Positions 1 through 64,000 of a stretch of DNA of 64,000 nucleotides are shown here, in pieces. Source of the stretch: Ereboglobus luteus (lineage in GTDB: Bacteria; Verrucomicrobiota; Verrucomicrobiia; Opitutales; Opitutaceae). The notes beneath the pieces are model-generated. The model did no database searches. It was given only the letters and a program-made list of their open reading frames with translations, and was not told where the DNA came from. The first letter of the stretch is position 1. The number at the start of each line of letters is the position of its first letter. Location: NCBI RefSeq assembly GCF_003096195.1, contig NZ_CP023004.1, positions 37,299 through 101,298 on the forward strand. Reading direction: 5' to 3'. The position numbers were made by a program, and so were the translations under genes.

Positions 1-2150
1 TCACCGCCTTCGCCGGCCAAGTTTACAGCATGTCGCGCGAAGACCTCATCCGCGCCGCGCGTCGCCACAAGATTCCCACAAACATCCCCTACGCGCAACT
101 CACCGAAAAACAACGCGAGTTTGTCATGCTCGGCGAACCCGAATATCGGAAACGCAAAACCCGCGGCGAGCAAATCGACTACGAAACCGACGACCTCTGG
201 TATGGATTGAAGGGCTTTTTCGAATGGCTCGAAAACAACACCTACAAAATGCACGTGCGCGTCTTCCTCTCGCGCTTTCGCGCCTACAATCCCTGCCCCG
301 CCTGCCACGGCCAGCGATTGCAACCCGACGCGCTCTGCTGGAAATGGCAAAAACGCACCATCCCCGAACTCTACACGCTCCCCGTCAGCGAGCTTCTCCC
401 GCTCGTTGAAAAGTCCACGATCTCCGACTCCGCCACATCCCTCGAAACGCACAGCGCCAAACTCGCGCGCGACAGCATCCTCACGCGCCTGCGCTACCTC
501 ATCCACGTCGGCCTCGGATACCTCACGCTCGACCGCCCCTCAAAAACGCTCTCCGGCGGCGAAGTCGAGCGCGTCAACCTCACCTCGTGCCTGGGCACCT
601 CGCTCGTCGACACCCTCTTCGTCCTCGACGAACCCAGTGTCGGCCTGCACCCGCGCGACATCGACCGACTCATCGCGATCATCCGCTCGCTCACCGACGC
701 CGGCAACACCGTCGTCGTTGTCGAGCACGACGAAACCATGATTCGCGCCGCCGACCACATCATCGAAGTCGGCCCCGAACCCGGCGCGCAAGGCGGCCAC
801 ATTGTATTCAGCGGACCACTACAAAAACTGCTCGCCGACAAAACAAGCATCACCGGCCGCTACCTCAGCGGACGCGAAACGATCCCCGCGCCACAAACCA
901 GAAGACCGGTGGAAAGCGACCAGAAGGTCAGAGGCCAGAGTGCCAGAGACCAGAATACTAGAGGCCAGAAATCCAGAAAAGCCGCGCCCAAATCTTCAGC
1001 ATCCGCATCATCCTCTGGCACTCTGGCTTCTGGCCTTCTGGCCGCTGGTATTCCGGCCTCCGCCTCCCTTCGCATCGAAGGCGCGTCCAAGCACAACATC
1101 CGCAACCTCTCCCTCTCCGTCCCACTCAACCGGCTCGTCTGCCTCAGCGGCGTTTCCGGCTCCGGCAAATCGACGCTCCTCGACAACATCATCTATCAAG
1201 GAATCCTCGTCTCGCGCCACCTGCTCGCCGAGGACCCCGCCGAAATCGCGCGCATCACCGGCGTCGATGCGTTTGGCGAAATCATCCTCGTCGACCAATC
1301 CCCGCTCAGCCGCACCCCGCGCTCCAACCCCGCGCTCTACAGCGAGGCATGGGAGCACATCCGCGACCTCTACGCATCCACCCCCGCCGCGCAAACGGCG
1401 GGCTTCACCGCGTCGAGCTTCTCGTTCAACAGCGGCGACGGACGCTGCGACCACTGCAACGGTCTCGGCTCCGAGCGCGTCGAAATGCAATTCCTCTCCG
1501 ACGTTTACGTCCCCTGCCCCATTTGCGAAGGCCGCCGTTTCAAACCCGAAGTCCTCGCAATCACATGGCGCGACCGCAGCATCCACGACCTCCTCAACAC
1601 AAGCATCGACGACGCGATCGCCCTCTTCGTTGACCACCCGCAAATCACCACCCGCCTCGCCCCCCTCGCCCAAGTCGGCCTCGGCTACCTCACCCTCGGC
1701 CAGCCGCTCAACACACTCAGCGGAGGCGAATCACAACGCCTGAAACTCGTCCGCCACCTGACGGCGCCAAACGCCGCAAATGTGGATTTCGGAATGCTGA
1801 ATGCGGAATTAAAAACCACCCAAGCCAACAAACCGCCGCTTGCGTCCGGCCGTTCCGCACTCCGCACTCCGCAATCCGCATTCAAACCCGCGCTGCTCCT
1901 GCTGGACGAACCCACCACCGGCCTCCACCGCCACGACGTCAAACGCCTGCTCGCCGTCCTGCACGCCCTCGTTGACCGAGGCCACAGCATCATCGTGATC
2001 GAGCACAACATCGATGTCCTCAAATCCGCCGACTGGATCATCGAAATCGGCCCCGAGGCCGGAGCCGACGGCGGCCGCATCGTCGCCGAAGGCACGCCCG
2101 AGCACCTCGCGCAAAGCAAAACCGAAACCGCGCCCTACCTGCTCGCTGCG
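1..2150 (+). CDS. uvrA: Excinuclease ABC subunit A (UvrA), 5'-truncated at the window edge: C-terminal ~700 aa (insertion domain, Zn finger, ABC signature I/Walker B, complete second ATPase module). Carries two in-frame palindromic-element insertions.
   Basis: Frame open from nt 3 (start of UvrA #1 lies upstream of the window). Motifs [95 protein letters not shown], all colinear with E. coli UvrA residues ~330-940. C-terminus at ..[11 protein letters not shown] (~2150). No stop codon; the frame continues into a linker. Confidence 0.85.
895..1052. repeat. Palindromic element with tandem-heptad arms ((G)GCCAGA(G) x~8 on the left, CTCTGGC-type on the right), inserted in-frame in uvrA (encodes ..[43 protein letters not shown]..).
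   Basis: Left CCAGAGTGCCAGAG is the exact reverse complement of right CTCTGGCACTCTGG; the insert falls between conserved UvrA blocks (E. coli KRKIEVPKK | LKLTGARGNNL). Confidence 0.6.
1778..1896. repeat. Palindromic element (GGAATGC heptad arms; core CCGCCGCTTGCGTCCGG) inserted in-frame in uvrA, just upstream of the second Walker B.
   Basis: Arms AATGTGGATTTCGGAATGCTGAATGCGGAATTAAAAACC / GTTCCGCACTCCGCACTCCGCAATCCGCATTCAAACCC; same family as 39207-39333 (shared CCGCCGCyTGCGTCCG core). Confidence 0.6.
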
Positions 2151-2151
2151 C

Positions 2152-2278
2152 TCGCAAATTCCAAATTCCAAAATCCCAAATTCCAAAAAAATCTCAAATC
2201 ACCAAAATCCAAATCTCAAAAAAACCAAACATCACTTCCCGCCGGGGATTCGCGTTCATTCGCGTCCATTCGCGGTTC
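2152..2278. repeat. Composite low-complexity linker between UvrA and the UvrA-like module, built from two arm types (CCAAATT/CCAAAAT heptads, then TTCGCGT/TTCATTCGCG repeats), translated in-frame.
   Basis: The same two arm types recur together at 49291-49482 and singly at 8099-8134. Confidence 0.45.
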
Positions 2279-2280
2279 AA

Positions 2281-4123
2281 CCCCCGCCTCGCTCAACATA
2301 ATCGGCGCGCGCGAAAACAACCTCAAAAACCTCTCCCTCGACATCCCGCACCACGGCCTCAACGTCGTCACCGGCGTCTCCGGCTCGGGCAAGTCCACGC
2401 TCGCGTTCGACATCGTTTTCGCCGAGGGCCAGCGCCGCTTCATGGAATCCATGTCGCCCTACGCGCGCCAGTTCGTCGAGCAACTCCCGCGCCCCGACAT
2501 CGACCTGCTCACCGGCATCCCGCCCACCGTCGCGATCGAGCAGCGCATCACGCGCGGCTCCCGCAAGTCCACCGTCGCCACCATCACCGAAGTCGCGCAA
2601 TACCTCCGCCTGCTCTACGCCCGCCTCGGCGTGCAGCACCACCCCGACACCGGCCGCCCCATTGTTCCGCTCACGCTCACGCAACTCCGCGCCCACCTCG
2701 CCAAAATCCTCGCCACCGACCCGCGCGCGAAGAAGGCAAAAAACTCTACCTCTGCGCCCCGCTCATCCGCGGACGCAAAGGCCACCACCAACCCATCGCC
2801 ACCTGGATCGAGAAACAAGGCTACACCCACATGCGCGCCGACGGAGACCTCTTCCCCGTCGAAAAATTCGAAAAACTCGACCGCTACAAAGAGCACAACA
2901 TCGAGGTGGTCGTGGCCGATTTGAAATCGGCCACGACCACCTCGAAGAGTGAAAAGCGAAGGGTGAAAAATGAAACACAAACCACTCAACCCACTCAACG
3001 TCCGCATCACTCGCCTGCGTCCGATTTTCACCCTTCACCCTTCACCCTTCACTCTTCCCTGGACGAGGCCCTCCGCCTCGGCCAGGGCTCCTGTTTCCTC
3101 CTCACAGGCGACAACAAAATCATCACCTGGCTCTCGACCACGCGCACCGATTCCGCCACGGGCGAGACATTCCCCGAACTCGATCCCAAGGACTTCTCGA
3201 TCAATTCCCCCCGCGGCTGGTGTCCCGCCTGTCGCGGACACGGGCGCATCTACCCTTGGATGCTCGCGCTCGACAAACAACAAAACGACACGCAGGAAAA
3301 CCGCGACATCGCGCTCCAACTCCGCGCCTACGGCATCTCCGACGCGGATGACATAAGCGACCACGGCCAGCCCTGCCCCGGATGCCACGGTGAACGCCTA
3401 AACCGCGTCGCGCGAGCAGTGCGCCTGCACTTTAGCGCCCCCGCCCCGATCGAAAAGAGTGAAGAGGGAAAGATGAAGAGTGAAAAGCAAGGCGCCAAAC
3501 GCCAGGCAACCAAACTCAAAGCCACTTCCGCTCCCTCTTTCACCCTTCACTCTTCACCCTTCAGCCTTTCCCTCCCCTCGCTCCTGCGCCTCACGCCGGG
3601 CGCGCTCCTCGCGCAACTTCGCCAGCTTGATCAAACCGACACCCGCACCCGCGCCATCACGCAGGACATCCTTCCGCAAATCGAGGAGCGCCTCCGATTC
3701 CTCGACCACGTCGGCCTCGGCTACCTCACGCTCGACCGCCCCACCGAAACGCTCAGCGGAGGCGAGTCGCAACGCATCCGCCTCGCCGCGCAACTCGGCA
3801 GCAACCTCAGCGGCGTGCTCTACGTGCTCGACGAACCTAGCATAGGATTGCACGCCCGCGACAACGACCGCCTGATCGAAACGCTCGAAACCCTCCGCGC
3901 CAAAGGCAACACGCTGCTCGTGGTCGAGCACGATGACGAACTCATGCGCCACGCCGACCGCATCATTGACCTTGGTCCCGCGGCGGGCATCCACGGCGGC
4001 GAGCTCCTTGCCAGCGGCACGCCGGAGGAAATCCGCCAAACCCCCTCCTCCATCACCGGTCTCTTCCTCAAAAAAGGCATCAAGCACCCCCTCCGCGGCG
4101 CCTACCGCCCGCTCCCGGCATGA
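2281..4123 (+). CDS. UvrA-like N-terminal ATPase module (Walker A, Zn fingers, signature I, Walker B) fused in-frame to the upstream uvrA through a low-complexity linker. Reading frame is broken by a -1 indel in an A6 run (2738-2743) and resumes in the +2 frame to the stop at 4123. Contains two in-frame palindromic-element insertions.
   Basis: [48 protein letters not shown] aligns to the E. coli UvrA N-terminus; no ATG/GTG/TTG start between 2150 and 2290. [24 protein letters not shown] then continues as [16 protein letters not shown] only in the other frame (needs A7, observed A6). Downstream [48 protein letters not shown]; ends at the equivalent of E. coli residue ~600. Confidence 0.6.
2905..2940. 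repeat. Perfect 14-bp-stem palindrome GTGGTCGTGGCCGAT-TTGAAA-TCGGCCACGACCAC inside the UvrA-like module, directly 5' of element 2944-3057.
   Basis: The left arm is native coding sequence (EVVVADL); the right arm is its exact inverted copy. Confidence 0.5.
2944..3057. repeat. Palindromic element, GAAGAGT/GAAGGGT-arm subfamily (core AAATGAAACACAAACCACTCAACCC..CGCCTGCGTCCGA), inserted in-frame in the UvrA-like module.
   Basis: Arms GAAGAGTGAAAAGCGAAGGGTGAAAAA / TTTTCACCCTTCACCCTTCACCCTTCACTCTTC; insert of ~44 aa between EVVVADL and [10 protein letters not shown]. Confidence 0.7.
3452..3566. repeat. Palindromic element, same subfamily as 2944-3057, second in-frame insertion in the UvrA-like module.
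   Basis: Arms GAAAAGAGTGAAGAGGGAAAGATGAAGAGTGAAAAGC / CTCTTTCACCCTTCACTCTTCACCCTTCAG; ~37 aa insert between VRLHF and [10 protein letters not shown]. Confidence 0.7.
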
Positions 4124-4303
4124 TCGACGTGTTCTAAAAAACTCAAAAACACACAACTCCGTTTCAGGCGGACGGTTGGCGGACTGTCACTGTCGCGCGT
4201 CCGCCACCCAGCATTGGTTTACGCAATCCGATCGTGGTAATCCCCTGCCCCGTCAAATCATGTAAAAAATCTCCGTCACTTTTTTATCGGACTTGCGTCT
4301 TTT

Positions 4304-4338
4304 GCAATGCGACCGGCATTTTCAGCCGGTCGCATTGT
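4304..4338. promoter_or_regulatory. Perfect 12-bp inverted repeat CAATGCGACCGG-N11-CCGGTCGCATTG ~70 nt upstream of macA; candidate operator or terminator.
   Basis: Sequence symmetry only. Confidence 0.25.
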
Positions 4339-4407
4339 TTAACGACAGCCCGCATCACCACTTTCCCTCACCTAAAAAACACGCACGCACCACGCGCTTT
4401 TTCAAAC

Positions 4408-5835
4408 ATGGCAAAATCCAGCAAGCCCTTCGGTAAAATCATCGTCCTTCTAATCCTCGCCGCAGGCGCCGCCTATGGCGTCTATTACTGGAAAAAAGCC
4501 GACGCCAAACCGCCCGAAATCTCGACCACCGCCGTCACCCGGGGCAGCATCATCCAAAGCATCACCGCCACCGGCGTGCTGCAGGCGCCCACCAGCGTCG
4601 ACGTCTCCTCGCAGATTTCCGGCAAGGTCATCGCGCGCAATGTCGATTACAACGACCACGTGAAGGAAGGCGACGTCCTCTGCCTCATCGACCCCGCCAC
4701 CTACAAATCCAAGCTCCTTCAATCCGAGGCCCAACTCGCCAACACCAAGGCCAGCCACACCCTCACGCGGCTCAACACCGAACGCACCCGCGAGCTCTTC
4801 CAGCAAAACCTCGTCTCGCAAGCCGACCTCGACCAGGCCAACGCCCAGCTCGCGCAGGCCGACGCCCAGCTCAAAATCCAGGAGGCAAATGTCGAAACCG
4901 CCCGCCTCGACCTCGAACGCTGCACAATCACCTCGCCCATCACCGGCATCGTCCTCGACCGCCAGACCGACGTGGGCAAAACCGTCGCCGCCAGCCTCAA
5001 CGCCCCCACCCTTTTCACCCTCATCAACGACCTCACGAAATTGGAAATCAGCGCCGACGTTTCCGAGGCCGACATCGGCGGCATCGCCGACGACCAGGAA
5101 GTGCTCTTCACCGTCGACGCCTATCCCGGCCGGCAGTTTCGCGGCAAGGTTTCCCAAATCCGCAACCTCCCGAAAACCTCCCAGTCCGTCGTCGTCTATT
5201 CGACAATCATCGATGTGAACAACAGCGACCTCCGCCTCAAGCCCGGCATGACGGCAAACGTCAACATCATCACCGCCCGCCGTGACAACGTGCTCGTAAT
5301 CGCAAACTCCGCGCTCCGCGCCCGCATCCCCGAAAAACTCGTCCCCGCAGGCGCCGCCACGACGGGACAATCCGCCGGCAAAAAGAAATCCGATCAGTCA
5401 GGCGACGCCTCAAAACGTAGCAAGCGCGGCGGCAGCAACCGCGAGCAAATGCGCGCGCTCTTTCAGGACGCCGGCATCACCATGGGCCAGCCCGCCACCA
5501 CCGAGGCCATTGAAAAACTCAAGGCCCTCGCCGCCGAGCGCAACATAACGCTCAGCGATCGCATGCTCTCCAACCTGGAGCGCCGCAGCGGCTCCGGCGG
5601 AAGCCCGACCGTCACCCAGCGCACTGTTTACCGCATCGCCACGCCATTGCCCGACCTCAAACTCGAGGCCGTCAACGCCCGCTTCGGCATTAGCGACGGC
5701 TCCAGCACCGAAATCATCGACGGCCTCGCCGAGGGCGAGGAAATCATCACCAGCGTTTACATCCCCGGCACCACCAGCACAACCGCATCCTCCTCCAACT
5801 CCACGCCCTTCGGCGGAGGCCCGAGGTTCCGGTAA
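4408..5835 (+). CDS. macA: Efflux periplasmic adaptor subunit, HlyD/MacA family, with a C-terminal extension.
   Basis: N-terminal TM anchor MAKSSKPFGKIIVLLILAAG, coiled-coil (QAQL..QANAQLAQADAQL), lipoyl/beta-barrel motifs; immediately upstream of a MacB-type ATPase and permease. Confidence 0.75.
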   Translation: MAKSSKPFGKIIVLLILAAGAAYGVYYWKKADAKPPEISTTAVTRGSIIQSITATGVLQAPTSVDVSSQISGKVIARNVDYNDHVKEGDVLCLIDPATYKSKLLQSEAQLANTKASHTLTRLNTERTRELFQQNLVSQADLDQANAQLAQADAQLKIQEANVETARLDLERCTITSPITGIVLDRQTDVGKTVAASLNAPTLFTLINDLTKLEISADVSEADIGGIADDQEVLFTVDAYPGRQFRGKVSQIRNLPKTSQSVVVYSTIIDVNNSDLRLKPGMTANVNIITARRDNVLVIANSALRARIPEKLVPAGAATTGQSAGKKKSDQSGDASKRSKRGGSNREQMRALFQDAGITMGQPATTEAIEKLKALAAERNITLSDRMLSNLERRSGSGGSPTVTQRTVYRIATPLPDLKLEAVNARFGISDGSSTEIIDGLAEGEEIITSVYIPGTTSTTASSSNSTPFGGGPRFR

Positions 5836-5852
5836 CCGCCGCCATCGCGGCG

Positions 5853-5968
5853 GAAGTTGGAAGAGTGAAGGGTGAAAACATGAAAGACAAACCATCCCAA
5901 CCATCAACCGCCACACCACGCCAAAGCCCGTTTTTCACTCTTCACCCTTCACGCTTCACTCTTCTTCC
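5853..5968. repeat. Palindromic element, same subfamily (core AACATGAAAGACAAACCATCCCAACCATCAACC), filling the macA-ATPase intergenic space; the right arm ends 3 nt before the ATPase ATG.
   Basis: Arms GGAAGTTGGAAGAGTGAAGGGTGAAAACA / TTTTTCACTCTTCACCCTTCACGCTTCACTCTTCTTCC; the core is homologous to the 2944-3057 core. Confidence 0.7.
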
Positions 5969-5971
5969 TCC

Positions 5972-6739
5972 ATGCAACCCGTTGTAAAACTCATCGACAT
6001 CCGCAAGACCTACACCACCGGCGAAATCGCGGTCCACGCCGTGCGCGGGGTCACGCTCGACATTTACCCGGGGGAATTCGTCGCGCTCATGGGCGCGTCC
6101 GGCTCCGGCAAGTCGACCCTCATGAACACGCTCGGCTGCCTCGACCGCCCCACCTCGGGCGAGTATTACCTCGACGGCGTCAATGTCGCCAACCTTGACC
6201 GCGACGACCGGGCCGACATCCGCAATCACAAACTCGGTTTCGTATTCCAAGGCTTCAACCTCCTCGCCCGCACCAGCGCCGTCGAAAACGTCGAACTGCC
6301 CATGCTCTACCAGCGCAACCGCACCTCGTCGAAGGAGATGCGCCAGCGCGCCATGGAGGCGCTCGAAATCGTCGGCCTCGCCCAGCGCGCCGACCATCAT
6401 CCCAGCCAGCTCTCCGGCGGCCAGCAGCAGCGCGTCGCCATCGCGCGCGCCCTCGTCAACCGCCCCCAAGTCATCCTCGCCGACGAACCCACCGGCAACC
6501 TCGACACCAAAACCTCCGTCGAAGTCATGGGCGTTTTTCAAAAACTCAACGATCAGGGCATCACGATCCTCATGGTCACGCACGAACTCGACATCGCGCG
6601 TTACTGCAAACGCAACCTCATCCTCCGCGACGGCAAACTCGTCAGCGACGTCCAAGTCGAGACCCGCATGAATTCCGAAGCCGAGCTCCGCAAACTCGCC
6701 GAAGCCGAGGCACAGGCGAAACTGACGGGAGATGAATGA
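5972..6739 (+). CDS. MacB/LolD-type ABC transporter ATP-binding protein.
   Basis: Walker [10 protein letters not shown], signature [15 protein letters not shown], Walker [13 protein letters not shown]-loop. Confidence 0.85.
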
Positions 6740-6796
6740 ACACCCGCCCGACCAGTCCGATCCGACAAATAAGGCCCATCCAAAATTAGACCCGTC

Positions 6797-8005
6797 ATGA
6801 GAATTTTCAGCACCATCGTCATCGCCCTCCGCGCGCTTCGGCGCAACCTCATGCGTTCCATGCTCACCGCGCTCGGCATGATCATCGGCGTCGGCGCCGT
6901 CATCACCGTCGTCGCCATGGGCAGCGGCACCAAGGCGCAAGTCGAGGCGCAAATCGCCGGCCTCGGTGACAACCTCATCACGGTCATCCCCGGCGTTCTC
7001 ACCACCGGCGGCGTGCGCGGCGGATGGAACACCGCGAGCTCCCTCACCATCGAGGACACCATCGCCATCAAGCAGGAAATCGCCGGCGTCACCGGCACCA
7101 GCCCCGAAACCCGCGACCGCGTGCAAGTCATCGCCGGCGGCCTCAACTGGAACACCTCCGCGCAAGGCGTCTCCGCCGACTATGCCGCCATTCGCTCCTG
7201 GTCCGTCGCGGAAGGCGATTTTTTCAGCGAGCAGGATTTGCGCACCAACGCCAAGGTCTGCGTCATTGGCAAGACCGTCGCCGACCAGCTTTACCCCGGG
7301 CTCGATCCCGTCGGTCAAAACATCCGCGCACGCAACATCCCGCTGCGCATCGTCGGCGTCATGGCAAGCAAGGGCTTCAACGCCTACGGCCAGGATCAGG
7401 ACGACTTCATCATGGTCCCCTACACCACCGCGATGAAACGCATCATCCGCCGCGACCGCATAAACCAAATCATGATTCAGGCCGCCAGCGCCGACATCCT
7501 CGACCGCGTGCAAGCCGAGGTCGGCGACCTCCTCCAACAACGCCGCGGCGGGCGCGACCCCGATTACACCGTTCGCAACCAGGAGGAAATTGCCAAGGCC
7601 CGCAACGCCACCAACGAATCCCTCTCGTGGCTGCTCACCGGCATCGCGCTCGTCTCGCTCCTCGTCGGCGGCATCGGCATCATGAACATCATGCTCGTCT
7701 CCGTGACCGAGCGCACCCGCGAAATCGGCATCCGCCTCGCCATCGGCGCGCATGGCAAGGACGTGCTCCTGCAATTCCTCACCGAGGCGATCGTGCTGAG
7801 CGTGCTCGGCGGCGGCATCGGCATCGCCTGCGGCATCGGCGCATCGCAATTCCTCGCACACTACAAGGGCTGGCTCATGGTGATCCCGACCGAATGGGTG
7901 GCGTTCTCCTTCCTCATCAGCGCGGGCGTCGGCATTGCATTCGGATTTTTCCCCGCCATGAAAGCCGCCCAGCTCGACCCCATCGACGCGCTTCGTTACG
8001 AGTGA
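6797..8005 (+). CDS. ABC transporter permease, FtsX/MacB type (N-terminal TM, periplasmic domain, 3 C-terminal TMs).
   Basis: MacB_PCD-like periplasmic region, FtsX C-terminal motif (ERTREIGIRLAIGA), operon context with adaptor and ATPase. Confidence 0.8.
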   Translation: MRIFSTIVIALRALRRNLMRSMLTALGMIIGVGAVITVVAMGSGTKAQVEAQIAGLGDNLITVIPGVLTTGGVRGGWNTASSLTIEDTIAIKQEIAGVTGTSPETRDRVQVIAGGLNWNTSAQGVSADYAAIRSWSVAEGDFFSEQDLRTNAKVCVIGKTVADQLYPGLDPVGQNIRARNIPLRIVGVMASKGFNAYGQDQDDFIMVPYTTAMKRIIRRDRINQIMIQAASADILDRVQAEVGDLLQQRRGGRDPDYTVRNQEEIAKARNATNESLSWLLTGIALVSLLVGGIGIMNIMLVSVTERTREIGIRLAIGAHGKDVLLQFLTEAIVLSVLGGGIGIACGIGASQFLAHYKGWLMVIPTEWVAFSFLISAGVGIAFGFFPAMKAAQLDPIDALRYE

Positions 8006-8007
8006 CC

Positions 8008-8134
8008 TGATTGTGGATTTTGGATTTTAAAAACCCGCGCGAGCTGGTTTGATCCGAGCTTCGTCATGCTTTTTTCATCGCATCGGCGCGGCAGCGCCCC
8101 AATCCAAAATCGAGAACCCAAAATCCCAAATTCA
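8008..8134. repeat. Palindromic element (GGATTTT/CCAAAAT heptad arms) occupying the whole permease-oxidoreductase intergenic region; the right arm ends at the ATG.
   Basis: CTGATTGTGGATTTTGGATTTTAAAAACCC ... CCAATCCAAAATCGAGAACCCAAAATCCCAAATTCA|ATG; the right arm is ~85% identical to the arm preceding the pnp ATG (49291-49328, minus strand). Confidence 0.65.
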
Positions 8135-9451
8135 ATGCACCGTCGCCGCTTCATCAAAACCCTCGCAGCCACCGGCGCCGCCGCGGCGGCGATCCCGCAA
8201 ATCCTGCGCGCGCAACCCGCCGCCCGCGCCGCCGCGAACTCGCGTCTAGCCATCGGCGTCATCGGCACCGGAGGCCAAGGGCTCAACATCATGGGCCAGG
8301 CCCTCGCCAGCCCGCTCGCGCAAGTGGTCGCCGTGTGCGACGTCGACAGCACACACGCCGAAAACGGACGCGCCCGCGTCGAAAAAGCCTATTCCGAAAA
8401 TTCACCCACCGGCGCCTGGCGCGGCTGCGCCGTTTACCGCGACTACCGCGAACTCCTCGCGCGCCCCGACATCGACGCCGTGCTCATCGGCAGCCCCGAC
8501 CACTGGCACGCCCTCCACACCATCCACGCCGCCCGCGCCGGAAAACACATCTTCTGCGAAAAGCCCGCCGCCACCACGCTCGACGAATCCCGAGCCATGA
8601 TCAACGCCGTCGCCCGCGCCGGAGTCGCCTGCCAGATCGGCTCCATGCAACGCTCCTGGGCCGAGTTCCAGCGCGCCATCGCCCTCGCGCGCGGCGGTTA
8701 TCTTGGCAAAATCACCTCAGTCAAAGTCGGCCTCCCCGCCGGGGCCACGCTCCCCAAGAACCCCGACGCCCCGCGCCCGCAACCCGTCCCGCCCGAGCTC
8801 GACTACGAACTCTGGCTCGGCCCCGCGCCCTACCGCCCCTATTTCGAGCAAGGCACGCATTATTTCTGGCGGCACAACTTCGCATTCTCCGGCGGACGCC
8901 TCACCGACTGGATCGGCCACCACCACGACATCGCCATGCTCGCCACCGGCGTCGAAAACCAGCTCCCCGTCGCCATCCGCAACGCCCGCGCCACCTTCAT
9001 CGAAGGCCGCGCGCTCTTCAACACCGCCTGGACCTACAACTTCGACGCCCACTACGCCAACGGCACCGTCATCAACCTCTGTGACAAAAACCGCCTCGGC
9101 GTCACGATTGAGGGCACCGAAGGCACGATTCACGTCACACGCGGACGCATCACGCACAGCACGTCCCTCCTCGAACGCGTCATCATTCCCCCGTGGAAAA
9201 ATCCCCTCGCCCGCGGCGTGCGCGGCCACATGGACAACTTCATCGACTGCGCGCTCCACGGCGGCGAACCCCGATGCCCCGTCATCAGCTCGCACGCGGC
9301 GGTCGGCGCCGGCATTCTCGCCAACGCCGCCTTCCGCTCCGGCCGGGCCAGCCTCGACATCGACCTAAAAACCGAGCGCGCCATCAACGCCCCCGACGCC
9401 AACGCCTTCCTCAAAAAAGTTTACCGCGCCCCGTGGGCCTTCCCCGCCTAA
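8135..9451 (+). CDS. Gfo/Idh/MocA family oxidoreductase with Tat signal peptide.
   Basis: MHRRRFIKTLAATGAAAAA twin-arginine signal; Rossmann GVIGTGGQG; EKP motif in IFCEKPAA. Confidence 0.8.
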   Translation: MHRRRFIKTLAATGAAAAAIPQILRAQPAARAAANSRLAIGVIGTGGQGLNIMGQALASPLAQVVAVCDVDSTHAENGRARVEKAYSENSPTGAWRGCAVYRDYRELLARPDIDAVLIGSPDHWHALHTIHAARAGKHIFCEKPAATTLDESRAMINAVARAGVACQIGSMQRSWAEFQRAIALARGGYLGKITSVKVGLPAGATLPKNPDAPRPQPVPPELDYELWLGPAPYRPYFEQGTHYFWRHNFAFSGGRLTDWIGHHHDIAMLATGVENQLPVAIRNARATFIEGRALFNTAWTYNFDAHYANGTVINLCDKNRLGVTIEGTEGTIHVTRGRITHSTSLLERVIIPPWKNPLARGVRGHMDNFIDCALHGGEPRCPVISSHAAVGAGILANAAFRSGRASLDIDLKTERAINAPDANAFLKKVYRAPWAFPA

Positions 9452-9460
9452 AAAATCCTC

Positions 9461-9590
9461 GGCTCATCAGTCCTACCTGTCCCATCGGTCATATCCCGTC
9501 CCATTAGTCCCATTTCCTAAAAATGAAACACCGCCTACACCGCGCCCTCCTACTTTCGCTCTTTACCCTTCACACTTCACTCTTTCTCCC
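9461..9590. repeat. Partial/composite element: GTCCCAT-repeat tract, core-start motif AAAAATGAAACAC (containing the ATG of the ThuA-HEAT gene) and one CACCCTTCAC-type arm that encodes the signal peptide.
   Basis: The AAATGAAACAC motif is shared with the cores at 2967-2977 and 49421-49431; the arm CTTTACCCTTCACACTTCACTCTTTCTCC matches the right arms of 2944-3057 and 5853-5968. Confidence 0.4.
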
Positions 9591-12195
9591 GGCGAAGCCG
9601 GGGGAACAATTTCCGCCACTCACCCCGCAGGAAACATCCGCCATCTTCGCCGCCGCGCCCGAGGACGCCCGCGCCAAACCGCAACGCCCGCGCAAGCTCC
9701 TCGTCTTCTACCGCACCGAGGGTTTTGTCCACAAATCGATCCCCAACGCCAACCACGCGCTCAAGCTCATGGGCGAGCTGACCGGCGCCTACACCGTCAC
9801 CCTCAGCGACGACATGGCGCAATTCGAGCCCGCCGCGCTCGCCGCCTACGACGCCGTCGTCTTCAACAACACCAGCCGGCTCAAGTTCGAAAACCCCGTC
9901 CACCGCCGGGCGCTTCTCGACTTCGTGCGCAACGGCAAGGGCATGATCGGCATCCACGCCGGCTCCGACAACTTCCCCACGTGGACGGAAGGACAGGCGC
10001 TCATGGGCGGCGTTTTCCACAGTCACCCCTGGGTTGCGAGGGACACCGTCGCCGTGAAAAACGACGACCCCGGACACATCCTCAACACCGCCTTTGAAAA
10101 ACGCGGCTTCTGGATCACCGAGGAAATCTACCAGCACGTCGGCCCCTACAGCCGCGAAAAACAGCGCGTCCTCCTCAGCCTCGACATGAGCCGCGAGGAA
10201 AACAAACGCCCCGCCAACAAAATCGTCCGCGACGACAACGATTTCGGAATCAGTTGGCTCAAAACCGAGGGCAAAGGCCGCGTCTTCTACACCTCGCTCG
10301 GCCACAACAAAAATATCTTCGAGGTTCCGCAAATCCTCCAACACCTCCTCGACGGCATCCAATACGCCCTCGGCGACCTCGAAGCCGACGCCGTCCCCAG
10401 CGCGAAACTCAAAACCCAACCCAAGCCCGCCCTCGCGCCGGACATCAAAATCCCGCTCCAAACCCTGACAGTGCTCCCTTCGCTCAAATCTCTCGCCGCC
10501 TACGAAGTCGGCGACCCGCTCGGCCCCCAGCTCACCTACGAAAAATTTATTCGCACTCAAAACGCCGAACAACGCGCCGCCATTGAAACCGAACTCACCG
10601 AGCTCATTGCCGCTCCCCAAACAACCACCGACGCCAAGCGCGTTTTCCTAAACTGGCTCGGCTGGATCGGCACCGAAAAATCCATCCCCACGCTCACCGC
10701 CGTCGCGAAAAACCCCGACCTCGCCCACGCCGCCATCAGCGCACTCGCCACGATCAACGCGCCCAATGCAGATGACACCCTTCTCGTTATTGCGCGCGAC
10801 GGATTCATATCCGAACCCCTGCCGGCTTCTACGCGCATCGAGGCGCTCAATGCGATAGGCCAGCGACGCGATGAAAAACAAAAAGGCCTTTTCACTCAAT
10901 CGCTCGGAGCATTGGCGAAGGACAAGGATCCCGCCGTTGCTGAGGCGGCGCGCGAGGTTCTCGCCCGCATCGCACCTTCCGCCACACTCGTCGGTCAGGG
11001 CGAGCTGCTTCCAATGGACGAGAACAACGCCCTCCTTTATTCCGCCGACTCCTTTGTTCCAAAAGATGTCGCCCGTTTTCTAAAACACGCGGCCGACAAT
11101 CCGCGCATTAGCGCCGCGGTTGCCTGTCGCATGGTCACATCAGGCGACGTCAAAGTGTTGGAAGCCCTCGAACGCCGCCTGGACGACATTCCGACCGGCA
11201 TCCAAGTCCGCATGATGAACGCGCTCGCCGCCAACCCCGTGCCGATTGCCGCCTTTCCGCTCATCAACCGACTGCTCGCATCCAAAAACACCGAAGTGCG
11301 CATCGCCGCAATCGCCGCTGCCGGATCATGCGCCTACATTTCGAGTATCGAAAAACTCGTCGCCCTTCTTTCATCCGAAGACAAAGACATCGCTGCCGCG
11401 GCCTTCACCGCCCTCACACAAATTCCCGACGAAAACGGCCATGTAAACCTCACAATTTACGAGGAATGGAAAGGCATTGCGGAAACAAATCCTTTATCGA
11501 AAAAACGGCTCTCGAAACTTCTCCTCATTCTCGCCCAACGACAGGAATATGGCATGTTCAGGTTTGCCCTCGCCGACACCGCATCCGACGACAACGACCT
11601 TCGTGCCGCCGCCTTCGAAGCCGTCGCACTTCTCGTGCGCGAGGGCGATTTTCCGCAAATCCTCGAACTCGCAGCCAACATCAAGCGCCCCGCCGACCGA
11701 CGCGAGTGGACGAAGGCGCTCTACACCAGCGCCGCCATTCATCCCGTGTCCGCCGAAGCGGTCTCGCTCATCGAAAAACAACTCAACGCCGCCAAGCCCG
11801 CCGATCGCCCCTCGCTCATTGCCGCGCTCACCATGATCGACGCGCCCGAGGCCAAGTCCGTGCTCCACGCCATGCTCACCTCGCCCGACATCGACGCGCG
11901 CAAGGAAACCATTCGCGCCCTTAGCAGCGCGCGCGGCGAAACCGCCTACGAACTCCTCCTCGAGCGCATCACCGCCGCCCCCAGCGAATCCGAGCGCCTC
12001 CTCGCCCAGCGCGGCGCAATCGACACCGTCGATCACCTCGCAATCCCCGCCAACGACAAGGTCAAGGCCTACCGCAAACTTTGGAAAACCGCCCAAACGC
12101 AGGAAGCCAGGGACGCCATCATCGCCGCCGTCAAAAATCTAGGAAACAGCAGCGCCAAAAGATTCCTGAAGGAAATTTCCCAAGCCGAAAAATAA
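9523..12195 (+). CDS. Secreted ThuA-domain (class I glutamine amidotransferase-like) protein fused to C-terminal HEAT/armadillo repeats.
   Basis: ThuA block KLLVFYRTEGFVHKS..MIGIHAGSDNF..GHNKNIF; repetitive alpha-helical C-terminal half. N-terminal signal peptide MKHRLHRALLLSLFTLHTSLFLPA is encoded by palindromic-element sequence (see findings). Confidence 0.7.
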   Translation: MKHRLHRALLLSLFTLHTSLFLPAKPGEQFPPLTPQETSAIFAAAPEDARAKPQRPRKLLVFYRTEGFVHKSIPNANHALKLMGELTGAYTVTLSDDMAQFEPAALAAYDAVVFNNTSRLKFENPVHRRALLDFVRNGKGMIGIHAGSDNFPTWTEGQALMGGVFHSHPWVARDTVAVKNDDPGHILNTAFEKRGFWITEEIYQHVGPYSREKQRVLLSLDMSREENKRPANKIVRDDNDFGISWLKTEGKGRVFYTSLGHNKNIFEVPQILQHLLDGIQYALGDLEADAVPSAKLKTQPKPALAPDIKIPLQTLTVLPSLKSLAAYEVGDPLGPQLTYEKFIRTQNAEQRAAIETELTELIAAPQTTTDAKRVFLNWLGWIGTEKSIPTLTAVAKNPDLAHAAISALATINAPNADDTLLVIARDGFISEPLPASTRIEALNAIGQRRDEKQKGLFTQSLGALAKDKDPAVAEAAREVLARIAPSATLVGQGELLPMDENNALLYSADSFVPKDVARFLKHAADNPRISAAVACRMVTSGDVKVLEALERRLDDIPTGIQVRMMNALAANPVPIAAFPLINRLLASKNTEVRIAAIAAAGSCAYISSIEKLVALLSSEDKDIAAAAFTALTQIPDENGHVNLTIYEEWKGIAETNPLSKKRLSKLLLILAQRQEYGMFRFALADTASDDNDLRAAAFEAVALLVREGDFPQILELAANIKRPADRREWTKALYTSAAIHPVSAEAVSLIEKQLNAAKPADRPSLIAALTMIDAPEAKSVLHAMLTSPDIDARKETIRALSSARGETAYELLLERITAAPSESERLLAQRGAIDTVDHLAIPANDKVKAYRKLWKTAQTQEARDAIIAAVKNLGNSSAKRFLKEISQAEK

Positions 12196-12265
12196 CACCG
12201 CAACAAACGCGCGGCCGTTGAATGCGTTTTATTAGAACTCTTTTGGTTCATTCAGTCGCCTTTGA

Positions 12266-12325
12266 GGTAGGGCGAACCGTCTCGGTGAGCCGAAAATATT
12301 GCGACTCACCGAGACGGTTCGCCCC
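12266..12325. repeat. REP-like hairpin, GGTAGGGCGAACCGTCTCGGTGAGCCG..CGACTCACCGAGACGGTTCGCCCC (~22-bp stem), downstream of the ThuA-HEAT gene.
   Basis: One of three copies with conserved ends GGTAGGGCGAA / TTCGCCC. Confidence 0.6.
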
Positions 12326-12461
12326 GCCAAAAGGCATCCCCCCGCCGCGCCAAGTTAAATCAACGCATCTCTAAGCACACCTGGGTCAATGGGATTTTCC
12401 CACGCCGCCAGCACTCCATTCAGGTTGCCCTATTTTATATTTTGTCCAACGACTCATAAAT

Positions 12462-12537
12462 TGGAGGCGCGGGCCGGAATCGAACCGGCGCATAGAGGTT
12501 TTGCAGACCTCGGCCTTACCACTTGGCTACCGCGCCC
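12462..12537 (-). tRNA. tRNA-Cys (anticodon GCA), 76 nt including CCA.
   Basis: Reverse complement GGGCGCGGTAGCCAAGTGGTAAGGCCGAGGTCTGCAAAACCTCTATGCGCCGGTTCGATTCCGGCCCGCGCCTCCA; 7-bp acceptor stem, GTTCGATTCC T-arm, anticodon loop CTGCAAA. Confidence 0.9.
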
Positions 12538-12998
12538 ATCTCAGTCTTATTCAGTGCTTTCCATATACGCTCATTCTATTTCTGCTCATTTCACACCGAT
12601 AGTTCGCACTTTCGGTGCATGCGCAGGAAAAAAATGAAACGCTGGAAAAGAACCAATGCGGCAACTCTGTGGCAAGCTGCCTCGACTGGCGGGCATTGCG
12701 CCCGCGTGAAGGGGAACGGAAAAGAAAAGTGACGCTGCCTCAAGACTAAACTTTCATCTGGTGCGAAATTACATCCCGCGGTTCCGATTACCGAGGCGAT
12801 TGCCATCACCAAAACACCGCCTGCCGCCGCGTCCTTTGCCCGACACAATTCCCATGCCCGCTCCGCGCGAGCAAACCGCGTTTTCCGCTGTTGACCGAGT
12901 CCCCCAAACACCTAGTTTTCACAGTTTCGCACATCAATAAAACTGAACCATTTGACACAAGCTGCAGTCTCACCCATCGGCAAACGATTCGTTCATCC

Positions 12999-14108
12999 AT
13001 GATATTTACCCGTTTTCACGCAACCAGTCTCCCTGCCGCCGCGCTCGCGGCGATCCTTTGCACAACTGCAGCATCCCCCAACCTCGGCGCCCAGTCGCCG
13101 TCGCTCCTTGATCCCGGTGCCGGCTCGATGTCGCTGGTTCCGGACATGCCCGCTCCCGCGCCCCAGCAGGCTGAACCCGCCGCGCCTCAGGAAATGGATC
13201 TTCGCCTTCAAAACGCCATCGTCGCCGTCGTCGAGGAGAAGGCGATCACGATGGACGACATCCGCCGCGAAATCACCCCCCTCCTCCCCCAGATCATACG
13301 CGAATCGACGAGCGAGCAGGATTACCTAAACAAAATCCAGGCGCTTCAGGACGACATTGTGCAAAACCACATTGATCGCGCCCTCATCGTAAAGGAATTC
13401 TACAAGGAAAAAGACGGCGAGCCCGTGAAAAGCATTCCCGCCAGCTACATCGACAACCAGCTTGAGGAAATCATCATCACGCAATACGACAACGACCGCT
13501 CAAAGTTCCTCGCCTACCTGCGCGCCAAGGGCCAGACCATCCGCGAATTCCGCAAGGAAATCGAGGAGGACATGATCAACGGCTACATGCGCCAGCAGCA
13601 ACGCAAGAGCCAGAGCGTCGTCAGCCCCGTGAAAGTCGAAACCTTCTACCGCGAAAACAAGGACAGGTTTTATCAAGACGACCAAGTCCACCTCCGCCTC
13701 ATCCAGTTCACGCGCAACAACCAGACCGACGGCGAGCTCATCTCCAAGGCAAACGATGTGGTCAATCGCATGAAAAACGGCGAGAAATTCGAGGACATCG
13801 CCAAGGAGGTCAGCCAGGACACTCGCCGCAGCAAGGGCGGCGACTGGGGCTGGCAAAAACGCAGCGATCTCAAGGCCGAGCTCAGCGAGCCGCTCTTCAA
13901 GTTGCAAAAAGGCGAGGTCACCGAACCGATTCTCATGCCCGAGGGCGCGTTTCTCATGTATGTCGAGGATCGCAAATACGCCGGCATCCAGCCCATCGAC
14001 GAGGTCCGCGACCAGATCGAGCGCATCGTCCTCCAGCAAATGGCCCGCGCCAGCCAGGAGCAGTGGCTCGAACGCCTCCGCCGCAACGGCTACATAAAAT
14101 ATTTTTAA
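12999..14108 (+). CDS. SurA-like chaperone / PpiC-type (parvulin) peptidyl-prolyl isomerase, secreted.
   Basis: Signal peptide MIFTRFHATSLPAAALAAILC; SurA N-domain-like region; parvulin motif KGGDWGWQKRSDL..PLFKLQKGEVTEPI. Confidence 0.7.
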   Translation: MIFTRFHATSLPAAALAAILCTTAASPNLGAQSPSLLDPGAGSMSLVPDMPAPAPQQAEPAAPQEMDLRLQNAIVAVVEEKAITMDDIRREITPLLPQIIRESTSEQDYLNKIQALQDDIVQNHIDRALIVKEFYKEKDGEPVKSIPASYIDNQLEEIIITQYDNDRSKFLAYLRAKGQTIREFRKEIEEDMINGYMRQQQRKSQSVVSPVKVETFYRENKDRFYQDDQVHLRLIQFTRNNQTDGELISKANDVVNRMKNGEKFEDIAKEVSQDTRRSKGGDWGWQKRSDLKAELSEPLFKLQKGEVTEPILMPEGAFLMYVEDRKYAGIQPIDEVRDQIERIVLQQMARASQEQWLERLRRNGYIKYF

Positions 14109-14142
14109 CAGGCGCCCGCCACTTGAACCCCAGTCTGATCGT

Positions 14143-14173
14143 AAGGGCGGCATCACAGCCGCCCTTGTTTTTT
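14143..14173 (+). terminator. Rho-independent terminator after the SurA-like gene.
   Basis: AAGGGCGGC-ATCACA-GCCGCCCTT followed by GTTTTTT. Confidence 0.6.
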
Positions 14174-14303
14174 GCCCCGTGTTTTCCTTGCTGAAAATTT
14201 TGCCCCGGCGCCCCCGAAAAAGTCTCAATCGCCCCGACACACACGCGCAATCGCGCCGCCTTTATTTGCCTTTTTCAAACAAATCCGCACATTGCGCTCC
14301 ATC

Positions 14304-14684
14304 ATGATTAAAAAACTTCTCCACACGCGGATGCGCGTGAACGACATCGAAAAAACAGTTCGCTTTTACGTCGACGTGCTTGGGCTCAAGGTCTCCGCCG
14401 ACACCGTTTCGCCGCGCGGCGCGCGCCTTGTTTTTATCCGGACACCCAACAGCGACGAGGAGATCGAGCTCTGCCAGTTGCCGAACAGCGAACCCGTCAG
14501 CGTGCAACCCGACCTCATGCATCTCGCGTTTCAAGTGGACGACCTCGCCGCCTTCGCTTCCGGGCTTGAAAAGAAGGGCGTCAAGCTAAGCGACGGTCCG
14601 ACCAAAACCATCGATGGCGACCTGATCGCATTCATCGACGCCCCCGAAGGCTACGAGGTGGAATTGATTCAAAAGACCCGGTAA
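14304..14684 (+). CDS. VOC/glyoxalase I family protein.
   Basis: MIKKLLHTRMRVNDIEKTVRFYVDVLGLK..HLAFQVDD..GYEVELIQ, typical lactoylglutathione lyase fold motifs. Confidence 0.7.
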   Translation: MIKKLLHTRMRVNDIEKTVRFYVDVLGLKVSADTVSPRGARLVFIRTPNSDEEIELCQLPNSEPVSVQPDLMHLAFQVDDLAAFASGLEKKGVKLSDGPTKTIDGDLIAFIDAPEGYEVELIQKTR

Positions 14685-14800
14685 AACGCGAAACTGCGTT
14701 TTGCGCGGACCGCTTTCGCGAGGGCAAGCGCCCGTCTTCTATCTTCGCGCATCACGCCATTGACCGCGCGGGCAACGTTCTTTTTTCTCTCAGGTTTTTC

Positions 14801-16687
14801 ATGCTCACTCTGGCCGACGTTTCCAAATCCTACGGCACGCGCGAACTCTTCAGCGACGTGTCGCTCTTCATTGCGCGCACCGACCGCCTCGGCCTCGTCG
14901 GCGCCAATGGCGCCGGCAAAACCACGCTCTTCAACCTCATCCTCGGCGAGGAGTGCGCCGACACCGGCACCATCGAATGGGAGCGCGGCGCCGACTTCGG
15001 TTTTCTCCCGCAGGAAAGCGCGCCCGTCGGCGACGAGACCATCCTCGAAATCGCCACCAGCGGCAAACAACTCGAACCGACCGAGGACAACTGGGACATC
15101 GACTACACGCTCGAACCGCGCGCCAAGCGCATCCTCGCCGGCCTCGGCTTCCGCGAGGGCGACCACCACAAGCAGGCGAAAACATTTTCCGGCGGCTGGG
15201 TCATGCGTGCCCACCTCGCGCGCCTCCTCGTCTCCGAACCCTCGCTCCTCCTCCTCGACGAACCCACCAACCACCTCGACCTCGAGGCGCTGCTCTGGTT
15301 TCAGGATTACCTCACGCGCTACCCCGGCGGCCTCGTCGTCATCTCGCACGACCGCGCGTTCCTCAACGCCCTCTGCACCGGCATCCTCGAACTGCGCGCC
15401 GGCACGCTCCACTACTACCACGGCAACTACGACAACTACGTCACCGAAAAGGAGGCGCGCAAAGCCCAGCAGGCCGCCCTCTACAAAAACCAGCAGCGCG
15501 AAATCGCCCACTTGCAGGAATTCGTGGACCGCTTCGGCGCCAAGGCCACCCTCGCCTCGCGCGCCAAGTCCAAGGAAAAACAAATCGCCCGCCTCAAGGA
15601 GGAGGCCATCGAGGAACCGCTCGACGAACTCAAGCGCATCAACTTCCGCTTTCCCCAGCCCGCGCGCTCCGGCCTGAAAGTCGTCGAGCTGAAGGACGTT
15701 TACCAAGCCTACGGCGACCATGTCGTGTATCGCGGCGACCTCGAATTCATGGCCGAGCGCGGCCAGCGCATCGTGCTCGTCGGCCCCAACGGCGCGGGCA
15801 AATCCACGCTCCTCAAAATCCTCGCCGACGTCATCCCGATCCAGGGCGGCACGCGCGAACTCGGCGCAAACGTCACCGCCGGTTATTTCGCGCAAAACCG
15901 CCTCGACACCCTGCGCGCCGACGCGACCGTCTTCGACAACGTCATGGAGCTGCGCACCGCCGAGAACCAGCTCACCGAGCAACAAGTGCGCGCCATCCTC
16001 GGCGCGTTCCTCTTCCGCAAGGACGACGTTTTCAAAAAAGTTTCCGTGCTCTCCGGCGGTGAAAAATCGCGACTCGCCCTCGCGCGCCTGCTCGTCAACC
16101 CGCCCAACCTCCTCCTCATGGACGAGCCGACGACGCACCTCGACATCCCCTCGATCGACGCGCTCATCGGCGCGCTGAAAAACTACGCGGGCACGCTCAT
16201 CTTCATCAGTCACGACGTGTATTTCATCAAGCAAATCGCTCAGCACGTCCTCCACATCAACGCCGGCCGCCTCACGCCCTACGCGGGCGATTACGATTAT
16301 TATTTGGAAAAATCCAAGGCCACCGACGCCCGCGCCGCGCTCACCACGGCCGGCTTCACCAACGCCCGCCCGCCGCAGGAAAAACAATCCGCCGCCGCCA
16401 CGGGAGCGTCGCAAACGGCTCCCGCCGCCGCACCGGCCAAACCCAGGCTCACCGCCAACCAGCTCCGCAAACTGCGCGAGGAAGTTGGCCAGTTGGAGAA
16501 ATATGTCTCCGAACTTGAGTCGCAGCAAAACCAGCTCACCGCCGAGCTCGAGGCGCCCGAAACCTACAACACGCCCGGCAAGGCGCAGCAGTTGAACCGC
16601 GACCTGTCGAGTGTCGTTGACCGCCTCCAAGCCGCCACCGCCGACTGGGAGGCCGCCGCCACCCGCCTGCTCGAAGCCGAGGGCTGA
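14801..16687 (+). CDS. ABC-F family ATPase (two ABC domains, no TMD; Uup/EttA-like) with C-terminal coiled coil.
   Basis: Two Walker A sites (GANGAGKTT, GPNGAGKST), two signatures (FSGGWVMRAHLA, LSGGEKSRLALA), inter-domain linker, C-terminal QLRKLREEVGQLEKYVSELESQQNQL. Confidence 0.85.
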   Translation: MLTLADVSKSYGTRELFSDVSLFIARTDRLGLVGANGAGKTTLFNLILGEECADTGTIEWERGADFGFLPQESAPVGDETILEIATSGKQLEPTEDNWDIDYTLEPRAKRILAGLGFREGDHHKQAKTFSGGWVMRAHLARLLVSEPSLLLLDEPTNHLDLEALLWFQDYLTRYPGGLVVISHDRAFLNALCTGILELRAGTLHYYHGNYDNYVTEKEARKAQQAALYKNQQREIAHLQEFVDRFGAKATLASRAKSKEKQIARLKEEAIEEPLDELKRINFRFPQPARSGLKVVELKDVYQAYGDHVVYRGDLEFMAERGQRIVLVGPNGAGKSTLLKILADVIPIQGGTRELGANVTAGYFAQNRLDTLRADATVFDNVMELRTAENQLTEQQVRAILGAFLFRKDDVFKKVSVLSGGEKSRLALARLLVNPPNLLLMDEPTTHLDIPSIDALIGALKNYAGTLIFISHDVYFIKQIAQHVLHINAGRLTPYAGDYDYYLEKSKATDARAALTTAGFTNARPPQEKQSAAATGASQTAPAAAPAKPRLTANQLRKLREEVGQLEKYVSELESQQNQLTAELEAPETYNTPGKAQQLNRDLSSVVDRLQAATADWEAAATRLLEAEG

Positions 16688-16779
16688 TGAATCAACGATA
16701 ACCGAGGGAACATGCGGAAAACTCTTTTCGTCATTTTTCCACTTGCCCGTCCCGCCGCGTTGCCAAGCATTTCCGCCCC

Positions 16780-17601
16780 GTGCTGCCAGAAACCGACTAT
16801 CGCATAAAACTTCCCGCCTTCGAAGGCCCGCTCGATCTCCTCCTTTTCCTGATCAAGAAAAACGAAATCGACATCTACGACATACCCATCGAGTCGGTCA
16901 CGCGCCAGTATATCGACGTCATTCACTCGCTCAAGGAGCTCGACCTCGAAATCGCCGGCGACTTTTTCGTGATGGCCGCCACGCTCATGGAAATCAAAAG
17001 CCGCATGCTCCTGCCCAAGGGCGAGCATGCCGTCGATCCCAACGCCTCCGACGACGACGCCATCGACCCGCGCTACGAACTCGTCCACCAACTCCTCCAA
17101 TACAAAAAGTTCAAGGAGGCCGCGCAGGAATTGCAGGGTCTCGCCACCTTCAACCACGACAAGCTCCCGCGCATCGTCAAATCCGACGCACCCGACGAAA
17201 GCGACCGTCCCCTCAAAAACGTCGACCGCATCGAACTCTGGAACGCGTTCAACATCATCCTGCGCCGCCTCGCCGAAAAACTCGTTGTCGGCGAAATCAA
17301 GGACGAGCAAATCACCGTGGCCGACCAGATGGAACACATCCTCGAGCGCATCCGCACCGAAAAGTCCTTCATATTTTCGAATCTTTTCCCCGGCAAAACC
17401 ACGCTTCGCACGCTCGTCGCCACCTTCATCGCCGTCCTCGAGCTCACGCGCCTGCACAAGCTGCGCATCAGCCAAAACGAAGCCTACTCCGACATCCTCT
17501 GCACGGCGGTCGAGGACGAGCCGGACGCCACATCCACCGGGCAGTCCGCGGAAAACTTCACCTCGGAGTTCGACGCGCCTCCCGGGGATGAGACCGCCTG
17601 A
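16780..17601 (+). CDS. scpA: Segregation and condensation protein A (ScpA).
   Basis: LPAFEGPLDLLLFLIKKNEIDIYDIPI..EIAGDFFVMAATLMEIKSRMLLP. Confidence 0.85.
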   Translation: MLPETDYRIKLPAFEGPLDLLLFLIKKNEIDIYDIPIESVTRQYIDVIHSLKELDLEIAGDFFVMAATLMEIKSRMLLPKGEHAVDPNASDDDAIDPRYELVHQLLQYKKFKEAAQELQGLATFNHDKLPRIVKSDAPDESDRPLKNVDRIELWNAFNIILRRLAEKLVVGEIKDEQITVADQMEHILERIRTEKSFIFSNLFPGKTTLRTLVATFIAVLELTRLHKLRISQNEAYSDILCTAVEDEPDATSTGQSAENFTSEFDAPPGDETA

Positions 17602-17611
17602 GGAATAACCG

Positions 17612-17672
17612 CGAAGAGGCGCAAAAAAATCATCGGCCGCCTTTATCTTTGCGCCTTTTGTGCTTTTTTGTG
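17612..17672 (+). terminator. Hairpin plus T-rich tract after scpA.
   Basis: AGGCGCAAA..TTTGCGCCT then TTTGTGCTTTTTTG. Confidence 0.35.
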
Positions 17673-17729
17673 GATATCGCCTTATTCAATCCTTGCGCCT
17701 TTCAACACCGCGCCCACCTTCTTTTTTCC

Positions 17730-18107
17730 GTGAGCAAATCGCCATCCAACGACGACAAATCCCCGAAGCGCCGCGGCCGCCCCGCCAAGCGCAAGCCCGC
17801 CGCGTCCAAAGCCGAAAAACCCACCGCAAAAAAAGCCAAGATCACCGCGCCCGCGATCAAGAAATCCCCAAGGAAACCCGCCGGCGCATCCGCCCTTCTC
17901 GGCATCGGCCTCGACAATGCGGACGGGCACAAGCGCGTCACCACCGGCGAGCAATTCGCCATCGTCGGCGGCTCCGAGCAAACGCACGAGCGCATGACTG
18001 AAACCGTCATCAAAACTTTCGAGGAGCTCAAACACCGCGGCAAATACCTCTCCCAAGTCGAGCGCGCCGAACTCGCCGAAATCATCCACAAGGCAACGCC
18101 GAGATAA
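17730..18107 (+). CDS. Small basic protein with a lysine/proline/alanine-rich histone H1/Hc1-like N-terminal tail (GTG start inferred).
   Basis: VSKSPSNDDKSPKRRGRPAKRKPAASKAEKPTAKKAKITAPAIKKSPRKPA followed by a folded-looking C-domain; no recognisable family beyond composition. Confidence 0.45.
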   Translation: MSKSPSNDDKSPKRRGRPAKRKPAASKAEKPTAKKAKITAPAIKKSPRKPAGASALLGIGLDNADGHKRVTTGEQFAIVGGSEQTHERMTETVIKTFEELKHRGKYLSQVERAELAEIIHKATPR

Positions 18108-18293
18108 AAATTAAGGGCTGAGATTTAAGATTTAAGAAGCGCGGCCTCCCGCAAACGAAAATCTCCCGGCAGCCGCTTGACGACTCCGTTATCCTTAACA
18201 CCAGAAACACATATTGATTTTAAAACTTCACTCTTCGCATCCACCGTCGCAGTCTTCACTCCTCAATCCATAAACCTTAATTCTTAATTTCAC
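18107..18293. repeat. Palindromic element with ATTTAAG/CTTAATT heptad arms plus an internal CTTCACTCTTC block; ends 3 nt before the trxA ATG.
   Basis: AAAATTAAGGGCTGAGATTTAAGATTTAAGAAG ... CCTTAATTCTTAATTTCAC. Confidence 0.5.
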
Positions 18294-18296
18294 ATC

Positions 18297-18617
18297 ATGT
18301 CCGCCAACATTGCCGATCTCACCGCCGACACTTTCAAAACCGCCATCGCCAACGGCCTCGTTCTCATCGATCTCTGGGCTCCTTGGTGCGGTCCCTGCAA
18401 GGCCATGGCGCCCATCCTTGACGAACTCGCCACCGACCTTGAGGGCAAGGTGACAATCGCCAAGCTCAACATCGACGACCACGGCGCCGTCGCCGCCGAA
18501 TACAACGTCCGCGCGATTCCCACTTTCCTTCTCTTCAAGGACGGCAAACTCATCGACACCGTCGTCGGCATGCAATCCAAGGGCAGCTTCATCGCAAAGC
18601 TGCAGCCGCACTTCTGA
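18297..18617 (+). CDS. trxA: Thioredoxin.
   Basis: WAPWCGPCK active site, 106 aa. Confidence 0.9.
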   Translation: MSANIADLTADTFKTAIANGLVLIDLWAPWCGPCKAMAPILDELATDLEGKVTIAKLNIDDHGAVAAEYNVRAIPTFLLFKDGKLIDTVVGMQSKGSFIAKLQPHF

Positions 18618-18629
18618 GAAACGCCTTTT

Positions 18630-18696
18630 GGTAGGGCGAACCGTCACGGTGAGCCGCAGCAACACACCCGGCTCACCGTGACGGTTCGCCCCTATC
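18630..18696. repeat. REP-like hairpin, GGTAGGGCGAACCGTCACGGTGAGCCG-loop-CGGCTCACCGTGACGGTTCGCCCC (perfect 23-bp stem), between the convergent trxA and coaD.
   Basis: Differs from copy 12266 by a compensated T/A to A/T pair in the stem. Confidence 0.6.
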
Positions 18697-18775
18697 TCAA
18701 TGCGATAGAATAAACCAAAAAAGCTCTGGCAACCCCGCCCGCGACGATCCCTCGATCGCTGGTGTTTTGGCGGGA

Positions 18776-19255
18776 TTAACCTTGGTAGGCTTTTTTCAAC
18801 GCCGCGCCGACATTGTCGGGCACGAAATGGCTCACGTCGCCGTTGTAGCGCGCCACTTGCTTGATCAGGTTTGAACTCGTGAAACTGTAGGCGCCGCGCG
18901 GCATCACGAACAGCGTCTCGATGGCCGGCTGCAGGTGCCGGTTCATGAGCGCCATGTTGAACTCGAACTCGAAATCCGAAAGCGCGCGCAACCCGCGGAT
19001 AATCGCCGTCGCCTTTTGAGACAGGGCAAAATCGACCAGCAGGCCGTCGAAGATTTGCACGTCCACGTTTTTCAAGTTGGCGATGTTGGGGCGGATCATC
19101 TCGACGCGCTCCTCGACCGTGAAGAGCGGCCCCTTGCCCTCGTTGCTTGCCACCGCCATCGTCACGCGGTCAAAAAGCCGCGACGCGCGCGCGAGCACGT
19201 CGAGGTGCCCGTAGGTGACTGGATCAAAGGTGCCCGGATAGATGCAGTGTTGCAT
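18776..19255 (-). CDS. coaD: Phosphopantetheine adenylyltransferase.
   Basis: IYPGTFDPVTYGHLD nucleotidyltransferase motif, 159 aa. Confidence 0.9.
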   Translation of the reverse strand: MQHCIYPGTFDPVTYGHLDVLARASRLFDRVTMAVASNEGKGPLFTVEERVEMIRPNIANLKNVDVQIFDGLLVDFALSQKATAIIRGLRALSDFEFEFNMALMNRHLQPAIETLFVMPRGAYSFTSSNLIKQVARYNGDVSHFVPDNVGAALKKAYQG

Positions 19256-19441
19256 GAATAAAAGGATGAAGTGTGGTGGCTTTTCTGAAAAAGGTTTCTT
19301 GCTCGCCGCGTCAATCCTGGCCGTTATCGGAAATCACGAAACTCGCAACTTGTGGGTTGTTTCCAATACAAATTACCTCAACATGACGAGGCTCTTTTAT
19401 CGAGAAACGCTGTCAGTGCTTTGCGCCACTGTTGATCCCGA

Positions 19442-20077
19442 ATGAAATTAAATCTCCCAAATATCATCACTCTTTCCCGGATTCCGCTGATGTTCGTCAT
19501 CATTTGGTTGATGTTCTGCTCGTGGCGCGGCTCGGCGACGATTGCCTTCGTGCTTTTTATCATTTCCGCGATCAGCGACTGGTTCGACGGATACCTGGCC
19601 CGCAAACAAAACATCGTCACCAATTTCGGCAAATTCATGGATGCCCTCACTGACAAAATCCTCGTCATCGGCATCATGGTGGCGCTCGTCGCCTATTACG
19701 GAATCAAGCAGGGCAGCGACCGCAGCCACCTCGTCATCTTTTTTCTCGTGCTGGTGATGCTCACGCTTTGCAGGGAATTTTTGGTGAGCGGCATGCGCAT
19801 GGTCGCCGCGAGCAAGGGAGTGGTCGTGGCCGCCGAGCGCACCGGAAAAATCAAGACCATCGTCCAGCTCATCGCGGTCGCGTTCATGCTTCTCGAGCCC
19901 GCGATTGCGATCGATTGGGCACACAGGATGCCGGTGGATATTTCGATCTACTCCGACATCATTAATTACACCGGCCTCGGGCTCTTTGTCCTGGCAACAT
20001 TGCTCACGGTCAGTTCCGGCGTGAGCTACATCCTCAAATACCGGAAAGTTTTTGAGGAGGGCGCGCTCAAGGGATGA
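19442..20077 (+). CDS. pgsA: CDP-diacylglycerol--glycerol-3-phosphate 3-phosphatidyltransferase.
   Basis: CDP-alcohol phosphatidyltransferase motif DWFDGYLARK..G..DALTDK; multiple TM segments. Confidence 0.85.
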   Translation: MKLNLPNIITLSRIPLMFVIIWLMFCSWRGSATIAFVLFIISAISDWFDGYLARKQNIVTNFGKFMDALTDKILVIGIMVALVAYYGIKQGSDRSHLVIFFLVLVMLTLCREFLVSGMRMVAASKGVVVAAERTGKIKTIVQLIAVAFMLLEPAIAIDWAHRMPVDISIYSDIINYTGLGLFVLATLLTVSSGVSYILKYRKVFEEGALKG

Positions 20078-20607
20078 ATTTTCGCCAACCCACCTGGCCC
20101 CGTTTTGTGCCCTCGGGCATCGTGCTCGCCATCGCGCGCGTGGGCCCGTTCGGGCGCATGCGCCGCGCGCCCGGCACATGGGGTTCGCTCGCCGGGCTCC
20201 TTTTTCAACTGCTGGTGTTTCATTATCTCGCGCTGCCAGTCGTGATTTTAATCTGCCTGCTCCTGATCTGGCTCTCGGTCGCGTTTTGCGGCGAGGCCGA
20301 ATTCCGACTCGGCGAACGCGACCCCGGCCAGATCGTGCTCGATGAGTTTGTCGCGATTCCGCTCTGCTTTCTCGGCTGGCCGCATGTCGCCGGGTCGCTG
20401 CCAAACTGGGCCGCGCCCTGGGGCGTGTATGTGGCGGCGTTCGCGATTTTCCGGCTCTACGACATCACAAAACCCCTCGGCATCTCGCGCCTGCAAAACC
20501 TGCCCGGCGGCTGGGGAGTCACGCTCGACGACACCGCCGCCGCCCTCGCCACCTGCGCCACCCTGCACCTCGCGGCCTGGGCGCTGCGCACTTGGGTTGT
20601 TTTCTAA
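20074..20607 (+). CDS. pgpA: Phosphatidylglycerophosphatase A.
   Basis: GTWGSLAGL motif; 4-nt overlap with pgsA stop (ATGA). Confidence 0.8.
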   Translation: MNFRQPTWPRFVPSGIVLAIARVGPFGRMRRAPGTWGSLAGLLFQLLVFHYLALPVVILICLLLIWLSVAFCGEAEFRLGERDPGQIVLDEFVAIPLCFLGWPHVAGSLPNWAAPWGVYVAAFAIFRLYDITKPLGISRLQNLPGGWGVTLDDTAAALATCATLHLAAWALRTWVVF

Positions 20608-20610
20608 AAA

Positions 20611-21147
20611 TCAGGCGGACCGGTCCGAGTCGCCGCCTTTTCTTTTTTCCTGAAAAAACCGCTGCAACAACTCGCGGCACTCATCCTCGAGCACGCCGCC
20701 CGCGGTGATTTCGAGATGGTGGTTCACGCGTTGCAAATCGTTCAGGTTCGTGGCGCCGCCCAGGCATCCCATCTTCGGGTCGGGCACCGCGTAGCAAACC
20801 CGTTTTACGCGCGACATCAATGTCGCCCCCGAGCACATCGGGCACGGTTCCTTCGTCACATAAAGCGTCGCGTTTTCCAGGCGCCAGTCGCCCGCGCGCG
20901 ACGCGGCTTGCGTGATCGCAAGCATCTCCGCGTGCGCCGTCGGATCGTTCGTGCACTCCACGCGATTGTGCGCGCTCGCGATCACCTCGCCGCCCAGCTC
21001 GATCACGCACCCGATCGGCACCTCGTCCTCGCGCCACGCATCGATGCCCTGGTTGAACGCCAGGCTCATGTAAAACGTGTCATCGCGGACCAGTTGCGAG
21101 GGAAACCGTTTGTCGAACGGACAGGGGGGCGCGGCATTTTTTTGCAT
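20611..21147 (-). CDS. tadA: tRNA-specific adenosine deaminase TadA (start chosen at MQKN; ORF extends to 21219).
   Basis: HAEMLAI..TKEPCPMCSGA zinc-binding deaminase motifs. Confidence 0.85.
   Translation of the reverse strand: MQKNAAPPCPFDKRFPSQLVRDDTFYMSLAFNQGIDAWREDEVPIGCVIELGGEVIASAHNRVECTNDPTAHAEMLAITQAASRAGDWRLENATLYVTKEPCPMCSGATLMSRVKRVCYAVPDPKMGCLGGATNLNDLQRVNHHLEITAGGVLEDECRELLQRFFQEKRKGGDSDRSA
20612..20652. terminator. GC-rich hairpin with T-rich tail between the convergent pgpA and tadA.
   Basis: GGCGGACCGGTCCGAGTCGCCGCC followed by TTTTCTTTTTTCC. Confidence 0.5.
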
Positions 21148-21234
21148 GTTGTGCGATGAAACGGAATCCATTGATAAAGCGGAAAACCTTGACTTACGCG
21201 GAGCGCGCCCCTCTTTCAAGAGGCTTTTCGTTCA

Positions 21235-21255
21235 ACAGCGCGCGCGCTGTTTTTT
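21235..21255 (+). terminator. Terminator-like hairpin ACAGCGCGCGCGCTGT + T6 in the infA 5' leader (~70 nt before the ATG); possible attenuator.
   Basis: Stem CAGCG/CGCTG with CGCG loop, then TTTTTT. Confidence 0.35.
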
Positions 21256-21323
21256 CGCAAACACCAACAACCAACACAAACCGCAACCACACACCTGCAA
21301 AGGGGCGTCACGCCCCGTAACCT

Positions 21324-21587
21324 ATGGCTGACAGCAACGTAATCGAAGTAGAGGGCAAAATCGTCGCCGTGCTCCCCGGCACCATGTTCAAAGTGCAACT
21401 GGCAAACGGGCACATCGTGCTCGCGCACATCTCCGGCAAGCTCCGCAAGAACTTCATCAAGATCGCGGCAGGCGACTCGGTGAAAATGGAGATGAGCCCC
21501 TACGATCTCGAAAAAGCGCGCATCACTTACCGCATGAAGGACGAGTCGGCTTCCGGCTGGCGTCCGCCGCCGCGCCGCCGCTACTAA
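21324..21587 (+). CDS. infA: Translation initiation factor IF-1 with a short basic C-terminal extension.
   Basis: [48 protein letters not shown]1-like fold. Confidence 0.9.
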
Positions 21588-21593
21588 CAAAAA

Positions 21594-22154
21594 GTGGCGC
21601 GGGCCGCCAAAATCGCGCCTCCAGTTTTTCCCGCGATGGACATTAATATCCGCCGCGCCACCGAAGCGGACGCGTCGCTCGTCGCAGCGACAGGATTAAC
21701 CGTGTGGATCGACACCTACGCCCGCGACGCGGTCACCCGCGACATGGCCGGGCATGTGCTGGCCGAGTTCACCGAACCGCGAATCCGCCGGCATATCGCC
21801 GCCCCGTTCACCACAATTTGGATCGCCGAAACCGCCGGGGGCGTCATTGGGTTTGCGGACGTTACCCTCCCCGCCGCCACGCCCTCGCTGCCCGACGCCG
21901 CGCAAGCCGAAATCACACGCATCTACGTGCTCGAGCGCTTCACGCGCCAGGGTGTCGGCTCCAGGCTCCTCCGGCACGCCACCGCGCGCGCCTTCGCCGA
22001 CGGGGCGACCGTCGTCTGGCTTTCCGCCTGGGCGGGCAACCAGCGCGCAATCGACTTCTACAAAAAACACAACTGGCTCCATGTCGGCAAAACCAGTTTC
22101 ATGCTCGGCGCCGACGCCCACCCCAACCACATTTTCGCGATTCGCAAATCGTAG
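21594..22154 (+). CDS. GNAT family N-acetyltransferase (alternative start at 21636, MDINIRR).
   Basis: Acetyl-CoA binding motif RQGVGSRLLRHA; typical size. Confidence 0.65.
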   Translation: MARAAKIAPPVFPAMDINIRRATEADASLVAATGLTVWIDTYARDAVTRDMAGHVLAEFTEPRIRRHIAAPFTTIWIAETAGGVIGFADVTLPAATPSLPDAAQAEITRIYVLERFTRQGVGSRLLRHATARAFADGATVVWLSAWAGNQRAIDFYKKHNWLHVGKTSFMLGADAHPNHIFAIRKS

Positions 22155-22476
22155 GGACGCCGCGAATGCGCAATCCGGGCCGGCTTGCCGGACTCGCCCC
22201 GACTCAGCACCCCGCCCCACCCCAGCTAATACACCGCATAATTTCAGTTATTATTTGCGGGAAAACTTGAACTGCGCGCAAACAACTCTTCATTTTTACG
22301 CACTCACGAGTTTATCGTGAAAACGGTCACGCAACCGTGAAAAACTGACTGATTTGCCGCGCAACGCGTCGTTTTTTCGCCGTCTCCTGACTGTCACTTG
22401 AATCAGTTCATTACAATTTTCATAATCATCCGCAGCATCGCACGCACGCACACGCCAAGCGCTTTTTAATCACATC

Positions 22477-23970
22477 ATGTCATCAAAAATCCCAACACTC
22501 ACCGCCGCTGAAGCGGCGGCCCTGATCAATCACGGCAGCACCATTGGTGTTAGCGGTTTCACTCCCGCGGGCGCCGCCAAAGTCGTGCCCACCGCTCTCG
22601 CGGCGCGCGCGCGCGCCGAGCACGAGGCCGGACGCCCCTTCAAGGTCGCCGTCGTTTCCGGCGCCTCCACCGGCGACTCGCTCGACGGCGAACTCGCCCG
22701 CGCCGACGCCCTCTCCTGGCGCACGCCCTACCAGACCAACAAGTCGCTCCGCGCGGCCATCAATGCCGGCCAGGTTCAGTTCTTCGACATGCACCTCTCG
22801 CACGTCGCCCAGCAAATCCGCCGCGGCTTTCTCGGCAAAATCAATTGGGCCATTGTCGAGGCCTGCGACATCACCGACGACGGCGAAATCACGCTGACCA
22901 CCTCCGTCGGAAACTCCCCCACCATTCTCAATCAGGCCGAGCGCGTCATCATCGAGCTCAACCGCTACCACTCGCCCAAGCTCCGCGGTTTCCACGACAT
23001 CTACGAGCCGCTCGACCCGCCCTTCCGCAAAGTCATTCCCATCGAAAAACCCACCGACCGCATCGGCGTTGAAACCGTCAAGATCGACCCGAAAAAAATC
23101 GTCGGCATCGTTGAAAGCAACGCGCCCGACGAAGTCGGCGGCTTCGATCCCGCGGACGAACTCACCACCAAAATCGGCGCCAACGTCGCCGACTTCATCG
23201 CCAACGAAATCGCCGTCGGCCGCATCCCGCGCGAATTCCTTCCGCTTCAATCCGGCGTGGGCAACATCGCCAACGCCGTCCTCGGCGCGCTGGGCGCCAA
23301 TCCCGACATCCCGAACTTCCAGATGTATTCGGAAGTCATTCAGGATTCCGTCATCGGCCTCATCCGCTCGGGCAAGTGCACCTTCGCCACCGGCACCTCG
23401 CTCACCATCGCGCCCGACCTTCTCAAGAACACCATCTACGCCGACATGGAGTTCTTCCGCCCGCGCCTCCTCCTCCGTCCGCAGGAAATCACCAACAACC
23501 CCGAGATGGTCCGCCGCCTCGGCATCATCACGATGAACACCGCCATTGAGGCCGACATCTTCGGCAACATCAACTCGACGCACATCATGGGCAACAACCT
23601 CATGAACGGCATCGGCGGCTCGGGCGACTTCACGCGCAACGCCTACATCTCGATCTTCACCTGCCCGTCCGCGGCCAAGGGTGGCAAGATCAGCGCAATC
23701 GTGCCCTTCGCCAGCCACCTCGACCACACCGAGCACGACGTGCAAGTCATCATCACCGAGCAAGGTATCGCCGACCTGCGCGGCAAATCGCCCGCCGAGC
23801 GCTCGCTCGAGATCATCAACAAGTGCGCGCACCCCGACTACCGCGACGCGCTCATGCGCTACCGCGAAATGACGAAGAGCGGCCAGACGAAGACCTCGCT
23901 CGCGAACGCCTTCGCGTTCCACCAGCAGTTCCTCGCCACCGGCGACATGCACGGCGTGCAAATGCACTGA
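22477..23970 (+). CDS. Acetyl-CoA hydrolase/transferase family protein (succinyl-CoA:acetate / propionyl-CoA:succinate CoA-transferase type).
   Basis: Full-length match to Cat1/ScpC-type architecture: N-terminal GVSGFTPAGA..SGASTGDSLDG, C-terminal GIGGSGDF glutamate-thioester region. Confidence 0.8.
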   Translation: MSSKIPTLTAAEAAALINHGSTIGVSGFTPAGAAKVVPTALAARARAEHEAGRPFKVAVVSGASTGDSLDGELARADALSWRTPYQTNKSLRAAINAGQVQFFDMHLSHVAQQIRRGFLGKINWAIVEACDITDDGEITLTTSVGNSPTILNQAERVIIELNRYHSPKLRGFHDIYEPLDPPFRKVIPIEKPTDRIGVETVKIDPKKIVGIVESNAPDEVGGFDPADELTTKIGANVADFIANEIAVGRIPREFLPLQSGVGNIANAVLGALGANPDIPNFQMYSEVIQDSVIGLIRSGKCTFATGTSLTIAPDLLKNTIYADMEFFRPRLLLRPQEITNNPEMVRRLGIITMNTAIEADIFGNINSTHIMGNNLMNGIGGSGDFTRNAYISIFTCPSAAKGGKISAIVPFASHLDHTEHDVQVIITEQGIADLRGKSPAERSLEIINKCAHPDYRDALMRYREMTKSGQTKTSLANAFAFHQQFLATGDMHGVQMH

Positions 23971-23996
23971 TAACAGCGCGCAACAATATCAACCAA

Positions 23997-24026
23997 AAGC
24001 CAGCCTGATTAAGGCTGGCTTTTTTG
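23997..24026 (+). terminator. Rho-independent terminator after the CoA-transferase gene.
   Basis: GCCAGCCT-GATTA-AGGCTGGC followed by TTTTTT. Confidence 0.75.
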
Positions 24027-24193
24027 ATGCCAATTCGAGTCCATCGCCTTGATAACAAGCGTGCGCCCCGAGTGCGCCGAGACTCGCGGATGCCGAGATG
24101 AGCCCTCCGCCCATGCGCGCCAGCCCCCGTCAGACACAGACAGTCCCCGGTGGTGAGCGGAGCATAACCGCGCTTCCGCCCGCTTGCGCTGCC

Positions 24194-26074
24194 TCACTTT
24201 ACCACTAGATCGAGAGGCAGGCGCGCGTAGATGCCCTTGGGGTCGTTGAACTCATTGAGGATATGCGCCTCGTCCTGAATGCGCGACACCAGCTCGTTGA
24301 CCGCGCCCTTGTTTCCCACGCGCAGCCGCGCATCGGATTGATCCGGCGAGGAGCGTCCGCCAAGCATTTCGTTCAACACCTCGGACAGTTCCTTTTTGCG
24401 AGGAAACTCCTGCACGCGGTAGCTTGGGGCGAGACCCGCCTTTTCCACCGCATAAAGAATCGCGTCGTCCAGGCCGCCGATTTCATCGACCAGCCCGAGT
24501 TTCAACGCCTCCGTGCCCGACCACACGCGGCCTTGCGCAATTTCGTGCACGCGATCCTTCGGAATGTTGCGCGATTCGGCGACCTTGCCGACAAACTCCT
24601 CGTAAATCCAATCAACCATGCGCTGGTAAAGCGCCATTTCATCGGGCGTCTTCGGGCGCGCGATTGTCCTCGTGTCGGCATATTTGCCCGTCTTCACGCT
24701 GTCGAATGTCACGCCCACATTGTTCGCCAGTTTTTGCATGTCTAGCTGCATGCCGAACACGCCGATGGAGCCTGTGATCGTGCCCGGCTCCGCAAAAATC
24801 CGGTCGCCATAAGTCGCGATCCAGTAACCTCCCGACGCCGCATACGCGCCCATCGAAACGATCACCGGTTTCTCTTTCCGCGCCAGGCGGATTTCCCGCT
24901 GGATGTGCTCCGACGCCGTCGCGGAGCCGCCCGGGCTGTTCACACGCAACACGATCGCCTTCACCTTGTCGTCCTGGCGCAGGCGGCGGATTTGCCGCGC
25001 AAAACGCTCGCCGCCGACATCATTCACGCTGCCCCTGCCGTCAACAATCGCACCCTCGGCATACACAATCGCGACCGCGCCCTTCCCGCCTCCGCGCTTG
25101 CCCGCGGTTTCTGTTTTCGGGGGAATCGCCGGCCCCGTCGTCCGGGGGAGGGTGAATATGTAATCTTGCAGGCCGATCTGCTTGAACGGCTCCGCCGAGC
25201 CCGCGCGGCCCGTGCGTGTTTTCAAGTCGTCGATCACCTCGTCGCGATATGCGAGGCGCGTCACGAGTTTGCGTTGCAACGCGACCTCGGGCTGGATGAA
25301 ACCCTCGCGATCCACGAGCACCTGCAAATCCTGCGCGCGCAAACCGCGCCCGGCGGCGATGTCGTTGCGCAAATCGCCCCACAAATCGTCGAGCAGCTTT
25401 TGCATTTGCTCGCGGCTCTCGGGGCTCATGTCGGTGCGCGTGAAAGGTTCGATGGCGGACTTGTATTTTCCGACGCGTGTCACCTGCACGCCCACGCCGA
25501 ATTTCTCAAACGCGCCCGCATAATACATCGGCTGGCTCGCCAGCCCCGGCATCAAAACCACCCCGTAGGGATCGAGCACAAGCTCGTCGGCCAGCGACGC
25601 CACATACATCTCGCGCACCGTCGCCTGCTCTAGATACGCGATCACCGGTTTTTTGGCGGCGCGCACTTGTTCGAGCGCCTCGCGCACCTCGCGCAACGCC
25701 GCGTAACCCGTGCCGTAACCGTTCGGCTCGAAGCCGCCGCACAAAAACACGCCCGCGATCCGGCTGTCCTCGGCGGCGGCCTTGAGCGCCTTCGTGACTT
25801 GGCGCAGTTGCAACCGGTCGGGTTCGTTTCGACCTCCCGCCAACGCCCCCATCAACGCGCTCGAATCCATCTGCGCCGGCGCGTCGGTGATGTTCACCGA
25901 CATGTCGAAAACCAGATACGCGCCCTTCTCCACCGTCACCTGCTTGCTGTCGCCGCCTCCGCCGATCATGGAGCCTATCACTGCGAAAAACATGATTCCG
26001 CATATCACCGCCCCAATCGAAAAAATGGCCAGCGCGGTCAATGTGCCCAACAGCGATGTGTAGAAATTTTTCAT
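24194..26074 (-). CDS. sppA: Signal peptide peptidase SppA, 67K type (two S49 domains).
   Basis: N-terminal TM anchor; two ClpP/crotonase-like S49 repeats with catalytic Ser/Lys regions (SMGAYAASGGYW). Confidence 0.85.
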   Translation of the reverse strand: MKNFYTSLLGTLTALAIFSIGAVICGIMFFAVIGSMIGGGGDSKQVTVEKGAYLVFDMSVNITDAPAQMDSSALMGALAGGRNEPDRLQLRQVTKALKAAAEDSRIAGVFLCGGFEPNGYGTGYAALREVREALEQVRAAKKPVIAYLEQATVREMYVASLADELVLDPYGVVLMPGLASQPMYYAGAFEKFGVGVQVTRVGKYKSAIEPFTRTDMSPESREQMQKLLDDLWGDLRNDIAAGRGLRAQDLQVLVDREGFIQPEVALQRKLVTRLAYRDEVIDDLKTRTGRAGSAEPFKQIGLQDYIFTLPRTTGPAIPPKTETAGKRGGGKGAVAIVYAEGAIVDGRGSVNDVGGERFARQIRRLRQDDKVKAIVLRVNSPGGSATASEHIQREIRLARKEKPVIVSMGAYAASGGYWIATYGDRIFAEPGTITGSIGVFGMQLDMQKLANNVGVTFDSVKTGKYADTRTIARPKTPDEMALYQRMVDWIYEEFVGKVAESRNIPKDRVHEIAQGRVWSGTEALKLGLVDEIGGLDDAILYAVEKAGLAPSYRVQEFPRKKELSEVLNEMLGGRSSPDQSDARLRVGNKGAVNELVSRIQDEAHILNEFNDPKGIYARLPLDLVVK

Positions 26075-26419
26075 AATAATAAGCTTTCTAGATTAACTCA
26101 TTTGCCGGACTCGACCAGAGAAAAGGCGACGGCGACGGAGAGCCGCCATTACAACAACCAAAATCCCAGCAATCCCAGGACGATCAACAGCGCGATCACG
26201 GCCAGGGCCTTTTTCTCAAGCGATGTCAGTTTGAAAAGCATCTCTGCCCGCAAATGCAAACAACATGACAGCGATCCCGCCACGATAATTTTGAGGCAAA
26301 GGGAAAAACTTTCCGCCCGAAAAAGCGTCGCGTCATGCCGAAAAATCAAGATGGATCCCCGGCGATTACGGAGCGGCAGTTAAGACAGCTTTAGCATGCG
26401 CGATCGCACTTCCGCCAAA

Positions 26420-26863
26420 TCATGAAGCGGTCGCTTTCTGGCGGCAAAACTCGCTTATCATCACAATCAACCCCGTCAGCTCCTTGAGCAAATCCGGTGA
26501 AACGCCGGCCTCGTCCAGCATGGCGTCGAATTGAGCCAGCTCGTTTGCGTAATCCGCATACGACACCTCCCAAAGCCTCCGACCTTTTGCCGAAAGGCGC
26601 GCCACATGCATGCGCGCATCCTCGGGGGAGCGCTTGGTCACCAGCAACCCGTCGCGCTTCATGCGCTGCAGCAGCCCGGTGACGTTCGACGGATCAACAA
26701 CGAGCTCTTCCGCAAGCACGCCGGCGCTGAGGCCGTCGGGCTGGTCGGAAAGCAAATTGAGCACATTGAACTGCGCCGGAGAAAGCCCGTGCCTGCGAAA
26801 AACGCGCGCCGCCGCCTTCCGAAGATCCCCCGCCGTGCCAAGTATGTGAGTGGTGATGTGCAT
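26420..26863 (-). CDS. MarR family transcriptional regulator.
   Basis: Winged HTH LSPAQFNVLNLLS..DPSNVTGLLQRMKRDGLV. Confidence 0.8.
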   Translation of the reverse strand: MHITTHILGTAGDLRKAAARVFRRHGLSPAQFNVLNLLSDQPDGLSAGVLAEELVVDPSNVTGLLQRMKRDGLLVTKRSPEDARMHVARLSAKGRRLWEVSYADYANELAQFDAMLDEAGVSPDLLKELTGLIVMISEFCRQKATAS

Positions 26864-26909
26864 GAGGGCGCATCAATCGTCATATTATTTTACATGTCAA
26901 GCAATTTAT

Positions 26910-26921
26910 TTGATGAATCAA
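26910..26921. promoter_or_regulatory. Palindrome TTGATGAATCAA in the AT-rich region between the marR gene start and the divergent OMP gene; candidate MarR operator.
   Basis: Dyad symmetry and position only. Confidence 0.2.
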
Positions 26922-27206
26922 CTAATTTTAGAATGGAATTGTTTTTCAGCGGAGATTTCAAAAATTTTGCCCCCTGTCGCGCATGTGACACAGATCGGTA
27001 ATTGACGGATGTCGGCCTTCGACCTCGAAAGCAAGTCCCTGAATGTTACTGAGTCGTGCGCTGCTTAGAAAGCGAAGACATAGACCACATCGAATGGAAA
27101 CCGGATGGCATGCGACGAGACACGTCACACCATGTCTTGACGTCCACAAAAAATTACAGAACATCAGACGTAACCCATTAACGGGTGCTTAACTCCAAAT
27201 AACACA

Positions 27207-27926
27207 ATGAAACCCACCACCACCAGCAAAACGATTTGTGCATTATTCACGAGCCTGCTCGTCGCAAGCACGTCTGTCCTCGCCCAAGTTGCCCCGCCAA
27301 CGCCCGCACAAGCAGCCGGCCCAGCTTATTTCTCTGATGGCGATTCGTTTGCCCTCCCAAAGACATCCGGCCCTAATTTCTATTTGGAAGGGGGGCTCGC
27401 ATATATGAATGCCAAGATTGGTCTTGATCAAGACAACTCTGATTTGTGGGGCGCCCACGTTGCGTTTGGGTGGCGCATCGACAAACATAGTAAAATCCAA
27501 GTTGAAATGCAGGCGTTGTTTTCAAGCGACGATTATTACGCATCTTATGGTGGATATAGTGGAAAAATAACCCAAGAGGTTGTCGCCGTGCCCACGCTCT
27601 TTTCCTATAGCTATTGCCTTCCTCTGGATAAAAACGGGCAGTGGGAACTGCACTTCACCCCCACGGTTGGGTTTTATACAGCCAACATGAAACTAAAAGG
27701 AAGCATATATGGGTATGGCTCGGCCAGTGACGATGATACTGACACAAGCTTTGTGTTTGGCGGTGGTGTTGGCTTTACCTACCATATCAACAAGAATTTA
27801 TATCTTGATTTGAGCTACCGTTATATGCGTGCGGGTTCGACCGACTATCAATTGTTTGGCACAAGCTTCGATCAAGATGCCTTTAATGCAAATGGTGCCA
27901 CGTTCAGCATTGGTTGGAAATTCTGA
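27207..27926 (+). CDS. Outer-membrane beta-barrel protein (OmpA-like beta-barrel / OmpW-like), paralog A; lower GC.
   Basis: Signal peptide, alternating amphipathic strands, C-terminal ..FSIGWKF (aromatic terminal residue). Confidence 0.6.
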   Translation: MKPTTTSKTICALFTSLLVASTSVLAQVAPPTPAQAAGPAYFSDGDSFALPKTSGPNFYLEGGLAYMNAKIGLDQDNSDLWGAHVAFGWRIDKHSKIQVEMQALFSSDDYYASYGGYSGKITQEVVAVPTLFSYSYCLPLDKNGQWELHFTPTVGFYTANMKLKGSIYGYGSASDDDTDTSFVFGGGVGFTYHINKNLYLDLSYRYMRAGSTDYQLFGTSFDQDAFNANGATFSIGWKF

Positions 27927-27950
27927 TTCGGCAACCACCACTTTGTAAAC

Positions 27951-27980
27951 AAAACTCCGGCGCTTTGGGTCGGAGTTTTT
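27951..27980 (+). terminator. Rho-independent terminator after OMP paralog A.
   Basis: AAACTCCGG-loop-CCGGAGTTT followed by TTTTT. Confidence 0.7.
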
Positions 27981-28178
27981 CTGAGTATCATTACTCCGGT
28001 TGCGATCATGACCCTACGCGCCACAATTCCGAGCGCGACTTAAAGAAGAAACACACGCACAAGAGCTGCACGTTAATACAAAAACTATAAACACCTGCGT
28101 CCTTATAATTTGACGCACACAGGCAATAAAAAATCAGCAGACATCACCTTGTTACGAAGCGATTACACCAAAAACACC

Positions 28179-28871
28179 ATGAACCCCACTGATATGACAA
28201 AAACGATTTGTGCATTATTCACGGGCCTGCTCATCGCAAGCGCGTCCGCCCTCGCCCAAACAACCCCACCCACACCCGCCCAAGCTGCCGGGCCAAGTCA
28301 TTCATCCAAACCCGATTCATCGTATGCCATGCCCAAGGCAACCGGTCCCAATTTTTATTTCGAAGTTGGCGGCACCTACATGAAAGCCAAAACAGAGGGC
28401 CAGAAACAGGATTTCTACGGCGGCACCATCGCCATCGGCGGACGCCTTGACAGAATCAGCAAGGTTCAACTCGAAATCGGCCGCCTATCCGGCGATGACA
28501 AACACTCCGAGCCGGGTTACAGCGAAAAAAATGATTTTACTGTGACAACAGCGCTGCTCTCAGCCAGTGCCTGCATCCCCCTTGGGAAGAAAGAACAATG
28601 CGAACTGCGCCTCACACCCCTGGCTGGCCTTTACTCAATGAAATGGAAGGTAAACAGCAGCTATTACGGCTCCGGCAACGACACCGACACAGCATTTTCA
28701 TGGGGCGGCGGAGCGGGAATAACCTACCACATCAACACGCGCTTTTACGTGGATGCCGGATACCGGTATATCCGTGTTGGATCGACCGAATATAAAATGC
28801 TCGGGGTAAAACTCAAACTCGACAGCATGGACACCCATTCCGCAACCGTCTCAGTTGGATGTAAATTCTAA
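28179..28871 (+). CDS. Outer-membrane beta-barrel protein, paralog B of 27207-27926.
   Basis: Same N-terminal KTICALFTxLLxAS..AQxxPPTPAQAAGP and C-terminal ..VSVGCKF; own terminator with the same AAACTCCGG stem. Confidence 0.6.
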   Translation: MNPTDMTKTICALFTGLLIASASALAQTTPPTPAQAAGPSHSSKPDSSYAMPKATGPNFYFEVGGTYMKAKTEGQKQDFYGGTIAIGGRLDRISKVQLEIGRLSGDDKHSEPGYSEKNDFTVTTALLSASACIPLGKKEQCELRLTPLAGLYSMKWKVNSSYYGSGNDTDTAFSWGGGAGITYHINTRFYVDAGYRYIRVGSTEYKMLGVKLKLDSMDTHSATVSVGCKF

Positions 28872-28896
28872 CTCTTTCATAACGAACCCAAAACAT

Positions 28897-28927
28897 AAAC
28901 TCCGGTCTCCCAAACCGGAGTTTTTTT
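28897..28927 (+). terminator. Rho-independent terminator after OMP paralog B (same stem as 27951).
   Basis: AAACTCCGG-TCTCCCAAA-CCGGAGTTT followed by TTTTTTT. Confidence 0.7.
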
Positions 28928-29029
28928 GTCGAAACATCATTTCTTCATTTGCCACCGCGCAAACCCTCGCACACCGTTCCCCCATCTCTTTTTAACCAAA
29001 CCAACACACACATAAAACACCCGCCTCAC

Positions 29030-30124
29030 ATGTCCAAAGCATCGCCCGCCAAAACCGCCGCCGCAACTCCCGCAACCGCTGACGCCATCGACGCCGCCAC
29101 ACGCAAAAACCTCGACCTCGCAGTCTCCTCCATCACCAAACAATTCGGCGAAGGCTCAATCATGCGCCTCGGTGACGCGCGCAAAATGAAAGTCGAAACC
29201 CTCTCGACCGGCTCCATCGCCATCGACCTCGCCCTCGGCGTCGGCGGCCTGCCCCGCGGCCGCATCATCGAAATCTACGGCCCCGAATCCTCCGGCAAAA
29301 CCACCTTCTGCTTAAGCGCCATCGCCGAGGCCCAGAAACGCGGCGGCCTCGCCGCCTTCATCGACGTCGAGCACGCCCTCGACCCGAAATACGCCAAGGT
29401 TGTCGGCGTAAACCTCGACGACCTCCTCGTATCCCAACCCGACTCCGGCGAGGACGCGCTCAACATCATGGAGACGCTCATCCGCTCCAACGCCATCGAC
29501 ATCATCATCCTCGACTCCGTCGCCGCGCTCACCACCCGCGCCGAACTCGACGGCCAGATGGGCGACGCCACCGTCGGCGCGCAAGCCCGCCTCATGAGCC
29601 AGGCCATGCGCCGCCTCACCGCCGTTGTCAGCAAAACCAACTGCGTGTGCATCTTCACAAACCAGATTCGCGAAAAAATCGGCGTCATGTTCGGCAACCC
29701 CGAAACGACCTCGGGCGGCCGCGCGCTGAAGTTCTTCTCGTCCATCCGCATCGACATCCGCCGCAAGGACCAGATCAAGACCCCCGACGGCAAAGTCGTC
29801 GGCAACCGCACCAAGATCAAAGTTGTCAAAAACAAAGTCGCGCCGCCCTTCACCGAATGCGAGTTCGACATCATGTATAACGAGGGCATTTCGCACACCG
29901 CCTCGATTCTCGATCTCGGCATCGAGCACAAAATCGTGGAGAAAAAAGGCGCGTGGATATCCTATCAGGGCGAGCTCATCGGCCAGGGCCGCGACGCCGC
30001 CAAGGCCACGCTCCGCGAACGTCCCGACCTCGCCGAAAAAATCATCACCGCCGTCATGGAAAAAGTGACCGTCAAGGGCGGCACCACGCTCGGCGAAGGC
30101 AATGCCGACAACGACAAGGAATAA
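29030..30124 (+). CDS. recA: Recombinase RecA.
   Basis: [12 protein letters not shown], Walker [11 protein letters not shown]1/L2 loops, 365 aa. Confidence 0.95.
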
Positions 30125-30142
30125 GGCCCGAAACCAATCACC

Positions 30143-30176
30143 AAACGCGCCGTCCTCCAACAGCGCGTTTTTTTTC
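30143..30176 (+). terminator. Rho-independent terminator after recA.
   Basis: AACGCGC-loop-GCGCGTT followed by T8. Confidence 0.75.
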
Positions 30177-30205
30177 GCATGACGCGAACCGCGAGGCTCG
30201 CTTTC

Positions 30206-31048
30206 ATGTCAGTGTCAAACATGCAGCCGACTATCCGCATACTCATCATCGCCAGCCTCGCGCTCCTGGCGCCCGTCATCGCGCAAGCCCGGGAATCCGG
30301 AGCCACAGCGAAAAAATCGCGCTCAAAAAAATCATCCAGCGTCAAAGTCGGAACCGCCACCGTCGTTTCAGACGACTCGGGGCCGAAGCTCATTTCCACA
30401 ACCGGAGGCGGCGGGGCGGACAATAAATGGCCCAGCTTTGAAGCCCTGCAAAAAGCCGCCGAAAATCAAAACCCCGACGCGCTCTACGAACTCGGCCAGA
30501 TGTATCTCGACGGCACCCCGGAAACGCCGAAAAACGTCACGCGCGCAATGCTCTATCTCGACGACGCCGCGCAACTCGGGCACACCGCCGCCAACTTCCG
30601 CCTCGGCAAGATTTACGCCGACGGCACGGAAACGCCGCGGGATTACGCCAAGGCCCTCAAATACTACAAAACCGCGGCCCTCGCCGGGGACGCCACCGCG
30701 CAACACAACATCGGCGCAATGCTCTCCAGCGGCCGCGGCGTGAAACGCGACTACACCGAGGGCCTGGCGTGGCTCATCATCGCCGCGAAAAAAAATACCG
30801 AGGCAGTGCAAAGCGAAAAAAAGCTCCGCGAATTTCTGGCCAAGTATCCCAAGACCATCGCCGCCGGCGAAACCCGCGCGGAGGAGCTCACAAGGGAACT
30901 CGCCGCCGCCAAAACCGCCCGCGAGCCAACCGCCGCCCCCGCCCCATCCAAGCCCGCCCCCATGAAAATCGACATCGCGCCCATTACGCCAACCGTTGAT
31001 CCCATGCCAATCACCCCAATGCCCGCGCCCTTCACAAACACCAATTAG
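30206..31048 (+). CDS. Secreted Sel1-repeat (TPR-like) protein.
   Basis: Signal peptide; at least 4 Sel1 repeats (ALYELGQMYLDG.., ANFRLGKIYADG.., AQHNIGAMLSSG..). Confidence 0.7.
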   Translation: MSVSNMQPTIRILIIASLALLAPVIAQARESGATAKKSRSKKSSSVKVGTATVVSDDSGPKLISTTGGGGADNKWPSFEALQKAAENQNPDALYELGQMYLDGTPETPKNVTRAMLYLDDAAQLGHTAANFRLGKIYADGTETPRDYAKALKYYKTAALAGDATAQHNIGAMLSSGRGVKRDYTEGLAWLIIAAKKNTEAVQSEKKLREFLAKYPKTIAAGETRAEELTRELAAAKTAREPTAAPAPSKPAPMKIDIAPITPTVDPMPITPMPAPFTNTN

Positions 31049-31185
31049 GACAGTTTTTAAACAAAACGGTATTCAATATCCGTGTGGGGCGCGCTCGCCG
31101 AGCGCGCCGGGAATGCGAGGCGCACACACGACCGTTTCGAGCGTTAGCGACAGTCTGCCAAACGCCCTACCAAAAACAGGAATGC

Positions 31186-31235
31186 TCAAAAAAATGCCCA
31201 ACCAGAATACCCGCAGGGATTGCATTCTGGTTGGG
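31186..31235 (-). terminator. Rho-independent terminator after the yqiJ-flotillin operon (minus strand).
   Basis: 12-bp stem CCCAACCAGAAT/ATTCTGGTTGGG, then (minus strand) CATTTTTTTGAG. Confidence 0.6.
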
Positions 31236-31249
31236 ATACTTGGCGATTA

Positions 31250-32752
31250 TCAGGCTTTGTTTTTCGGCGGTGTCGCTGTTGTCGGCGCGACGGGGGCGGA
31301 GGCTGCTTGTTGCGGCGCTGTTTTTCCAGCTTCCGTGCCGAGGAATCCCGGCAGGACGACACCGGCGGCCTTGGCCACTTCATGAAGCGGGAGCACGTTT
31401 TTGTAAAGGTCCTGGACAAAACCGCCAGCGCTCGCGCCGTCCTTGCCGCCGCCCATGACGACAACTTTGTCGAACTTGAGCTTTTGGATCGCGTCGGATT
31501 GCACGCGGGCGACTTCGACGACTTGCTGCGCGAGGATGAGGTTGATCGCGGCGGTGGCGTCGCGACCGCCTTGGGTGAATTTCGCAAGGCCGTCGGCTTG
31601 CGCGTCGAGGAGTGCCTGGCGGCCTTTCGCCTCGGCCTCGAGAATGGCTTGTTTGCCTTTCGCCTCGGCGGTGAGTTTTAGCTCAATCGCGGCGGCATCG
31701 GCTTCAGCGCGAGTTTTCACGGATGCGGCGTCACCCTCGGCCGCTATGCGCACGGCGGCGGCCTGGCCCTCGGCGGTCACTTTGGCGCGGATGGCGGTGG
31801 CCTCGGCGTCGACGCGAACTTTTTCCTTGGCGGCGTTGGCTTGGGCGACTTGGTCGGCCACGGCGCTGGCTTCGTCGCGCATGGCGCGGGCGTCCTCGGT
31901 GGCTTTTTGCGCCTCATAGGCGGCTTGCTCGGCTTTCGCCTTGGCGGTTTTTTGCGCAACCTCGGCGCGACGGTCGGCCTCGGCTTTCTTCTCGGCGAGT
32001 TCGGCTTGCGAGGCGACGATGTCCTGCTCGGCCTTGTTGCGTCCGATCGCGGCTGAGGCCTCGGCTTCGGCAACACGGATGGCTTGCAGTTTTTCGGCCT
32101 CGGCCTTGCCGATGGCGCCGCGCTGGTTTTCCTGCGCGACTTTGATTTGCGCATCGTTGATCGCCTTGGCGGCGGCTTCCTTGCCGAGCGCGTCGATGTA
32201 GCCGGATTCGTCCGTGATGTCGGTGATGTTACAGTTGATGAGGTGGAGGCCGATTTTGCGGAGTTCCACTTCGACGCCCTTGGTGATGAGCGAGATGAGT
32301 TTTTCGCGGTCGGCGTTGATTTCCTCAATGGTCATCGAGGCGATCACAACGCGCATCTGGCCGGTGATGATTTCGCGGGCGAGCTCGGCGATTTCAGGCG
32401 GTGCCTTGCCGAGGAGGCGCGTGGCGGCGTTGCCCATGACAGCGGGGTCGTTCGAGATGGCGACGGCGAAGTTTGCGGGGGCGTTGACGCGGATGTTCTG
32501 GCTGGAAAGGGCGCTGCGCAGCGGAATCTCGATCGTGATCGGTGTGAGGTTCAGGTAGGCGTAGCTTTGGAAAATCGGCATGACAAAGGTCGAGCCGCCG
32601 TTGTAGCAGCGCGCCGCGCCGGCGCCGACCTTGCCGTAAACGACGAGGATGCGGTCGGGTGGGCACATGCGGTAACGGCGCGCCACGCCGATGCCGATCA
32701 TGACGATGAAGATTACGAAAACTGCGAGTAGCGGAACGGTGATGTCGCTCAT
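31250..32752 (-). CDS. Flotillin/SPFH (band 7) family protein, YqiK-like, with a long Ala/Glu/Lys coiled-coil.
   Basis: N-terminal TM, SPFH domain, extended AEAE..KAKAEQAAYEAQKA repeats. Confidence 0.8.
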   Translation of the reverse strand: MSDITVPLLAVFVIFIVMIGIGVARRYRMCPPDRILVVYGKVGAGAARCYNGGSTFVMPIFQSYAYLNLTPITIEIPLRSALSSQNIRVNAPANFAVAISNDPAVMGNAATRLLGKAPPEIAELAREIITGQMRVVIASMTIEEINADREKLISLITKGVEVELRKIGLHLINCNITDITDESGYIDALGKEAAAKAINDAQIKVAQENQRGAIGKAEAEKLQAIRVAEAEASAAIGRNKAEQDIVASQAELAEKKAEADRRAEVAQKTAKAKAEQAAYEAQKATEDARAMRDEASAVADQVAQANAAKEKVRVDAEATAIRAKVTAEGQAAAVRIAAEGDAASVKTRAEADAAAIELKLTAEAKGKQAILEAEAKGRQALLDAQADGLAKFTQGGRDATAAINLILAQQVVEVARVQSDAIQKLKFDKVVVMGGGKDGASAGGFVQDLYKNVLPLHEVAKAAGVVLPGFLGTEAGKTAPQQAASAPVAPTTATPPKNKA

Positions 32753-32810
32753 AAGTATTTAAGTTTGGGTTTGAAGTTTATGGTTTGGAATTTGCGGGCG
32801 TTTCGAAAAT

Positions 32811-33395
32811 TCAGATCGGCTCGACGAGCGCCGTGTGCGAATCAATGAGCGCGGTGACTTTAACCTTGGCGTCCGAGGGAATCGGCGCGGCGCCTTTTTG
32901 CAGTGCTCCGAGCGTGATCGTGCGTCCGTCGAGCGGCACGATGATCTGTCCGCCGCTCTGGCTTTCGGGAGGGATTGTCACGTAAACGGTGGCGATTTTT
33001 CCGATGGCGTCCTCTTTTTTGAGCGTGCCGTCAACCTTGAGACGCTGGGTCGCGCGCAGTATCCAAACGATGCCGAGCATCACCGCGCCACCTGCCGCAA
33101 GCGCGATCACGCTCGCCACCAAAACGCTCAGTCCGCTGCTCAGCGAGGCGCCGCCCGCCCAGCCGAATGCGAACAAGAAGCCGATGATCGGCTTCACCGA
33201 AAAAAGGCTGCCGCCGCCGTCGGCCACGTCGGCGTCGAGCTCGGCGTCGTCGCCGATGCCAAACATCGAGACGACCGCCATGACGATGACGAGGAACGCG
33301 GCAAAAATCGCGATACCGTAGAAAATCTGTTTGGCGAGCGACAGCGCGCCCCACCAATCAGTGAGGAAGCTGGCGAGTATTGTCGGGTATGCCAT
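32811..33395 (-). CDS. NfeD/YqiJ-like membrane protein (flotillin partner, OB-fold C-terminus).
   Basis: TM segments plus C-terminal GKIATVYVTIPPESQSGGQIIV OB-like beta region; immediately upstream of the flotillin on the same strand. Confidence 0.65.
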   Translation of the reverse strand: MAYPTILASFLTDWWGALSLAKQIFYGIAIFAAFLVIVMAVVSMFGIGDDAELDADVADGGGSLFSVKPIIGFLFAFGWAGGASLSSGLSVLVASVIALAAGGAVMLGIVWILRATQRLKVDGTLKKEDAIGKIATVYVTIPPESQSGGQIIVPLDGRTITLGALQKGAAPIPSDAKVKVTALIDSHTALVEPI

Positions 33396-33927
33396 GGCGT
33401 GAAGGAGGATGTTTTGGGTTGCTGGCCGCGCGCAACACAAACGCTGTGCGGGCTTCGCAGATGTGAAGTCCTCCCCGATGTGTCTGCAAGCCAGATATGC
33501 GCGCCTTGGAAAAATCCCCCGGTTTTCCATGAATGTTATTAATTGGCCGCCTGATTCGTAAAACTTCCGCTCGTGATTGCTCAAAAATAAGCAAAAACCC
33601 TTGACCGGTTTGCGATTCAAGGCGTCATCTTTTCGCTTTTAACGGCCTGTGAAGATCAACGACCAGACAATACGGGATCATCCGCTGGACGTCACTCAAA
33701 GTGACGGCGGGCAAGGCTGCGAAAACACAGGCGCCGCGCGCGCGATGTCCTGTCCTGCGCATGGAGCCGGACGTCGATGAGCGGGCGACATCCAGCCATA
33801 ATGCGCCTCCATCCCCAATCCCGGAATGTCCGGGAAAATCCCCCCGCCACCGTCGCAAACGAACGCATCCGCGCGCCGCGCACGGGCGCGACCCATTTCC
33901 CAACACCAGTTTCAACCCGCCTTCATC

Positions 33928-35838
33928 ATGTCCGATAAACTCACGCACGAGTGCGGCATCGCGCTCATCCGACTCAAAAAACCGCTCTCGTATTACCAAA
34001 ACAAATACGGCACGCCGCTCTGGGGCTTCACAAAACTGTTTCTCCTCATGGAAAAGCAGCACAACCGCGGCCAGGACGGCGCGGGCGTCGCCGCCGTGAA
34101 GCTCGACATGCCCCCGGGCGAGCAATACATGTTCCGCGACCGCTGCGTGGAGGCCAACCCCCTCGACCGCGTCTTCAAGCGCATTTGGAGCGACTACAAC
34201 CAGAAGGTCGCCGAAGGCACCATCCACCCCGAGTTCGCCGACACCGTCAAAAAGAACTTCGACTTCGGCGCCGAGCTCTACATGGGCCACCTGCGCTACG
34301 GCACCAGCGGCGGCTACAGCCTCAGCTCCTGCCACCCCTTCTACCGCCGCAGCCCATGGCAAACCCGCAACCTCGCCCTCTGCGGAAACTTCAACATGAC
34401 CAACACCGCGGAGCTGAACCAAAGCCTCATCACCATGGGCCAGCATCCGATCTTCGCCACCGACACCCAGGCCATCCTTGAGCGCATCGGCTTCTTCCTC
34501 GACGAGGAACACGAGGACATCTACCGCTACCTGCGCACCCGCGGCCTCTCCGGCGAGGAAATGTCCCGCCGAATCAGCGAGGATCTCGACCTCACCCGCG
34601 TCATCACCAAGGCCGCCCAGCAATGGGACGGCGCCTACTCCCTCTGCGGACTCATCGGCAACGGCGACGCCTTTGTCACGCGCGACCCATCCGGCATCCG
34701 CCCCTGCTTCTGGTATCAGGACGACGAAGTCGTCGCCTTCGCCTCCGAACGCGCCCCGCTCATGACCGTGTTCGACGCCGCCATCGAGCAAGTCCAGGAA
34801 GTCACCCCCGGCCACGTCATCGTCATCAAGCGCCGCGGCACCATCACCGACACGCAAGTCACCACGCCCCTCCCCCGCGCCGCGTGCTCCTTCGAGCGCA
34901 TCTATTTCTCGCGCGGCAACGACCAGGACATCTACTCCGAGCGCAAGGCCCTCGGCGGCCAGCTCGCCGACCAAGTCCTCGACGCCACCAACCACGAATG
35001 GGGCAACACCATCATCAGCTTCATCCCCAACACCTCCGAAATCGCCTACTTCGGCCTCCTCCACTCCCTGCGCGAGCGCCGCCGCGACGAAGTCAAAAAA
35101 ATCCTCCTCGAGGCGCAGAATGAAAACCGCCTCACCGAAAACCTCCTCGACGAAGTGATCCTGCGCAACTGGCCGCGCGGCGAAAAAATCGTCAGCAAGG
35201 ACATCAAGCTGCGCACCTTCATCGGGCAGGAATCCACCCGCAACCAGCTCGCCAGCCACGTTTACGACATCACCTACGGCACCATCCGCCCCGGCATCGA
35301 CAACCTCGTGTGCGTTGACGACTCCATCGTGCGCGGCACCACGCTCCGCAAATCGATCCTGCGCATGCTCGCCCGCCTCCAGCCCAAGCGCATCGTGATC
35401 GCCTCCACCGCGCCGCAAATCCGCTACCCCGACTGCTACGGCATCGACATGTCCGAGCTCGGCAAACTCATCGCCTTCGAAGCCGCCATCTCGCTCATCA
35501 AGGAACGCGGCCAGACTCCGCTCCTGCAGGAAGTCTACCAACTCTGCCGCGACGAAGTCGCCCGCAACGGCACGGTCAATCACGTCGCAAAAATCTACGA
35601 CGGCTTCACGCCGGAGGAAATCTCCGCGCGCATCGCCGAACTCGTCCGCCCCCGCAAACTCGACTGGAAGGGCGAGCTCAGCGTGATCTTCCAGACGATC
35701 GAAAACCTGCACAAGGCGGTTCCCAACCACACCGGCGACTGGTATTTCTCGGGCAACTACCCCACCCCCGGCGGCTACCGCATCGTCAACCAAGCCTACG
35801 TGAACTACTACGAAAAATCCGAGGGCAGAAGCTATTAA
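33928..35838 (+). CDS. purF: Amidophosphoribosyltransferase (class II glutamine amidotransferase, long Bacteroidetes-type).
   Basis: N-terminal nucleophile ..THECGIALIRL, Ntn hydrolase domain, PRTase region; 636 aa. Confidence 0.8.
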   Translation: MSDKLTHECGIALIRLKKPLSYYQNKYGTPLWGFTKLFLLMEKQHNRGQDGAGVAAVKLDMPPGEQYMFRDRCVEANPLDRVFKRIWSDYNQKVAEGTIHPEFADTVKKNFDFGAELYMGHLRYGTSGGYSLSSCHPFYRRSPWQTRNLALCGNFNMTNTAELNQSLITMGQHPIFATDTQAILERIGFFLDEEHEDIYRYLRTRGLSGEEMSRRISEDLDLTRVITKAAQQWDGAYSLCGLIGNGDAFVTRDPSGIRPCFWYQDDEVVAFASERAPLMTVFDAAIEQVQEVTPGHVIVIKRRGTITDTQVTTPLPRAACSFERIYFSRGNDQDIYSERKALGGQLADQVLDATNHEWGNTIISFIPNTSEIAYFGLLHSLRERRRDEVKKILLEAQNENRLTENLLDEVILRNWPRGEKIVSKDIKLRTFIGQESTRNQLASHVYDITYGTIRPGIDNLVCVDDSIVRGTTLRKSILRMLARLQPKRIVIASTAPQIRYPDCYGIDMSELGKLIAFEAAISLIKERGQTPLLQEVYQLCRDEVARNGTVNHVAKIYDGFTPEEISARIAELVRPRKLDWKGELSVIFQTIENLHKAVPNHTGDWYFSGNYPTPGGYRIVNQAYVNYYEKSEGRSY

Positions 35839-36016
35839 AAAGTGGAAAGTAAAAAGTAGGAATTAGAAAGTGGCCTCGACAAACCAGAAGGCAACTGACG
35901 GCTTGCGAATCGACCGCCTCCAAACCCGCATTCTAAAAATCTCCTGCTTGCAGACGCCGCCCGGTGCCTGATTCTTTACTTTTTAATTTCTAATTTCTAC
36001 TTCTTACTTTTCCACC
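35837..36016. repeat. Palindromic element (AGTGGAA/AGTAAAA/AGTAGGA heptad arms) filling the purF to purM-like intergenic region; the right arm ends at the ATG.
   Basis: TTAAAAAGTGGAAAGTAAAAAGTAGGAATTAGAAAGTGG ... CTTTACTTTTTAATTTCTAATTTCTACTTCTTACTTTTCCACC|ATG. Confidence 0.65.
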
Positions 36017-37123
36017 ATGTCTCTCAGCTACGAATCCTCCGGTGTAAACTACGACCAGCTCGACGCCTTCAAGCGCGCCTGCCAGAAAGCCGCGCGCGCC
36101 ACCGCCGGGCTCCTCGCGCCGCACGGCTACGCCGAACCCGCCGCCACACGCGGCGAGAGCGCCTACCTCATCGAGGCGTCCGACCATTACCTCGCTCACG
36201 TTGAGGAAGGCCTCGGCACCAAAAACCTCGTCGCCGACGCCTACCAAGCCGCCACCGGCAAGACCTTCTACCGCGAAATCGCCATCGACACCGTCGCCAC
36301 CATCGTCAACGACCTCATCACCTGCGGCGCGCTCCCGATTTCCGTCGCCATGCACGCCGCCGTCGGCGACTCCGCATGGTTCACCGACGAAGCCCGCATG
36401 AACGCCCTCGTTGATGGCTGGGCCGAGGGTTGCCGCCAGTCCGGCGCCGTCTGGGGCGGCGGCGAAACGCCCACACTCCGCGGCATCGTCAACAGCGAGA
36501 CCATCGTCCTCGCCGGCTCCGCCATTGGAAAAATCTCCCCGAAAAACCTCCGCATCACCGGCGACGTTCACGACGGCGACTCGATCATCTTTCTCGCCTC
36601 CTCCGGCGTGCAAACCAACGGACTCACGCTCTGCCGGAAAATCGCCGACTCGCTCCCGCAAGGTTACCTCACACCCATCGGCCACGGCGACCCGCGCAAC
36701 TACGGCGAGGCGCTCCTCGCCCCGTCGGTGATCTACGTCACGTTCGTCCGCGAATGCCAGCGCCGCAACATCAAGCTCAACTACGTCGCGCATGTCACCG
36801 GACACGGCTGGCGCAAACTCATGCGCCTCGACGAACCCTTCGTTTACGAAATCACCGACCCGCGCCCGGCCCCCGCGCTCTTCAAGTTTCTTCAGGAAGC
36901 CGGCCCCATTTCCCAGCGCGAAATGTATGCCACCTTTAACCAAGGCATCGGTTTCGCCGCCTACGTCTCGCCCGAAAACGCCGAGGCCACCCTCGCCGCC
37001 GCCAAAGCCACCGGCTACGATGCCTGGCTCGCCGGCCGTGTCCGCAAGGACGGCCAGCGCAAAGCCGTCACCATCCCCTCGCTCGGCCTCGAATACGACG
37101 GCGAAACACTCGCGCTGCGCTGA
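36017..37123 (+). CDS. AIR synthase-related protein (PurM-like superfamily).
   Basis: PurM N and C domain-like regions (GLGTKNLVADA, DGDSIIFLASSGVQTNG). Confidence 0.7.
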   Translation: MSLSYESSGVNYDQLDAFKRACQKAARATAGLLAPHGYAEPAATRGESAYLIEASDHYLAHVEEGLGTKNLVADAYQAATGKTFYREIAIDTVATIVNDLITCGALPISVAMHAAVGDSAWFTDEARMNALVDGWAEGCRQSGAVWGGGETPTLRGIVNSETIVLAGSAIGKISPKNLRITGDVHDGDSIIFLASSGVQTNGLTLCRKIADSLPQGYLTPIGHGDPRNYGEALLAPSVIYVTFVRECQRRNIKLNYVAHVTGHGWRKLMRLDEPFVYEITDPRPAPALFKFLQEAGPISQREMYATFNQGIGFAAYVSPENAEATLAAAKATGYDAWLAGRVRKDGQRKAVTIPSLGLEYDGETLALR

Positions 37124-37147
37124 GTGCGCGCTGTCGCCACCCGCGCA

Positions 37148-37783
37148 ATGCACGATCAGTCGCATCAGCCAGATCTGGCCGTTTCATCCGATTCGCCACC
37201 CGCGCGACCGCGCCTCATCCTCGCCTCCGCGTCGCCGCGCCGCCGGCAACTCCTCGCCGAGCTCGGCATCCCCTTCGATGTGATCGTCGCCGATGTCACC
37301 GAGCACGAAGATCCCGCCACGCATCCGCGCACGATGGTCGCGCACAACGCCGCGCTCAAGGCCGACCATGTCGCCGCGCTCCATCCCGACGCGTTCGTGC
37401 TCGGGGCCGACACCACCGTTTTCATTGACGACACCGTGCTCAATAAACCCGCCGATCTCGACGAGGCGCGCGCCATGCTCAAACGCCTTGCCGGGCGCAC
37501 CCACACCGTTTTCACCGGCGTCGCACTCAGAAATATTTCCCGACAAATCCGCATCGACGACGGCGTCACCAGCCAAGTCACCTTCAAGCCCCTCGACGAT
37601 GCCGTGATCGACGCCTATTTCCGCATCGTCAACCCGCTCGACAAAGCCGGCGCCTACGGAATCCAGGAAGGCCGCGACCTCATTATCGACCACTGGGACG
37701 GCTCCTTCACAAACATCATGGGGCTGCCCATGGAAGCCACGAAACAAATTTTGACCCACTGCGGTCTCATCGGCACATTTTGA
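37148..37783 (+). CDS. maf: Maf-like nucleoside triphosphate pyrophosphatase (alternative GTG start at 37124).
   Basis: LILASASPRRRQLLAELGIPF..GADTTV motifs. Confidence 0.8.
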   Translation: MHDQSHQPDLAVSSDSPPARPRLILASASPRRRQLLAELGIPFDVIVADVTEHEDPATHPRTMVAHNAALKADHVAALHPDAFVLGADTTVFIDDTVLNKPADLDEARAMLKRLAGRTHTVFTGVALRNISRQIRIDDGVTSQVTFKPLDDAVIDAYFRIVNPLDKAGAYGIQEGRDLIIDHWDGSFTNIMGLPMEATKQILTHCGLIGTF

Positions 37784-37798
37784 ACATTCCAGCGTCTG

Positions 37799-39013
37799 TT
37801 GTTGTATAACAACAAACAATCACACATGCCGCCGCCGCTCAAAGAACGTCCCTCCAGCCTGCTCGAAGCAGCGCCGCCGTCGCGCCGCAAATCGCGCTAC
37901 GCGCTGCTCGAAACCGGGGACCCTGCGGATCGCCGCCGCACCATCGGCCTCGGCATTGTGCTCACCATCGGAGTCTGGCTCCTCTGCCTTTTCCTGTTCA
38001 ACCTGCTCATCACCCACCTCGACCGCCAGCACACCAGCAACACCGGCGACATCGCCACCCCGAAACCCACTTTCGACATCGAGCTCCAGCCCGAGGAGTT
38101 TCTCCTCCCCAAGCCGCCTCCCCCGCCCCCGCAAAACTTCGTCGAAACCAATCCCGACGCCCCCGAAAACATTCCCGACAAAACCGACAACTTCGGCGCG
38201 CACAACCAGCAGGCCGCGCAGGAAACGCCCACCCCCGGAGGCAAAAGCGACCGCCCCGCAATCGAGGGTCAGGACGAAATCGACTCCACTCAAATTGTTG
38301 ATGGCGATCTCCGCCAGCAACCCATCATCATCCCCCCGCCCCCGCCGCCCACGCCCGAACTCAAGGAGTCGAGCAGCGTCACCGAAGTCACTCCCGCCCA
38401 GCGCGAGCAAAACCCGCTCTCCGGCGAGCAGAAAATTCAGGGCGACAGCGAAACCGGCTACGGAATGAATGAATACAAACTTCCCGAAGTGCTGAAAGAC
38501 ATCACACCCGACGCCACCGAGCGCACCGAAGGCCTCCCCGACGCCCCGCTCATCACCGGTGTCCCCCAAACCACACAACCCCAAATCGACCCCAAGCGCC
38601 CGCAACCCCGCATCACGCTCAACCGGCAAAAAGTTCGTCCCGCAATTTTTAAGGAAAACAAATTCGGCACCCAAAACATCGGCGCCATGGCCTACGACGC
38701 CAAATGGAGCAACTACGGCCAGTATCTCCAAAAGTTGATCGACACCGTCCAAATCCAATTTGAGGACCTCAATGAAAAAAGCCGCTTCTGGCCGCCCACC
38801 GGCACGAAGGTCACCGTCCGCTTCATTCTCGATTCCGAAGGCAAGATCGCTGAAATCGTCGAGGCCGACGGCAACGGTGGCAGTCAGGCCACAAACATCT
38901 GCATGAGCGCGATCACCGACCGCGCGCCCTACGGCAAATGGACCGACGACATGATCGCCATCCTCGGCGAGAAACAGGAAATGACCTTCACCTTCTACTA
39001 CGGCAGGCCGTGA
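37799..39013 (+). CDS. TonB-like protein: N-terminal TM anchor, proline-rich spacer, C-terminal TonB-type domain.
   Basis: TM IGLGIVLTIGVWLLCLFLF; PPPPPP tracts; C-terminal GTKVTVRFILDSEGKIAEIVE. Confidence 0.6.
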   Translation: MLYNNKQSHMPPPLKERPSSLLEAAPPSRRKSRYALLETGDPADRRRTIGLGIVLTIGVWLLCLFLFNLLITHLDRQHTSNTGDIATPKPTFDIELQPEEFLLPKPPPPPPQNFVETNPDAPENIPDKTDNFGAHNQQAAQETPTPGGKSDRPAIEGQDEIDSTQIVDGDLRQQPIIIPPPPPPTPELKESSSVTEVTPAQREQNPLSGEQKIQGDSETGYGMNEYKLPEVLKDITPDATERTEGLPDAPLITGVPQTTQPQIDPKRPQPRITLNRQKVRPAIFKENKFGTQNIGAMAYDAKWSNYGQYLQKLIDTVQIQFEDLNEKSRFWPPTGTKVTVRFILDSEGKIAEIVEADGNGGSQATNICMSAITDRAPYGKWTDDMIAILGEKQEMTFTFYYGRP

Positions 39014-39900
39014 GCGAAATCCCGGGCCCAATCGACGACTACTGGCAAACACTCCCCCTCGGGCGCGGCGTGGCCGTCATCACCCGCGATCCCAACGGCC
39101 TCGTCGCCCTCAACAAACCCGCGGGCACCCTCTCCCACCCCAACGAATCCCGCGACCAGCCCCGTTCGCTCCTCAACGCCCCCTATGAACCCGACGGCGA
39201 ATATTATATGTGGAATGCGGAATGCGGAATGCGGATTTCGGAATTGCAAACCGACAAAACTGATCATGCCACTCGCCCGCCGCCTGCGTCCGATCATTCC
39301 GCATTCCAAAATCCGCATTCCACATTCAAAGAGGAATCCCGCCGACTCTGGCTGCTCAACCGCCTTGATTCCGCCACCTCCGGCGTGATCCTTGCCGCGA
39401 CCACGGAAGAACTCGCGCGCGAAATCCGCGCGCTCTTTCGCGAACGCCACATCAGCAAAACCTACGCCGCGCTCGTCTTCGGCAGCCCCTCCGAAAAAAC
39501 GCAACTCTGGCGCGACCGGCTCGCCGTGCAAAAACGCGGAGGCCAAATCCGCGCCGCCGCCCGGGCCGGAAACATCCCCGCCGAGGCGCGCATGAGCCTT
39601 CTGCGCACCAGCCGCAACACCCCCGCCGCAGCAGGCGCACCCATTTCGCTCATCCAGCTCGAACCCAAGACCGGACGCAGCCACCAGCTCCGGGTGCAAT
39701 GCGCCAGGCGCCGTCTTCCCATCATCGGCGACGCCACTTACGGCGATTTTCGAGCCAACCGCGACTTCGCCAAACGCACACGCGAAAAACGCCTATTTCT
39801 CCATTCGCTCGAAACCCGCTTCGACTACACCCACGCCGGACGCGCGTTCACCTTCGCCGCCAAGGCTGACCTCCCTGGGGCGTTCACCGCGCATCTTTGA
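39010..39900 (+). CDS. RluA-family pseudouridine synthase (GTG start overlapping the upstream stop, GTGA) carrying an in-frame palindromic-element insertion (39207-39333).
   Basis: LNKPAGTLSHP..RLDSATSGVILAA..catalytic Asp in LNRLD; PsiRSP-like C-terminus. Inserted ~42 aa (YYMWNAECGMRISELQTDKTD..HSTFKEES) lies in the loop before the HRLD motif. Confidence 0.8.
   Translation: MSEIPGPIDDYWQTLPLGRGVAVITRDPNGLVALNKPAGTLSHPNESRDQPRSLLNAPYEPDGEYYMWNAECGMRISELQTDKTDHATRPPPASDHSAFQNPHSTFKEESRRLWLLNRLDSATSGVILAATTEELAREIRALFRERHISKTYAALVFGSPSEKTQLWRDRLAVQKRGGQIRAAARAGNIPAEARMSLLRTSRNTPAAAGAPISLIQLEPKTGRSHQLRVQCARRRLPIIGDATYGDFRANRDFAKRTREKRLFLHSLETRFDYTHAGRAFTFAAKADLPGAFTAHL
39207..39333. repeat. Palindromic element (GGAATGC heptad arms; core ..CACTCGCCCGCCGCCTGCGTCCGATC) inserted in-frame in the RluA-family gene.
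   Basis: TGGAATGCGGAATGCGGAATGCGGATTTCGGAATTGCAAA ... ATTCCGCATTCCAAAATCCGCATTCCACATTCAAAG; the core shares CGCCTGCGTCCGAT with element 2944-3057. Confidence 0.7.
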
Positions 39901-39908
39901 CGGATTTT

Positions 39909-39935
39909 GCGCCGGCAATGAGCGGCGTTTTTTTC
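39909..39935 (+). terminator. Rho-independent terminator after the rluA-family gene, preceding the rpmI promoter region.
   Basis: GCGCCG-GCAATGA-CGGCG followed by TTTTTTT. Confidence 0.65.
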
Positions 39936-40000
39936 ATTCGGGAAGTTTTCCCTTTACACGCGCTTGAGCAGCCTATTTTTTGAACGGCTCTACTGTAATC

Positions 40001-40192
40001 ATGCAAAAGACAAAAAAGTCCGTTGCCAAACGATTCAAGGTGTCCGCCAAGGGCAAATTGATCTATCGTTCGCCAGGCACTCGCCACATCGCGAGCACCA
40101 AGTCCTCCAAGCAGAAACGCCGCTTGGGCAAGGCCAAGGCTCTCTCCGAGACCCACACGCCTCCGCTCCTGCGTTGCCTGCCCCACGCCTAA
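40001..40192 (+). CDS. rpmI: 50S ribosomal protein L35.
   Basis: MQKTKKSVAKRFKVSAKGKLIYRSPGTRH. Confidence 0.85.
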   Translation: MQKTKKSVAKRFKVSAKGKLIYRSPGTRHIASTKSSKQKRRLGKAKALSETHTPPLLRCLPHA

Positions 40193-40294
40193 ACCGCCGA
40201 GGGACCGCGCGAACGATCAAACCATAACCACGCCAACCGGGTGAATCCCAACGAGACGACCCGGCGGCGACTAAAAAAATACACATAATATAAC

Positions 40295-40681
40295 ATGGCT
40301 CGTGTCAAAAACTCCCCCGCGTCGCGCAAGCGCCGCAAGAACATGCTGAAGCATGCCAAAGGCTACTTCGGCAACAAATCGAAGCTCTATCGCTACGCGA
40401 AAGAAGCCGTCCATCACGCCTGGCAATACGCCTACCGTGACCGCCGCAAAAAGAAGGCCGAGTTCCGCGCCCTCTGGATCGTGCGCATCAGCGCCGCCTG
40501 CCGCGAGGCCGGCATCAGCTACAACCGCTTCATCGAAGGTCTCAACGCCGCCGGCGTCGCCCTCGATCGCAAGGTCCTCTCCGACCTCGCAATCCGCGAC
40601 GAAGCGGCCTTTACCGCCCTGGTCAAACAAGCCCAGGACGCGTTGAAGAAAAAAGCCGAGGCCAAAAAGGCCGCGGCCTAA
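40295..40681 (+). CDS. rplT: 50S ribosomal protein L20.
   Basis: MARVKNSPASRKRRKNMLKHAKGYFG..YRDRRKKK. Confidence 0.95.
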   Translation: MARVKNSPASRKRRKNMLKHAKGYFGNKSKLYRYAKEAVHHAWQYAYRDRRKKKAEFRALWIVRISAACREAGISYNRFIEGLNAAGVALDRKVLSDLAIRDEAAFTALVKQAQDALKKKAEAKKAAA

Positions 40682-40733
40682 AAGCTTAAACGCGAGCCCG
40701 GACGCGGCTCGCCTCTCATTTTCAGAAATCATC

Positions 40734-40779
40734 AGAGGACGGGCCTCGTTCGAGCGAGGTGCCGTCCTCTTTGCTTTTG
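40734..40779 (+). terminator. Rho-independent terminator after rplT, immediately upstream of the inserted GxxExxY cassette.
   Basis: AGAGGACGG..CCGTCCTCT followed by TTGCTTTTG. Confidence 0.75.
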
Positions 40780-40792
40780 AAACATTCCTCTT

Positions 40793-41229
40793 GGGACAGA
40801 ATGAACAAAATTAAAAAAATGGGAGAGACTCCAAGCTACGATTTGGCCGGCCAAATCATAGGGCTCGCCATGAAAGTTCATTCAACGCTCGGCGGCGGAT
40901 TTCTCGAATCTGTTTATCAAAACGCGCTCGCCTTTGAACTGACTCGAGCAGGCATGGCTTTCCAAACAAGCGTCCCCCTCAAGGTGAAATACGAAGGCGC
41001 AATTGTCGGTGAGTTCGAAGCCGACATGCTCATCGCCAATACGCTCATTATCGAAAACAAAGCCGTCCAAACCCTCGCCGTCGCCCATGAGGTTCAACTT
41101 GTCAATTATCTTACCGCCACCGGCATCAACGAAGGACTTCTTCTCAATTTCGGCGCGGAAAAACTCCAGTTCAAAAAGAAATTCCGCACATACCGGGCCG
41201 CCGGCCCCAATTGATCTTCATTCTGTTCC
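40793..41229 (+). mobile_element. GxxExxY gene cassette bounded by 12-bp inverted repeats (GGGACAGAATGA ... TCATTCTGTTCC, 11/12 match), inserted between rplT and pheS.
   Basis: The IR-L includes the gene's ATG; it lies downstream of the rplT terminator and upstream of the pheS start. Confidence 0.4.
40801..41214 (+). CDS. GxxExxY family protein (PD-(D/E)XK superfamily) inserted between rplT and pheS.
   Basis: GGGFLESVYQNAL (GxxExxY), E..D..K core ..EFEADMLIANTLIIENK; homologous to the 53343-53726 gene. Confidence 0.75.
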   Translation: MNKIKKMGETPSYDLAGQIIGLAMKVHSTLGGGFLESVYQNALAFELTRAGMAFQTSVPLKVKYEGAIVGEFEADMLIANTLIIENKAVQTLAVAHEVQLVNYLTATGINEGLLLNFGAEKLQFKKKFRTYRAAGPN

Positions 41230-41271
41230 ATTCCGTTAATTCTGTCTAAAAACACTTCCCAAAATTTCCAC

Positions 41272-42315
41272 ATGCAAGACCAACTCAAAGCCCTGCTCGA
41301 CAAAGCCCGCACCGAACTCTCCGCGACAAAGATCCGCGCCGACTTCGAGGCCGCGAAAGCCCGTTACGTCGGCCCCAACGGCTCGCTCACCGCGTTCATG
41401 AAACAAATGGGCAGCCTGCCCAAGGAGCAAAAACCCATCGTCGGCAAGCTCATCAACGAGGCCAAGACCACCCTCACCGGCCTCCTCGAAAACGCGCTCC
41501 GCGCCATCGAGTCCAACGAGCTCGCCGCGCAACTCGGCCCCGAAATCGACCCCACCCTCCCCTCGCCCGACGCCCTCGCCGGCACCTATCATCCCCTCAC
41601 GCTCGTGCGCGAGGAAATGTGCCGCATCCTCGCAAAGGCCGGGTTCAACGTCGTCGAGGGTCCCGAGGTCGAAACCGAATTCTACTGCTTCGACGCGCTC
41701 AACACACCCGCCGACCATCCGGCCCGCAACGAGCAGGACACGTTCTATTTCCCCGCCGCCACGCGCTTCGGCAACGTCTCGCGCAAGGTCGCCGACGAAA
41801 AATACCTCCTCCGCACGCACACCTCCTCCGTGCAAATCCGCACGATGCTCAAGGGCCCGCCGCCCATCCGCATCGTCTCGCCCGGGCGCGTTTACCGTCG
41901 CGACACCACCGACGCCACGCACTCCGCCAACTTTCACCAACTCGAGTGCCTCTACGTCGACAAAAACGTCACCGTTCGCGACCTCAAGGCGCTCCTCGAT
42001 TACATCTTCGCCTCGCTCCTCGGCAAGGACACCAAGACCCGTTTCCGCCCGCACTATTTCGGCTACACCGAGCCCAGTTTCGAAGTCGATCTCAGCGCAA
42101 GGCACCTCCCCAAGGTGAACAAGGAATGGATCGAAATCGGCGGCTGCGGCATGGTCGATCCGACCGTCTTCGACGCCGTCGGCTACGACTCAAGCGTCTG
42201 GACCGGCTACGCCTTCGGCATGGGCCTCGAACGCCTCGCCATGCTCCTCTACGGCATCGACGACATCCGCTACTTCTACCAAAACGACCTGCGCTTCCTC
42301 AGGCAATTCGCCTGA
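41272..42315 (+). CDS. pheS: Phenylalanine--tRNA ligase alpha subunit.
   Basis: Class II aaRS motifs (FNVVEGPEVE..FDALN, RTHTSSVQIR, GMGLERLAML). Confidence 0.95.
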   Translation: MQDQLKALLDKARTELSATKIRADFEAAKARYVGPNGSLTAFMKQMGSLPKEQKPIVGKLINEAKTTLTGLLENALRAIESNELAAQLGPEIDPTLPSPDALAGTYHPLTLVREEMCRILAKAGFNVVEGPEVETEFYCFDALNTPADHPARNEQDTFYFPAATRFGNVSRKVADEKYLLRTHTSSVQIRTMLKGPPPIRIVSPGRVYRRDTTDATHSANFHQLECLYVDKNVTVRDLKALLDYIFASLLGKDTKTRFRPHYFGYTEPSFEVDLSARHLPKVNKEWIEIGGCGMVDPTVFDAVGYDSSVWTGYAFGMGLERLAMLLYGIDDIRYFYQNDLRFLRQFA

Positions 42316-42320
42316 CGGAA

Positions 42321-42497
42321 AGCAGTGAGCGGCGGGTAGCGAGTAGTGAGTAGAAAAAATCACCGCTCGCCCCGCTCGCAACCAACCTTAAAAATTTTCA
42401 CAACCATCACACCATCCTCCCACCACCATGCGGGCGCAGCCCGCCACTGACATCCTACTCGCTACCCGCTACTCACTACTCGCTACTTTTTCTTCCT
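42321..42497. repeat. Palindromic element (AGTGAGC/AGCGAGT/AGTGAGT heptad arms) filling the pheS-pheT intergenic region; the right arm ends 3 nt before the pheT ATG.
   Basis: GCAGTGAGCGGCGGGTAGCGAGTAGTGAGTAGAAAAAA ... CTACTCGCTACCCGCTACTCACTACTCGCTACTTTTTCTTCC. Confidence 0.65.
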
Positions 42498-42500
42498 CCC

Positions 42501-44996
42501 ATGAAAATCTCCCTCTCCTGGCTCAACGACTACGTCGATCTCTCCGGCATCGCCACCGACGAAATCTCCCGCGCCATCACCTTTCTCGGCCTTGAAGTCG
42601 AGGAGGTCATCAACACCGGCGCGCCCCAGTTCAACAACGTCGTTGTCGGGCGCATCCTCACACGCGACAAACACCCCAACGCCGACAAGCTCTCCCTCTG
42701 CACCGTCGATGTCGGCCCCGCCGGCGGCGTGAAGACAATCGTCTGCGGCGCGCCCAACTGCGACGCGGGCAACCTCGTTCCCGTCGCGCTCCCCGGCGCC
42801 ATCCTCCCCGGCAATTTCGAAATCAAACAATCCAAAATCCGCGGCCAGTCCTCCGACGGCATGATGTGCTCGTCCAAGGAACTCGCGCTCGAGGGCGGCG
42901 ACCACGCCGGCCTCATGATCCTCGCCACCCCCGCGACGGAAACCCCGCCCGCCCTCGGCACTCCCATCAACGACATTCTTCCCCCGGGCGACATCGTTTT
43001 CGACATCGAAGTCACACCCAACCGCCCCGACTGCCTCAGCCACATCGGCATCGCGCGCGAACTCTCCGCGTGGTTCAAAAAACCGCTCCGGTATCCGGAA
43101 ATCAAATACGATCCGCGCAACACACGCGCCCCCTTTGCCGCCTTCGCCGCGCGCCCCGACCTGCTCGAATCCATCCGCGTCGACGCGCCCGAGATGTGCC
43201 CGCTCTACACCGCCACCGTCATCACCGGCATCAAGATCGGCCCCAGCCCCGAGTGGATGCAACGCCGTCTCCTCGCCGCGGGCATGCGCCCGATCAGCAA
43301 CATCGTCGACATCTCCAATTACGTGATGCTCGAATACGGCCAGCCCACGCACGCCTTCGACGCGAAAAAAATCGGCGGGCACAAACTCATCATCCGCCCG
43401 GCCAACGAGGGTGAAAAAATCATCACCCTCGACGAAAAGGAGCGCGCGCTCAGCAGTCGCATGCTCGTCATCGCCGACGCCGAGAAACCGCTCGTCATCG
43501 CCGGTGTCATGGGCGGCGAAAACTCGGGCATCGACGACACCACGACCGACATCATTCTCGAGGCCGCCAGTTTCGCGCGCAGCCTCATCCGCTGGACATC
43601 GCGCCGCCTCGGACTCTCCTCCGACTCATCCTACCGTTACGAACGCGGCGTCGATCCGCACATGCTCGACGAAGCCACGCGCCGCGCCATCTCGCTCATC
43701 CTTGAGCTCTGCGGCGGGCAAGTCGCCGGCGCCACGCACAAGGCCGGGGGCGACGTCCCCTGGCAACGCGAGGTTCAAGTCACCGCGTCCTTTGTGAACG
43801 AACGCGTCGGCTTCGAAATCCCCGTCGCCGAGCAACGCGCCGCGCTCGAGGCGCTCGAGCTTCGAATCACACGCGAGGATAAAAACGCCCCCGGCGGCCC
43901 CGCATGGACGGTTGCCATCCCGAGCTGGCGCAACGACCTCGACCGTCCCATCGACCTCGTCGAGGACGTCCTTCGTGTTTACGGCACGGAAAAAATCCCC
44001 CCCGCGCCCGTGCTCGCGCCGACGATCATCGGCAACGACGCCCCCATCGTGCTCTTCAACCGCGAAGTTTCCGCATACCTTGTCGGCCAGGGTTTCAACG
44101 AATGCGTGAACTACACGCTGCGCTCCAAGCGCGAAGTCGAGACGTGGGTTTCACAAGCCGCCGGGGCCGAGCTTGCGCTCCTTAATCCCTTCACCGAGGA
44201 CCAGTCGCACCTTCGCCCCACCCTCGTGCTCGGACTCCTCGAAACGCTCAAACTCAACCAATCGCGTGGCGTGCCGACGGCGCGCCTCTTTGAAACCGGG
44301 CGTGTCTTCATCGAGCGCGACGGACAAAACTTCGAGTGTGTTTCGGTCGCCTTCATCATTGCCGAAAACGACCTCGACCGCGCCTGGCTCAAGCGCGAGC
44401 CCGCCGACTTCTACACGACAAAACGCCTCGTCGAAACCCTCGCCGGCATCGGCGGCATCGACATTGCCCGCCAGCCCGTGAAAGCGCCCGGCGGTTCGTT
44501 CTTCGGATGGCAGGAAGGCCAGTCCGCCATCATCGGCGACATCGCCCACGGCTGGACCGCGCGCCTCGGCCTGATCAACCTCGCCATGGTTCGCAGCCTC
44601 GGCATCGAGGGCAAGGTCTACGGCGGCACGCTCTCGATTCTCTCCGAGCGCGTCAAAACCGTCTCCGACCGCCGCCGCTATCAACCCATCACGATGCACC
44701 CCGCCGCGCTCCGCGACATCGCGCTCGTGGTCGATGAAAAGCTCCCCGCCGGCGACGCGCAAAAAACACTGGCCAAGCACGCCCGCGCCACGCTGCCGAA
44801 AACCTTTGCGCTCGAAGCCGCGAACATCTTCGACGTCTACCAAGGCAAGGGCCTGCCCGAGGGCAAAAAAAGCCTCGCGTTCAGCCTCGTCTATCGCGCC
44901 CCCGACCGCACCCTCACCGACGACGAAGTCAACACCGCCTTCGCCAAGCTTCAGGAAATCCTCGCCAAGGAAACCGACTGGCAGATCAGAAAGTAG
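42501..44996 (+). CDS. pheT: Phenylalanine--tRNA ligase beta subunit.
   Basis: MKISLSWLNDYVDL; tRNA-binding, B3/4, B5, FDX-ACB domains; 831 aa. Confidence 0.95.
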   Translation: MKISLSWLNDYVDLSGIATDEISRAITFLGLEVEEVINTGAPQFNNVVVGRILTRDKHPNADKLSLCTVDVGPAGGVKTIVCGAPNCDAGNLVPVALPGAILPGNFEIKQSKIRGQSSDGMMCSSKELALEGGDHAGLMILATPATETPPALGTPINDILPPGDIVFDIEVTPNRPDCLSHIGIARELSAWFKKPLRYPEIKYDPRNTRAPFAAFAARPDLLESIRVDAPEMCPLYTATVITGIKIGPSPEWMQRRLLAAGMRPISNIVDISNYVMLEYGQPTHAFDAKKIGGHKLIIRPANEGEKIITLDEKERALSSRMLVIADAEKPLVIAGVMGGENSGIDDTTTDIILEAASFARSLIRWTSRRLGLSSDSSYRYERGVDPHMLDEATRRAISLILELCGGQVAGATHKAGGDVPWQREVQVTASFVNERVGFEIPVAEQRAALEALELRITREDKNAPGGPAWTVAIPSWRNDLDRPIDLVEDVLRVYGTEKIPPAPVLAPTIIGNDAPIVLFNREVSAYLVGQGFNECVNYTLRSKREVETWVSQAAGAELALLNPFTEDQSHLRPTLVLGLLETLKLNQSRGVPTARLFETGRVFIERDGQNFECVSVAFIIAENDLDRAWLKREPADFYTTKRLVETLAGIGGIDIARQPVKAPGGSFFGWQEGQSAIIGDIAHGWTARLGLINLAMVRSLGIEGKVYGGTLSILSERVKTVSDRRRYQPITMHPAALRDIALVVDEKLPAGDAQKTLAKHARATLPKTFALEAANIFDVYQGKGLPEGKKSLAFSLVYRAPDRTLTDDEVNTAFAKLQEILAKETDWQIRK

Positions 44997-45308
44997 CAAA
45001 TCGGCCCGGCAAACGCACAGGATTGCCTCATGGGGCAATCACCAGTCCAATCCAGCCACAAAGCGTGTTCTTCGGAAGGCGCCAATAGGTGGGACGGTTG
45101 GCGGGCTTTCGCTCGAAATAACAAAACGCCGTGCGATAGGCATCGCGCGAAGTGTTTTGGTGTTCAAATCAAATAAACCGCATTCCTTGCGCCTTCCACG
45201 CCTCGTTGCGACGGTGCGTTGCGCAAAGACCAATCCGAGGTTTGGTTGCCCTCGCTTTCTTGAGCGGGAATCCTTTCGTTGCGCTCACCCCCAACCGCCC
45301 GTTATTCA

Positions 45309-46199
45309 ATGATCACCATGCTTTCATCCAAAACCATTCCGTTTCTTGTTTTCATTTCGTGCTGCCTGCCCCCGCTTTGCGCCGCCTCGGGGACATTTGC
45401 CCTTTCGCCGCCCGCGGGGGAAAATTATGTGACCTGCGAGGGCGTTTATCCCGGCCATTTGCAGGGGATCACGACAAATGGCGCGGATGCCATTTATTGG
45501 TCGTTCACCACCGCGCTGGTCAAAACCACCCCCGCCGGAAAGGTTCTCAAAAAAATCAACGTGATCAACCATCACGGCGACCTGACTTTCGCGAACGGCA
45601 AGGTTTATGTGGCGGTGAACGATTACGTCAGCGAGAAGCCGGGGCAGTTTAACCATCCCAACCCAAACAATCCCGCGAGACAGTGGGTTTACGAATACGA
45701 CGCCGGCCTCAATTTTCTAGCCCGCCATTCGGTTCCGCAGGTTATCCACGGCGCGGGCGGTGTGGCGCATCACAAGGGGCATTTTTGGGTGGTCGGCGGA
45801 CTGCCCGGTCCGTGGGCTGGCGGTTTCGATCCCGAGAAATACAACAAAAACCACCTCTATGAATATGATGCCGCGTTTCGGTTCGTGAGGGTTCACGAGC
45901 TGGCCACGGGCAACACCGACATGGGCATTCAGACAGTGGAGTTCGGCGGCGGCAGATGGTGGTTTGGCACCTATGAGGGCTCGCCCCGGCGTCCGGTCGG
46001 CGGTAAAGGCACGCCGGGCTGGCGGCACCAAGTTTTCTCGACCGGCGAAAACCTCGCCGCATTTGTGCGCTTCGGCTTCCATGCGAAAAAGCCCGAGGGT
46101 ATCTATCCGAATGCCTCGTTGGGAATCGCCGCGCTGCCCGGCGGCCAGTTTTTAATCGGAGGCGGAAGCGGCAAAAAGAATGAACGCCGAGGCCACTGA
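45309..46199 (+). CDS. Hypothetical secreted protein (lower-GC region).
   Basis: Signal peptide MITMLSSKTIPFLVFISCCLPPLCAAS; no recognisable motif. Confidence 0.45.
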   Translation: MITMLSSKTIPFLVFISCCLPPLCAASGTFALSPPAGENYVTCEGVYPGHLQGITTNGADAIYWSFTTALVKTTPAGKVLKKINVINHHGDLTFANGKVYVAVNDYVSEKPGQFNHPNPNNPARQWVYEYDAGLNFLARHSVPQVIHGAGGVAHHKGHFWVVGGLPGPWAGGFDPEKYNKNHLYEYDAAFRFVRVHELATGNTDMGIQTVEFGGGRWWFGTYEGSPRRPVGGKGTPGWRHQVFSTGENLAAFVRFGFHAKKPEGIYPNASLGIAALPGGQFLIGGGSGKKNERRGH

Positions 46200-46270
46200 T
46201 GATGGACGGTTGAAGGTGCTTGATAGGGTTCCTGTGAAATGAAGGAGAAAACAACAAACTAATCCTGATC

Positions 46271-46453
46271 ATGAAAATATTATATACTGTCTTGCTGTTC
46301 ATATTTGGTGCGGTGCCAATGATGCGGGCGGACTGGAGTTTATTGAGGAATGACGACGGACAGATTGTGGAGGTCGCAATCGACTTCACTATTGAGAAGA
46401 AAACAGAAACCTCGGACGGTGGCATTTCGTTAGTAGTGAGTTCCGAAAAATGA
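46271..46453 (+). CDS. Small hypothetical protein with signal peptide (AT-rich islet).
   Basis: ORF only; MKILYTVLLFIFGAVPMMRA signal-like N-terminus. Confidence 0.2.
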   Translation: MKILYTVLLFIFGAVPMMRADWSLLRNDDGQIVEVAIDFTIEKKTETSDGGISLVVSSEK

Positions 46454-46610
46454 AGGTCAAACCTACGGGTTTTCCGCGGAGATTTTAAAACCCCGTGACT
46501 CCGAAACCTTAGCGAAAAGAAAGAGGGATCGTCGGCCCATTACGAGAAGCAGCATAATTATCACATCCACGGGCGAATCTACAAAATCCCTCGAAAAGAA
46601 ACTCAATCAC

Positions 46611-46901
46611 TTGCTTAACATGCAGGATGATTCCGAAGCGCCGACTCGCGTTGCAGGTTTGTATTCTGCGGTATCGCCTGCGGCGTCTTTTTCAACACCC
46701 TCGCTCTTTGATGCCGTGGATATCGGAATTGTTTTCGATCATGAGGGGAAACAGGTGAACGCCCGCGGTTTTCACATTAAAATATTCATGGATATTCCCA
46801 TGAATCGCTTTACTGTGTATTTTTCAGAACGAGGAGGCATAGGAGGAACTTCCGAGGCCACACGAACACGGATGAAGAAATACCCGAATAAGAAGTCATA
46901 A
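46611..46901 (+). CDS. Hypothetical protein (AT-rich islet).
   Basis: ORF only. Confidence 0.2.
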   Translation: MLNMQDDSEAPTRVAGLYSAVSPAASFSTPSLFDAVDIGIVFDHEGKQVNARGFHIKIFMDIPMNRFTVYFSERGGIGGTSEATRTRMKKYPNKKS

Positions 46902-47008
46902 CCAAAGCGAGCAAACGATAGTCCAGCAAAGTGGTCTTGGCAAACCCGACGGCGCACTCGTGGCGTCAGCCTCGCTGATCAAACAGGCAAACTTGGCAGT
47001 CCGCGCTA

Positions 47009-47030
47009 CAAAAAAACGGCGTCCGTTTTA
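47009..47030 (-). terminator. Terminator after pnp (minus strand; symmetric A7-ACGG-CGT-CCGT-T4, so potentially bidirectional).
   Basis: Minus strand reads AAAACGGACGCCGTTTTTTT. Confidence 0.55.
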
Positions 47031-47076
47031 TGGGACACCGTTGAGTGTTTGTGAATGTTGATGACCTTTCCGCTGC

Positions 47077-49290
47077 TTAGCTGGCCGGGGTTTCCGGAGC
47101 GGCGGGAGGAGGCGTGTCGGCGGCGGGTGCGGCTTCGCCGTTGGCGGCTTGCTGCTGGGTTTCCATTTCCTTCATCGCGGCTTTGCGCGAGAGGCGGACT
47201 TTGCCGGAGCGCTCGTCGATGCCGATGCACTTGACCCACATTTCGTCACCGACTTTGCAGACGTCCTCGGTGCGGCGCACGCGGAAATCAGCGAGTTCGC
47301 TGATGTGCACGAGGCCTTCCTTGCCGGGGATGCATTCGACAAAGGCGCCGAATTCTTTCGTGCCTTTCACGACGCCGCGGTAGAGCTTGCCGACTTCGAT
47401 TTGCGCGCCACCGCCGCAGAGGATGTCGATTTCCTGGATGGCGCGGGCCATCGAGTCGGCGTTGTTCGAGTAGATGAAGACCTTGCCGGAGTCGTCCTCG
47501 GCGATGTCGATTTGCGCGCCGGTGGTCTCGACGATGCGACGGATGGTCTTGCCGCCCGGGCCGATGAGGAGGCCGATGTTGTCCGGATCGATCTGGATGG
47601 TCTGGATGCGCGGCGCGTAGGTGCTGAGCTGGGCGCGGGGCGCGGGGATCGAGGCGAGCATGACTTTCAGGATTTCAATGCGCGCGTCGCGGGCCTGATA
47701 GATGGCTTTCTTGGCGATCTCGAAGGGGAGGCCGTTGATCTTGAGGTCGAGCTGGAAGCCGGTGATGCCGGTGGTGGTGCCGGCGAGCTTGAAGTCCATG
47801 TCGCCGAAGTGATCTTCCTCGCCGAGGATGTCGGTGACGGTGACCCATTTGGAGATCGAGCCGTCATCGGCGTTCTCGGTCATGAGGCCGCAGGAGATGC
47901 CGGCGACGGGCGCGATGATGGGCACGCCGGCGTCCATGAGCGAGAGGCAGCCGCCGCAGATGGAGGCCATCGAGGTGGAGCCGTTGGAGGCCATGATGTC
48001 GGAGACGACGCGGATCGAATACGGGAAGACGTCCTCGGGCGGGAGCACGGGAACGAGGGAGCGCTCGGCGAGCGCGCCGTGGCCGACTTCGCGGCGGCCG
48101 GGGCTGCCGAAGCGGCCGGTTTCGCCGACGGAATACGGCGGGAAGTTGTAGTGGAGGATGAACGATTTCGACTTGGCGCCGCCGGTGAGGGCGTCGAGGT
48201 CCTGGGCTTCCTTGGTGGGGCCGAGGGTGGTGGTGACGATGGTCTGGGTGTCGCCGCGCTTGAACATGGCGGAGCCGTGCACGCGGGGGAGGATGCCGGC
48301 CTCGGCGGCGATGGGGCGCAGCGAGGTCGAGTCGCGTCCGTCGGCGCGGGTGCCGCGTTCGAGAACGGCCTTGCGGTAGGCGCTGTATTGGAGGTCTTCG
48401 AAGACGATGCCGATGTCGTGGTCCGCGAAATTGCCTTCGCCGAGCTCGGCGGTGAGGGCGGCTTTGCACTCCTCCTTGAGGGCGGCGACGTTGGCGGAGC
48501 GAACTTGTTTTTCCTTGCCGAAGATGGCGTCAACGATCTTGGGGGCGGCGATGCGCTCGACGATGGCGCGGGCCTCGGGCTTGGCGGAGACGAGCGGGTA
48601 TTCGCGCTTGGGTTTGCCGGCGATGGAGACGAGCTGCTTGATTCCGGCGATGATGGGCTGGATGGCCTTGTGCGCAAATTCGAGCGCCTCGATGAAGCGG
48701 TCCTCGGGGAGCTGCGCGGCGGAGCCCTCGATCATGAGCATGTCTTTTTCGGTGCCGACGTAGATGAGGTCGAGGTCGGACGAATACATTTGCTCGATGG
48801 TGGGGTTGGCGACGAACTGGCCGTCGATCTGGCCGACGCGCACGGCGCCGATGGGGCCGGACCAGGGAATGTCGGAGATGGCGAGCGCGGCGCTGGCGCC
48901 GTTGACCATGGAGATGTCGGCGTCGTTGATTTGGTCGGCGGAGAGGAGCAGGCCGATGACCTGCACTTCATTGAGGAAGCCGGCGGGAAAGAGCGGACGG
49001 CAGGGGCGGTCGCAAAGGCGCGAGGTGAGGATTTCCTTTTCGGAGGGGCGGCCTTCGCGCTTGAAATAACCCCCGGGGAAACGTCCTGCGGCGGAATATT
49101 TTTCGCGGTAATCGACTGTGAGCGGGAAGAAGTCCTGGCCGGGCTTGATGTTTTCGGCGGCGGTGGCGGCGACGAAGAGCGTGGTTTCGCCGACTTGGAC
49201 GGTGACCGCGCCGTTGGCGAGGTGCGCGAGCGAGCCGGTGCCAAAGGTGATGCCGAGCTCGGGGACTGTGACTGTGTGTTTTTGATTCAT
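47077..49290 (-). CDS. pnp: Polyribonucleotide nucleotidyltransferase (PNPase); start at MNQKHTVTV (the upstream part of the ORF is element sequence).
   Basis: Two RNase PH domains, KH, S1 ([11 protein letters not shown]), 737 aa. Confidence 0.95.
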
Positions 49291-49482
49291 GTTCGTATTT
49301 TGGATTTTGTATTCTCGATTTTGGATTGATGAACCACGGAAGATAATTCGAGAGGGTATTGATGGTTTCCGGGTTTTGTTTTTTAACCGCGAATGGACGC
49401 TAAAGGACGCGAATAAATACAAATGAAACACGGGTCGAAAATCGGCCTGTTATTCGCGTCTATTCGCGTTCGTTCGCGGTTC
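49291..49482. repeat. Composite element in the rpsO-pnp intergenic/pnp leader: CCAAAAT-heptad arm abutting the pnp ATG (49291-49328), plus a palindrome with CGCGAAT-type arms and core AAATGAAACACGGG (49387-49482).
   Basis: CCGCGAATGGACGCTAAAGGACGCGAATAAATAC-AAATGAAACAC..-TTATTCGCGTCTATTCGCGTTCGTTCGCGGTTC; both arm types are also found in the uvrA linker 2152-2278. Confidence 0.55.
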
Positions 49483-49694
49483 TAAATCTCTGACTGGTTT
49501 TTATTATGGGCAAAAACTCGCGGACAATGGTGTTCGCGTTGCTTTTGCCGGGAGGTGTCTTTTTTGCATCCTCGTTCAGTGTTCGAGAGATTTCCGTTTG
49601 GCGCCTGCGCTGTTTTTTGCGGCGGAAGAGACAAGCGGAAATGTCCCGGAATCTGTGGCGAGTGTCGTTGGCTGCGCGGGGCAGTTAAGACAAC

Positions 49695-49719
49695 GGGCGA
49701 CCCGCGGATCGGGTCGCCC
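49695..49719 (-). terminator. Hairpin after rpsO (rpsO terminator / pnp leader structure).
   Basis: GGGCGACCCG-CGGATC-GGGTCGCCC ~20 nt past the rpsO stop. Confidence 0.5.
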
Positions 49720-49737
49720 GTGTGCTGAAAAGAGTGG

Positions 49738-50001
49738 TTAGCGACGGAGGCTGAGCCTTTGCAGCATCTCGTTATACTTGGGCAGATCGTTGCGCTTCAA
49801 GTAATCGAGGAGTTTGCGGCGGCGGCTGGCCATCTGGAGAAGGCCGCGGCGGCTGTGGAAGTCCTTGCGATGCGTGCGCAGATGCTCGGTCAAGTGATTG
49901 ATGCGAGCGGTGAGCAACGCGATCTGGACTTCGGAAGAGCCGGTGTCCTTCTCGTGTGTTTTGAACTGACTGATGATTTCTGGTTTTACTACTGTTGACA
50001 T
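49738..50001 (-). CDS. rpsO: 30S ribosomal protein S15.
   Basis: [48 protein letters not shown]. Confidence 0.9.
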
Positions 50002-50384
50002 GTGGTTTTGTGGTTTTGAACTGCACGACCGTAGGGGCGCCTTGTTGAAGGGCGTCCGCGCAACCCGCTCCTGCCTGCGAAGTTGTGAGACAACGCGGGC
50101 GTTTGCCGGTGGCACCGTTCCAATCCGGCGGGATGCCGGACCGGTCATGGTGGGAATCCGCAACCGACGGACTTCCACTAACGCAAGCCGCGATATATCT
50201 AGGAGCGCGCAAGGCGGCGCAAGAAGAATTTACGCAAATCCTCACGGAGTCGACCTCGCGAATGCCCCCACCCTTTCCCAAAAAATTCGATAGGACCCAA
50301 AACACACTCATCGTCACCACCCAAACCTTTGTCCGGAAAAACGCAGGGAACCCCACACACACGCATTGTGCGCGCATCGAATGC

Positions 50385-51821
50385 TCACTTTGCGATCAGC
50401 TTTATCAGCGCGGCGCGGTCGGTTTTGCCGCGCTGGGTGAGCGGGAATGCCGGCAGCACAACAATGCGGTCGGGGATTTTCCACGCGGCGAGACGCGGGG
50501 TGAGCTGGCGGCGGATGTCGGCGGCGGTCGGCGAGGGCGCGTCGCTGGCGACGGCGGCGGCGATGGCGTCGGGGCGCGTTGGATGCGCGGCGACAAAGGC
50601 TTCGCGCACACCGGGCAGGGCGCGGAGCATCGTTTCCACTTCGCCGGGGTCGAGACGGCGGCCCGCGATTTTCAGCGTGCGTCCGGCACGGCCAAGCAGG
50701 GTGAGTTCGCCGGCAGGGTTGAATTCACCGCGATCGGGCGGCGAATAGCGTCCGCGTCCGTGGACAGAGGGGCTTTCGACGGTGAAGCGTTTGCCGCGGC
50801 GGAAGGTGATGCGCACGCCGTCGATGAGTTGCCCGATGGCGCGGCCAGTTTCCGCGGCGTCGCCTTTGCGGTCGTAGGCGATGCCGCCGGTTTCGCTGGT
50901 GCCGTAGAAATTGTGGACGTGTTTGCCGTATTTGTTTGCGAAAGCGAGCGCGTCGGCGGGCTGGAGCGGCGCGCCGGCGGAAATGACGAGGCGCAGGCTG
51001 GCGAGCGCGGCGGGCGAAACGTCGGTGCTTGAGAGCGCGCGCAGGAGCGTGGGCACGGCGGGAAAAACGGTCGGTTTCCAACGGGCGCAATCGGCGGCGA
51101 TGGATTGCGGAAACGGGCTGGCGGCGCTGAGGAGGGGCGTGCCTTGTTCGAGGAGCGGAATGACGAGGTGGCCGAGTCCGTAGGAGTGCCCGAAGGGGAT
51201 GATGCCAAGGTTGAGGTCGCCGGGGCTGATGCGCATGGTTGCGCAAATCTGGCGTCCGTCGGCGAGCATTTGCGTGTGGGTGAAAACGAGCGCCTTGGGA
51301 ACGCCGGTGCTGCCGCTGGTGAGTTTGATGAGCAATTCGTCGCGGCGTCGAACGGGCGGGCGAGGCGCGAGCAGGGTGAGTTCACCGTCGCGCAAGATCG
51401 AGGCAGCGCGGCTGACGTCGGCAATGGCGGCAAGGCGGTCGGGTGTTTCCTTGGAGTCGGCGAGCGCGGGGACAGCACCGATTTCGAGCAGACCGAGGAA
51501 GATGTAAAACCAGCGCGCGCTGTTCGGCTCGGCCATGACCACGCGGCGACGCGTGATGTGCGCGCGGGTGTCGGTGGGAAGTGAATCGAGCCAGACACGT
51601 GCGGCGGCGGCGAGTTCAGCGCGACTCCAGACGCGCGCGGTGTCGCCGTCGATGACGGCGGTGGCGGATGGCGATTGCGCGACAAGTGCGCGCCAGGTGG
51701 CGAGGAGGTTTGTTGGGTAGGGCGAAACCTCCGGCTGAGCCGATTGCTTTTTCGCGTTCGGTGACAATTCCGGCTCAGCCGGAGGCTTCGCCCTACCTTT
51801 GGTATCGCCGACCGGAGCCAT
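50385..51821 (-). CDS. AMP-dependent synthetase/ligase (acyl-/aryl-CoA ligase family); start ATG overlaps the gatB stop (TAATG). Its 5' end contains a GGTAGGGCGAA-family hairpin in-frame.
   Basis: AMP-binding motifs LTSGSTGVPKA, YGTSETGG, ..GDxxxxxxDG..; 478 aa. Confidence 0.75.
   Translation of the reverse strand: MAPVGDTKGRAKPPAEPELSPNAKKQSAQPEVSPYPTNLLATWRALVAQSPSATAVIDGDTARVWSRAELAAAARVWLDSLPTDTRAHITRRRVVMAEPNSARWFYIFLGLLEIGAVPALADSKETPDRLAAIADVSRAASILRDGELTLLAPRPPVRRRDELLIKLTSGSTGVPKALVFTHTQMLADGRQICATMRISPGDLNLGIIPFGHSYGLGHLVIPLLEQGTPLLSAASPFPQSIAADCARWKPTVFPAVPTLLRALSSTDVSPAALASLRLVISAGAPLQPADALAFANKYGKHVHNFYGTSETGGIAYDRKGDAAETGRAIGQLIDGVRITFRRGKRFTVESPSVHGRGRYSPPDRGEFNPAGELTLLGRAGRTLKIAGRRLDPGEVETMLRALPGVREAFVAAHPTRPDAIAAAVASDAPSPTAADIRRQLTPRLAAWKIPDRIVVLPAFPLTQRGKTDRAALIKLIAK
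51715..51797. repeat. REP-like hairpin, variant GGGTAGGGCGAAACCTCCGGCTGAGCCG-loop-CGGCTCAGCCGGAGGCTTCGCCCTACC, lying within the 5' coding region of the AMP-ligase gene (translated in-frame).
   Basis: Same conserved termini as copies 12266 and 18630; the stem interior differs on both sides so pairing is kept. Confidence 0.6.
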
Positions 51822-53290
51822 TATTCTGCCAACAGACGGCGGAGGGTTTCATCAACTAACTTCGGGTTCGCTTTGCCTTTGCTGGCTTTCATTACGGGGC
51901 CTTTTAGGCCGTTGATGGCACTTTCCTTGCCGGCTCGGAATTCTTCGGCGGCTTTGGCGTTGGCGGCTATCGCGTCGCGGCACCATTGTTCGAGTTCGTT
52001 GGCGTCGGTCGGGACGGCTTTTAGGTTTTTGCGGTCGGCGATTGGCTCAGGGGCGTCGCCGGTGGCGAACATTTCGGCGAAGACTTCCTTGGCGGTGTTG
52101 GTTGTGAGCGTGCCGGCGGCGATGAGTTTAACGAGCGCGACGAGGTGCGCGGGCGGGATTTTTGCGACGGCTTCCTTGAAGGTGGCCTTGGTCGCGCCGA
52201 GTTCGCGGAGGAGGTCGTTGGTGATCCAGTTGCCGAGGGGTTGCGCGAGCGCGGGGGCGTCGGAGCCGGCGAGTTTCACGGCGGCGTCGTAGTAGTCGGC
52301 GAGGGGTTTGTCCCAGATGAGGACGGAGGTGATTGTGTAGGGGAGATTGTGGTCGGCCATGAGGCGGCGCTGTCGGTCGAAGGGGCGCTCGGGGAGCGTG
52401 GCGGCAAGGGAGTTTTTCCACTCGGCGCTGACGTGCACGGGCATGAGGTCGGGGTCGGGGAAGTAGCGGTAGTCGTGCGCGTCCTCCTTGGTGCGGAGCG
52501 ATTGCGAGACGCCGGTCAGTCCGTCGTAATCGCGGGTTTCCTGGACGACGGAGCCGCCTTTTTCAACGAGGGCGGTCTGGCGCTTGATTTCGTGCTCGAT
52601 GGCGTCGCGGACGTAGGAGATGGAGTTGAGGTTTTTCATCTCGACCTTGGTGCCGAGCGTGGTCGAGCCGACGGGGCGGATGGAGACGTTGGCGTCGCAG
52701 CGCATCTGGCCTTTTTCCATGTCGCAATCGGAGACGCCGCCTTGCTGCATCGTGGCGCGGAGGATGGTGAGGAACGCGGCGGCTTCGTCGCCGCTGGCGA
52801 GCGCGGGTTCGGTGACGAGTTCCATGAGCGGGGTGCCGGCGCGGTTGTAATCGACGAGCGACTCGGTAGCGAAGTGGTTGAGCTTGCCAACATCCTCCTC
52901 GAGGTGGATGCGGTTGAGCGGAATCGTCTTGTGCTCGCCCATGATGTTGCGCGCGGAGCCGGGGAGTTCGATTTCGACGGAGCCGCCGAGGCAGATGGGG
53001 GCGAACTGCTGTGTGAGCTGGTAGTTTTTGGGCGAGTCGGGGTAGAAGTAGTTTTTGCGGTCCCAACGGCATTCGTCGGCGATGCGGCAGTTGACGAGGA
53101 GGCCGGCGCGGATGATCTGGTCGATGGCGGCTTTGTTGAGCACGGGCAGCGCGCCGGGAAGCGCGAGGACAACCGGGTCGGTGAGCGTGTTGGGTTCGTG
53201 CCCGTAACCGGAGGCGGCACGGGTGAACATTTTTGTGCGGGTCTTGAGCTGGATGTGAACTTCAAGACCGATGACGGCTTCGTATTTCAT
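51821..53290 (-). CDS. gatB: Asp-tRNA(Asn)/Glu-tRNA(Gln) amidotransferase subunit B.
   Basis: MKYEAVIGLEVHIQL.., full-length GatB with C-terminal YqeY-like domain. Confidence 0.95.
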   Translation of the reverse strand: MKYEAVIGLEVHIQLKTRTKMFTRAASGYGHEPNTLTDPVVLALPGALPVLNKAAIDQIIRAGLLVNCRIADECRWDRKNYFYPDSPKNYQLTQQFAPICLGGSVEIELPGSARNIMGEHKTIPLNRIHLEEDVGKLNHFATESLVDYNRAGTPLMELVTEPALASGDEAAAFLTILRATMQQGGVSDCDMEKGQMRCDANVSIRPVGSTTLGTKVEMKNLNSISYVRDAIEHEIKRQTALVEKGGSVVQETRDYDGLTGVSQSLRTKEDAHDYRYFPDPDLMPVHVSAEWKNSLAATLPERPFDRQRRLMADHNLPYTITSVLIWDKPLADYYDAAVKLAGSDAPALAQPLGNWITNDLLRELGATKATFKEAVAKIPPAHLVALVKLIAAGTLTTNTAKEVFAEMFATGDAPEPIADRKNLKAVPTDANELEQWCRDAIAANAKAAEEFRAGKESAINGLKGPVMKASKGKANPKLVDETLRRLLAE

Positions 53291-53311
53291 TTTTTTGGAA
53301 AAATTCTTTTT

Positions 53312-53792
53312 TTAACCACGGAGGACACGGAGAGGCACGGAGTCAGAGGACTCTGCGAAATATGCCATCCTTGAGCAGGGGAACGTTGAAATTGATGAGG
53401 AAACCGATGCGGTGTCCGGAGAGTTTTAGGTAGGTGATGAGTTGCGCCTCGTGAACGTCGTGCAGTTCTTCCACCGCCTTGAGTTCAAGGATGACTTCGT
53501 TTTCCACTAGCAAATCCAAACGATAACCAACGTCGATGAGGGAACCCTTATAGTTCACGGGCACTTCTTTTTGGCGCTCATATTCCAGGCCCCTCAGTCC
53601 GAGCTCGAATGCGAGGGCGGCCTCATAGGTTGACTCAAGCAGTCCCGGCCCGAGCACCTTGTGCACCTCAATGGCCGCTCCGATAATTTTCTCTGTGAGT
53701 TCTTCCTGCAACAACGTGGTTTTCATTTGGAGGATTAAAATAAACCGGTCATCTCTGTATTCTCCGTGTTTCTCAGTGTTCTCCGTGGTTAA
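53312..53792 (-). mobile_element. GxxExxY cassette: 31-bp terminal inverted repeats TTAACCACGGAGGACACGGAGAGGCACGGAG / CTCCGTGTTTCTCAGTGTTCTCCGTGGTTAA flanking the GxxExxY gene; inserted in the gatA-gatB spacer.
   Basis: The TIRs abut the gene stop (53343) and lie 5 nt from the gatA stop and 21 nt from the gatB start; the TIRs contain a CACGGAG periodic repeat. Confidence 0.6.
53343..53726 (-). CDS. GxxExxY family protein (PD-(D/E)XK superfamily), inserted between gatA and gatB and bounded by 31-bp terminal inverted repeats.
   Basis: GPGLLESTYEAAL (GxxExxY); ..YRLDLLVENEVILELK core; 127 aa. Confidence 0.8.
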   Translation of the reverse strand: MKTTLLQEELTEKIIGAAIEVHKVLGPGLLESTYEAALAFELGLRGLEYERQKEVPVNYKGSLIDVGYRLDLLVENEVILELKAVEELHDVHEAQLITYLKLSGHRIGFLINFNVPLLKDGIFRRVL

Positions 53793-53796
53793 TAAA

Positions 53797-55251
53797 TCAG
53801 AGATTCGGCAGGTGCTTCGCCCAGTCGTGCGCGCTGTCGTAGGCGTGGGCGATTGAGAGCAACTCGGCTTCCTTGAAGGGCTGGCCGATGAGTTGCACGC
53901 CGATCGGGAGGCCGGTTTGCGTGAAGCCGCAGGGCATGCTCAGGCCGGGGAGTCCGGCCATGTTCACGCCGATGGTGTAGATGTCGCCGAGGTAGGCTTC
54001 GAGGGGCGTCTTGTGCGAGCCTTTGAGGAAGGCGGGCGTGGGCGAGGTGGGCGCGATGATGGCGTCAACTTGCTTGTAGGCGTCGATGAAATCCTGGCGG
54101 ATGAGCGTGCGGACTTTTTGCGCGCGCAAATAATAGGCGTCGTAATATCCGCTGCTGAGAACGTAGGTGCCGAGGATGATGCGGCGCTTGACTTCCTCGC
54201 CGAAACCTTCGGCGCGGGTTTTCGAGTAGATGTCAACGGCGTCGGTCGCGGCGGTCGAGCGGTGACCGTAGCGAATGCCATCGAAACGGGCCATGTTGGA
54301 GGAGCACTCGGCGGTCGCGACGATGTAGTAAACGGCGATGCCGTATTCGGTGTGCGGGAGCGAGACTTCGCGGATTTCGCAGCCTTGGTTTTTGTAGAAA
54401 TTGATCGCGGTTTGGACGGCGGCGGCGACTTCGGGGTCGAGTCCGTCGCCAAAATATTCCTTCGGGACGCCGAGCCGCCACGGGCCTTTTTTCTGGTGGA
54501 GCGCGGCGCGGTAGTCGGGGATTTCGGCGAGGATGGAAGTGGAGTCGAGCGGGTCGTGCCCGGCGATGGCGGAGAGCATGATGGCGGCGTCCTCGACAGT
54601 GCGGGCGATGGGGCCGACTTGGTCGAGCGAGGAGGCGTAGGCGGAGACGCCGTAGCGCGAGACGAGGCCGTAGGTGGGCTTGAGGCCGACGAGGTTGCAG
54701 AACGACGCGGGCTGGCGGATCGAGCCGCCGGTGTCAGTGCCGAGCGCGGCGGTGACTTCGCCCGCGGCGATGGCGGCGGCGCTTCCGCCGGAGGAGCCGC
54801 CCGCAACGCGCGCGAGGTCGTAGGGGTTGTTGGTGGGACCCATCGCGGAATTTTCGGTGGAGGAACCCATCGCAAATTCGTCGAGATTGAGGCGTCCCCA
54901 AAAGACGGCGCCGGCTTCGCGGAGCTTGCGCGTCACGGTGGCGTCGTAGGGCGAGATGTAATTGGCGAGCATCTTCGACGAGGCTGTGAGCGGCTGATCC
55001 TTTACGGAGATGATGTCCTTGAGGCCGACGGGAATGCCGTCGAGCGGGCCGAGCGTTTTGCCTGCGGCGCGGCGTTCGTCGGACGCGCGAGCTTGGGCGA
55101 GCGCGGCGGCTTCGTCGAAGGAATTGAACGCGCCGACGCGGGAATCAACGGCCTTGGTGCGGTCGATGCAGGCTTGGAGGAGTTCGACGGCGGAGATCGC
55201 GCGGGAGTCGAGTTGCGAGGAGACTTGGGTGAGCGGGAGGTTGATTGGCAT
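53797..55251 (-). CDS. gatA: Glutamyl-tRNA(Gln) amidotransferase subunit A (amidase signature).
   Basis: GGSSGGSAAAIAAG amidase signature, 484 aa. Confidence 0.95.
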   Translation of the reverse strand: MPINLPLTQVSSQLDSRAISAVELLQACIDRTKAVDSRVGAFNSFDEAAALAQARASDERRAAGKTLGPLDGIPVGLKDIISVKDQPLTASSKMLANYISPYDATVTRKLREAGAVFWGRLNLDEFAMGSSTENSAMGPTNNPYDLARVAGGSSGGSAAAIAAGEVTAALGTDTGGSIRQPASFCNLVGLKPTYGLVSRYGVSAYASSLDQVGPIARTVEDAAIMLSAIAGHDPLDSTSILAEIPDYRAALHQKKGPWRLGVPKEYFGDGLDPEVAAAVQTAINFYKNQGCEIREVSLPHTEYGIAVYYIVATAECSSNMARFDGIRYGHRSTAATDAVDIYSKTRAEGFGEEVKRRIILGTYVLSSGYYDAYYLRAQKVRTLIRQDFIDAYKQVDAIIAPTSPTPAFLKGSHKTPLEAYLGDIYTIGVNMAGLPGLSMPCGFTQTGLPIGVQLIGQPFKEAELLSIAHAYDSAHDWAKHLPNL

Positions 55252-55286
55252 CGGAAACAGGAGAGGGATTCGGGCGGTTGTTTTAA

Positions 55287-55380
55287 TTAACCACGGAGGA
55301 CACGGAGAGCGCGGAGGGACGGAAGAAGATGAGTTTGGAGTTTTGTTTTTCTCCGGGAACTCCGTGTTCTCCGTGGTTAA
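55287..55380. repeat. Solo 94-bp palindrome with the same TIRs as the GxxExxY cassette (TTAACCACGGAGGACACGGAGAGCGCGGAG ... CTCCGGGAACTCCGTGTTCTCCGTGGTTAA) but no ORF; sits in the gatC-gatA spacer.
   Basis: ~90% identity of both ends to 53312-53342 and 53762-53792. Confidence 0.7.
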
Positions 55381-55394
55381 TCTTTCTGAGTGAG

Positions 55395-55688
55395 TTATTC
55401 GACGACCTTGGGCACACTGATCATATTGTCGCGCTGGGCGGGGGCGTTGCGGAGGGCTTCGTCGGCGGTGAAGCCGGGCGTGACGTTGTCCTCGGCCCAG
55501 ACGTTGGAAATGGGGAAGCCGTGCGCGGTCGGCTCGATGCCGGTGATGTCAACGCGCTTGAGCTGATCGACGTATTTGAGGACGTCGCCGAGCTGCGCGG
55601 CGAACTTCTCCTTTTCGTCGGGCGCGAGGTCGATGCGCGCGAGCGAGGCGAGTTTTTCGATGTCGAGATTTGGTGATGTGGCGGCCAT
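55395..55688 (-). CDS. gatC: Glutamyl-tRNA(Gln) amidotransferase subunit C.
   Basis: IEKLASLARIDL..EKFAAQLGDVLKYVDQL. Confidence 0.85.
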   Translation of the reverse strand: MAATSPNLDIEKLASLARIDLAPDEKEKFAAQLGDVLKYVDQLKRVDITGIEPTAHGFPISNVWAEDNVTPGFTADEALRNAPAQRDNMISVPKVVE

Positions 55689-55835
55689 GTGAAAAATAAG
55701 AGGATGATCCGTTCTGAGAAAGTTGCACAGAAGGAAATGAAGGGAATTTCAAGAAAATCCGGCTTCCATTCGCAAGCTATTGATTGCATCCCTTCGGCCT
55801 TTAAACTTAGACTTTGCCTAACTTGATTCCTCGTA

Positions 55836-56525
55836 ATGAATTTCTTGGCAACAACCCCACGGCCATTTAAGCGCATCTTGCGTGCACTCCTCCTATCCAC
55901 GCTCCTGTCGGCAACAGCTTTTGCAACAGCGCAAATGCCGGACATTTTAATATATAAAGGGGAAGAATATTCTCTTCATATAAATCCGCTTGATGAGTTT
56001 TTTTACAAAAATCCCGACGTGAAATTGCCAAAATCATCCACCCTCGTAATATCATCGGCATTATGGCGTGGATACCTTGCCACGTTTGAAATTAAAAATG
56101 ATTATTTTTTTATCAAGAACGTGCAAACACTGACCGGCGATGGGAAAGGCACAGCCGAATCAAGATGGAAAAGCGTGATCAATGATATCTTCAAGGAGAC
56201 AATGAGCAGGCGACTTGATTGGTTTTCGGGATTACTGATTTTGCCCCGAGGAAAAGTGGTTGATTATGTCCACTTAGGATATGCATCTACCTTTGAAAAT
56301 TATACGCTACTAGAGATAGACAAGGGGAAATGTGTTAAAGAAAGGCATTTTTCAACCGAAGGGTATTCTAAATTTAAAAAGAAACAATTCAAGGCGTTTA
56401 AAAAAACTGATGAATACAATAGACTTATTAATAAATTTAATGAACAAGGAGTGAGTAAAAAACGAGCAATTGCAAATATAAGAAATCGAGTAGTTTATTA
56501 CTCAAAAAAGATACTGGTTGACTGA
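55836..56525 (+). CDS. Hypothetical secreted protein, markedly low GC (~38%).
   Basis: Signal peptide; composition atypical for this replicon. Confidence 0.45.
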   Translation: MNFLATTPRPFKRILRALLLSTLLSATAFATAQMPDILIYKGEEYSLHINPLDEFFYKNPDVKLPKSSTLVISSALWRGYLATFEIKNDYFFIKNVQTLTGDGKGTAESRWKSVINDIFKETMSRRLDWFSGLLILPRGKVVDYVHLGYASTFENYTLLEIDKGKCVKERHFSTEGYSKFKKKQFKAFKKTDEYNRLINKFNEQGVSKKRAIANIRNRVVYYSKKILVD

Positions 56526-56579
56526 TGTATTTCAAAAATCACTCAAGTTTAGCCATTAAAGCGGCCAGTCGGAAACAAT

Positions 56580-57311
56580 CTACTCGCAAGCAACGTCTGC
56601 GATTGTGACGGCGCCGTCGTTGCCGGAATACATGCGGCGGTTATTTGAGTTGAATTCGTATTTCACGTCGAGCGCGAGTTGCTCGATCGAGACGAGTTTG
56701 TAGTGGACGAGCTGGTAGGTGTCGCCGGCGCGCGAGGTCTCGAAGGCGATGAGGAGGTGGACGGCGTCGCACGCGATTTTCGGGTCGTCGGAGGGCGAGA
56801 GATAAAATGTGCGCATGGTGGTGCCGGCCGTGGCGGCGCTGTAGGTTTTGCACTCCATGTAAAAACGCTCGTCGTTGAATGTGAAAGTGATGTCGGGGTA
56901 GCCGACCTCGCGAGCCCTGCCGCTTTTCGCGCCGGTGGGAACGGCGGAGGGCAAGCCCTCGGCGTCGAGTGCGGCGCGGACGTATTTTTCGACGGCGTTG
57001 CCGACTTCGTTGACGCGTTTGCTGTTGATGCCGCCCTCGGATTTTATTTTCGCGACGACCGCGGCGGCGGCGCGATTCAGGCGCTTGAGGACCTCGGCGT
57101 GGCTTGGGTTTTCGGAATCGAAGGGGAGCACCTTGTGGCCGGTGAGCGACTCGACGACGACGCTAAGCGGCACGGAGCGGATCGGCGCGCGCATTTGCGC
57201 GATGGCGGCCTTGGTTTGCCCGGGATCGGCGGCGGGTGGCGCGACAGTGCCCGAGGCTGTTTGCGCGACGGCGGCGGCGCAGAGGAGAAAAACAAAACAT
57301 GCGCAAGACAA
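56580..57311 (-). CDS. Hypothetical secreted protein; possible PD-(D/E)XK-like motif (YPDITF..FYMECKTY). Inference only.
   Basis: Signal peptide MSCACFVFLLCAAAVAQTASG; D..E-x-K spacing. Confidence 0.4.
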   Translation of the reverse strand: MSCACFVFLLCAAAVAQTASGTVAPPAADPGQTKAAIAQMRAPIRSVPLSVVVESLTGHKVLPFDSENPSHAEVLKRLNRAAAAVVAKIKSEGGINSKRVNEVGNAVEKYVRAALDAEGLPSAVPTGAKSGRAREVGYPDITFTFNDERFYMECKTYSAATAGTTMRTFYLSPSDDPKIACDAVHLLIAFETSRAGDTYQLVHYKLVSIEQLALDVKYEFNSNNRRMYSGNDGAVTIADVACE

Positions 57312-57422
57312 CGCGAACGGTCGCGAGCCCGGACGCCGGCGGGGGATAGTAAATCGGGCGGGGTATTCATGTCGGAGTTGGGTTGTGTGCCTTGGGGGGC
57401 GGCGCGGACCGGAGTGCTTGCG

Positions 57423-59696
57423 CTACTGCGCCATCACGCGCTTGAGCAACAAGTGCGGAAACGAGGGCGCGTAGTTCCAGTCCCTGGCTTCGCTCCAAAA
57501 GGCTTCGCGTTGCGCGGGATGGCGGAAACCGAGAAGGCAAAAGATTATACGATTATCCAGGGGCGTCACCAGGCACGTCCGCACAGCGGCGATATCAGGC
57601 GCGGTGTCGCGGGAGGATTCGAGAATGCCGGCAAGCGTGCGCGGGTTGCGCCCGGCATTGCGCAGGGCCTCGATGCCTTTTGCGTAACAGGCGTCCGCGC
57701 TGGCGGCGTCGTTTTCATGATGCGCGACGATGGCGGCGAGAAACCAGTTTTGCGCCGCGGGGTTTTCAATCCCGGAGAGCGTTTCAGCCGCGGCCGCGTG
57801 GTTGCCGGTGCTGAGCGCGTGGTTCAACGCCAGCGCGCCCCACTGCTCCCGCTTGGCGAGCTGCCCGAGTTGCGACGCGTAACGTTTTTCATCCCCGGAA
57901 CCGTAGGCAAAAAGTGTCTCCAGATACGCGCGACAATCGGCGAGATCCTCCTTGGACATTTGATTGCCCGCCGCGTTTGCATAGGTGATGAGCGCGCGCG
58001 TGATTTCCGTGCTCGGACGTTTGCAAAAACCGAGCATGAGCATGACATTGCCCGCGAGATCCATGCGGGCGGGCGACTCATGAAACCACTTGTTCGCAAG
58101 CTCAAACGCATCGTCGGGGCGGTTGAGCGCGACAAGGAGATTGACGCGCTCCTCGTTGTAATTTCCGCCCTCGGCGCCGGAGGCAACTTTTTCAAAACAA
58201 TCAAGCGCGCCGGCGAAATCGCGATCGCGAAGCGCCTCGTATGCGAGGCCGTTCCATGCGTATGCGCACGGCTCGACGGGGGAGGTTAGCGCCTTTTTAT
58301 AAAACACGCGCGCCTCGCGTCCGTCGGGAAGAATGCGCGCCAGCAAATAATTGCACGCGCCGTTATCCGGGTTTTCGGCAAGGCGCGCGCGATAGTCGGC
58401 GACCAGGTCGAGATCGCGAAATTTGGCGTCCGCATAATCCTGATAATAACGATGCCATTGCACGTTGACCGGGCGGCTGTCGAGGTGCTGTTCAAAAATG
58501 CGCCGCGCATCGTCGGGTTTCAGTTGATTGATCACACCGATGAGCGAGGGGATCGCGTCCGAGCCATGCACAAAAGTGGCGCGCGCCGCGTAAGCCGCCG
58601 CGTCCTCCAGCGTGCCATATCTTTGGATGAGGTTGACCGCCGCCATGGTGGAGGGGGAAGGCACAACATCGAGATGCGTGCGCGTGGAGTTCGAACCTTT
58701 TTTCAAGCGAAGCGTGGACGGCGCATCCGTGAAATAATAGTCGGGCTTCCGGATGTCGTAAACGCCCTCGTTGACAAACAACTCGATGGGCTTGGGTGCG
58801 TCGTCGCCGCCCTTGCCGGCCGCGGAGCGCGCGGTGTAGGTGATTATTTCGCGATAGATGATGGCGAGCCGGTCGGGGTTTATCATGACGGCGCGATGAA
58901 GCCCGCCGGGCCACGTCCAGATGGAAACCGGCCCCACGTGAATCGTGGCGTTGAACTCCTGGCTCACGCCGGGAAGCTCGGCGCGCACTTCGTAGCGGCC
59001 CGCCGGAAGCTCGATGTGCCTGACCGGGGCGCCCTCCCCCGTCGCCGCGGGACACTCGTGCGAAGCGTCGTTAAACGCGACCTCGTAGGAAACGCCCAGC
59101 CCGTTGACGAGCGTGACCGTGCGCGTCGTGTTCATCGTCCAGAAACCGAGGCAAACATAGACGGCCAAAGCAAACACGCACAACACGGCGGCGAGCCTGA
59201 ACGCGGCAAACACCGGCGACGGGCGCGAGGTGTGTTGCGCATCGTCGCGAAAACTGGCGGGCGTTGACGGATCAGGACCGAACTGCGTCGGCATCGGCGC
59301 GGCGGGTTGCGGACGGCCGGAGTGCGAGGAAGTCGAATGCTGTTGTTCAGGCGCAAGATTCGCCGCCTGTCCGGCGCGCAACGACTCATCGTAGTGTTTG
59401 CGCCAATCGTCGGTCAGGTCGGTGCCGCCGCTGATTGTCCGCCAGAGCGCGGCGGGCGTGTAAATGATTCCCCACGGAAAACCCCACCAACCGAAGAGGA
59501 GCGAGACAAGCACCCACGGAAGCGCGCAGCCGAATCCGCCGCCCCCCGGATGAATCAGATACGCGCGCGTGCTGCGGCGAAGAGTGACCACGAGAAATGA
59601 CACGCAGTAGGAATAAACAACGAGACGCGCGCCGCGCTCGATCTCGCCGCGCAATTCCGCCTCGGTGTAGTCGGCCGGGTTGTTGCTGGATTTCAT
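57423..59696 (-). CDS. Hypothetical membrane protein: two N-terminal TM regions, then a large TPR-like alpha-helical domain.
   Basis: TM segments near aa 25-75 and 170-195; no catalytic motif recognised. Confidence 0.5.
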   Translation of the reverse strand: MKSSNNPADYTEAELRGEIERGARLVVYSYCVSFLVVTLRRSTRAYLIHPGGGGFGCALPWVLVSLLFGWWGFPWGIIYTPAALWRTISGGTDLTDDWRKHYDESLRAGQAANLAPEQQHSTSSHSGRPQPAAPMPTQFGPDPSTPASFRDDAQHTSRPSPVFAAFRLAAVLCVFALAVYVCLGFWTMNTTRTVTLVNGLGVSYEVAFNDASHECPAATGEGAPVRHIELPAGRYEVRAELPGVSQEFNATIHVGPVSIWTWPGGLHRAVMINPDRLAIIYREIITYTARSAAGKGGDDAPKPIELFVNEGVYDIRKPDYYFTDAPSTLRLKKGSNSTRTHLDVVPSPSTMAAVNLIQRYGTLEDAAAYAARATFVHGSDAIPSLIGVINQLKPDDARRIFEQHLDSRPVNVQWHRYYQDYADAKFRDLDLVADYRARLAENPDNGACNYLLARILPDGREARVFYKKALTSPVEPCAYAWNGLAYEALRDRDFAGALDCFEKVASGAEGGNYNEERVNLLVALNRPDDAFELANKWFHESPARMDLAGNVMLMLGFCKRPSTEITRALITYANAAGNQMSKEDLADCRAYLETLFAYGSGDEKRYASQLGQLAKREQWGALALNHALSTGNHAAAAETLSGIENPAAQNWFLAAIVAHHENDAASADACYAKGIEALRNAGRNPRTLAGILESSRDTAPDIAAVRTCLVTPLDNRIIFCLLGFRHPAQREAFWSEARDWNYAPSFPHLLLKRVMAQ

Positions 59697-59750
59697 GATT
59701 GGTTAAATGGATTGCGCTCCTTGCGTGGAAAAAACTCCGCGCGCCGCGCC

Positions 59751-60149
59751 TTAGATTTCCGGCACCTTTGCGCGCTTGAACTCCACCTCGATCGCGTCAA
59801 TCGAAAGCGTGATCTCGTGCACGCACGTCGCGAGCGATGACACGAAGCAGACCAGCGCAAGCGCGAGTGTGATTTCGCCGGAATACCACGGCACGGAAAA
59901 ATACATGAGCCCCATCGACAACGCCGCGAGCAACAGCGCCGCGAGGCCGAGCATCTGCATGCGCTTGATCAGATGCAGCCGGTGCCGGATGTTGATCAAC
60001 TGCACCTCCCAATGCGGCTGCGGCGCGACCGAGTGTTCCTTCAGGATTCCGCGCGCCAGCGTCGTCAGCGCGAGAAACCGGTTTGTGTAGGCAAGGCACA
60101 ACAGCGAGATCGCGGGAAAAATCAGCGCGGGGATGGAGGCGTTGTTCAT
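59751..60149 (-). CDS. Small membrane protein (DUF2721-like, 3 TM).
   Basis: MNNASIPALIFPAISLLCLAYTNRFLAL.. hydrophobic profile; start at the second Met of a longer ORF. Confidence 0.45.
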   Translation of the reverse strand: MNNASIPALIFPAISLLCLAYTNRFLALTTLARGILKEHSVAPQPHWEVQLINIRHRLHLIKRMQMLGLAALLLAALSMGLMYFSVPWYSGEITLALALVCFVSSLATCVHEITLSIDAIEVEFKRAKVPEI

Positions 60150-60269
60150 GCGCGCAAGCGTGCAATCCCGAGGCCCCGGTGAAAAGGCAAAAGCACGGCA
60201 AATGCCCCGCGGGCATCGCGGCTTGCCCGTTTTTGTCGAAATGTCATTTATTGCGCGCAACACACGCCG

Positions 60270-61223
60270 ATGCCGCCTCCGAAAAAATACCTCAAACTTG
60301 AGCCAAGCCGCGCCCCCGCCGGGCTCGCGGAACGCATCGACGCATTCATCGCCTACCTCAACCTCGAACGCGGCCTCTCGTTCAACACCCAGTCCGCCTA
60401 TCAAAACGACCTCGACGCCTGCGCCGCGTTCCTCGCCGAAAAACGCGGCGTCAAGTCGTGGCTCGACGCAAGCGCCGACGACGCCACCGCGTGGCTGCAC
60501 GCGCTGCGCGACAACGGCATGAGCGCCGCGAGCAGCGCGCGCAAGCTCACCTCGCTGCGCGTGTTCGCCCGGCATCTCGTGCGCGACCAACTGCGCCCCG
60601 ACGATTTCACCGAGCTCATTTCAATGCCCAAGCTCCCGCGCCGCATCCCCGGCACATTGAGCGAGGCGGAAATGGGAAAAATACTCTCGGCACCAACCGG
60701 CGGCTCCGCGCTGGCGGTGCGCGACCGCGCCATCCTCGAACTGTTTTACTCGAGCGGACTGCGCGCCTCCGAACTCTCCACGCTCACAATCCCGCAAATC
60801 AACCTCGACGACGGATTCCTGCGCGTGTTTGGCAAAGGATCCAAGGAGCGCGTCGTGCCGATCGGCGGCAAGGCAATCGAGGCGCTGCGCGTCTATCTCG
60901 ACGCCGCCCGCCCGGGCTTCGTGCGCACGGGAAAAACCGGCGCCGAGGTTTTTTTGAGCAAGCGCGGCACGGCGATTTCCCGCAAAACGCTCTGGGTGCT
61001 CGTCACGCAATACGCGCGGCGCGCCGGACTCGAAAAAAAAGTGAAACCGCACCTGCTGCGCCACTCGTTCGCCACGCACCTGCTCGGCGGCGGCGCGGAC
61101 CTGCGCGCGATCCAGGAAATGCTCGGCCACGCGAGCCTCGCCACCACGCAAATCTACACGGCTGTCGAATCCAAGCGCCTGATCGACCAGCACGCGCAAT
61201 TCCATCCGCGAAACAAGGGATGA
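60270..61223 (+). CDS. Tyrosine recombinase XerC/XerD family.
   Basis: R..HxxR..Y catalytic set: ..ARRAGLEKKVKPHLLRHSFATHLL..LGHASLATTQIYTAV. Confidence 0.85.
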   Translation: MPPPKKYLKLEPSRAPAGLAERIDAFIAYLNLERGLSFNTQSAYQNDLDACAAFLAEKRGVKSWLDASADDATAWLHALRDNGMSAASSARKLTSLRVFARHLVRDQLRPDDFTELISMPKLPRRIPGTLSEAEMGKILSAPTGGSALAVRDRAILELFYSSGLRASELSTLTIPQINLDDGFLRVFGKGSKERVVPIGGKAIEALRVYLDAARPGFVRTGKTGAEVFLSKRGTAISRKTLWVLVTQYARRAGLEKKVKPHLLRHSFATHLLGGGADLRAIQEMLGHASLATTQIYTAVESKRLIDQHAQFHPRNKG

Positions 61224-61325
61224 CCGCCGCCACCGCCCCACCGCCCGCAATCCCCGTGTTCACGCATTGACGCGCGGCCCCGCTTGCAACTTAAACTTCA
61301 TCCTCAACCTTAAACCTTTTTTGCG

Positions 61326-62653
61326 ATGAGCAACGTATCCACATCCCCCGCGCCCGCCGCCACCGCCACGACGATCAAACCCGTGGATCTGCGCGGCATC
61401 CTCAAATACGTGCCCCGCTTCAAGGACCAAATCTTTGTCATCGCGCTCGATGGCGCCATCATCGCCGACGAAAATTTCGGCAACCTCCTCGTCGACATCG
61501 CCGTGCTCCGCAGCCTCGGCATCAAGGTCGTGCTTGTCCACGGCATCGGCAAACAACTCCGCGAACTCTCCGAACTGCGCCGCGTTCCCATCACCGACGA
61601 AGCCGGCACAGGCGTGGCCGACGCCGCCACGCTCGACCTCGCCATCCGCGCCTCCTCGCGCGTGTCGCACGTCATCCTCGAGGGACTCACGCAAAACGCC
61701 ATCAAGTGCGCCATCACCAACGCCGTCCGCGCCCTCCCCTCGGCATCCTCCGCGGCATCGACCATCAGTTTACCGGCAAAGTTGACCAAATCGACACCGA
61801 GTTCCTCAACACGCTCATCGAAAAAAACATCACCCCAATCGTCTCGCCCATCGGTTTCGGTCCCGACGGGAAGGCGCTCCGCATAAACTCCGACCTCCTC
61901 GCCGCCGAGCTCGCCGAGGCGCTCCGCGCCACAAAAATCATTTACCTCGCCCCCCTGCCCGGCCTCGAAATCAAGGGCGAGTTGCGCCGCGACATTCCCG
62001 CGCCCACGCTCAAAAACATCCTCGAAAAAACATCCGAGCAGATCGCGCCCGACGCGCAAAGCAAGGCGGTCAACGCCCTTCGCGCCATCGAAACCGGCAC
62101 CCCGCGCGTGCACATCATCGACGGACGCGCATTCGACAGCCTTCTCAATGAGATCTTTTCCAACGAAGGCGTCGGCACGCTCATCTACGGAAACGAATAC
62201 CAGCAAATCCGCCGCGCCAGGCGCGGCGACGTGCGCGCCATCCACAACCTCACCCGCGGGGCGGTTCGCCGCGAGGAGCTCATCTACCGCACGCAGCAGG
62301 CCATTGAAAAAAATATCGATCAGTTTTACCTTTTCGAAATCGACGACACCCTTATCGGCTGCGTGTCGCTTTACTTTTATCCCGACAAACCCGCGCTCGC
62401 CGAAATCGGTTCGCTGTATGTCTCGCCAAACCATCAAAACCGGGGCATCGGCCACAAACTCGTCGCCTACGCCTGCATGAAGGCGCAGGAACGCGGCGCG
62501 ACAACCGCCGTCGCCCTCTCCACGCAAAGCTATTCCTTCTTCACCACCGCAATGGATTTCGAGGAAACCGACAAAAAAATCCTCCCCGAGGCCCGCCTCA
62601 AACTCTACGAGGAAAGCGGCCGCAACCCGAAGGTGCTGGTAAAGACGCTGTGA
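61326..62653 (+). CDS. argA: Amino-acid N-acetyltransferase (N-acetylglutamate synthase: amino-acid kinase domain + GNAT). Frame interrupted by a -1 indel in a C4 run (61736-61739) and continues in the +2 frame.
   Basis: Colinear with E. coli ArgA (GKTFVI.LGG, ..AQPLGVDDGVD.. corresponds to RA[L]PLGILRGID across the shift); C-terminal GNAT. Confidence 0.8.
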
Positions 62654-62737
62654 CCGGCCGCAGGGCGAGGCGCCGAGGCCGGTTGGTTGTTCGCGCGCGG
62701 CAGCCGTTACAATTCGTGGCACTTGCGGCGCGTTGAG

Positions 62738-63484
62738 ATGTCTTGCATCATGCGGAGCAGATGCGATTTTCACTTTCCCGACACAGTGAGCCAAAAAACC
62801 GACAACATCGAAACACAGGTCGTGACCATATGCGGCTGGAAACGCATGCTGATATGGCCGCTCGGCATGCTCGTGCGACTCTGGTGCGCATCGATCCGTT
62901 TTGATTGCGACGAGAAAAGCGAAAAAGCCCTCCGAAACGAAGACACGCCCATCGCGTTCATCCTCTGGCACAACCGGCTGTTCATGATCGGCGAGGTTTT
63001 CAGGCGCTACCGCAGGCGCAATCTCTACGCGCTCGTCAGCGCAAGCAAGGATGGCGCGTGGCTCGCCGCGTTTTTCGACATCATCGGCATCAAATGCGTG
63101 CGCGGATCCAGCAGCTTCAACGCGCGAGAATCAGTCGGCCTGCTCATCAATGTGATGCAACAGGGCCACGACATCGGAATCACGCCCGACGGACCGCGCG
63201 GCCCCATTTACGAATTCAAGGGCGGCGGCATGATCGTGGCGCGCCGCGCAAAAGCCGCCGCCGTGCTCATCGGCATGCAATTCCAGCACGCCCGGCAACT
63301 GCGCAGTTGGGACCGTTTTTATCTGCCGCGCCCGTTCTCGCGCGTGCGCCTGCGCAGCGAACTGGTGACGCCCGGGGAATTGCGCGACCGCGCCACGACG
63401 CCCGAATCGCTCAGCCGGCGTCTTTGCGCGATTAGTCCCGACAAAAAATTGGTCGCGGGCCGTGATGCGAAAGTCGTAGTCTGA
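62738..63484 (+). CDS. DUF374/lysophospholipid-acyltransferase-like protein (start uncertain: 62738 or 62846).
   Basis: ..FILWHNRLFMIGEVF..SKDGAWLAAFFDIIGIKCVRGSS..ITPDGPRGP. Confidence 0.55.
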   Translation: MSCIMRSRCDFHFPDTVSQKTDNIETQVVTICGWKRMLIWPLGMLVRLWCASIRFDCDEKSEKALRNEDTPIAFILWHNRLFMIGEVFRRYRRRNLYALVSASKDGAWLAAFFDIIGIKCVRGSSSFNARESVGLLINVMQQGHDIGITPDGPRGPIYEFKGGGMIVARRAKAAAVLIGMQFQHARQLRSWDRFYLPRPFSRVRLRSELVTPGELRDRATTPESLSRRLCAISPDKKLVAGRDAKVVV

Positions 63485-63490
63485 AGCCGC

Positions 63491-64000
63491 ATGGAAGCCT
63501 CCCACACGCACGCAGCCGTCCGCAAGGAGCGCGTCGCCCGCTGGTCCATCGTCGCGAGCGCGGTGATCACAGTCGGCAAGTTGCTGGCGGGATTGTTTTC
63601 GGGGTCGCTCGCGCTGCTCTCCGAGGCCGCGCACGCGCTGGTCGACACATTCGCGACCACCGTCACCTGGTTTGCCATCCGCGCCTCAAACAAACCCGCC
63701 GACGACGAGCATCAATACGGCCATGCGAAATTCGAAAGCGTCGCCGCGCTCGTGGAAACAGGAATCCTGTTTTTGCTCGCGCTTGCCGTGCTTGCGCAAG
63801 CGGCCAGAAATATTTTCTCGGGCGGACACATCATCGAGGCCACGCCGCTGGTGTTTGCCATTGTCATTGCTTCAATCCTGATCGACCTAAACCGCATTCG
63901 CGCGCTCCGCAAAGTGGCGCGCGACACGGGCAGCCAGGCGCTCGCGGCGGATGTGCTGCATTTTTCGTCCGACATGGCCGGATCGGTGCTCGTGCTGCTC
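63491..64000 (+). CDS. Cation diffusion facilitator family transporter (3'-truncated by the window end).
   Basis: TM1-4 with ..LSEAAHALVDT.. and ..HFSSDMAGS metal-site motifs. Confidence 0.8.
   Translation, partial: MEASHTHAAVRKERVARWSIVASAVITVGKLLAGLFSGSLALLSEAAHALVDTFATTVTWFAIRASNKPADDEHQYGHAKFESVAALVETGILFLLALAVLAQAARNIFSGGHIIEATPLVFAIVIASILIDLNRIRALRKVARDTGSQALAADVLHFSSDMAGSVLVLL

Follow-up and report, generated by a model that had tools for sequence, protein, structure and literature searches.

A sense-oriented GxxExxY gene with inverted repeat arrays between rplT and pheS of Ereboglobus luteus: a candidate nuclease-gene cassette

Several described systems resemble the locus considered here. 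In REPIN-RAYT systems, REP doublets accompany a cognate, vertically inherited gene for a Y1 (HUH, IS200/IS605-type) transposase, and the hairpin is headed by GTAG. MITEs co-transcribed with operons, e.g., the Correia elements of Neisseria, are short and intergenic, have terminal inverted repeats and originate from internal deletion. Multiple binding sites are found in the ends of Tn7 and in the subterminal repeats of the plant elements En/Spm or Ac, which are kilobase transposons with dedicated transposases. In T-even phages, free-standing homing endonuclease genes are located between conserved genes. To our knowledge, GxxExxY proteins are not among the known transposase or homing endonuclease families; PF13366 and PF05635 are, as far as we know, very large, multi-paralog families without an established function. 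The searchable literature on GxxExxY (PF13366) and on the "23S rRNA IVS protein" (PF05635) contains passing mentions only, and the cassette architecture is not described there. The IVS of Coxiella is reported to have been gained horizontally and then kept vertically, with decay of its ORF (PMC4990558). The heptamer repeats reported for Beggiatoa and cyanobacteria are direct and not inverted (PMC4679880).

The window analyzed here is a stretch of 64,000 nucleotides of E. luteus. The segment 40786-41260 is best explained (probability of about 0.55) as a compact, sense-oriented nuclease-gene cassette with clade-specific repeat-array ends, mostly vertical in its history and decaying to empty forms. 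This kind of cassette is widespread and apparently undescribed before.

The cassette between rplT and pheS

The features of the rplT-pheS spacer are the following.

40692 to 40712, + strand: first terminator-like hairpin after rplT, GCGAGCC-loop-GGCTCGC, then CTCTCATTTT (T-run)
40737 to 40785, + strand: second, longer hairpin with a T-rich tail, GGACGGGCCTCG..CGAGGTGCCGTCC, conserved across Opitutaceae at nearly all loci
40786 to 41260, + strand: whole cassette unit, 475 nt, delimited by the comparison with strain PH5-10 and by GC
40791 to 40821, + strand: left arm, decayed, with three 9-nt units, ACAGAATGA (40796), ACAAAATTA (40805) and AAAAAATGG (40814)
40801 to 41214, + strand: GxxExxY / PDDEXK_3 gene, 137 aa from ATG 40801 or 131 aa from the in-frame ATG 40819
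41219 to 41250, + strand: right arm, with (T)CATTCTGT (41218), CATTCCGT (41229), AATTCTGT (41238), then CTAAAAA (41246)

The original prediction of a 137-aa GxxExxY gene between the rplT terminator and pheS is borne out by Pfam and NCBIfam as to coordinates, family and neighbours, the latter being L35, L20, PheS and PheT (Pfam). The ORF 40801-41214 matches PF13366 (E 4.7e-37, 127.4 bits for a cut-off of 22) and TIGR04256 GxxExxY (E 4.7e-39, 133.3 bits for a cut-off of 35); the start picked by the NCBI annotation is the in-frame ATG 40819, i.e., a protein of 131 aa. The GxxExxY motif is present as GGGFLESVY. Among 79 homologues, E30, D69 and K81 are invariant and E79 is nearly so; the window protein has all four residues, and its predicted active site, E..D..ExK, is intact. 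Fold comparison indicates a restriction-endonuclease-like alpha/beta fold, Cas4/RecB-like, and the product is a minimal Cas4/RecB-like PD-(D/E)XK putative nuclease. A sequence search of the PDB gives no match, PADLOC and PHROGs give nothing for GxxExxY, and the sole ORF of the cassette matches no transposase family in Pfam or NCBIfam.

The hairpin 40692-40712 is host sequence, outside the cassette; it is identical in strain PH5-10 and conserved in relatives. The left boundary of the swappable segment is the end of the second hairpin, the BLAST match with PH5-10 stopping at 40785. The cassette is downstream of both rplT hairpins, and 11 nt separate its end from the pheS ATG. Because these conserved hairpins stand 5' of the cassette, its description as "splitting" an rpmI-rplT-pheST operon was too strong: there is no tight operon junction at this place. 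The GC content is 0.47-0.51 in the cassette vs. 0.62-0.67 in the flanks. A promoter scan, which is a weak test for Verrucomicrobia, detected no sigma-70-like promoter on the sense strand within or before the cassette, and the Rfam gathering search of the whole window returned one tRNA only and no rRNA.

The left arm spans both candidate starts (40801 and 40819) and the left 12-mer of the inverted repeat noticed earlier. This repeat exists as described, i.e., GGGACAGAATGA (40793-40804, including ATG 40801) and TCATTCTGTTCC (41218-41229, within the right arm) are complementary at 11 of 12 positions. A repeat finder stretches the pair to 14 nt (40792-40805 / 41217-41230; 13/14), the sole mismatch being G opposite T. 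The register of the 12-mer pair joins the outermost left unit to the innermost right unit, each arm having three tandem units of 9-10 nt; when outer units are instead aligned with outer units, the arms 40791-40821 and 41219-41250 are 23/31 complementary. The 12/14-bp repeat of the window is a decayed remnant of ~31-nt arms with three ACAGAATGA-type units each, and the right arm as it stands in the window is also found in orthologues and in metagenome copies. The score of the repeat is reached by 0.5% of the same-geometry positions in the window, several of which are real elements themselves, and by 0.1% of shuffles. Against a null pooled over all loci, the window copy has p ~0.012; p<0.01 is obtained for the flank repeats of 26 of 34 cassettes (four clades). 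The 14-bp repeat closes the cassette in the MFE and centroid folds, this fold being no better than those of shuffles (z -1.0). The window copy combines an intact gene with eroded arms (14 bp well paired, 23/31 overall) and is therefore probably long-resident, vertically inherited and no longer very mobile. The gene and its inverted repeats do form a discrete cassette, as had been proposed.

Repeat arrays in relatives and at other loci

Comparative synteny of rplT-pheS was carried out: relatives with the gene at this site do have inverted repeats, namely ACAGAATGA-type arms far better kept than those of the window, the orthologous arms reading TTTAGACAGAATGAACARAATNNACARAATG. A recent insertion is contradicted by the same position of the gene in genera with saturated synonymous sites, the protein being under purifying selection (dN/dS 0.08-0.21, dS 0.8-1.5); the arm motif stays conserved where synonymous sites are saturated. 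The clade with ACAGAATGA arms is also found, with arms alike: (i) at pheS|pheT in Termitidicoccus; (ii) in an RHS-context locus of a Lentisphaerae MAG, with 72% identity; (iii) at cdsA|dxr in metagenomes, with 63-71% identity. Each protein clade has its own arrays, which accompany the gene at unrelated loci and in different phyla.

Cassettes of these types are also localized at fabD|fabG, radA|FAD-protein, ade|manC, a DGR locus and an RHS locus. With these sites and cdsA|dxr, the suggested preference for translation-apparatus or highly expressed operons is not specific. Common to all sites is a spacer 3' of a same-strand gene. The cassette is in sense orientation at every examined site, usually between two co-transcribed housekeeping genes, and the downstream gene is co-oriented wherever it is readable, except at the Lentisphaerae site.

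The presence or absence of the cassette is patchy on the PheS tree. The divergence of the cargo protein follows that of PheS (Spearman rho 0.78), and the history is therefore mostly vertical; the patchy distribution could be mainly due to loss. Termitidicoccus is the one case of a cargo decoupled from its host (64% identity for PheS vs. 70% for the cargo). The GC3 of the cargo is lower than that of the neighbouring gene in all 29 of 29 hosts and tracks the GC of the host, a pattern that may stem from low expression and not from horizontal flux. A low cassette GC was rejected as proof of recent transfer, since GC3 tracks host GC and orthologues exist at saturated dS.

Three other elements of the window are concerned.

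53308 to 53796, - strand: second GxxExxY cassette, gatA|gatB, with CDS 53343-53726 (-)
55286 to 55381, - strand: empty palindrome of the gatC|gatA spacer, with CACGGAG/TTAACC arms as in the gatA|gatB cassette and a 34-nt loop
42321 to 42487, + strand: empty repeat-arm palindrome of the pheS|pheT spacer, arms 42321-42353 / 42455-42487 made of GTAGCGA/GTAGTGA heptads, ~100-nt loop

The second GxxExxY gene has, as expected, an architecture like that of the first: its arms of 35 nt (53762-53796 / 53308-53342) consist of CACGGAG units with TTAACC ends, and the RNA fold closes the cassette (z -3.7). Its orthologous cassettes are those of loci L099-L103. CACGGAG arms are found at gatA|gatB here, in L099 and L103, plus a DGR locus; CACAGAG arms are those of Bacteroidota copies (Bacteroides, Bernardetia), and a third clade has AACGAAGG-type units. 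The repeat unit differs by protein clade, and no single 12-bp repeat is common to all GxxExxY copies, contrary to what had been anticipated. The translation-apparatus surroundings ascribed to both genes stand as to the neighbours (L35/L20/PheS/PheT and GatA/GatB); the first gene is not in a tight operon junction.

The heptad-arm palindrome reported in the pheS-pheT spacer is real, as judged from its arms and from its RNA fold (z -6.4), and belongs to the cassette class. In relatives, this spacer contains either a GxxExxY gene or a PF05635/TIGR02436 four-helix-bundle gene (23S-rRNA-IVS type), and these PF05635 genes are bracketed by the heptads of the window's empty palindrome. Filled homologues are present at L016, L020, L021, L027 and L043 (with divergent arms at L068 and L008) and empty ones at L025 and L076; the window palindrome is the cargo-less form of a PF05635-carrying cassette. 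In PADLOC/PHROGs, the four-helix-bundle cargo matches Avd of DGRs only. The cargo of the sister cassettes is thus an Avd-like four-helix bundle and no nuclease; a role as mobility enzyme is therefore not required of a cargo.

These sister cassettes bear on a reading that is compatible with the main explanation and that we consider possible though doubtful, i.e., an IVS-like RNA element whose arms pair in the transcript, RNase III then freeing the cassette RNA and separating the cistrons; what happened at the DNA level would then be of lesser importance. The PF05635/TIGR02436 cargo at pheS|pheT is that of the ORF of the Leptospira/Coxiella 23S IVS, and the 428-nt, ORF-bearing, RNase III-excised IVS of Coxiella is a precedent (PMC4990558). 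All cassettes are sense-oriented and devoid of a detectable promoter; predicted RNA folds close each of them via the arms, the empty palindrome reaching z -6.4, and the sole mismatch of the window 14-bp repeat is a G:U pair. Nevertheless, the fold of the window cassette itself is not above shuffles (z -1.0), and the arm mismatches of 43 cassettes have no sense-strand G:U bias: 39 are sense-wobble, 48 antisense-wobble and 79 transversions (for 1055 matches), transversions being as common as transitions. A smaller set of 20 cassettes has no such enrichment either (19 vs. 33). A pure RNA stem thus fits this spectrum less well than sequence-specific arrays do. The antisense strand has slightly more favourable duplex energies, a result of little weight because the duplexes ran into unrelated flanks. 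Moreover, different phyla share the unit sequence, a constancy that stem formation alone would not require, and some palindrome copies are in frame inside coding sequences, from which RNase III could not remove them without destruction of the mRNA.

Cargo-less copies and exchange between strains

The arm pattern has more than 120 matches in metagenomes, and 80 retrieved loci constitute the classified set: the gene is complete at 22 loci and internally deleted at 11, and the other 47 are cargo-less. They are distributed in 41 flank clusters (4 for the copies with cargo, at least 36 for the cargo-less ones). Only one ACAGAATGA-type copy is present in the 64-kb window. Internal deletion turns decaying cassettes into palindromes without cargo, and these are scattered over far more sites than the copies with cargo; graded internal deletions link full to empty forms, so at least many of the empty ones derive from cassettes. 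Nested palindromes occur, and many palindromes of the window have unit motifs that match no cargo gene encountered here. An in-CDS palindrome is found in an RluA-like gene: only PH5-10 also has this gene, palindrome included, synteny being otherwise not conserved.

The outer ends of the ACAGAATGA-type cassette are TTTTTAG... / ...CTAAAAA. Among ~40 elements inspected by eye, no unambiguous target-site duplication was found, and several copies are without TA/TTAA duplication; a TA/TTAA duplication is inseparable from the repeat because the ends are palindromic (TTTAG...CTAAA, TTAACC...GGTTAA). Unit lengths vary from 7 to 10 nt, a spread that argues against one simple protein-DNA geometry.

Ereboglobus sp. 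PH5-10 is collinear with the window (97-98.8% over 9 kb, the flanks being 97-99% identical), with two breaks only, exactly at the rplT|pheS and pheS|pheT spacers. In PH5-10, the segment corresponding to 40786-41260 (475 nt) is an unrelated empty palindrome of 152 nt, and the pheS|pheT spacer is a different sequence of 89 nt. About 180 nt located 5' of the rplT|pheS break are 100% identical; pheS has 13 mismatches in 1055 nt, none of them clustered at the boundary. The occupants of both spacers flanking pheS have thus been exchanged between strains with exact boundaries. Since PH5-10 has a different palindrome and not a clean empty site, the event could be a replacement by another route.

Another explanation is that the palindromes are primarily host regulatory hairpins (REP/BIME-like, acting on mRNA stability or on the uncoupling of cistrons), the genes being passengers captured in loops, neutral or domesticated. 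Nearly all of 80 Opitutaceae genomes have a palindrome, of any unit motif, in the pheS|pheT and rplT|pheS spacers; the nested palindromes indicate that loops are insertion targets; and, with a T-run on their 5' side and an A-run on their 3' side, most arms would not be intrinsic terminators for either strand. This explanation is nonetheless unlikely: the arm motif goes with a given cargo clade, which it accompanies to unrelated sites and phyla, the graded deletions proceed from full to empty and not the reverse (for many empty forms at least), and copies also lie in frame inside CDS. Furthermore, the motif at one orthologous site is wholly changed between strains that are 97-99% identical, unlike a conserved regulatory site.

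The same pair of strains makes quite improbable a free-standing homing endonuclease gene, whose nuclease would cut the cassette-less spacer, repair via the conserved flanking genes then copying the cassette in. There is no co-conversion tract, the ~180 nt on the rplT side being 100% identical and pheS having background divergence only. A putative nuclease with an intact active site, the patchy recurrence of each clade, from genus to genus, in one and the same conserved intergenic site, and the decoupled cargo of Termitidicoccus (70% vs. 64% for PheS) are in favour of homing, which would also account for the residence between conserved housekeeping genes. However, a clade and its arms also occupy unrelated sites, the dispersion of cargo-less arms over at least 36 sites is unexpected, the four-helix-bundle cargo is without nuclease, and the fold is Cas4/RecB-like and not that of a known homing family (the Foldseek match to I-Bth0305I has an E of 0.09).

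A chance inverted repeat beside an ordinary conserved gene, without any element, has a negligible probability: several imperfect inverted repeats of 10-13 nt do arise by chance in a 2-kb region, the window arms are weak (p ~0.012) and the z of the cassette fold is only -1.0, but this reading is refuted by the motif that flanks every orthologue more strongly, by its company of the gene at other loci and by the swap in PH5-10, where the exact segment is missing.

Mechanism and comparison with known systems

According to the preferred reading, i.e., a vertically maintained nuclease-gene cassette, a promoterless ORF of ~0.4 kb is bracketed by inverted arrays of three to four 7-10-nt repeats. These arrays would provide several recognition sites at each end for a protein, the encoded nuclease being the simplest candidate, akin to multi-site transposon ends or to the relation between a RAYT gene and its REPINs. 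Both in cis and in trans, the nuclease may act on the ends as duplex, hairpin or cruciform DNA, whereby elements would be inserted, replaced or maintained in intercistronic spacers. Expression of the gene would come from read-through of the host operon, and the arms may pair in the transcript as well. A more ambitious version, which we regard as tentative, is that GxxExxY and its cognate arms form an unrecognised class of autonomous mobile elements: through recognition of the arrayed 7-10-nt units, the nuclease would cause cassettes to be inserted or replaced in intercistronic spacers and even in frame within genes, the empty palindromes of Opitutaceae and other phyla would be its non-autonomous progeny, and the ORF-bearing 23S IVS would be a special case with a four-helix-bundle cargo.

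The consequences are the following: (i) as GxxExxY (PF13366) and the IVS protein (PF05635) are cargo of one kind of cassette with clade-specific repeat-array ends, both families gain a genomic logic and the hypothesis that the protein recognises its own arms; (ii) the long-puzzling ORF-bearing rRNA IVS are linked to a far broader set of elements found in mRNA operons; (iii) a possible origin is proposed for the intergenic palindromes of Opitutaceae, which are dense and hypervariable and differ wholly between strains of 97-99% identity. Should the nuclease prove to be the mobility enzyme, it would represent a new minimal type of mobile element and potentially a DNA tool programmable by sequence; otherwise, these are still striking selfish genes inside essential operons that are left unbroken.

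Integron cassettes with attC share with these elements small promoterless ORFs in one orientation, an imperfect and variable palindrome and, for CAC-type ends, ...AAC / GTT...; they differ in that the arms studied here lie on both sides of the ORF as tandem units, the RYYYAAC / GTTRRRY cores of attC are not consistently met, and the window contains no integrase or array. The homing genes of T-even phages are comparable as small putative nuclease genes between highly conserved genes, patchy among close relatives, but the cassette has flanking arrays, cargo-less derivatives and unrelated sites, and no co-conversion tract. With the ends of Tn7, En/Spm and Ac, the cassettes share inverted terminal arrays in which a short motif is repeated three to four times, its sequence being conserved while arm-to-arm complementarity is only ~86%; unlike these transposons, the element is of 0.1-0.5 kb and its sole protein is a 130-aa putative nuclease or a four-helix bundle.

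MITEs are closer in their terminal inverted repeats located in spacers, their dispersed copies, a decay series by internal deletion, hairpin formation in mRNA and the frequent TA/TTAA-like ends seen in CAC-type arms. In contrast, the cassettes have no recognisable transposase, their ends are multi-unit arrays, and the window copies differ in motif and are not one family. The 23S rRNA IVS is also a sense insert of ~0.4-0.5 kb in a highly conserved, highly transcribed unit, with inverted repeats able to form a stem around a small ORF, and the pheS|pheT sister cassettes of relatives carry the IVS protein family. Nevertheless, the host site is the mRNA spacer rplT-pheS and not rRNA helix 25/45, the window cargo is PF13366 PD-(D/E)XK and not S23p/PF05635, the arms are clade-specific tandem arrays of 7-10-nt units, and the mismatch spectrum is without RNA signature.

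REPIN-RAYT differs by its enzyme, HUH/Y1 and not Cas4/RecB-like PD-(D/E)XK, the cassettes having moreover arms made of tandem-unit arrays, a sense orientation within operons and a second, non-enzymatic type of cargo. In both cases, a single-copy enzyme gene, mostly vertical, is flanked by cognate palindromic repeats whose motif differs by gene clade, and many cargo-less palindromes of the same motif are present in intergenic space.

Gene order and repeat arms

The following features, identified by Pfam matches except for the last, surround the two small GxxExxY genes (window positions; X|Y denotes the spacer between genes X and Y; "empty" palindromes have arms and no gene).

40001-40192, rpmI
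40295-40681, rplT
40801-41214, small ORF (GxxExxY), between rplT and pheS
41272-42315, pheS
42501-44996, pheT
53343-53726, second small ORF, in the order gatC, gatA, small ORF, gatB, on the strand opposite to rpmI-pheT
55286-55381, empty palindrome in gatC|gatA, with the arms (CACGGAG) of the gatA|gatB copy

For both small ORFs the PF13366 and TIGR04256 scores far exceed the curated cut-offs, and the NCBI entry "GxxExxY protein [Ereboglobus luteus]" matches the protein from 40819-41211 at 100% identity. Among 79 homologues E30, D69 and K81 never vary and E79 hardly ever does; the AF2 model is confident (pLDDT 91.6). The gene between rplT and pheS is functional, since dN/dS against orthologues is 0.08-0.21 at dS 0.8-1.5. 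At such dS neutral sites are saturated, yet the non-coding arm motif is conserved. The cassette, i.e., the ORF (its cargo) with its arms, has a GC content of 0.47-0.51 vs. 0.62-0.67 in the flanks.

The original prediction had bounded this gene by two 12-mers (40793-40804 and 41218-41229), which are correctly placed and 11/12 complementary. The pair can be extended to 14 nt (13/14 complementary), a score reached in 0.1% of shuffles and at 0.5% of same-geometry window positions, several of which are real elements; a repeat at such geometry is rare. The closest homologues (87, 81 and 73% identical, metagenomic, all between L20 and PheS) are flanked by TTTAGACAGAATGAACARAATTAACAGAATG on the left and TTCATTCTGTCCATTCTGTTCATTCTGTCTAAAAA on the right. 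Their arms are inverted arrays of three 9-nt units each, the left array providing the start codon. Eroded units in common with these are found in the window arms (left 40796, 40805, 40814; right 41218, 41229, 41238), and in outer-to-outer register 23 of 31 positions are complementary between the two arms (40791-40821 and 41219-41250). In the 12-mer repeat the outermost unit of the left arm faces the innermost unit of the right arm; the repeat is what is left of arms that were once longer and structured. At gatA|gatB the arms are 35 nt long, with CACGGAG units and TTAACC ends.

Exchange, distribution and decay of the cassettes

The strongest evidence that the cassette segment is a discrete, exchangeable unit is the swap seen in Ereboglobus sp. 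PH5-10, which is collinear with the window across 9 kb (97-98.8% identity) with only two breaks: (i) in place of the cassette (window 40786-41260, 475 nt) PH5-10 has an unrelated 152-nt palindrome with TTTTCGA-type arms; (ii) in place of window 42316-42494 it has 89 unrelated nucleotides. There is no co-conversion tract at the cassette boundary, since the ~180 nt upstream are 100% identical up to it and the match begins again 11 nt ahead of the pheS ATG.

A PheS-based scan provided 80 Opitutaceae genomes (~650 kb of loci), in which all GxxExxY and four-helix-bundle genes are confined to rplT|pheS or pheS|pheT. The synteny comparison originally proposed places the window protein clade, with ACAGAATGA arms, at rplT|pheS in a scattered minority of genomes. 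The cargo of pheS|pheT is either a GxxExxY gene of another clade, with AACGAAGG/GAACAGAAG arms, or a 119-133-aa PF05635/TIGR02436 "23S rRNA IVS / four helix bundle" protein, flanked in most loci by GTAGCGA/GTAGTGA heptads. The same heptads form the palindrome that had been noted in the window pheS-pheT spacer, which is cargo-less (42321-42487); this empty form also occurs in two other genomes (loci L025, L076). Almost all remaining genomes (L006-L084) have an empty repeat-arm palindrome in both spacers, with diverse units (CACAGAG, CACGGAT, CACTAAT, CGCGGAT, CGCAAAG, TTCTCGT and others).

Many of these empty palindromes end AACC...GGTT. All six units of one element change together between genomes, and they are wholly different even between 97-99% identical strains. 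It must be added that TTTTTCTT lies directly 3' of the right arm in the window pheS|pheT palindrome (42455-42500), so that, read in the sense direction, this element is polarised like a terminator, immediately ahead of the essential pheT; in most other elements the polarity is reversed, with the T-run on the 5' side and the A-run on the 3' side.

The arms go with the cargo rather than with the site. The window clade with ACAGAATGA arms is also found in pheS|pheT of Termitidicoccus, beside RHS-type genes in a MAG annotated as Lentisphaerae (72% identity) and at cdsA|dxr in many soil metagenome contigs (63-71% identity). The CACGGAG clade occurs at gatA|gatB of other organisms and, with CACAGAG units, at radA|FAD protein of Bacteroides and ade|manC of Bernardetia; in Sphingomonas a copy is located in fabD|fabG. 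Flank repeats have p<0.01 in 26 of 34 cassettes under a conservative null. The cargo strand is that of the upstream gene at every site, and the downstream gene is co-oriented wherever readable, except at the convergent Lentisphaerae site.

A CACGGAG-type GxxExxY gene also lies in a diversity-generating retroelement of Geminisphaera colitermitum (L096-L098, 2501-2884), in the order FGE-sulfatase target gene, GxxExxY, bAvd, RT, with a copy of an empty palindrome on either side of it. The alternative cargo of the cassettes is itself an Avd homologue (cf. this bAvd).

Apart from one clear exception, cargo divergence largely follows that of PheS (rho 0.78), and cargo presence is patchy on the PheS tree; inheritance is thus predominantly vertical, losses having been many and some relocations or transfers having occurred. 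Cargo GC3 is below that of the neighbouring housekeeping gene in 29/29 cassettes (window and L001-L103; mean difference -0.18), yet it still follows host GC.

Decay was surveyed in 80 metagenome loci with the ACAGAATGA arm pattern, out of >120 matches. The gene is full in 22, internally deleted in 11 (e.g., profile positions 1-62 joined to 115-133) and absent in 47. The loci form 41 flank clusters: cargo copies are in 4 of them (28 copies in one cdsA|dxr cluster), and cargo-less arms are spread over at least 36. Some relatives have an empty copy, with the first codons kept, directly upstream of a full cassette. Some palindromes lie inside the loops of others, which suggests that loops are insertion targets, as a CACGGAA-unit palindrome is nested in the loop of a ACAGAATGA-unit one (L111 630-790; L115 ~1800-1932).

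Other palindromes and hairpins of the window

915-1046, 1779-1880, 2155-2279, 2944-3057, 3455-3562, in-frame palindromes within UvrA-like reading frames 30..2924 and 2831..4123
5843-5974, 35836-35999, 49297-49486, further intergenic repeat-arm palindromes
12270-12324, 18634-18691, 51716-51797, GC-rich perfect hairpins GGGCGAACCGTC(T/A)CGGTGAGCCG
39199-39327, GAATGCG-heptad palindrome, in frame in an RluA-like pseudouridine synthase gene (38938..39900, residues 88-130)

The palindromes of the UvrA-like frames (units CCAGAGG, AATGCGG, CAAATTC/AAATCCCA, TTCACCC) are read in frame as low-complexity peptide inserts, recalling Rickettsia palindromic elements. The UvrA-like gene shifts frame at ~2700-2945, where the two ORFs overlap, and a perfect 22-nt hairpin (2901-2945) adjoins the change, for which there are several possible readings (frameshift, pseudogene, sequencing error, programmed event). 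The RluA-like insert is shared with PH5-10; the Pfam match of that gene covers 202 residues vs. a 150-position profile. The intergenic palindromes have units GAAGAGTG/TTCACCC, TAAAAAG/TTTCTAA, and ATTTTGG plus CGCGAAT, respectively. The density of all repeat-arm palindromes listed is ~1 per 5 kb. The GC-rich hairpins are a different family, unrelated to the tandem-unit palindromes.

Possible mechanism and comparison with known systems

The cassettes have (i) clade-specific inverted short-unit arrays, (ii) a sense, promoterless ORF, (iii) exact exchangeability and (iv) dispersed deletion derivatives. Arm mismatches are not biased towards G:U and include transversions as often as transitions, yet one finds the unit sequence conserved from phylum to phylum; the arms thus look more like multi-site recognition ends for a protein than like a stem selected for pairing alone. 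The simplest candidate for this protein would be the encoded nuclease. A role at the RNA level, with RNase III cutting the arm stem as in ORF-bearing 23S intervening sequences (PMC4990558), is compatible with the anatomy but gains no backing from the sequence statistics. Confidence in the proposed protein-recognition mechanism is moderate, since a non-nuclease cargo type exists and no unambiguous target-site duplication was found at the elements.

The protein family is already known, the gene being annotated "GxxExxY protein"; for the cassette architecture no description was found in the searchable literature, which holds passing mentions of the family only. If the encoded nuclease recognises the arms, parallels would be REPIN-RAYT and transposon ends with several binding sites. 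Among described systems the nearest are ORF-containing rRNA intervening sequences, REPIN-RAYT, co-transcribed MITEs and free-standing homing endonuclease genes. Each has at least one defining feature that the element lacks, and the element is thus classed as a selfish cassette of palindromic or IVS-like kind; the probability that nuclease and arms together make up a new type of mobile element is substantial.

What the first reader, a model, noticed from the sequence alone, without database searches (positions are those of the whole stretch)
53312..53792. GxxExxY (PD-(D/E)XK) gene flanked by 31-bp terminal inverted repeats, inserted inside the gatCAB operon
A 481-bp unit sits in the gatA-gatB spacer: TIR-L TTAACCACGGAGGACACGGAGAGGCACGGAG, then a 127-aa GxxExxY-family gene, then TIR-R CTCCGTGTTTCTCAGTGTTCTCCGTGGTTAA. 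It lies 5 nt from the gatA stop and 21 nt from the gatB start. GxxExxY proteins are best known from hairpin-flanked intervening sequences in 23S rRNA genes. The same IR-ORF-IR logic inside a protein-coding operon supports these being autonomous mobile or selfish cassettes. The nuclease-fold protein would then be the mobilising or homing factor.
Basis: partly seen in the sequence, partly recalled or inferred. Interest (0 to 1): 0.8.

Follow-up and report, generated by a model that had tools for sequence, protein, structure and literature searches.

The report
Hairpin-boxed nuclease gene inside gatCAB operon
A small nuclease gene boxed in by a long hairpin sits between two essential genes of Ereboglobus luteus; it has the same build as the intervening sequences that RNase III cuts out of 23S rRNA, and such cassettes turn out to be scattered through operons of many bacterial phyla.

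Summary
A 127-aa GxxExxY gene (PF13366, TIGR04256) lies between gatA and gatB, co-oriented with them and enclosed by 31-nt inverted arms. Each arm is three tandem CACGGAG units after TTAAC.

The termini are not unique. An ORF-less 94-bp hairpin with the same ends fills the gatC-gatA spacer. The terminus occurs in at least 120 genomic stretches from more than 10 phyla.

A second GxxExxY cassette, with ACAGAAT-unit arms, lies between rplT and pheS in the same window.

Among GatB relatives the gatA-gatB spacer is empty, holds an ORF-less hairpin, holds a GxxExxY cassette, or holds a cassette with the PF05635 "23S rRNA intervening-sequence protein". The published Coxiella 23S IVS has the same build, with tandem heptamers abutting the ATG and RNase III cutting the stem.

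My reading: this is an IVS-type hairpin cassette living in an mRNA spacer. It rides on operon transcription and is probably processed by RNase III. At this locus it is old, vertically inherited and under purifying selection (dN/dS 0.15). It is gained, lost, moved and decayed over evolutionary time.

Nothing tested here shows that the nuclease mobilises it, and the non-nuclease cargo weakens that idea. I found no published description. I rate it a new variant of a known kind.

The parts
53762..53792 (-). 5' arm in the sense (minus-strand) orientation: TTAAC + CACGGAG-AA-CACTGAG-AAA-CACGGAG. It starts 4 nt after the gatA stop codon.
53727..53761 (-). Leader between the 5' arm and the ATG. It includes a degenerate fourth unit (TACAGAG). 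In relatives L126 and L196 this leader is absent and the arm abuts the ATG.
   Evidence: (D1)
53343..53726 (-). GxxExxY protein gene, 127 aa. It is a minimal Cas4/RecB-like PD-(D/E)XK nuclease core with E31, D71, E81 and K83 invariant.
53312..53342 (-). 3' arm in the sense orientation: CTCCGTG-CCT-CTCCGTG-TC-CTCCGTG + GTTAA. It starts directly after the TGA stop and ends 21 nt before the gatB ATG.
55287..55380 (-). ORF-less sibling hairpin with the same termini, filling the gatC-gatA spacer. In the sister strain PH5-5 this spacer holds a different hairpin built of TCGAAAA-type units.
51821..55688 (-). Host operon gatC (55395-55688), gatA (53797-55251), gatB (51821-53290). No promoter-like site, and no terminator-like site on the coding strand, was found between gatC and gatB.
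40793..41246 (+). Second cassette of the same build, between rplT (40295-40681) and pheS (41272-42315). The 5' arm GGGACAGAATGAACAAAATTAA is at 40793-40814. The GxxExxY ORF is 40819-41214 (131 aa, PF13366 4e-37). The 3' arm TTCATTCTGTTCCATTCCGTTAATTCTGTC is at 41217-41246.
42321..42480 (+). ORF-less hairpin just after pheS (in the pheS-pheT position of relatives). Its GTAGCGA/GTGAGTA-unit arms are the type that flanks PF05635 cassettes in relatives (L142, L223).
   Evidence: (I17)

Best explanation
What it is. This is an IVS-type hairpin cassette: the same element architecture as the intervening sequences of 23S rRNA, but lodged in an intercistronic spacer of an mRNA operon. It carries a GxxExxY (Cas4/RecB-like PD-(D/E)XK) gene instead of the four-helix-bundle IVS protein.

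Shown here.
- The gene has no promoter-like site of its own, is co-oriented with gatCAB and fills the gatA-gatB spacer.
- Its two arms are tandem heptamer arrays that can pair into a stem of about 26-29 bp.
- Pairing between arms is kept through compensatory changes across cassette lineages.
- The protein is under purifying selection.
- The cassette at this site is old and was inherited vertically in Ereboglobus.
- Across relatives, cassettes of this build are gained, lost, replaced, moved to other spacers and operons, and decay to ORF-less hairpins.

Inferred by analogy with the experimentally studied Coxiella IVS.
- In the gatCAB transcript the stem is a double-stranded RNA substrate for RNase III.
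- Cleavage would separate the gatA and gatB messages and release the GxxExxY message.
- The element therefore rides at low cost on a constitutively transcribed essential operon, as IVSs ride on rRNA.

Speculative. Spread happens at the DNA level by copying the cassette into spacers or pre-existing hairpins, with the arms serving as recognition or homology sequences. Whether the encoded nuclease takes part is unknown.
For: Anatomy.

Same build as a characterised IVS: PMC4990558 reports three tandem GACAGAT heptamers before the ATG, copy number varying between strains, the ORF sense to the rRNA, and RNase III cutting in the IR stem.

Same spacer, alternative cargos. GxxExxY cassettes are in L196, L126, L136, L137, L139, L161, L178 and L216. 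PF05635 cassettes are in L142/L143 (5e-34) and L154 (2.5e-21). In each the arm abuts the ATG and the stop codon.

Both cargos in adjacent spacers of one operon: L223 reads rplT|GxxExxY|pheS|PF05635|pheT.

Arms pair by covariation: 16 of 24 predicted pairs show double compensatory changes. Stems have 19-42 pairs.

Turnover.
- Distribution is patchy on the GatB tree.
- L156 retains a GxxExxY C-terminal remnant, 19/21 residues, E = 5e-10.
- The same ACAGAAT cassette lies in rplT-pheS in Horticoccus but in pheS-pheT in Termitidicoccus.
- CACGGAG-armed GxxExxY cassettes occur in a cytochrome operon, after radA in Bacteroides, and between fabD and fabG in Sphingomonas.
- The gatC-gatA hairpin differs between two strains whose flanking genes are 96.5-98% identical in nucleotides (gatA, gatB and gatC).

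No promoter-like site, and no coding-strand terminator-like site, inside the operon.
Against: - There are no RNA data, so RNase III cleavage here is only an analogy.
- The G.U versus A.C strand test shows no bias toward the sense transcript: 7 cassettes favour sense and 7 favour antisense. A DNA-level hairpin is therefore not excluded.
- The stem has 2-3-nt internal mismatches at each inter-unit spacer, which could alter or block RNase III cutting.
- The element is not in an rRNA gene, and its ORF is not PF05635, so it fails two classical IVS criteria.
- No target-site duplication or clean empty-versus-filled pair could be defined, so the insertion mechanism is unknown.
- The cross-phylum conservation of the heptamer sequence is not explained by RNase III, which is not sequence-specific.
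Confidence: 0.6

Rival explanations
1. Autonomous homing or transposing element. The GxxExxY nuclease recognises its own arms, or a cruciform or hairpin they form, and cuts there. The cassette is then copied into the break by recombinational repair, with the arms serving as both recognition site and homology.
For: - Invariant PD-(D/E)XK catalytic residues and purifying selection.
- Cargo family and arm unit type go together. GxxExxY goes with CACGGAG, CACAGAG, CGCAGAG, CGCGAAG or ACAGAAT. PF05635 goes with GTAGCGA, GAGTGAG or GACAAGGAGAC.
- ORF-less hairpins with identical arms exist in the same genome and could serve as targets.
- The same cassette occupies different spacers, operons and phyla.
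Against: - Cassettes of the same build carry a non-nuclease four-helix-bundle protein, so a nuclease is not needed for this element type.
- Arm-cargo association is expected from simple linkage if arms and ORF move together.
- The gat cassette is ancient and vertical.
- No TSD and no recent insertion of an ORF-bearing copy was seen.
- It is essentially absent from phages (0 of 50,697 records) and viral contigs (1 hit), and rare on plasmids (8 records).
Confidence: 0.25
2. The tandem-unit hairpins are the mobile or expanding unit, in the manner of REP, MITE or Correia elements. An unlinked host or element enzyme moves them. The small ORFs are cargo that became trapped in a loop or between two hairpins.
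For: - ORF-less hairpins far outnumber ORF-bearing ones: about 85 of 95 paired CACGGAG elements are under 320 bp.
- The window alone has at least 9 tandem-unit hairpins of several unit types, including some in frame inside a coding region.
- In Geminisphaera/TAV strains the ORF lies between two complete hairpins rather than in one loop.
- The recent change between the two Ereboglobus strains concerns an ORF-less hairpin.
- Loops and inter-unit spacers vary freely while the arms are kept.
Against: - At least one ORF-less hairpin is a deletion derivative of an ORF cassette, so the direction can be ORF-bearing to ORF-less.
- No candidate transposase was identified.
- The tight abutment of the arms to the start and stop codons in many independent cassettes suggests arms and ORF form one designed unit.
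Confidence: 0.25
3. Domesticated operon feature. The hairpin is a host-selected processing or stability signal that sets gatA:gatB expression. GxxExxY is a host-beneficial housekeeping nuclease that is simply inherited with the operon.
For: - Vertical inheritance with conserved arms across relatives whose GatB is only 75-77% identical.
- Purifying selection on the protein.
- Location in essential, translation-related operons (gatCAB, rpmI-rplT-pheST).
Against: - Many close relatives have an empty 0-40-nt spacer, a different hairpin or a different cargo at the same place. The feature is therefore dispensable and interchangeable.
- The same cassette sits in unrelated operons in other phyla.
Confidence: 0.15
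4. A chance inverted repeat, or an ordinary intrinsic terminator, around an unrelated small gene.
For: None beyond the general frequency of hairpins in intergenic DNA.
Against: - 4 termini against 0.17 expected.
- The fold z-score is -7.8 for the sibling hairpin.
- At least 120 genomic stretches carry the same 19 specified bases.
- There is no T-tract terminator on the coding strand.
Confidence: 0.01

Closest known systems
23S rRNA intervening sequences (IVS) with an ORF, e.g. Coxiella burnetii helix-45 IVS encoding S23p (PF05635); also Leptospira, Brucella and Xanthomonas (PMC4990558)
   Same: - A long stem made by inverted repeats encloses a roughly 120-aa ORF that is sense to the host transcript.
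- The 5' arm is made of tandem heptamer repeats directly upstream of the ATG, with variable copy number.
- There is no own promoter.
- Distribution is sporadic, pointing to horizontal spread.
- ORF-less or decaying versions exist.
- PF05635 cassettes occupy the very same gatA-gatB and pheS-pheT spacers in relatives.
   Different: - The host is an mRNA operon spacer, not an rRNA helix.
- The cargo is a PD-(D/E)XK nuclease, not the four-helix-bundle protein.
- The protein here is under purifying selection, whereas the Coxiella ORF is reported as decaying.
- RNase III excision has not been shown here.
REP/REPIN elements with RAYT (own knowledge: Nunvar 2010; Bertels and Rainey 2011)
   Same: - A single-copy gene is flanked by inverted copies of a short palindromic repeat that also occurs many times without the gene.
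- The location is intergenic, often within operons.
   Different: - RAYTs are HUH Y1 transposases; GxxExxY is PD-(D/E)XK.
- REPs are species-specific, whereas these termini recur across phyla.
- The arms here are arrays of tandem 9-10-nt units.
Correia/NEMIS elements of Neisseria (own knowledge: De Gregorio et al. 2002-2003)
   Same: - Short hairpin-forming repeats with TIRs are co-transcribed with neighbouring genes.
- Their stems in mRNA are cut by RNase III, which changes transcript stability.
   Different: - Correia elements are non-coding MITEs of one genus, with a TA duplication.
- There is no enclosed protein gene and no tandem-unit arms.
Homing endonuclease genes inside self-splicing introns, including the PD-(D/E)XK enzyme I-Ssp6803I (own knowledge)
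   Same: - A small nuclease gene is nested in an RNA element that makes insertion into an essential transcript harmless.
- The same site is occupied or empty in different lineages.
   Different: - There is no intron or ribozyme, and Rfam finds nothing.
- The flanking messages would be cut, not religated.
- The same site hosts unrelated cassette types.
- Homing activity has not been shown.
Cas4 / RecB-family nucleases (SSO0001, PDB 4ic1)
   Different: - GxxExxY is about 125 aa and matches only about 94 residues of the 202-residue Cas4 chain.
- There is no CRISPR context.
- Sequence similarity is marginal (PADLOC Cas4 E = 0.02).

Membership tests
GxxExxY protein family (NCBIfam TIGR04256 / Pfam PF13366 PDDEXK_3) | Score above the curated HMM cut-offs | tested here: met
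   TIGR04256 scores 154.6 bits against a cut-off of 35. PF13366 scores 149.3 bits against a cut-off of 22.
GxxExxY protein family (NCBIfam TIGR04256 / Pfam PF13366 PDDEXK_3) | GxxExxY motif and PD-(D/E)XK catalytic residues | tested here: met
   G28-LL-E31-ST-Y34, D71, E81 and K83 are invariant in a 48-sequence alignment.
GxxExxY protein family (NCBIfam TIGR04256 / Pfam PF13366 PDDEXK_3) | Restriction-endonuclease-like alpha/beta fold | tested here: met
23S rRNA intervening sequence (IVS) | Inserted in a helix of a 23S (or 16S) rRNA gene | tested here: not met
   It lies between gatA and gatB. Rfam finds no rRNA in the window. rRNA-motif checks on the loci held at that point (about 120) gave only three lone weak single-motif matches, judged spurious.
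23S rRNA intervening sequence (IVS) | Long stem formed by terminal inverted repeats enclosing the insert | tested here: met
23S rRNA intervening sequence (IVS) | Tandem heptamer repeats in the 5' arm next to the ORF start, with the ORF sense to the host transcript (as described for Coxiella) | tested here: met
   Three CACGGAG units here. The arm abuts the ATG in L126, L196, L178 and L161. Compare PMC4990558.
23S rRNA intervening sequence (IVS) | ORF of the PF05635 (23S_rRNA_IVP / S23p) family | tested here: not met
   Only PF13366 is matched here. PF05635 is present in cassettes at the same spacer in L142/L143 and L154, and in L223.
23S rRNA intervening sequence (IVS) | Excised from the transcript by RNase III without religation | not testable with these tools
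   This needs RNA end mapping or an in vitro cleavage assay.
TIR DNA transposon / MITE | Terminal inverted repeats | tested here: met
TIR DNA transposon / MITE | Target-site duplication at the ends | tested here: inconclusive
   The ends read TTAA...TTAA, but this is part of the palindrome. No alignable empty-versus-filled pair was found. Whole spacers differ between strains.
TIR DNA transposon / MITE | Encoded transposase of a known class (DDE, HUH, serine or tyrosine) | tested here: not met
   The only ORF is a 127-aa PD-(D/E)XK core.
TIR DNA transposon / MITE | Many copies similar over their whole length | tested here: not met
   Only the arms are shared. Loops and inter-unit spacers differ between copies. 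Only 1 of 104 ORF-less hairpins keeps an ORF remnant.
REP/RAYT (REPIN) system | HUH Y1 transposase gene flanked by inverted REPs | tested here: not met
   The gene is PF13366, not a Y1 transposase. Only the flanking-repeat logic is analogous.
Homing endonuclease in a self-splicing intron | Embedded in a group I or group II intron or an intein | tested here: not met
   No Rfam family is matched at gathering or E-value thresholds, apart from spurious miRNA-hairpin hits.
Homing endonuclease in a self-splicing intron | Same site occupied or empty in related lineages, with element phylogeny incongruent with the host | tested here: inconclusive
   Occupied and empty states are patchy. GxxExxY identities mostly track GatB identities, with exceptions: L161 versus L178, and the TAV copy in a DGR locus.
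Integron gene cassette (attC) | ORF followed by a single attC hairpin, in an array next to intI | tested here: not met
   The ORF lies inside the hairpin loop and no integrase is nearby. The context is a housekeeping operon.

The most novel reading that the evidence does not exclude
IVS-type hairpin cassettes are one pan-bacterial class of transposase-less selfish element.

They colonise any constitutively transcribed DNA: rRNA helices, operon spacers and even coding regions in frame. Two large protein families of unknown function, GxxExxY (PF13366/TIGR04256) and the 23S IVS protein (PF05635), are their dedicated cargo.

Each cargo protein would act on its own tandem-heptamer arms. For GxxExxY that means cutting hairpin or cruciform DNA, so that the cassette is copied into empty hairpins. 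RNase III excision at the RNA level would keep the host genes working.
Probability: 0.3. Interest if true: 0.9.

Novelty: new variant of a known kind. Interest (0 to 1): 0.7.

Why it matters
IVSs have been treated as a curiosity of rRNA genes. PF05635 and GxxExxY are two very large protein families without a known function. GxxExxY alone has 24,587 cluster representatives at 50% identity.

Both proteins are interchangeable cargos of one hairpin architecture. That architecture sits in operon spacers of Verrucomicrobiota, Bacteroidota, Alphaproteobacteria, Spirochaetota, Planctomycetota, Acidobacteriota and others. This gives both families a common context and concrete experiments: RNase III mapping, and nuclease or binding assays on the arms.

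There are three further consequences.
- It explains a class of spurious low-complexity ORFs and C-terminal extensions in annotations, for example the Sphingomonas gene that reads through its 3' arm.
- It suggests that essential operons are punctuated by selfish processing sites.
- It offers a cultured model, Ereboglobus luteus.

Tried and rejected
- Rfam at E-value and gathering thresholds gave only spurious miRNA-precursor hairpin matches and one tRNA.
- A PDB sequence search found no relative. PHROGs gave none, and PADLOC gave only a marginal Cas4 match at E = 0.02.
- The G.U versus A.C strand-asymmetry test was meant to decide between a sense-RNA and a DNA hairpin. A first pass with 70-nt flanks suggested an antisense bias. 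With the arms alone it vanished, 7 against 7, so the test is inconclusive.
- A target-site duplication could not be defined. Spacers of relatives are not alignable, and between the two Ereboglobus strains the whole gatC-gatA spacer is replaced flush with the stop and start codons.
- A literature search by sequence strings returned only primers. Searches for GxxExxY, PDDEXK_3, PF05635, TIGR codes and 'IVS-like' found no functional study and no description of such cassettes outside rRNA.
- rRNA motif scans of the loci held at that point (about 120) gave only three lone weak single-motif matches, judged spurious. I therefore could not confirm that GxxExxY genes occur in 23S IVSs.
- Exact-sequence look-ups of the two window proteins failed, although P0121 is 100% identical to the second one.
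- An integron attC cassette was rejected: the ORF is inside the loop and there is no integrase. A terminator was rejected: no T-tract on the coding strand.
- My early impression that the 5' arm is always purine-rich does not hold. The TCGATTTTGG-type hairpins contradict it.
Full report
**1. The observation**

The sequence is as described. On the minus strand the order is gatC (55395-55688), gatA (53797-55251), a 127-aa ORF (53343-53726) and gatB (51821-53290).

- Pfam gives GatC, Amidase and GatB_N/GatB_Yqey for the three gat genes, and PF13366 (PDDEXK_3, 7e-44) for the small ORF.
- NCBIfam gives TIGR04256 'GxxExxY protein' at 1e-45.
- The two 31-nt repeats are at 53312-53342 and 53762-53792. 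The repeat finder extends them to 35 nt at 86% complementarity.
- Read in the sense of the operon, the 5' arm is TTAAC-CACGGAG-AA-CACTGAG-AAA-CACGGAG. The 3' arm is CTCCGTG-CCT-CTCCGTG-TC-CTCCGTG-GTTAA. Each arm is therefore three tandem heptamers.
The other arm ends 21 nt before the gatB ATG.
- TTAACCACGGAG occurs four times in the window against 0.17 expected.
- The arms form a long-range stem in the predicted fold of the transcript.

**2. What else is in the window**

The other two termini bound a 94-bp ORF-less hairpin that fills the gatC-gatA spacer (55287-55380). It folds at -44.6 kcal/mol, z = -7.8.

A second GxxExxY gene lies between rplT and pheS (40819-41214, plus strand, PF13366 4e-37). 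It is again co-oriented with its neighbours and enclosed by arms of another unit type, ACAGAAT/ATTCTGT.

The window holds at least nine further hairpins whose arms are tandem 8-10-nt units of various sequences. One lies just after pheS (42321-42480). Several lie in frame inside a UvrA-like ABC-ATPase ORF.

No promoter-like site, and no coding-strand terminator-like site, lies between gatC and gatB. Rfam knows none of these hairpins.

**3. Source and close relatives**

The second GxxExxY protein is 100% identical to one from Ereboglobus luteus on a 4,175,033-bp contig.

The gat-located protein is 94% identical to one from Ereboglobus sp. PH5-5. There the cassette, arms included, sits in the same spacer.

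Between the two strains the values are as follows:

| Gene | dS | dN/dS |
|---|---|---|
| GxxExxY | 0.19 | 0.15 |
| gatA | 0.10 | 0.03 |
| gatB | 0.15 | 0.03 |

The cassette was therefore inherited with the operon, and the protein is under purifying selection.

In contrast, the gatC-gatA spacer is wholly different in PH5-5. It holds a hairpin of TCGAAAA-type units, and the difference begins right after the stop codon and ends right before the ATG. Hairpins of that other type exist elsewhere in the window.

**4. The terminus across bacteria**

They come from Verrucomicrobiota, Planctomycetota, Bacteroidota, Spirochaetota, Gamma- and Betaproteobacteria, Acidobacteriota, Chlamydiota, Cyanobacteria, Chloroflexota, Actinomycetota, Nitrospirota and others, often with several per genome.

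Pairing the termini gave 95 elements. Most are 60-260 bp ORF-less hairpins with conserved heptamers but free inter-unit spacers and loops. Loops long enough for a gene carried GxxExxY proteins in an acidobacterium (L010), a planctomycete (L021), a verrucomicrobium (L072, truncated copy) and two further loci (L097, L111).

**5. The gatA-gatB spacer in relatives**

Eighty metagenomic loci encoding GatB relatives (46-77% identity) were fetched. The spacer falls into four states:

- Empty, 0-40 nt, in many loci.
- ORF-less tandem-unit hairpins of many unit types: GTAGTTGGT, CACAGAA, CACGAAA, GTGGGGA, CGCAGAG and others.
- GxxExxY cassettes. The arms are CACGGAG in L196, L126, L136 and L216; CACAGAG in L137 and L139; CGCAAAG in L161; and CGCAGAG in L178.

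In the ORF-bearing cassettes shown the ORF is co-oriented with the operon, and in most of them the 5' arm abuts the ATG. In each the 3' arm begins within about 12 nt of the stop codon.

On a GatB tree these states are interleaved. One tight clade contains a GxxExxY cassette (L178), an empty spacer (L164) and several different hairpins. It also contains L156, an ORF-less hairpin that still encodes the last 21 residues of the L178-type protein (19/21 identical, E = 5e-10). That is a direct example of decay from a cassette to an ORF-less hairpin.

GxxExxY identities among gat-located copies mostly follow GatB identities. This fits an old insertion with losses and replacements. There are exceptions. 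L161 and L178 share 79% GatB identity (over the only 77 residues of L161's GatB that could be read) but only 50% GxxExxY identity, with different arms. A 71%-identical copy in Geminisphaera/TAV strains lies in a DGR locus, between two complete CACGGAG hairpins.

**6. Other operons and phyla**

| Host | Arrangement | Arm type |
|---|---|---|
| Relative P0114 | cytochrome b, GxxExxY, multihaem cytochrome | CACGGAG |
| Horticoccus | rplT, GxxExxY, pheS | ACAGAAT |
| Termitidicoccus mucosus | pheS, GxxExxY, pheT | ACAGAAT |
| Uncultured lineage (L223) | rplT, GxxExxY, pheS, PF05635, pheT | ACAGAAT, and GAGTGAG/GAGCGAG for the PF05635 cassette |
| Bacteroides finegoldii | radA, GxxExxY, FAD-dependent protein | CACAGAG/CACGGAG |
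| Bernardetia | ade, GxxExxY, mannose-1-P guanylyltransferase | CACAGAG |
| Sphingomonas parapaucimobilis | fabD, GxxExxY, fabG | CGCGAAG |

- The PF05635 arms in L223 are related to the window's ORF-less hairpin after pheS.
- In Sphingomonas the annotated protein reads through its 3' arm.
- The Bacteroides, Bernardetia and Sphingomonas examples were chosen by protein similarity only, from cultured isolates. This rules out an assembly artefact.
- The family is essentially absent from viruses: 1 hit in 2.9 million viral contigs and none in 50,697 phage records. It is rare on plasmids, with 8 records, mostly megaplasmids.
- It is very large, with 24,587 cluster representatives at 50% identity.

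**7. The protein**

An AlphaFold model is confident (pLDDT 94.1). The best structural matches are:

- The BpuSI and Dna2 nuclease domains.
- Lambda-exonuclease-like enzymes.

E31, D71, E81 and K83 are invariant. It is therefore a minimal, probably active, RecB/Cas4-like PD-(D/E)XK nuclease. No paper in the searchable library addresses its function.

**8. Comparison with known IVSs**

The Coxiella burnetii IVS paper (PMC4990558) describes:

- an ORF (S23p, PF05635 family) in the loop of a stem formed by inverted repeats;
- three tandem heptamers (GACAGAT) immediately upstream of the ATG, with two or three copies depending on the strain;
- the ORF sense to the rRNA transcript;
- RNase III cutting within the stem.

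That is the architecture found here. The differences are the host transcript (mRNA spacer rather than rRNA helix) and the cargo family.

A survey of rRNA insertions in CPR bacteria lists PF05635, but no PD-(D/E)XK family, among insert-encoded domains (PMC11270868). What the data show instead is that GxxExxY and PF05635 are alternative cargos of the same cassette type.

**9. Mechanism**

Shown:
- The arms co-vary so as to keep pairing. 16 of 24 pairs show double compensatory changes across 14 cassettes and hairpins.
- Stems have 19-42 pairs.

Inferred: in the gatCAB transcript the stem is an RNase III substrate. Cutting would separate gatA and gatB and free the GxxExxY message. The insertion is thus tolerated in an essential operon.

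Not resolved:
- Whether the structure matters as sense RNA or as DNA. The G.U/A.C test shows no strand bias.
- What keeps the heptamer sequence itself conserved across phyla.
- How copies spread.

Cargo family and unit type go together in every case seen, but linkage alone would produce that. A non-nuclease cargo in the same build argues that the nuclease is not the general engine of mobility.

**10. Verdict**

The element is best filed as an IVS-type hairpin cassette in an mRNA spacer, a new variant of a known kind. It is old and vertically inherited at this locus, yet part of a widespread and dynamic class. I found no published description of it.

Noticed in passing
window 915-1046, 2940-3068, 3455-3562 (and the perfect palindrome at 2901-2945): Tandem-unit hairpins (CCAGAG-type and GGGTGAA-type) lie inside long UvrA-like ABC-ATPase ORFs (30-2924 and 2831-4123). 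They are read through in frame as low-complexity linkers, reminiscent of Rickettsia palindromic elements. The two ORFs overlap in different frames around a perfect 22+22-nt palindrome.
   Followed up: partly
window 5843-5974, about 8010-8125, 39199-39327, 49380-49486: More tandem-unit hairpins of other unit types. One lies in the spacer between a 533-aa ORF (4234-5835) and an ABC-ATPase-like ORF (5972-6739), which I read as an efflux pair without a domain check. One lies just after the next ORF (6797-8005). One is a GAATGCG-type upstream of the rplT cluster. One is a TTAACCGCGAAT-type that shares the TTAACC end with the CACGGAG family.
   Followed up: partly
window 12270-12324, 18634-18691, 51716-51797: A different class of near-perfect palindromes (GGGCGAA(A/C)C...GGTGAGCCG type, no tandem units). 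The third lies directly after gatB, inside the called N-terminus of the AMP-binding ORF (50385-51821). The Pfam domain of that ORF starts only at residue 47, so its start codon may be mis-called.
   Followed up: partly
L121:2342-2478 (Ereboglobus sp. PH5-5) versus window 55252-55394: The gatC-gatA spacer holds a completely different hairpin (TTTTCGATT/AATCGAAAA units) in the sister strain. Non-homology runs flush from the stop codon to the start codon, while the flanking codons are nearly identical.
   Followed up: yes
L123-L125:3390-4060 (Geminisphaera colitermitum / Opitutaceae TAV strains): A GxxExxY gene sits between two complete, nearly identical CACGGAG hairpins. It lies inside a diversity-generating retroelement locus, between the FGE-sulfatase-fold target gene and bAvd-RT. 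bAvd is weakly matched (E = 0.003, below cut-off) by one PF05635 cargo, so a link between these cassettes and reverse transcriptases may be worth a look.
   Followed up: partly
L027:5637-6701 (Chitinophagaceae MAG): A tandem array of about a dozen 49-bp mini-hairpins (TTAACCACAGAG...CTCCGTGGTT) lies next to a GxxExxY gene. It looks like cassette arms amplified head to tail.
   Followed up: no
L159:2106-2418: A CGCAGAT-armed hairpin in the gatA-gatB spacer carries a 47-aa ORF (MNTTQFLVMQEALEDYEDLKALREAKAEAVAEG...) with no Pfam match. It may be a third kind of cargo.
   Followed up: partly
L232:589-1017 (Sphingomonas parapaucimobilis, fabD-fabG): The RefSeq GxxExxY CDS is extended by about 17 residues because it reads through its own 3' arm (…PIASSRLRVNQRIGG*). 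Arms translated as low-complexity N- or C-terminal tails (MNHGDTE…, MSHREHRGDTE…) recur in gene calls for L136, L137 and L139.
   Followed up: partly
window 40735-40775 and the same position in L220, L221 and L223: A conserved GC-rich stem-loop followed by a T-run (GAGGACGGGCC...GGTGCCGTCCTCTTT) lies after rplT in all four genera. It is terminator- or attenuator-like. The GxxExxY cassette is inserted downstream of it.
   Followed up: no
one search hit list (P0241-P0258 and others): The best-scoring cluster representatives are 240-295-aa proteins with two GxxExxY stretches. These are tandem duplications, or fusions of two adjacent cassettes.
   Followed up: no
L233 (Fusobacteria ZRK30) and L234 (Prevotella nigrescens): Here the GxxExxY gene is flanked by direct, not inverted, copies of a repeat-bearing segment. 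This suggests serial cassettes or a hairpin-ORF-hairpin arrangement rather than a single enclosing stem.
   Followed up: no

Follow-up and report, generated by a model that had tools for sequence, protein, structure and literature searches.

The window, by which we mean the whole 64-kb stretch of Ereboglobus luteus DNA that was analysed, carries the gatCAB operon on its minus strand, and two spacers of this operon hold hairpin-bounded elements (Table 1). Between gatC and gatA lies a 94-bp palindrome that contains no gene, and between gatA and gatB lies a longer cassette of the same family with a gene for a GxxExxY protein. Two further elements, around pheS, bear on the interpretation and are listed with them.

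Table 1 Features of the gatCAB region and related elements (positions in the window)
Feature	Position	Strand	Context and details
94-bp ORF-less palindrome (hairpin element)	55287..55380	.	gatC-gatA spacer
Left arm of 94-bp element	55287..55316		TTAACC, then 7-mers CACGGAG, CACGGAG, CGCGGAG, 9-10-nt period
Core (loop) of 94-bp element	55317..55350		34 nt; C/A-rich on gatCAB sense strand
Right arm of 94-bp element	55351..55380		CTCCGGG, CTCCGTG, CTCCGTG, then GTTAA
gatC	55395..55688	minus	TIGR00135
gatA	53797..55251	minus	TIGR00132
gatB	51821..53290	minus	
Cassette, same family as 94-bp element	53312..53792	minus	481 bp, gatA-gatB; arms 53312-53342 and 53762-53792
GxxExxY gene (PDDEXK_3)	53343..53726	minus	127 aa; TIGR04256 / PF13366; co-oriented with gatCAB
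Second GxxExxY cassette	40795..41246	+	rplT-pheS; ORF 40801-41214; arms of GACAGAAT type
ORF-less palindrome, 7-nt-period arms	42321..42487	+	pheS-pheT

Two elements with common ends in the gatCAB operon

Read along the window, the 94-bp element consists of TTAACCACGGAGGACACGGAGAGCGCGGAG (arm), GGACGGAAGAAGATGAGTTTGGAGTTTTGTTTTT (34-nt core) and CTCCGGGAACTCCGTGTTCTCCGTGGTTAA (arm). A repeat search placed its inverted repeat at 55286-55316 and 55351-55381, with 31-nt arms that are 87% complementary and 34 nt apart; for the cassette it returned 53308-53342 and 53762-53796, with 35-nt arms, 86% complementary and 419 nt apart. On the gatCAB sense strand the 94-bp element is predicted to fold at -41.3 kcal/mol (z -9.25), and on the plus strand at -54.5 kcal/mol (z -7.98), none of 200 shuffles being as stable in either case, and the A.C mismatch in the stem falls on the sense strand. 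When up to three mismatches were allowed, the 21-mer TTAACCACGGAGRACACGGAG matched the window at exactly four places, the ends of the 94-bp element and of the gatA-gatB cassette, while 100 dinucleotide shuffles gave an expectation of no match by chance. A preliminary description, made from the letters of the window, had reported an ORF-less palindrome in the gatC-gatA spacer that reproduces both terminal inverted repeats of the cassette, and both statements hold. Their common ends make the 94-bp element and the cassette members of one family, of which gatCAB thus has two insertions, as had also been claimed.

The gatC-gatA spacer is 143 bp long, and the hairpin stands 35 nt upstream of the gatA start. 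The ORFs that cross the element are mechanical ones of 44-127 aa, none of them plausible as a gene. It is the only ORF-less CACGGAG copy within the window. In size and build the element had been likened to heptad-arm palindromic elements; strict heptad arrays its arms are not, since the CACGGAG 7-mer recurs every 9-10 nt, whereas most other palindromes of the window have a true 7-nt period. An Rfam scan of the whole window at the gathering threshold yielded one tRNA only, and a permissive scan of the 94-bp element gave only sub-threshold matches to generic miRNA-precursor hairpins. We found no promoter-like sites in 53200-55800 and no rRNA genes within the window. We also considered an intrinsic terminator and rejected it: the sole terminator-like call is a 5-bp sub-stem on the plus (antisense) strand, and the sense strand continues UUAAUUAAAAC.

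Several other repeats of the window are recorded here as separate observations. Periodic-arm palindromes lie within the uvrA-like ORFs 30-2924 and 2831-4123 (at 915-1048, 1779-1880, 2155-2285, 2944-3057 and 3455-3562) and within the pseudouridine synthase ORF 38938-39900 (at 39208-39327), and these in-ORF copies are read through in frame as low-complexity linkers. At 2830-2924 the uvrA-like reading frame changes, ORF 30-2924 overlapping ORF 2831-4123 in another frame; the second of these begins an apparent second UvrA unit, and the change could reflect a frameshift, a pseudogene or a sequencing error. In the rpsO-pnp spacer (49297-49486), a TTAACCGCGAAT-armed palindrome adjoins a solo ATTTTGG array, which resembles the arms of the gatC-gatA palindrome of a sister genome (L001, see below); in E. 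coli the pnp leader hairpin, which RNase III cuts, occupies the equivalent spacer. Repeats of another kind, unrelated to these, are the REP-like GC-rich hairpins GGGCGAACCGTC.CGGTGAGCCG and the related GGTAGGGCGAAACCTCCGGCTGAGCCG (12270-12324, 18634-18691, 51716-51797).

The gene in the gatA-gatB cassette is under purifying selection, with a dN/dS of 0.15 between the window and L001. In 45 GxxExxY sequences the residues E41, D71, E81-x-K83 and Q95xxxY99 are invariant and make up the RecB/Cas4 motif set; GxxExxY is therefore predicted to be an active DNA nuclease. From an AlphaFold model together with these conserved motifs, we infer a small PD-(D/E)XK nuclease of Cas4/RecB type. Among solved structures none had a significant sequence match to the protein. 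The family is large, with more than 8000 relatives of GxxExxY/PF13366 at E <= 1e-10 in one search, and we found no GxxExxY genes in cultured phages. The closest proteins, 71-77% identical, are all encoded at gatA-gatB within CACGGAG arms (L208, L221, L222), and GatA and GatB of the relatives with this cassette are 70-73% identical, a divergence that matches that of GxxExxY. Taken with the dN/dS of 0.15, this agreement means that the gatA-gatB cassette is an old, selected resident.

Beyond that site, a 67%-identical GxxExxY protein in an Anaerolineae genome (L217) is encoded between aroA and aroE within arms of the same type, so that the ORF-bearing members with these arms include Verrucomicrobia (L082, L208, L221, L222), a planctomycete (L034) and this Anaerolineae genome. 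The second GxxExxY protein of the window is 37% identical to the first. Its GACAGAAT-type arms are found also in same-site relatives of its cassette and in a Lentisphaerae copy with a 72%-identical protein. Arm type follows the GxxExxY protein clade, W1-like proteins going with CACGGAG arms and W2-like ones with GACAGAAT arms, but not exclusively. As a separate observation, in a Geminisphaera/TAV4 genome (L205, 1501-3384) a GxxExxY gene with a CACGGAG palindrome on each side stands immediately upstream of the bAvd and reverse transcriptase genes of a diversity-generating retroelement. The IVS protein S23p is a homologue of Avd (PMC10053308).

Spread of the arm motif and history of the spacers

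We scanned one genome per species, 596 Gb in all, with the pattern TTAACCACGGAGNACAC, which spans 17 nt with 16 fixed bases. The pattern matched at least 120 genome loci, set against a chance expectation of ~280 matches for 16 fixed bases in 596 Gb. Among the matches listed, the second 7-mer is complete in 102 of 128 (2% expected by chance) and the third is present in 86 of 128 (0.4%). With the further 7-mers so far above chance, most TTAACCACGGAGNACAC matches must be real relatives, and the other genomic copies on which the preliminary description depended thus exist in number. They are spread over most bacterial phyla and come from Verrucomicrobia, Bacteroidota, Planctomycetota, Spirochaetes, Acidobacteriota, Chloroflexota, Nitrospirota and Gemmatimonadota, as well as from several proteobacterial classes, one cyanobacterium and others, in many independent assemblies and isolates.

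An inverted partner arm accompanies 79 of the matches listed, and the resulting elements measure 49-647 bp, the median being near 100 bp. The usual form among them is an ORF-less palindrome of 50-260 bp, with a GxxExxY gene or other cargo only occasionally; the GxxExxY ORF itself occurs, among the matches listed, in the window cassette, in L082 (451 bp, arms 26/26 complementary) and in L034. Truncated GxxExxY ORFs, which intermediates between the two forms should contain, were absent from the ORF-less palindromes of these 79 partner-armed elements. The two arms of an element covary: their identity is 0.677 as against 0.538 with shuffled partners, and none of 2000 shuffles reached the observed value. 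Cores show no conservation across phyla, and other periodic-arm palindromes are nested within some elements. A tandem array of four like-oriented CACGGAG arms, ~100 bp apart, takes the place of isolated palindromes in L035 (3295-3613) and L054 (Treponema MAG).

Viral contigs contain the motif as well, and 82 of 101 matches there are real arms. They flank other, unannotated ORFs for which no Pfam match was found, and the N-termini of these ORFs (MTTEDTE) are encoded by the arm. Since the same arms surround other cargo, they form a general cassette boundary and not the private ends of a GxxExxY transposon. A related observation concerns L082 (6200-6613) and the viral contigs L242 and L247, in which the cargo ORF starts at or just outside the arm and has an acidic N-terminus, MLTTEDTE or MTTEDTE; some copies of the viral-contig or L082 type have ATGACC in place of the terminal TTAACC, so that the start codon is supplied by the element. 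Our literature search, incomplete in coverage, found no description of CACGGAG arms, GxxExxY cassettes, in-frame palindromes of Verrucomicrobia or Ereboglobus repeats; a paper on the Coxiella intervening sequence was the sole relevant one found.

The gene-less units spread independently. An Opitutaceae MAG (L113) has, in frame within a purL-like ORF, a 98-bp copy that aligns with the 94-bp element over its full length (78% identity over 100 bp). It shares with the 94-bp element the odd third 7-mer CGCGGAG, which the gatA-gatB cassette does not have, and its core, not that of the cassette, is the nearest relative of the 94-bp core. Copies are also dispersed within other single genomes, as in one Bdellovibrionales MAG (L041/L122), where two are 96% identical over ~120 bp in unrelated flanks, and in L052 and L205.

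ORF-bearing and ORF-less forms both occupy orthologous sites. At gatA-gatB a GxxExxY cassette is present in the window, L001, L208, L221 and L222 and an ORF-less palindrome in L126 and L128. At pheS-pheT, the place of the window palindrome 42321-42487 is taken in the relatives L329 and L330 by an S23p cassette (23S_rRNA_IVP, PF05635; L329 4081-4516) with the same boundaries and arm type. This is the only 7-nt-period palindrome whose ORF-bearing counterpart could be traced, and that counterpart is an S23p cassette, not a GxxExxY one, which does not support the derivation of such palindromes from GxxExxY-type cassettes. In a GatB tree, L126 and L128 (ORF-less), L125 (another palindrome) and L127 (no insert) fall between two cassette-bearing groups, a topology that suggests ORF loss, with internal branches that are short. 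In L205 the GxxExxY gene is flanked on both sides by complete ~120-bp palindromes, 96% identical to each other, and recombination between these would leave a solo palindrome.

The gatC-gatA spacer itself has a recent history. In the sister genomes L001 and L002 (Ereboglobus sp. PH5-5 type), GatC is identical and the DNA is 97% identical along window positions 46972 to 55252, and the gatA-gatB cassette is retained with the same arms at 96% identity. From the gatA start to the gatC stop, however, their spacer is non-homologous and contains an unrelated palindrome with ATTTTCG/CGAAAAT arms. Among more distant relatives, with GatA 62-72% identical, one or both of the spacers are 3-20 nt long in L127 and L130-L132, and others have yet other periodic-arm palindromes in their gatCAB spacers. 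Given inserts so varied and spacers so short among relatives, both gatCAB spacers are prone to insertion, and the 94-bp element was gained, or replaced another insert, recently in this lineage of Ereboglobus luteus. A precise empty site that would define the insertion mechanism was not found among the relatives compared. Large gatC-gatA gaps in distant phyla were examined as possible cassettes and set aside; they contain panD-like ORFs (start MFRQMLR, by eye) or other ordinary genes. Next to gatC, at 55697-56576, the window has an insert of ~880 bp, apparently AT-rich, which L001 and L002, otherwise collinear, lack; its 229-aa ORF (55836-56525) has a signal-peptide-like N-terminus.

Proposed mechanism and alternative explanations

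The best explanation, to which we assign a probability of roughly 0.6 with its inferred steps included, is that the 94-bp element belongs, as a member without a gene, to a family of hairpin-bounded mini-cassettes spread by horizontal transfer. Each arm has three CACGGAG repeats about one helical turn apart and a TTAACC cap, and the two arms pair to form an interrupted stem of ~30 bp whose short loop is free sequence. Where other members of the family have a promoter-less GxxExxY gene, it occupies this loop, and one such member lies 1.5 kb away between gatA and gatB. We infer that the gatCAB mRNA includes the 94-bp element and that in this transcript the element forms a long double-stranded stem, which by analogy with the intervening sequences (IVS) of 23S rRNA is a likely substrate of RNase III. 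The operon transcript would then be cut between gatC and gatA with both ORFs unharmed, which would explain why such elements are tolerated in operon spacers. An element without a gene would spread only with help in trans, for which a candidate is break-and-repair copying started by a nuclease of the family (for example GxxExxY) on the hairpin or cruciform, or plain recombination. Loss of the gene in the loop may turn ORF-bearing forms into ORF-less ones, one possible route being recombination between palindromes that flank it, as they do in L205.

Nothing indicates that the stem is maintained as RNA on the sense strand. Among 27 elements with co-directional flanks, stem stability has no sense-strand bias (15 sense versus 12 antisense) and neither do positions of the G.U type (49 versus 45). 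In the window the sense strand of every one of the 10 cores is C/A-rich; we discount this polarity as evidence, since an equally strong sense-strand skew runs through the whole genome. GC skew across the window runs from -0.2 to -0.28 where genes are on the plus strand and is about +0.2 where they are on the minus strand, the sense strand being rich in C and A.

The preliminary description had gone further and taken the ORF-less palindromes for non-autonomous derivatives of GxxExxY cassettes. Dispersed copies and the presence of both forms at orthologous sites speak for this, and the same arms around other cargo speak against it. Its most local version, an internal deletion of the gatA-gatB cassette or of a copy, followed by a 1.5-kb hop with GxxExxY as transposase, appears improbable to us. 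The left 23 nt of the element are identical to the left end of the cassette, the right 21 nt match the cassette at 20/21 positions and its L001 ortholog at 21/21, and the two lie close together in one operon. Yet copies in L082, L048, L113 and L011 match the arms as well as the neighbour does or better, the core and the third 7-mer (CGCGGAG/CTCCGCG) are held in common with L113 and not with the cassette, and the cassette is old and vertically inherited, its protein having diverged in step with GatA/GatB (70-77% identity). Descent from the neighbouring cassette is accordingly not demonstrable, with arms at least as close to the copies of other genomes and a core that matches L113. The element has no remnant of an ORF and no target-site duplication, and there is no direct repeat outside the arms. 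We considered TTAA as a target duplication and rejected it, because the palindrome itself ends in TTAA and copies differ at the opposite end (GGTTCA, GGTGAA, GGTAAA). For these reasons of derivation, duplication, cargo and nuclease, "autonomous element plus MITE" is an analogy and not a shown mechanism. "MITE-like" describes how the element behaves; as for membership, it has neither a target duplication nor a known transposase. The finding is nevertheless real, and more general than the preliminary description supposed.

A host hairpin that evolved in place, serving gatCAB mRNA processing or stability or uncoupling gatC from gatA translation, would not be mobile at all. The strong stem so close upstream of the gatA start would suit such a role, and the gatC-gatA spacers of L001, L126 and L128 have some hairpin too. 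These hairpins are unrelated in sequence even between strains 97% identical, however, other relatives have no spacer at all, the same element recurs in an unrelated gene and in unrelated genomes, and the sense strand has no U-tract terminator, all of which makes this origin a poor prospect. The absence of strand bias in stem stability and wobble positions accords with a site that acts as DNA in the manner of attC or REP, folded as single strand or cruciform and served by a recombinase or nuclease encoded elsewhere, with GxxExxY and S23p as passengers. Different cargo within the same arms, conservation of the arm sequence across phyla beyond what pairing requires, and a size range of 50-150 bp like that of attC point the same way. 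Against it, the cassettes are single and sit inside housekeeping operons, with no cassette arrays and no adjoining integrase, their ends fit the attC core sites RYYYAAC/GTTRRRY poorly, and neither GTAG/CGTC tags nor a RAYT gene was seen; we regard it as unlikely. A chance inverted repeat or assembly artefact can be given next to no weight: a general caveat about mis-assembly applies, as two Logan contigs of relatives end within the spacer, but the motif occurs in no shuffle, the fold stands at z -8 to -9, and homologous copies are present in many independent assemblies and isolates.

Returning to a mobile family of hairpin-bounded mini-cassettes, a wider reading is possible, although we hold it tentatively and think it rather less probable than its negation. 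The 94-bp element would be the tip of an undescribed pan-bacterial superfamily that includes the 23S rRNA IVS, and the periodic 7-mer arms would be sequence-specific recognition sites of a dedicated mobilisation machinery and not mere pairing partners. The GxxExxY Cas4-like nuclease and the S23p/Avd-like four-helix bundle would be parts of this machinery, and gene-less copies would be mobilised in trans, cross phyla and settle in operon spacers, in rRNA and in frame inside proteins. That a heptamer of GACAGAT type occurs both in GxxExxY cassettes and in the S23p IVS of Coxiella, and CACGGAG around unrelated viral cargo, argues against arms that serve as recognition sites for GxxExxY alone.

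The origin and mobility of 23S rRNA IVS have been in question since about 1990, and a larger family, with members in mRNA spacers and coding regions, with S23p or a Cas4-like nuclease and with abundant gene-less forms, would provide presence/absence comparisons and a testable enzyme candidate. It would also offer a proposed biological setting for two large uncharacterised protein families, GxxExxY/PF13366 and S23p/PF05635. On the practical side, the hairpins break assemblies and leave spurious N-terminal extensions (MLTTEDTE) and low-complexity linkers in annotated proteins.

Comparison with known systems

Like a MITE, the 94-bp element is short, without coding capacity, and bounded by 31-nt terminal inverted repeats; these are shared with a GxxExxY cassette whose protein is a predicted nuclease and no known transposase. 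The Correia or nemis elements of Neisseria are likewise ORF-less, about 100-150 bp long, with terminal inverted repeats, and dispersed, often in co-transcribed operon spacers. Their hairpins have been reported as RNase III substrates, and the elements are known from one genus only and have TA target duplications. In contrast, the CACGGAG arm motif is common to several phyla, and its copies show no duplication and are not known to have a transposase-bearing parent.

In the REPIN-RAYT system, a few gene-bearing copies are flanked by palindromic repeats that are also scattered, gene-less, in the genome (PMC3116915). The sharing of palindromic ends by gene-bearing and gene-less copies is the likeness. 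RAYT, however, is an HUH tyrosine transposase and REPs are GTAG/CGTC-tagged and lineage-specific, whereas the elements described here have TTAACC ends, a PD-(D/E)XK (or S23p) gene and periodic 7-mer arms across phyla. From integron attC sites they differ in occurring singly in housekeeping operons, with no neighbouring integrase and only a loose fit to the core sites. Rickettsia palindromic elements, about 100-150 bp long, can insert in frame into protein-coding genes, as do the L113 copy in its purL-like ORF and the palindromes in the window's uvrA-like and pseudouridine synthase ORFs; the sequences are unrelated, and neither periodic arms nor an ORF-bearing form is known among the Rickettsia elements.

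The nearest described kind is the 23S rRNA IVS of Coxiella, Leptospira and Salmonella. The Coxiella IVS has a 28-bp terminal stem, formed by AGAAGA and then tandem GACAGAT heptamers (in the stem arm GACAGAT three times, then GACAGAA, in a copy number that varies between strains), may contain an S23p ORF, and undergoes cleavage by RNase III (PMC4990558). The 94-bp element differs in its location, an mRNA operon spacer (for the L113 copy a coding sequence) and not helix 25 or 45 of 23S rRNA; in its arm period of 9-10 nt versus 7; and in the cargo of the long forms with CACGGAG arms, which is GxxExxY (PF13366) and not the S23p (PF05635) four-helix bundle. The plan is nevertheless the same: a variable loop is enclosed by a long stem of paired terminal inverted repeats, short forms of about 100 nt that lack an ORF stand beside forms of 400-750 nt with a small promoter-less ORF, and the stem arm is built of periodic heptamers, as the 94-bp element has three 7-mers per arm. 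The Coxiella heptamer is, moreover, almost the arm 7-mer of the window's second GxxExxY cassette, and an S23p cassette occupies the site orthologous to the window's own pheS-pheT palindrome.
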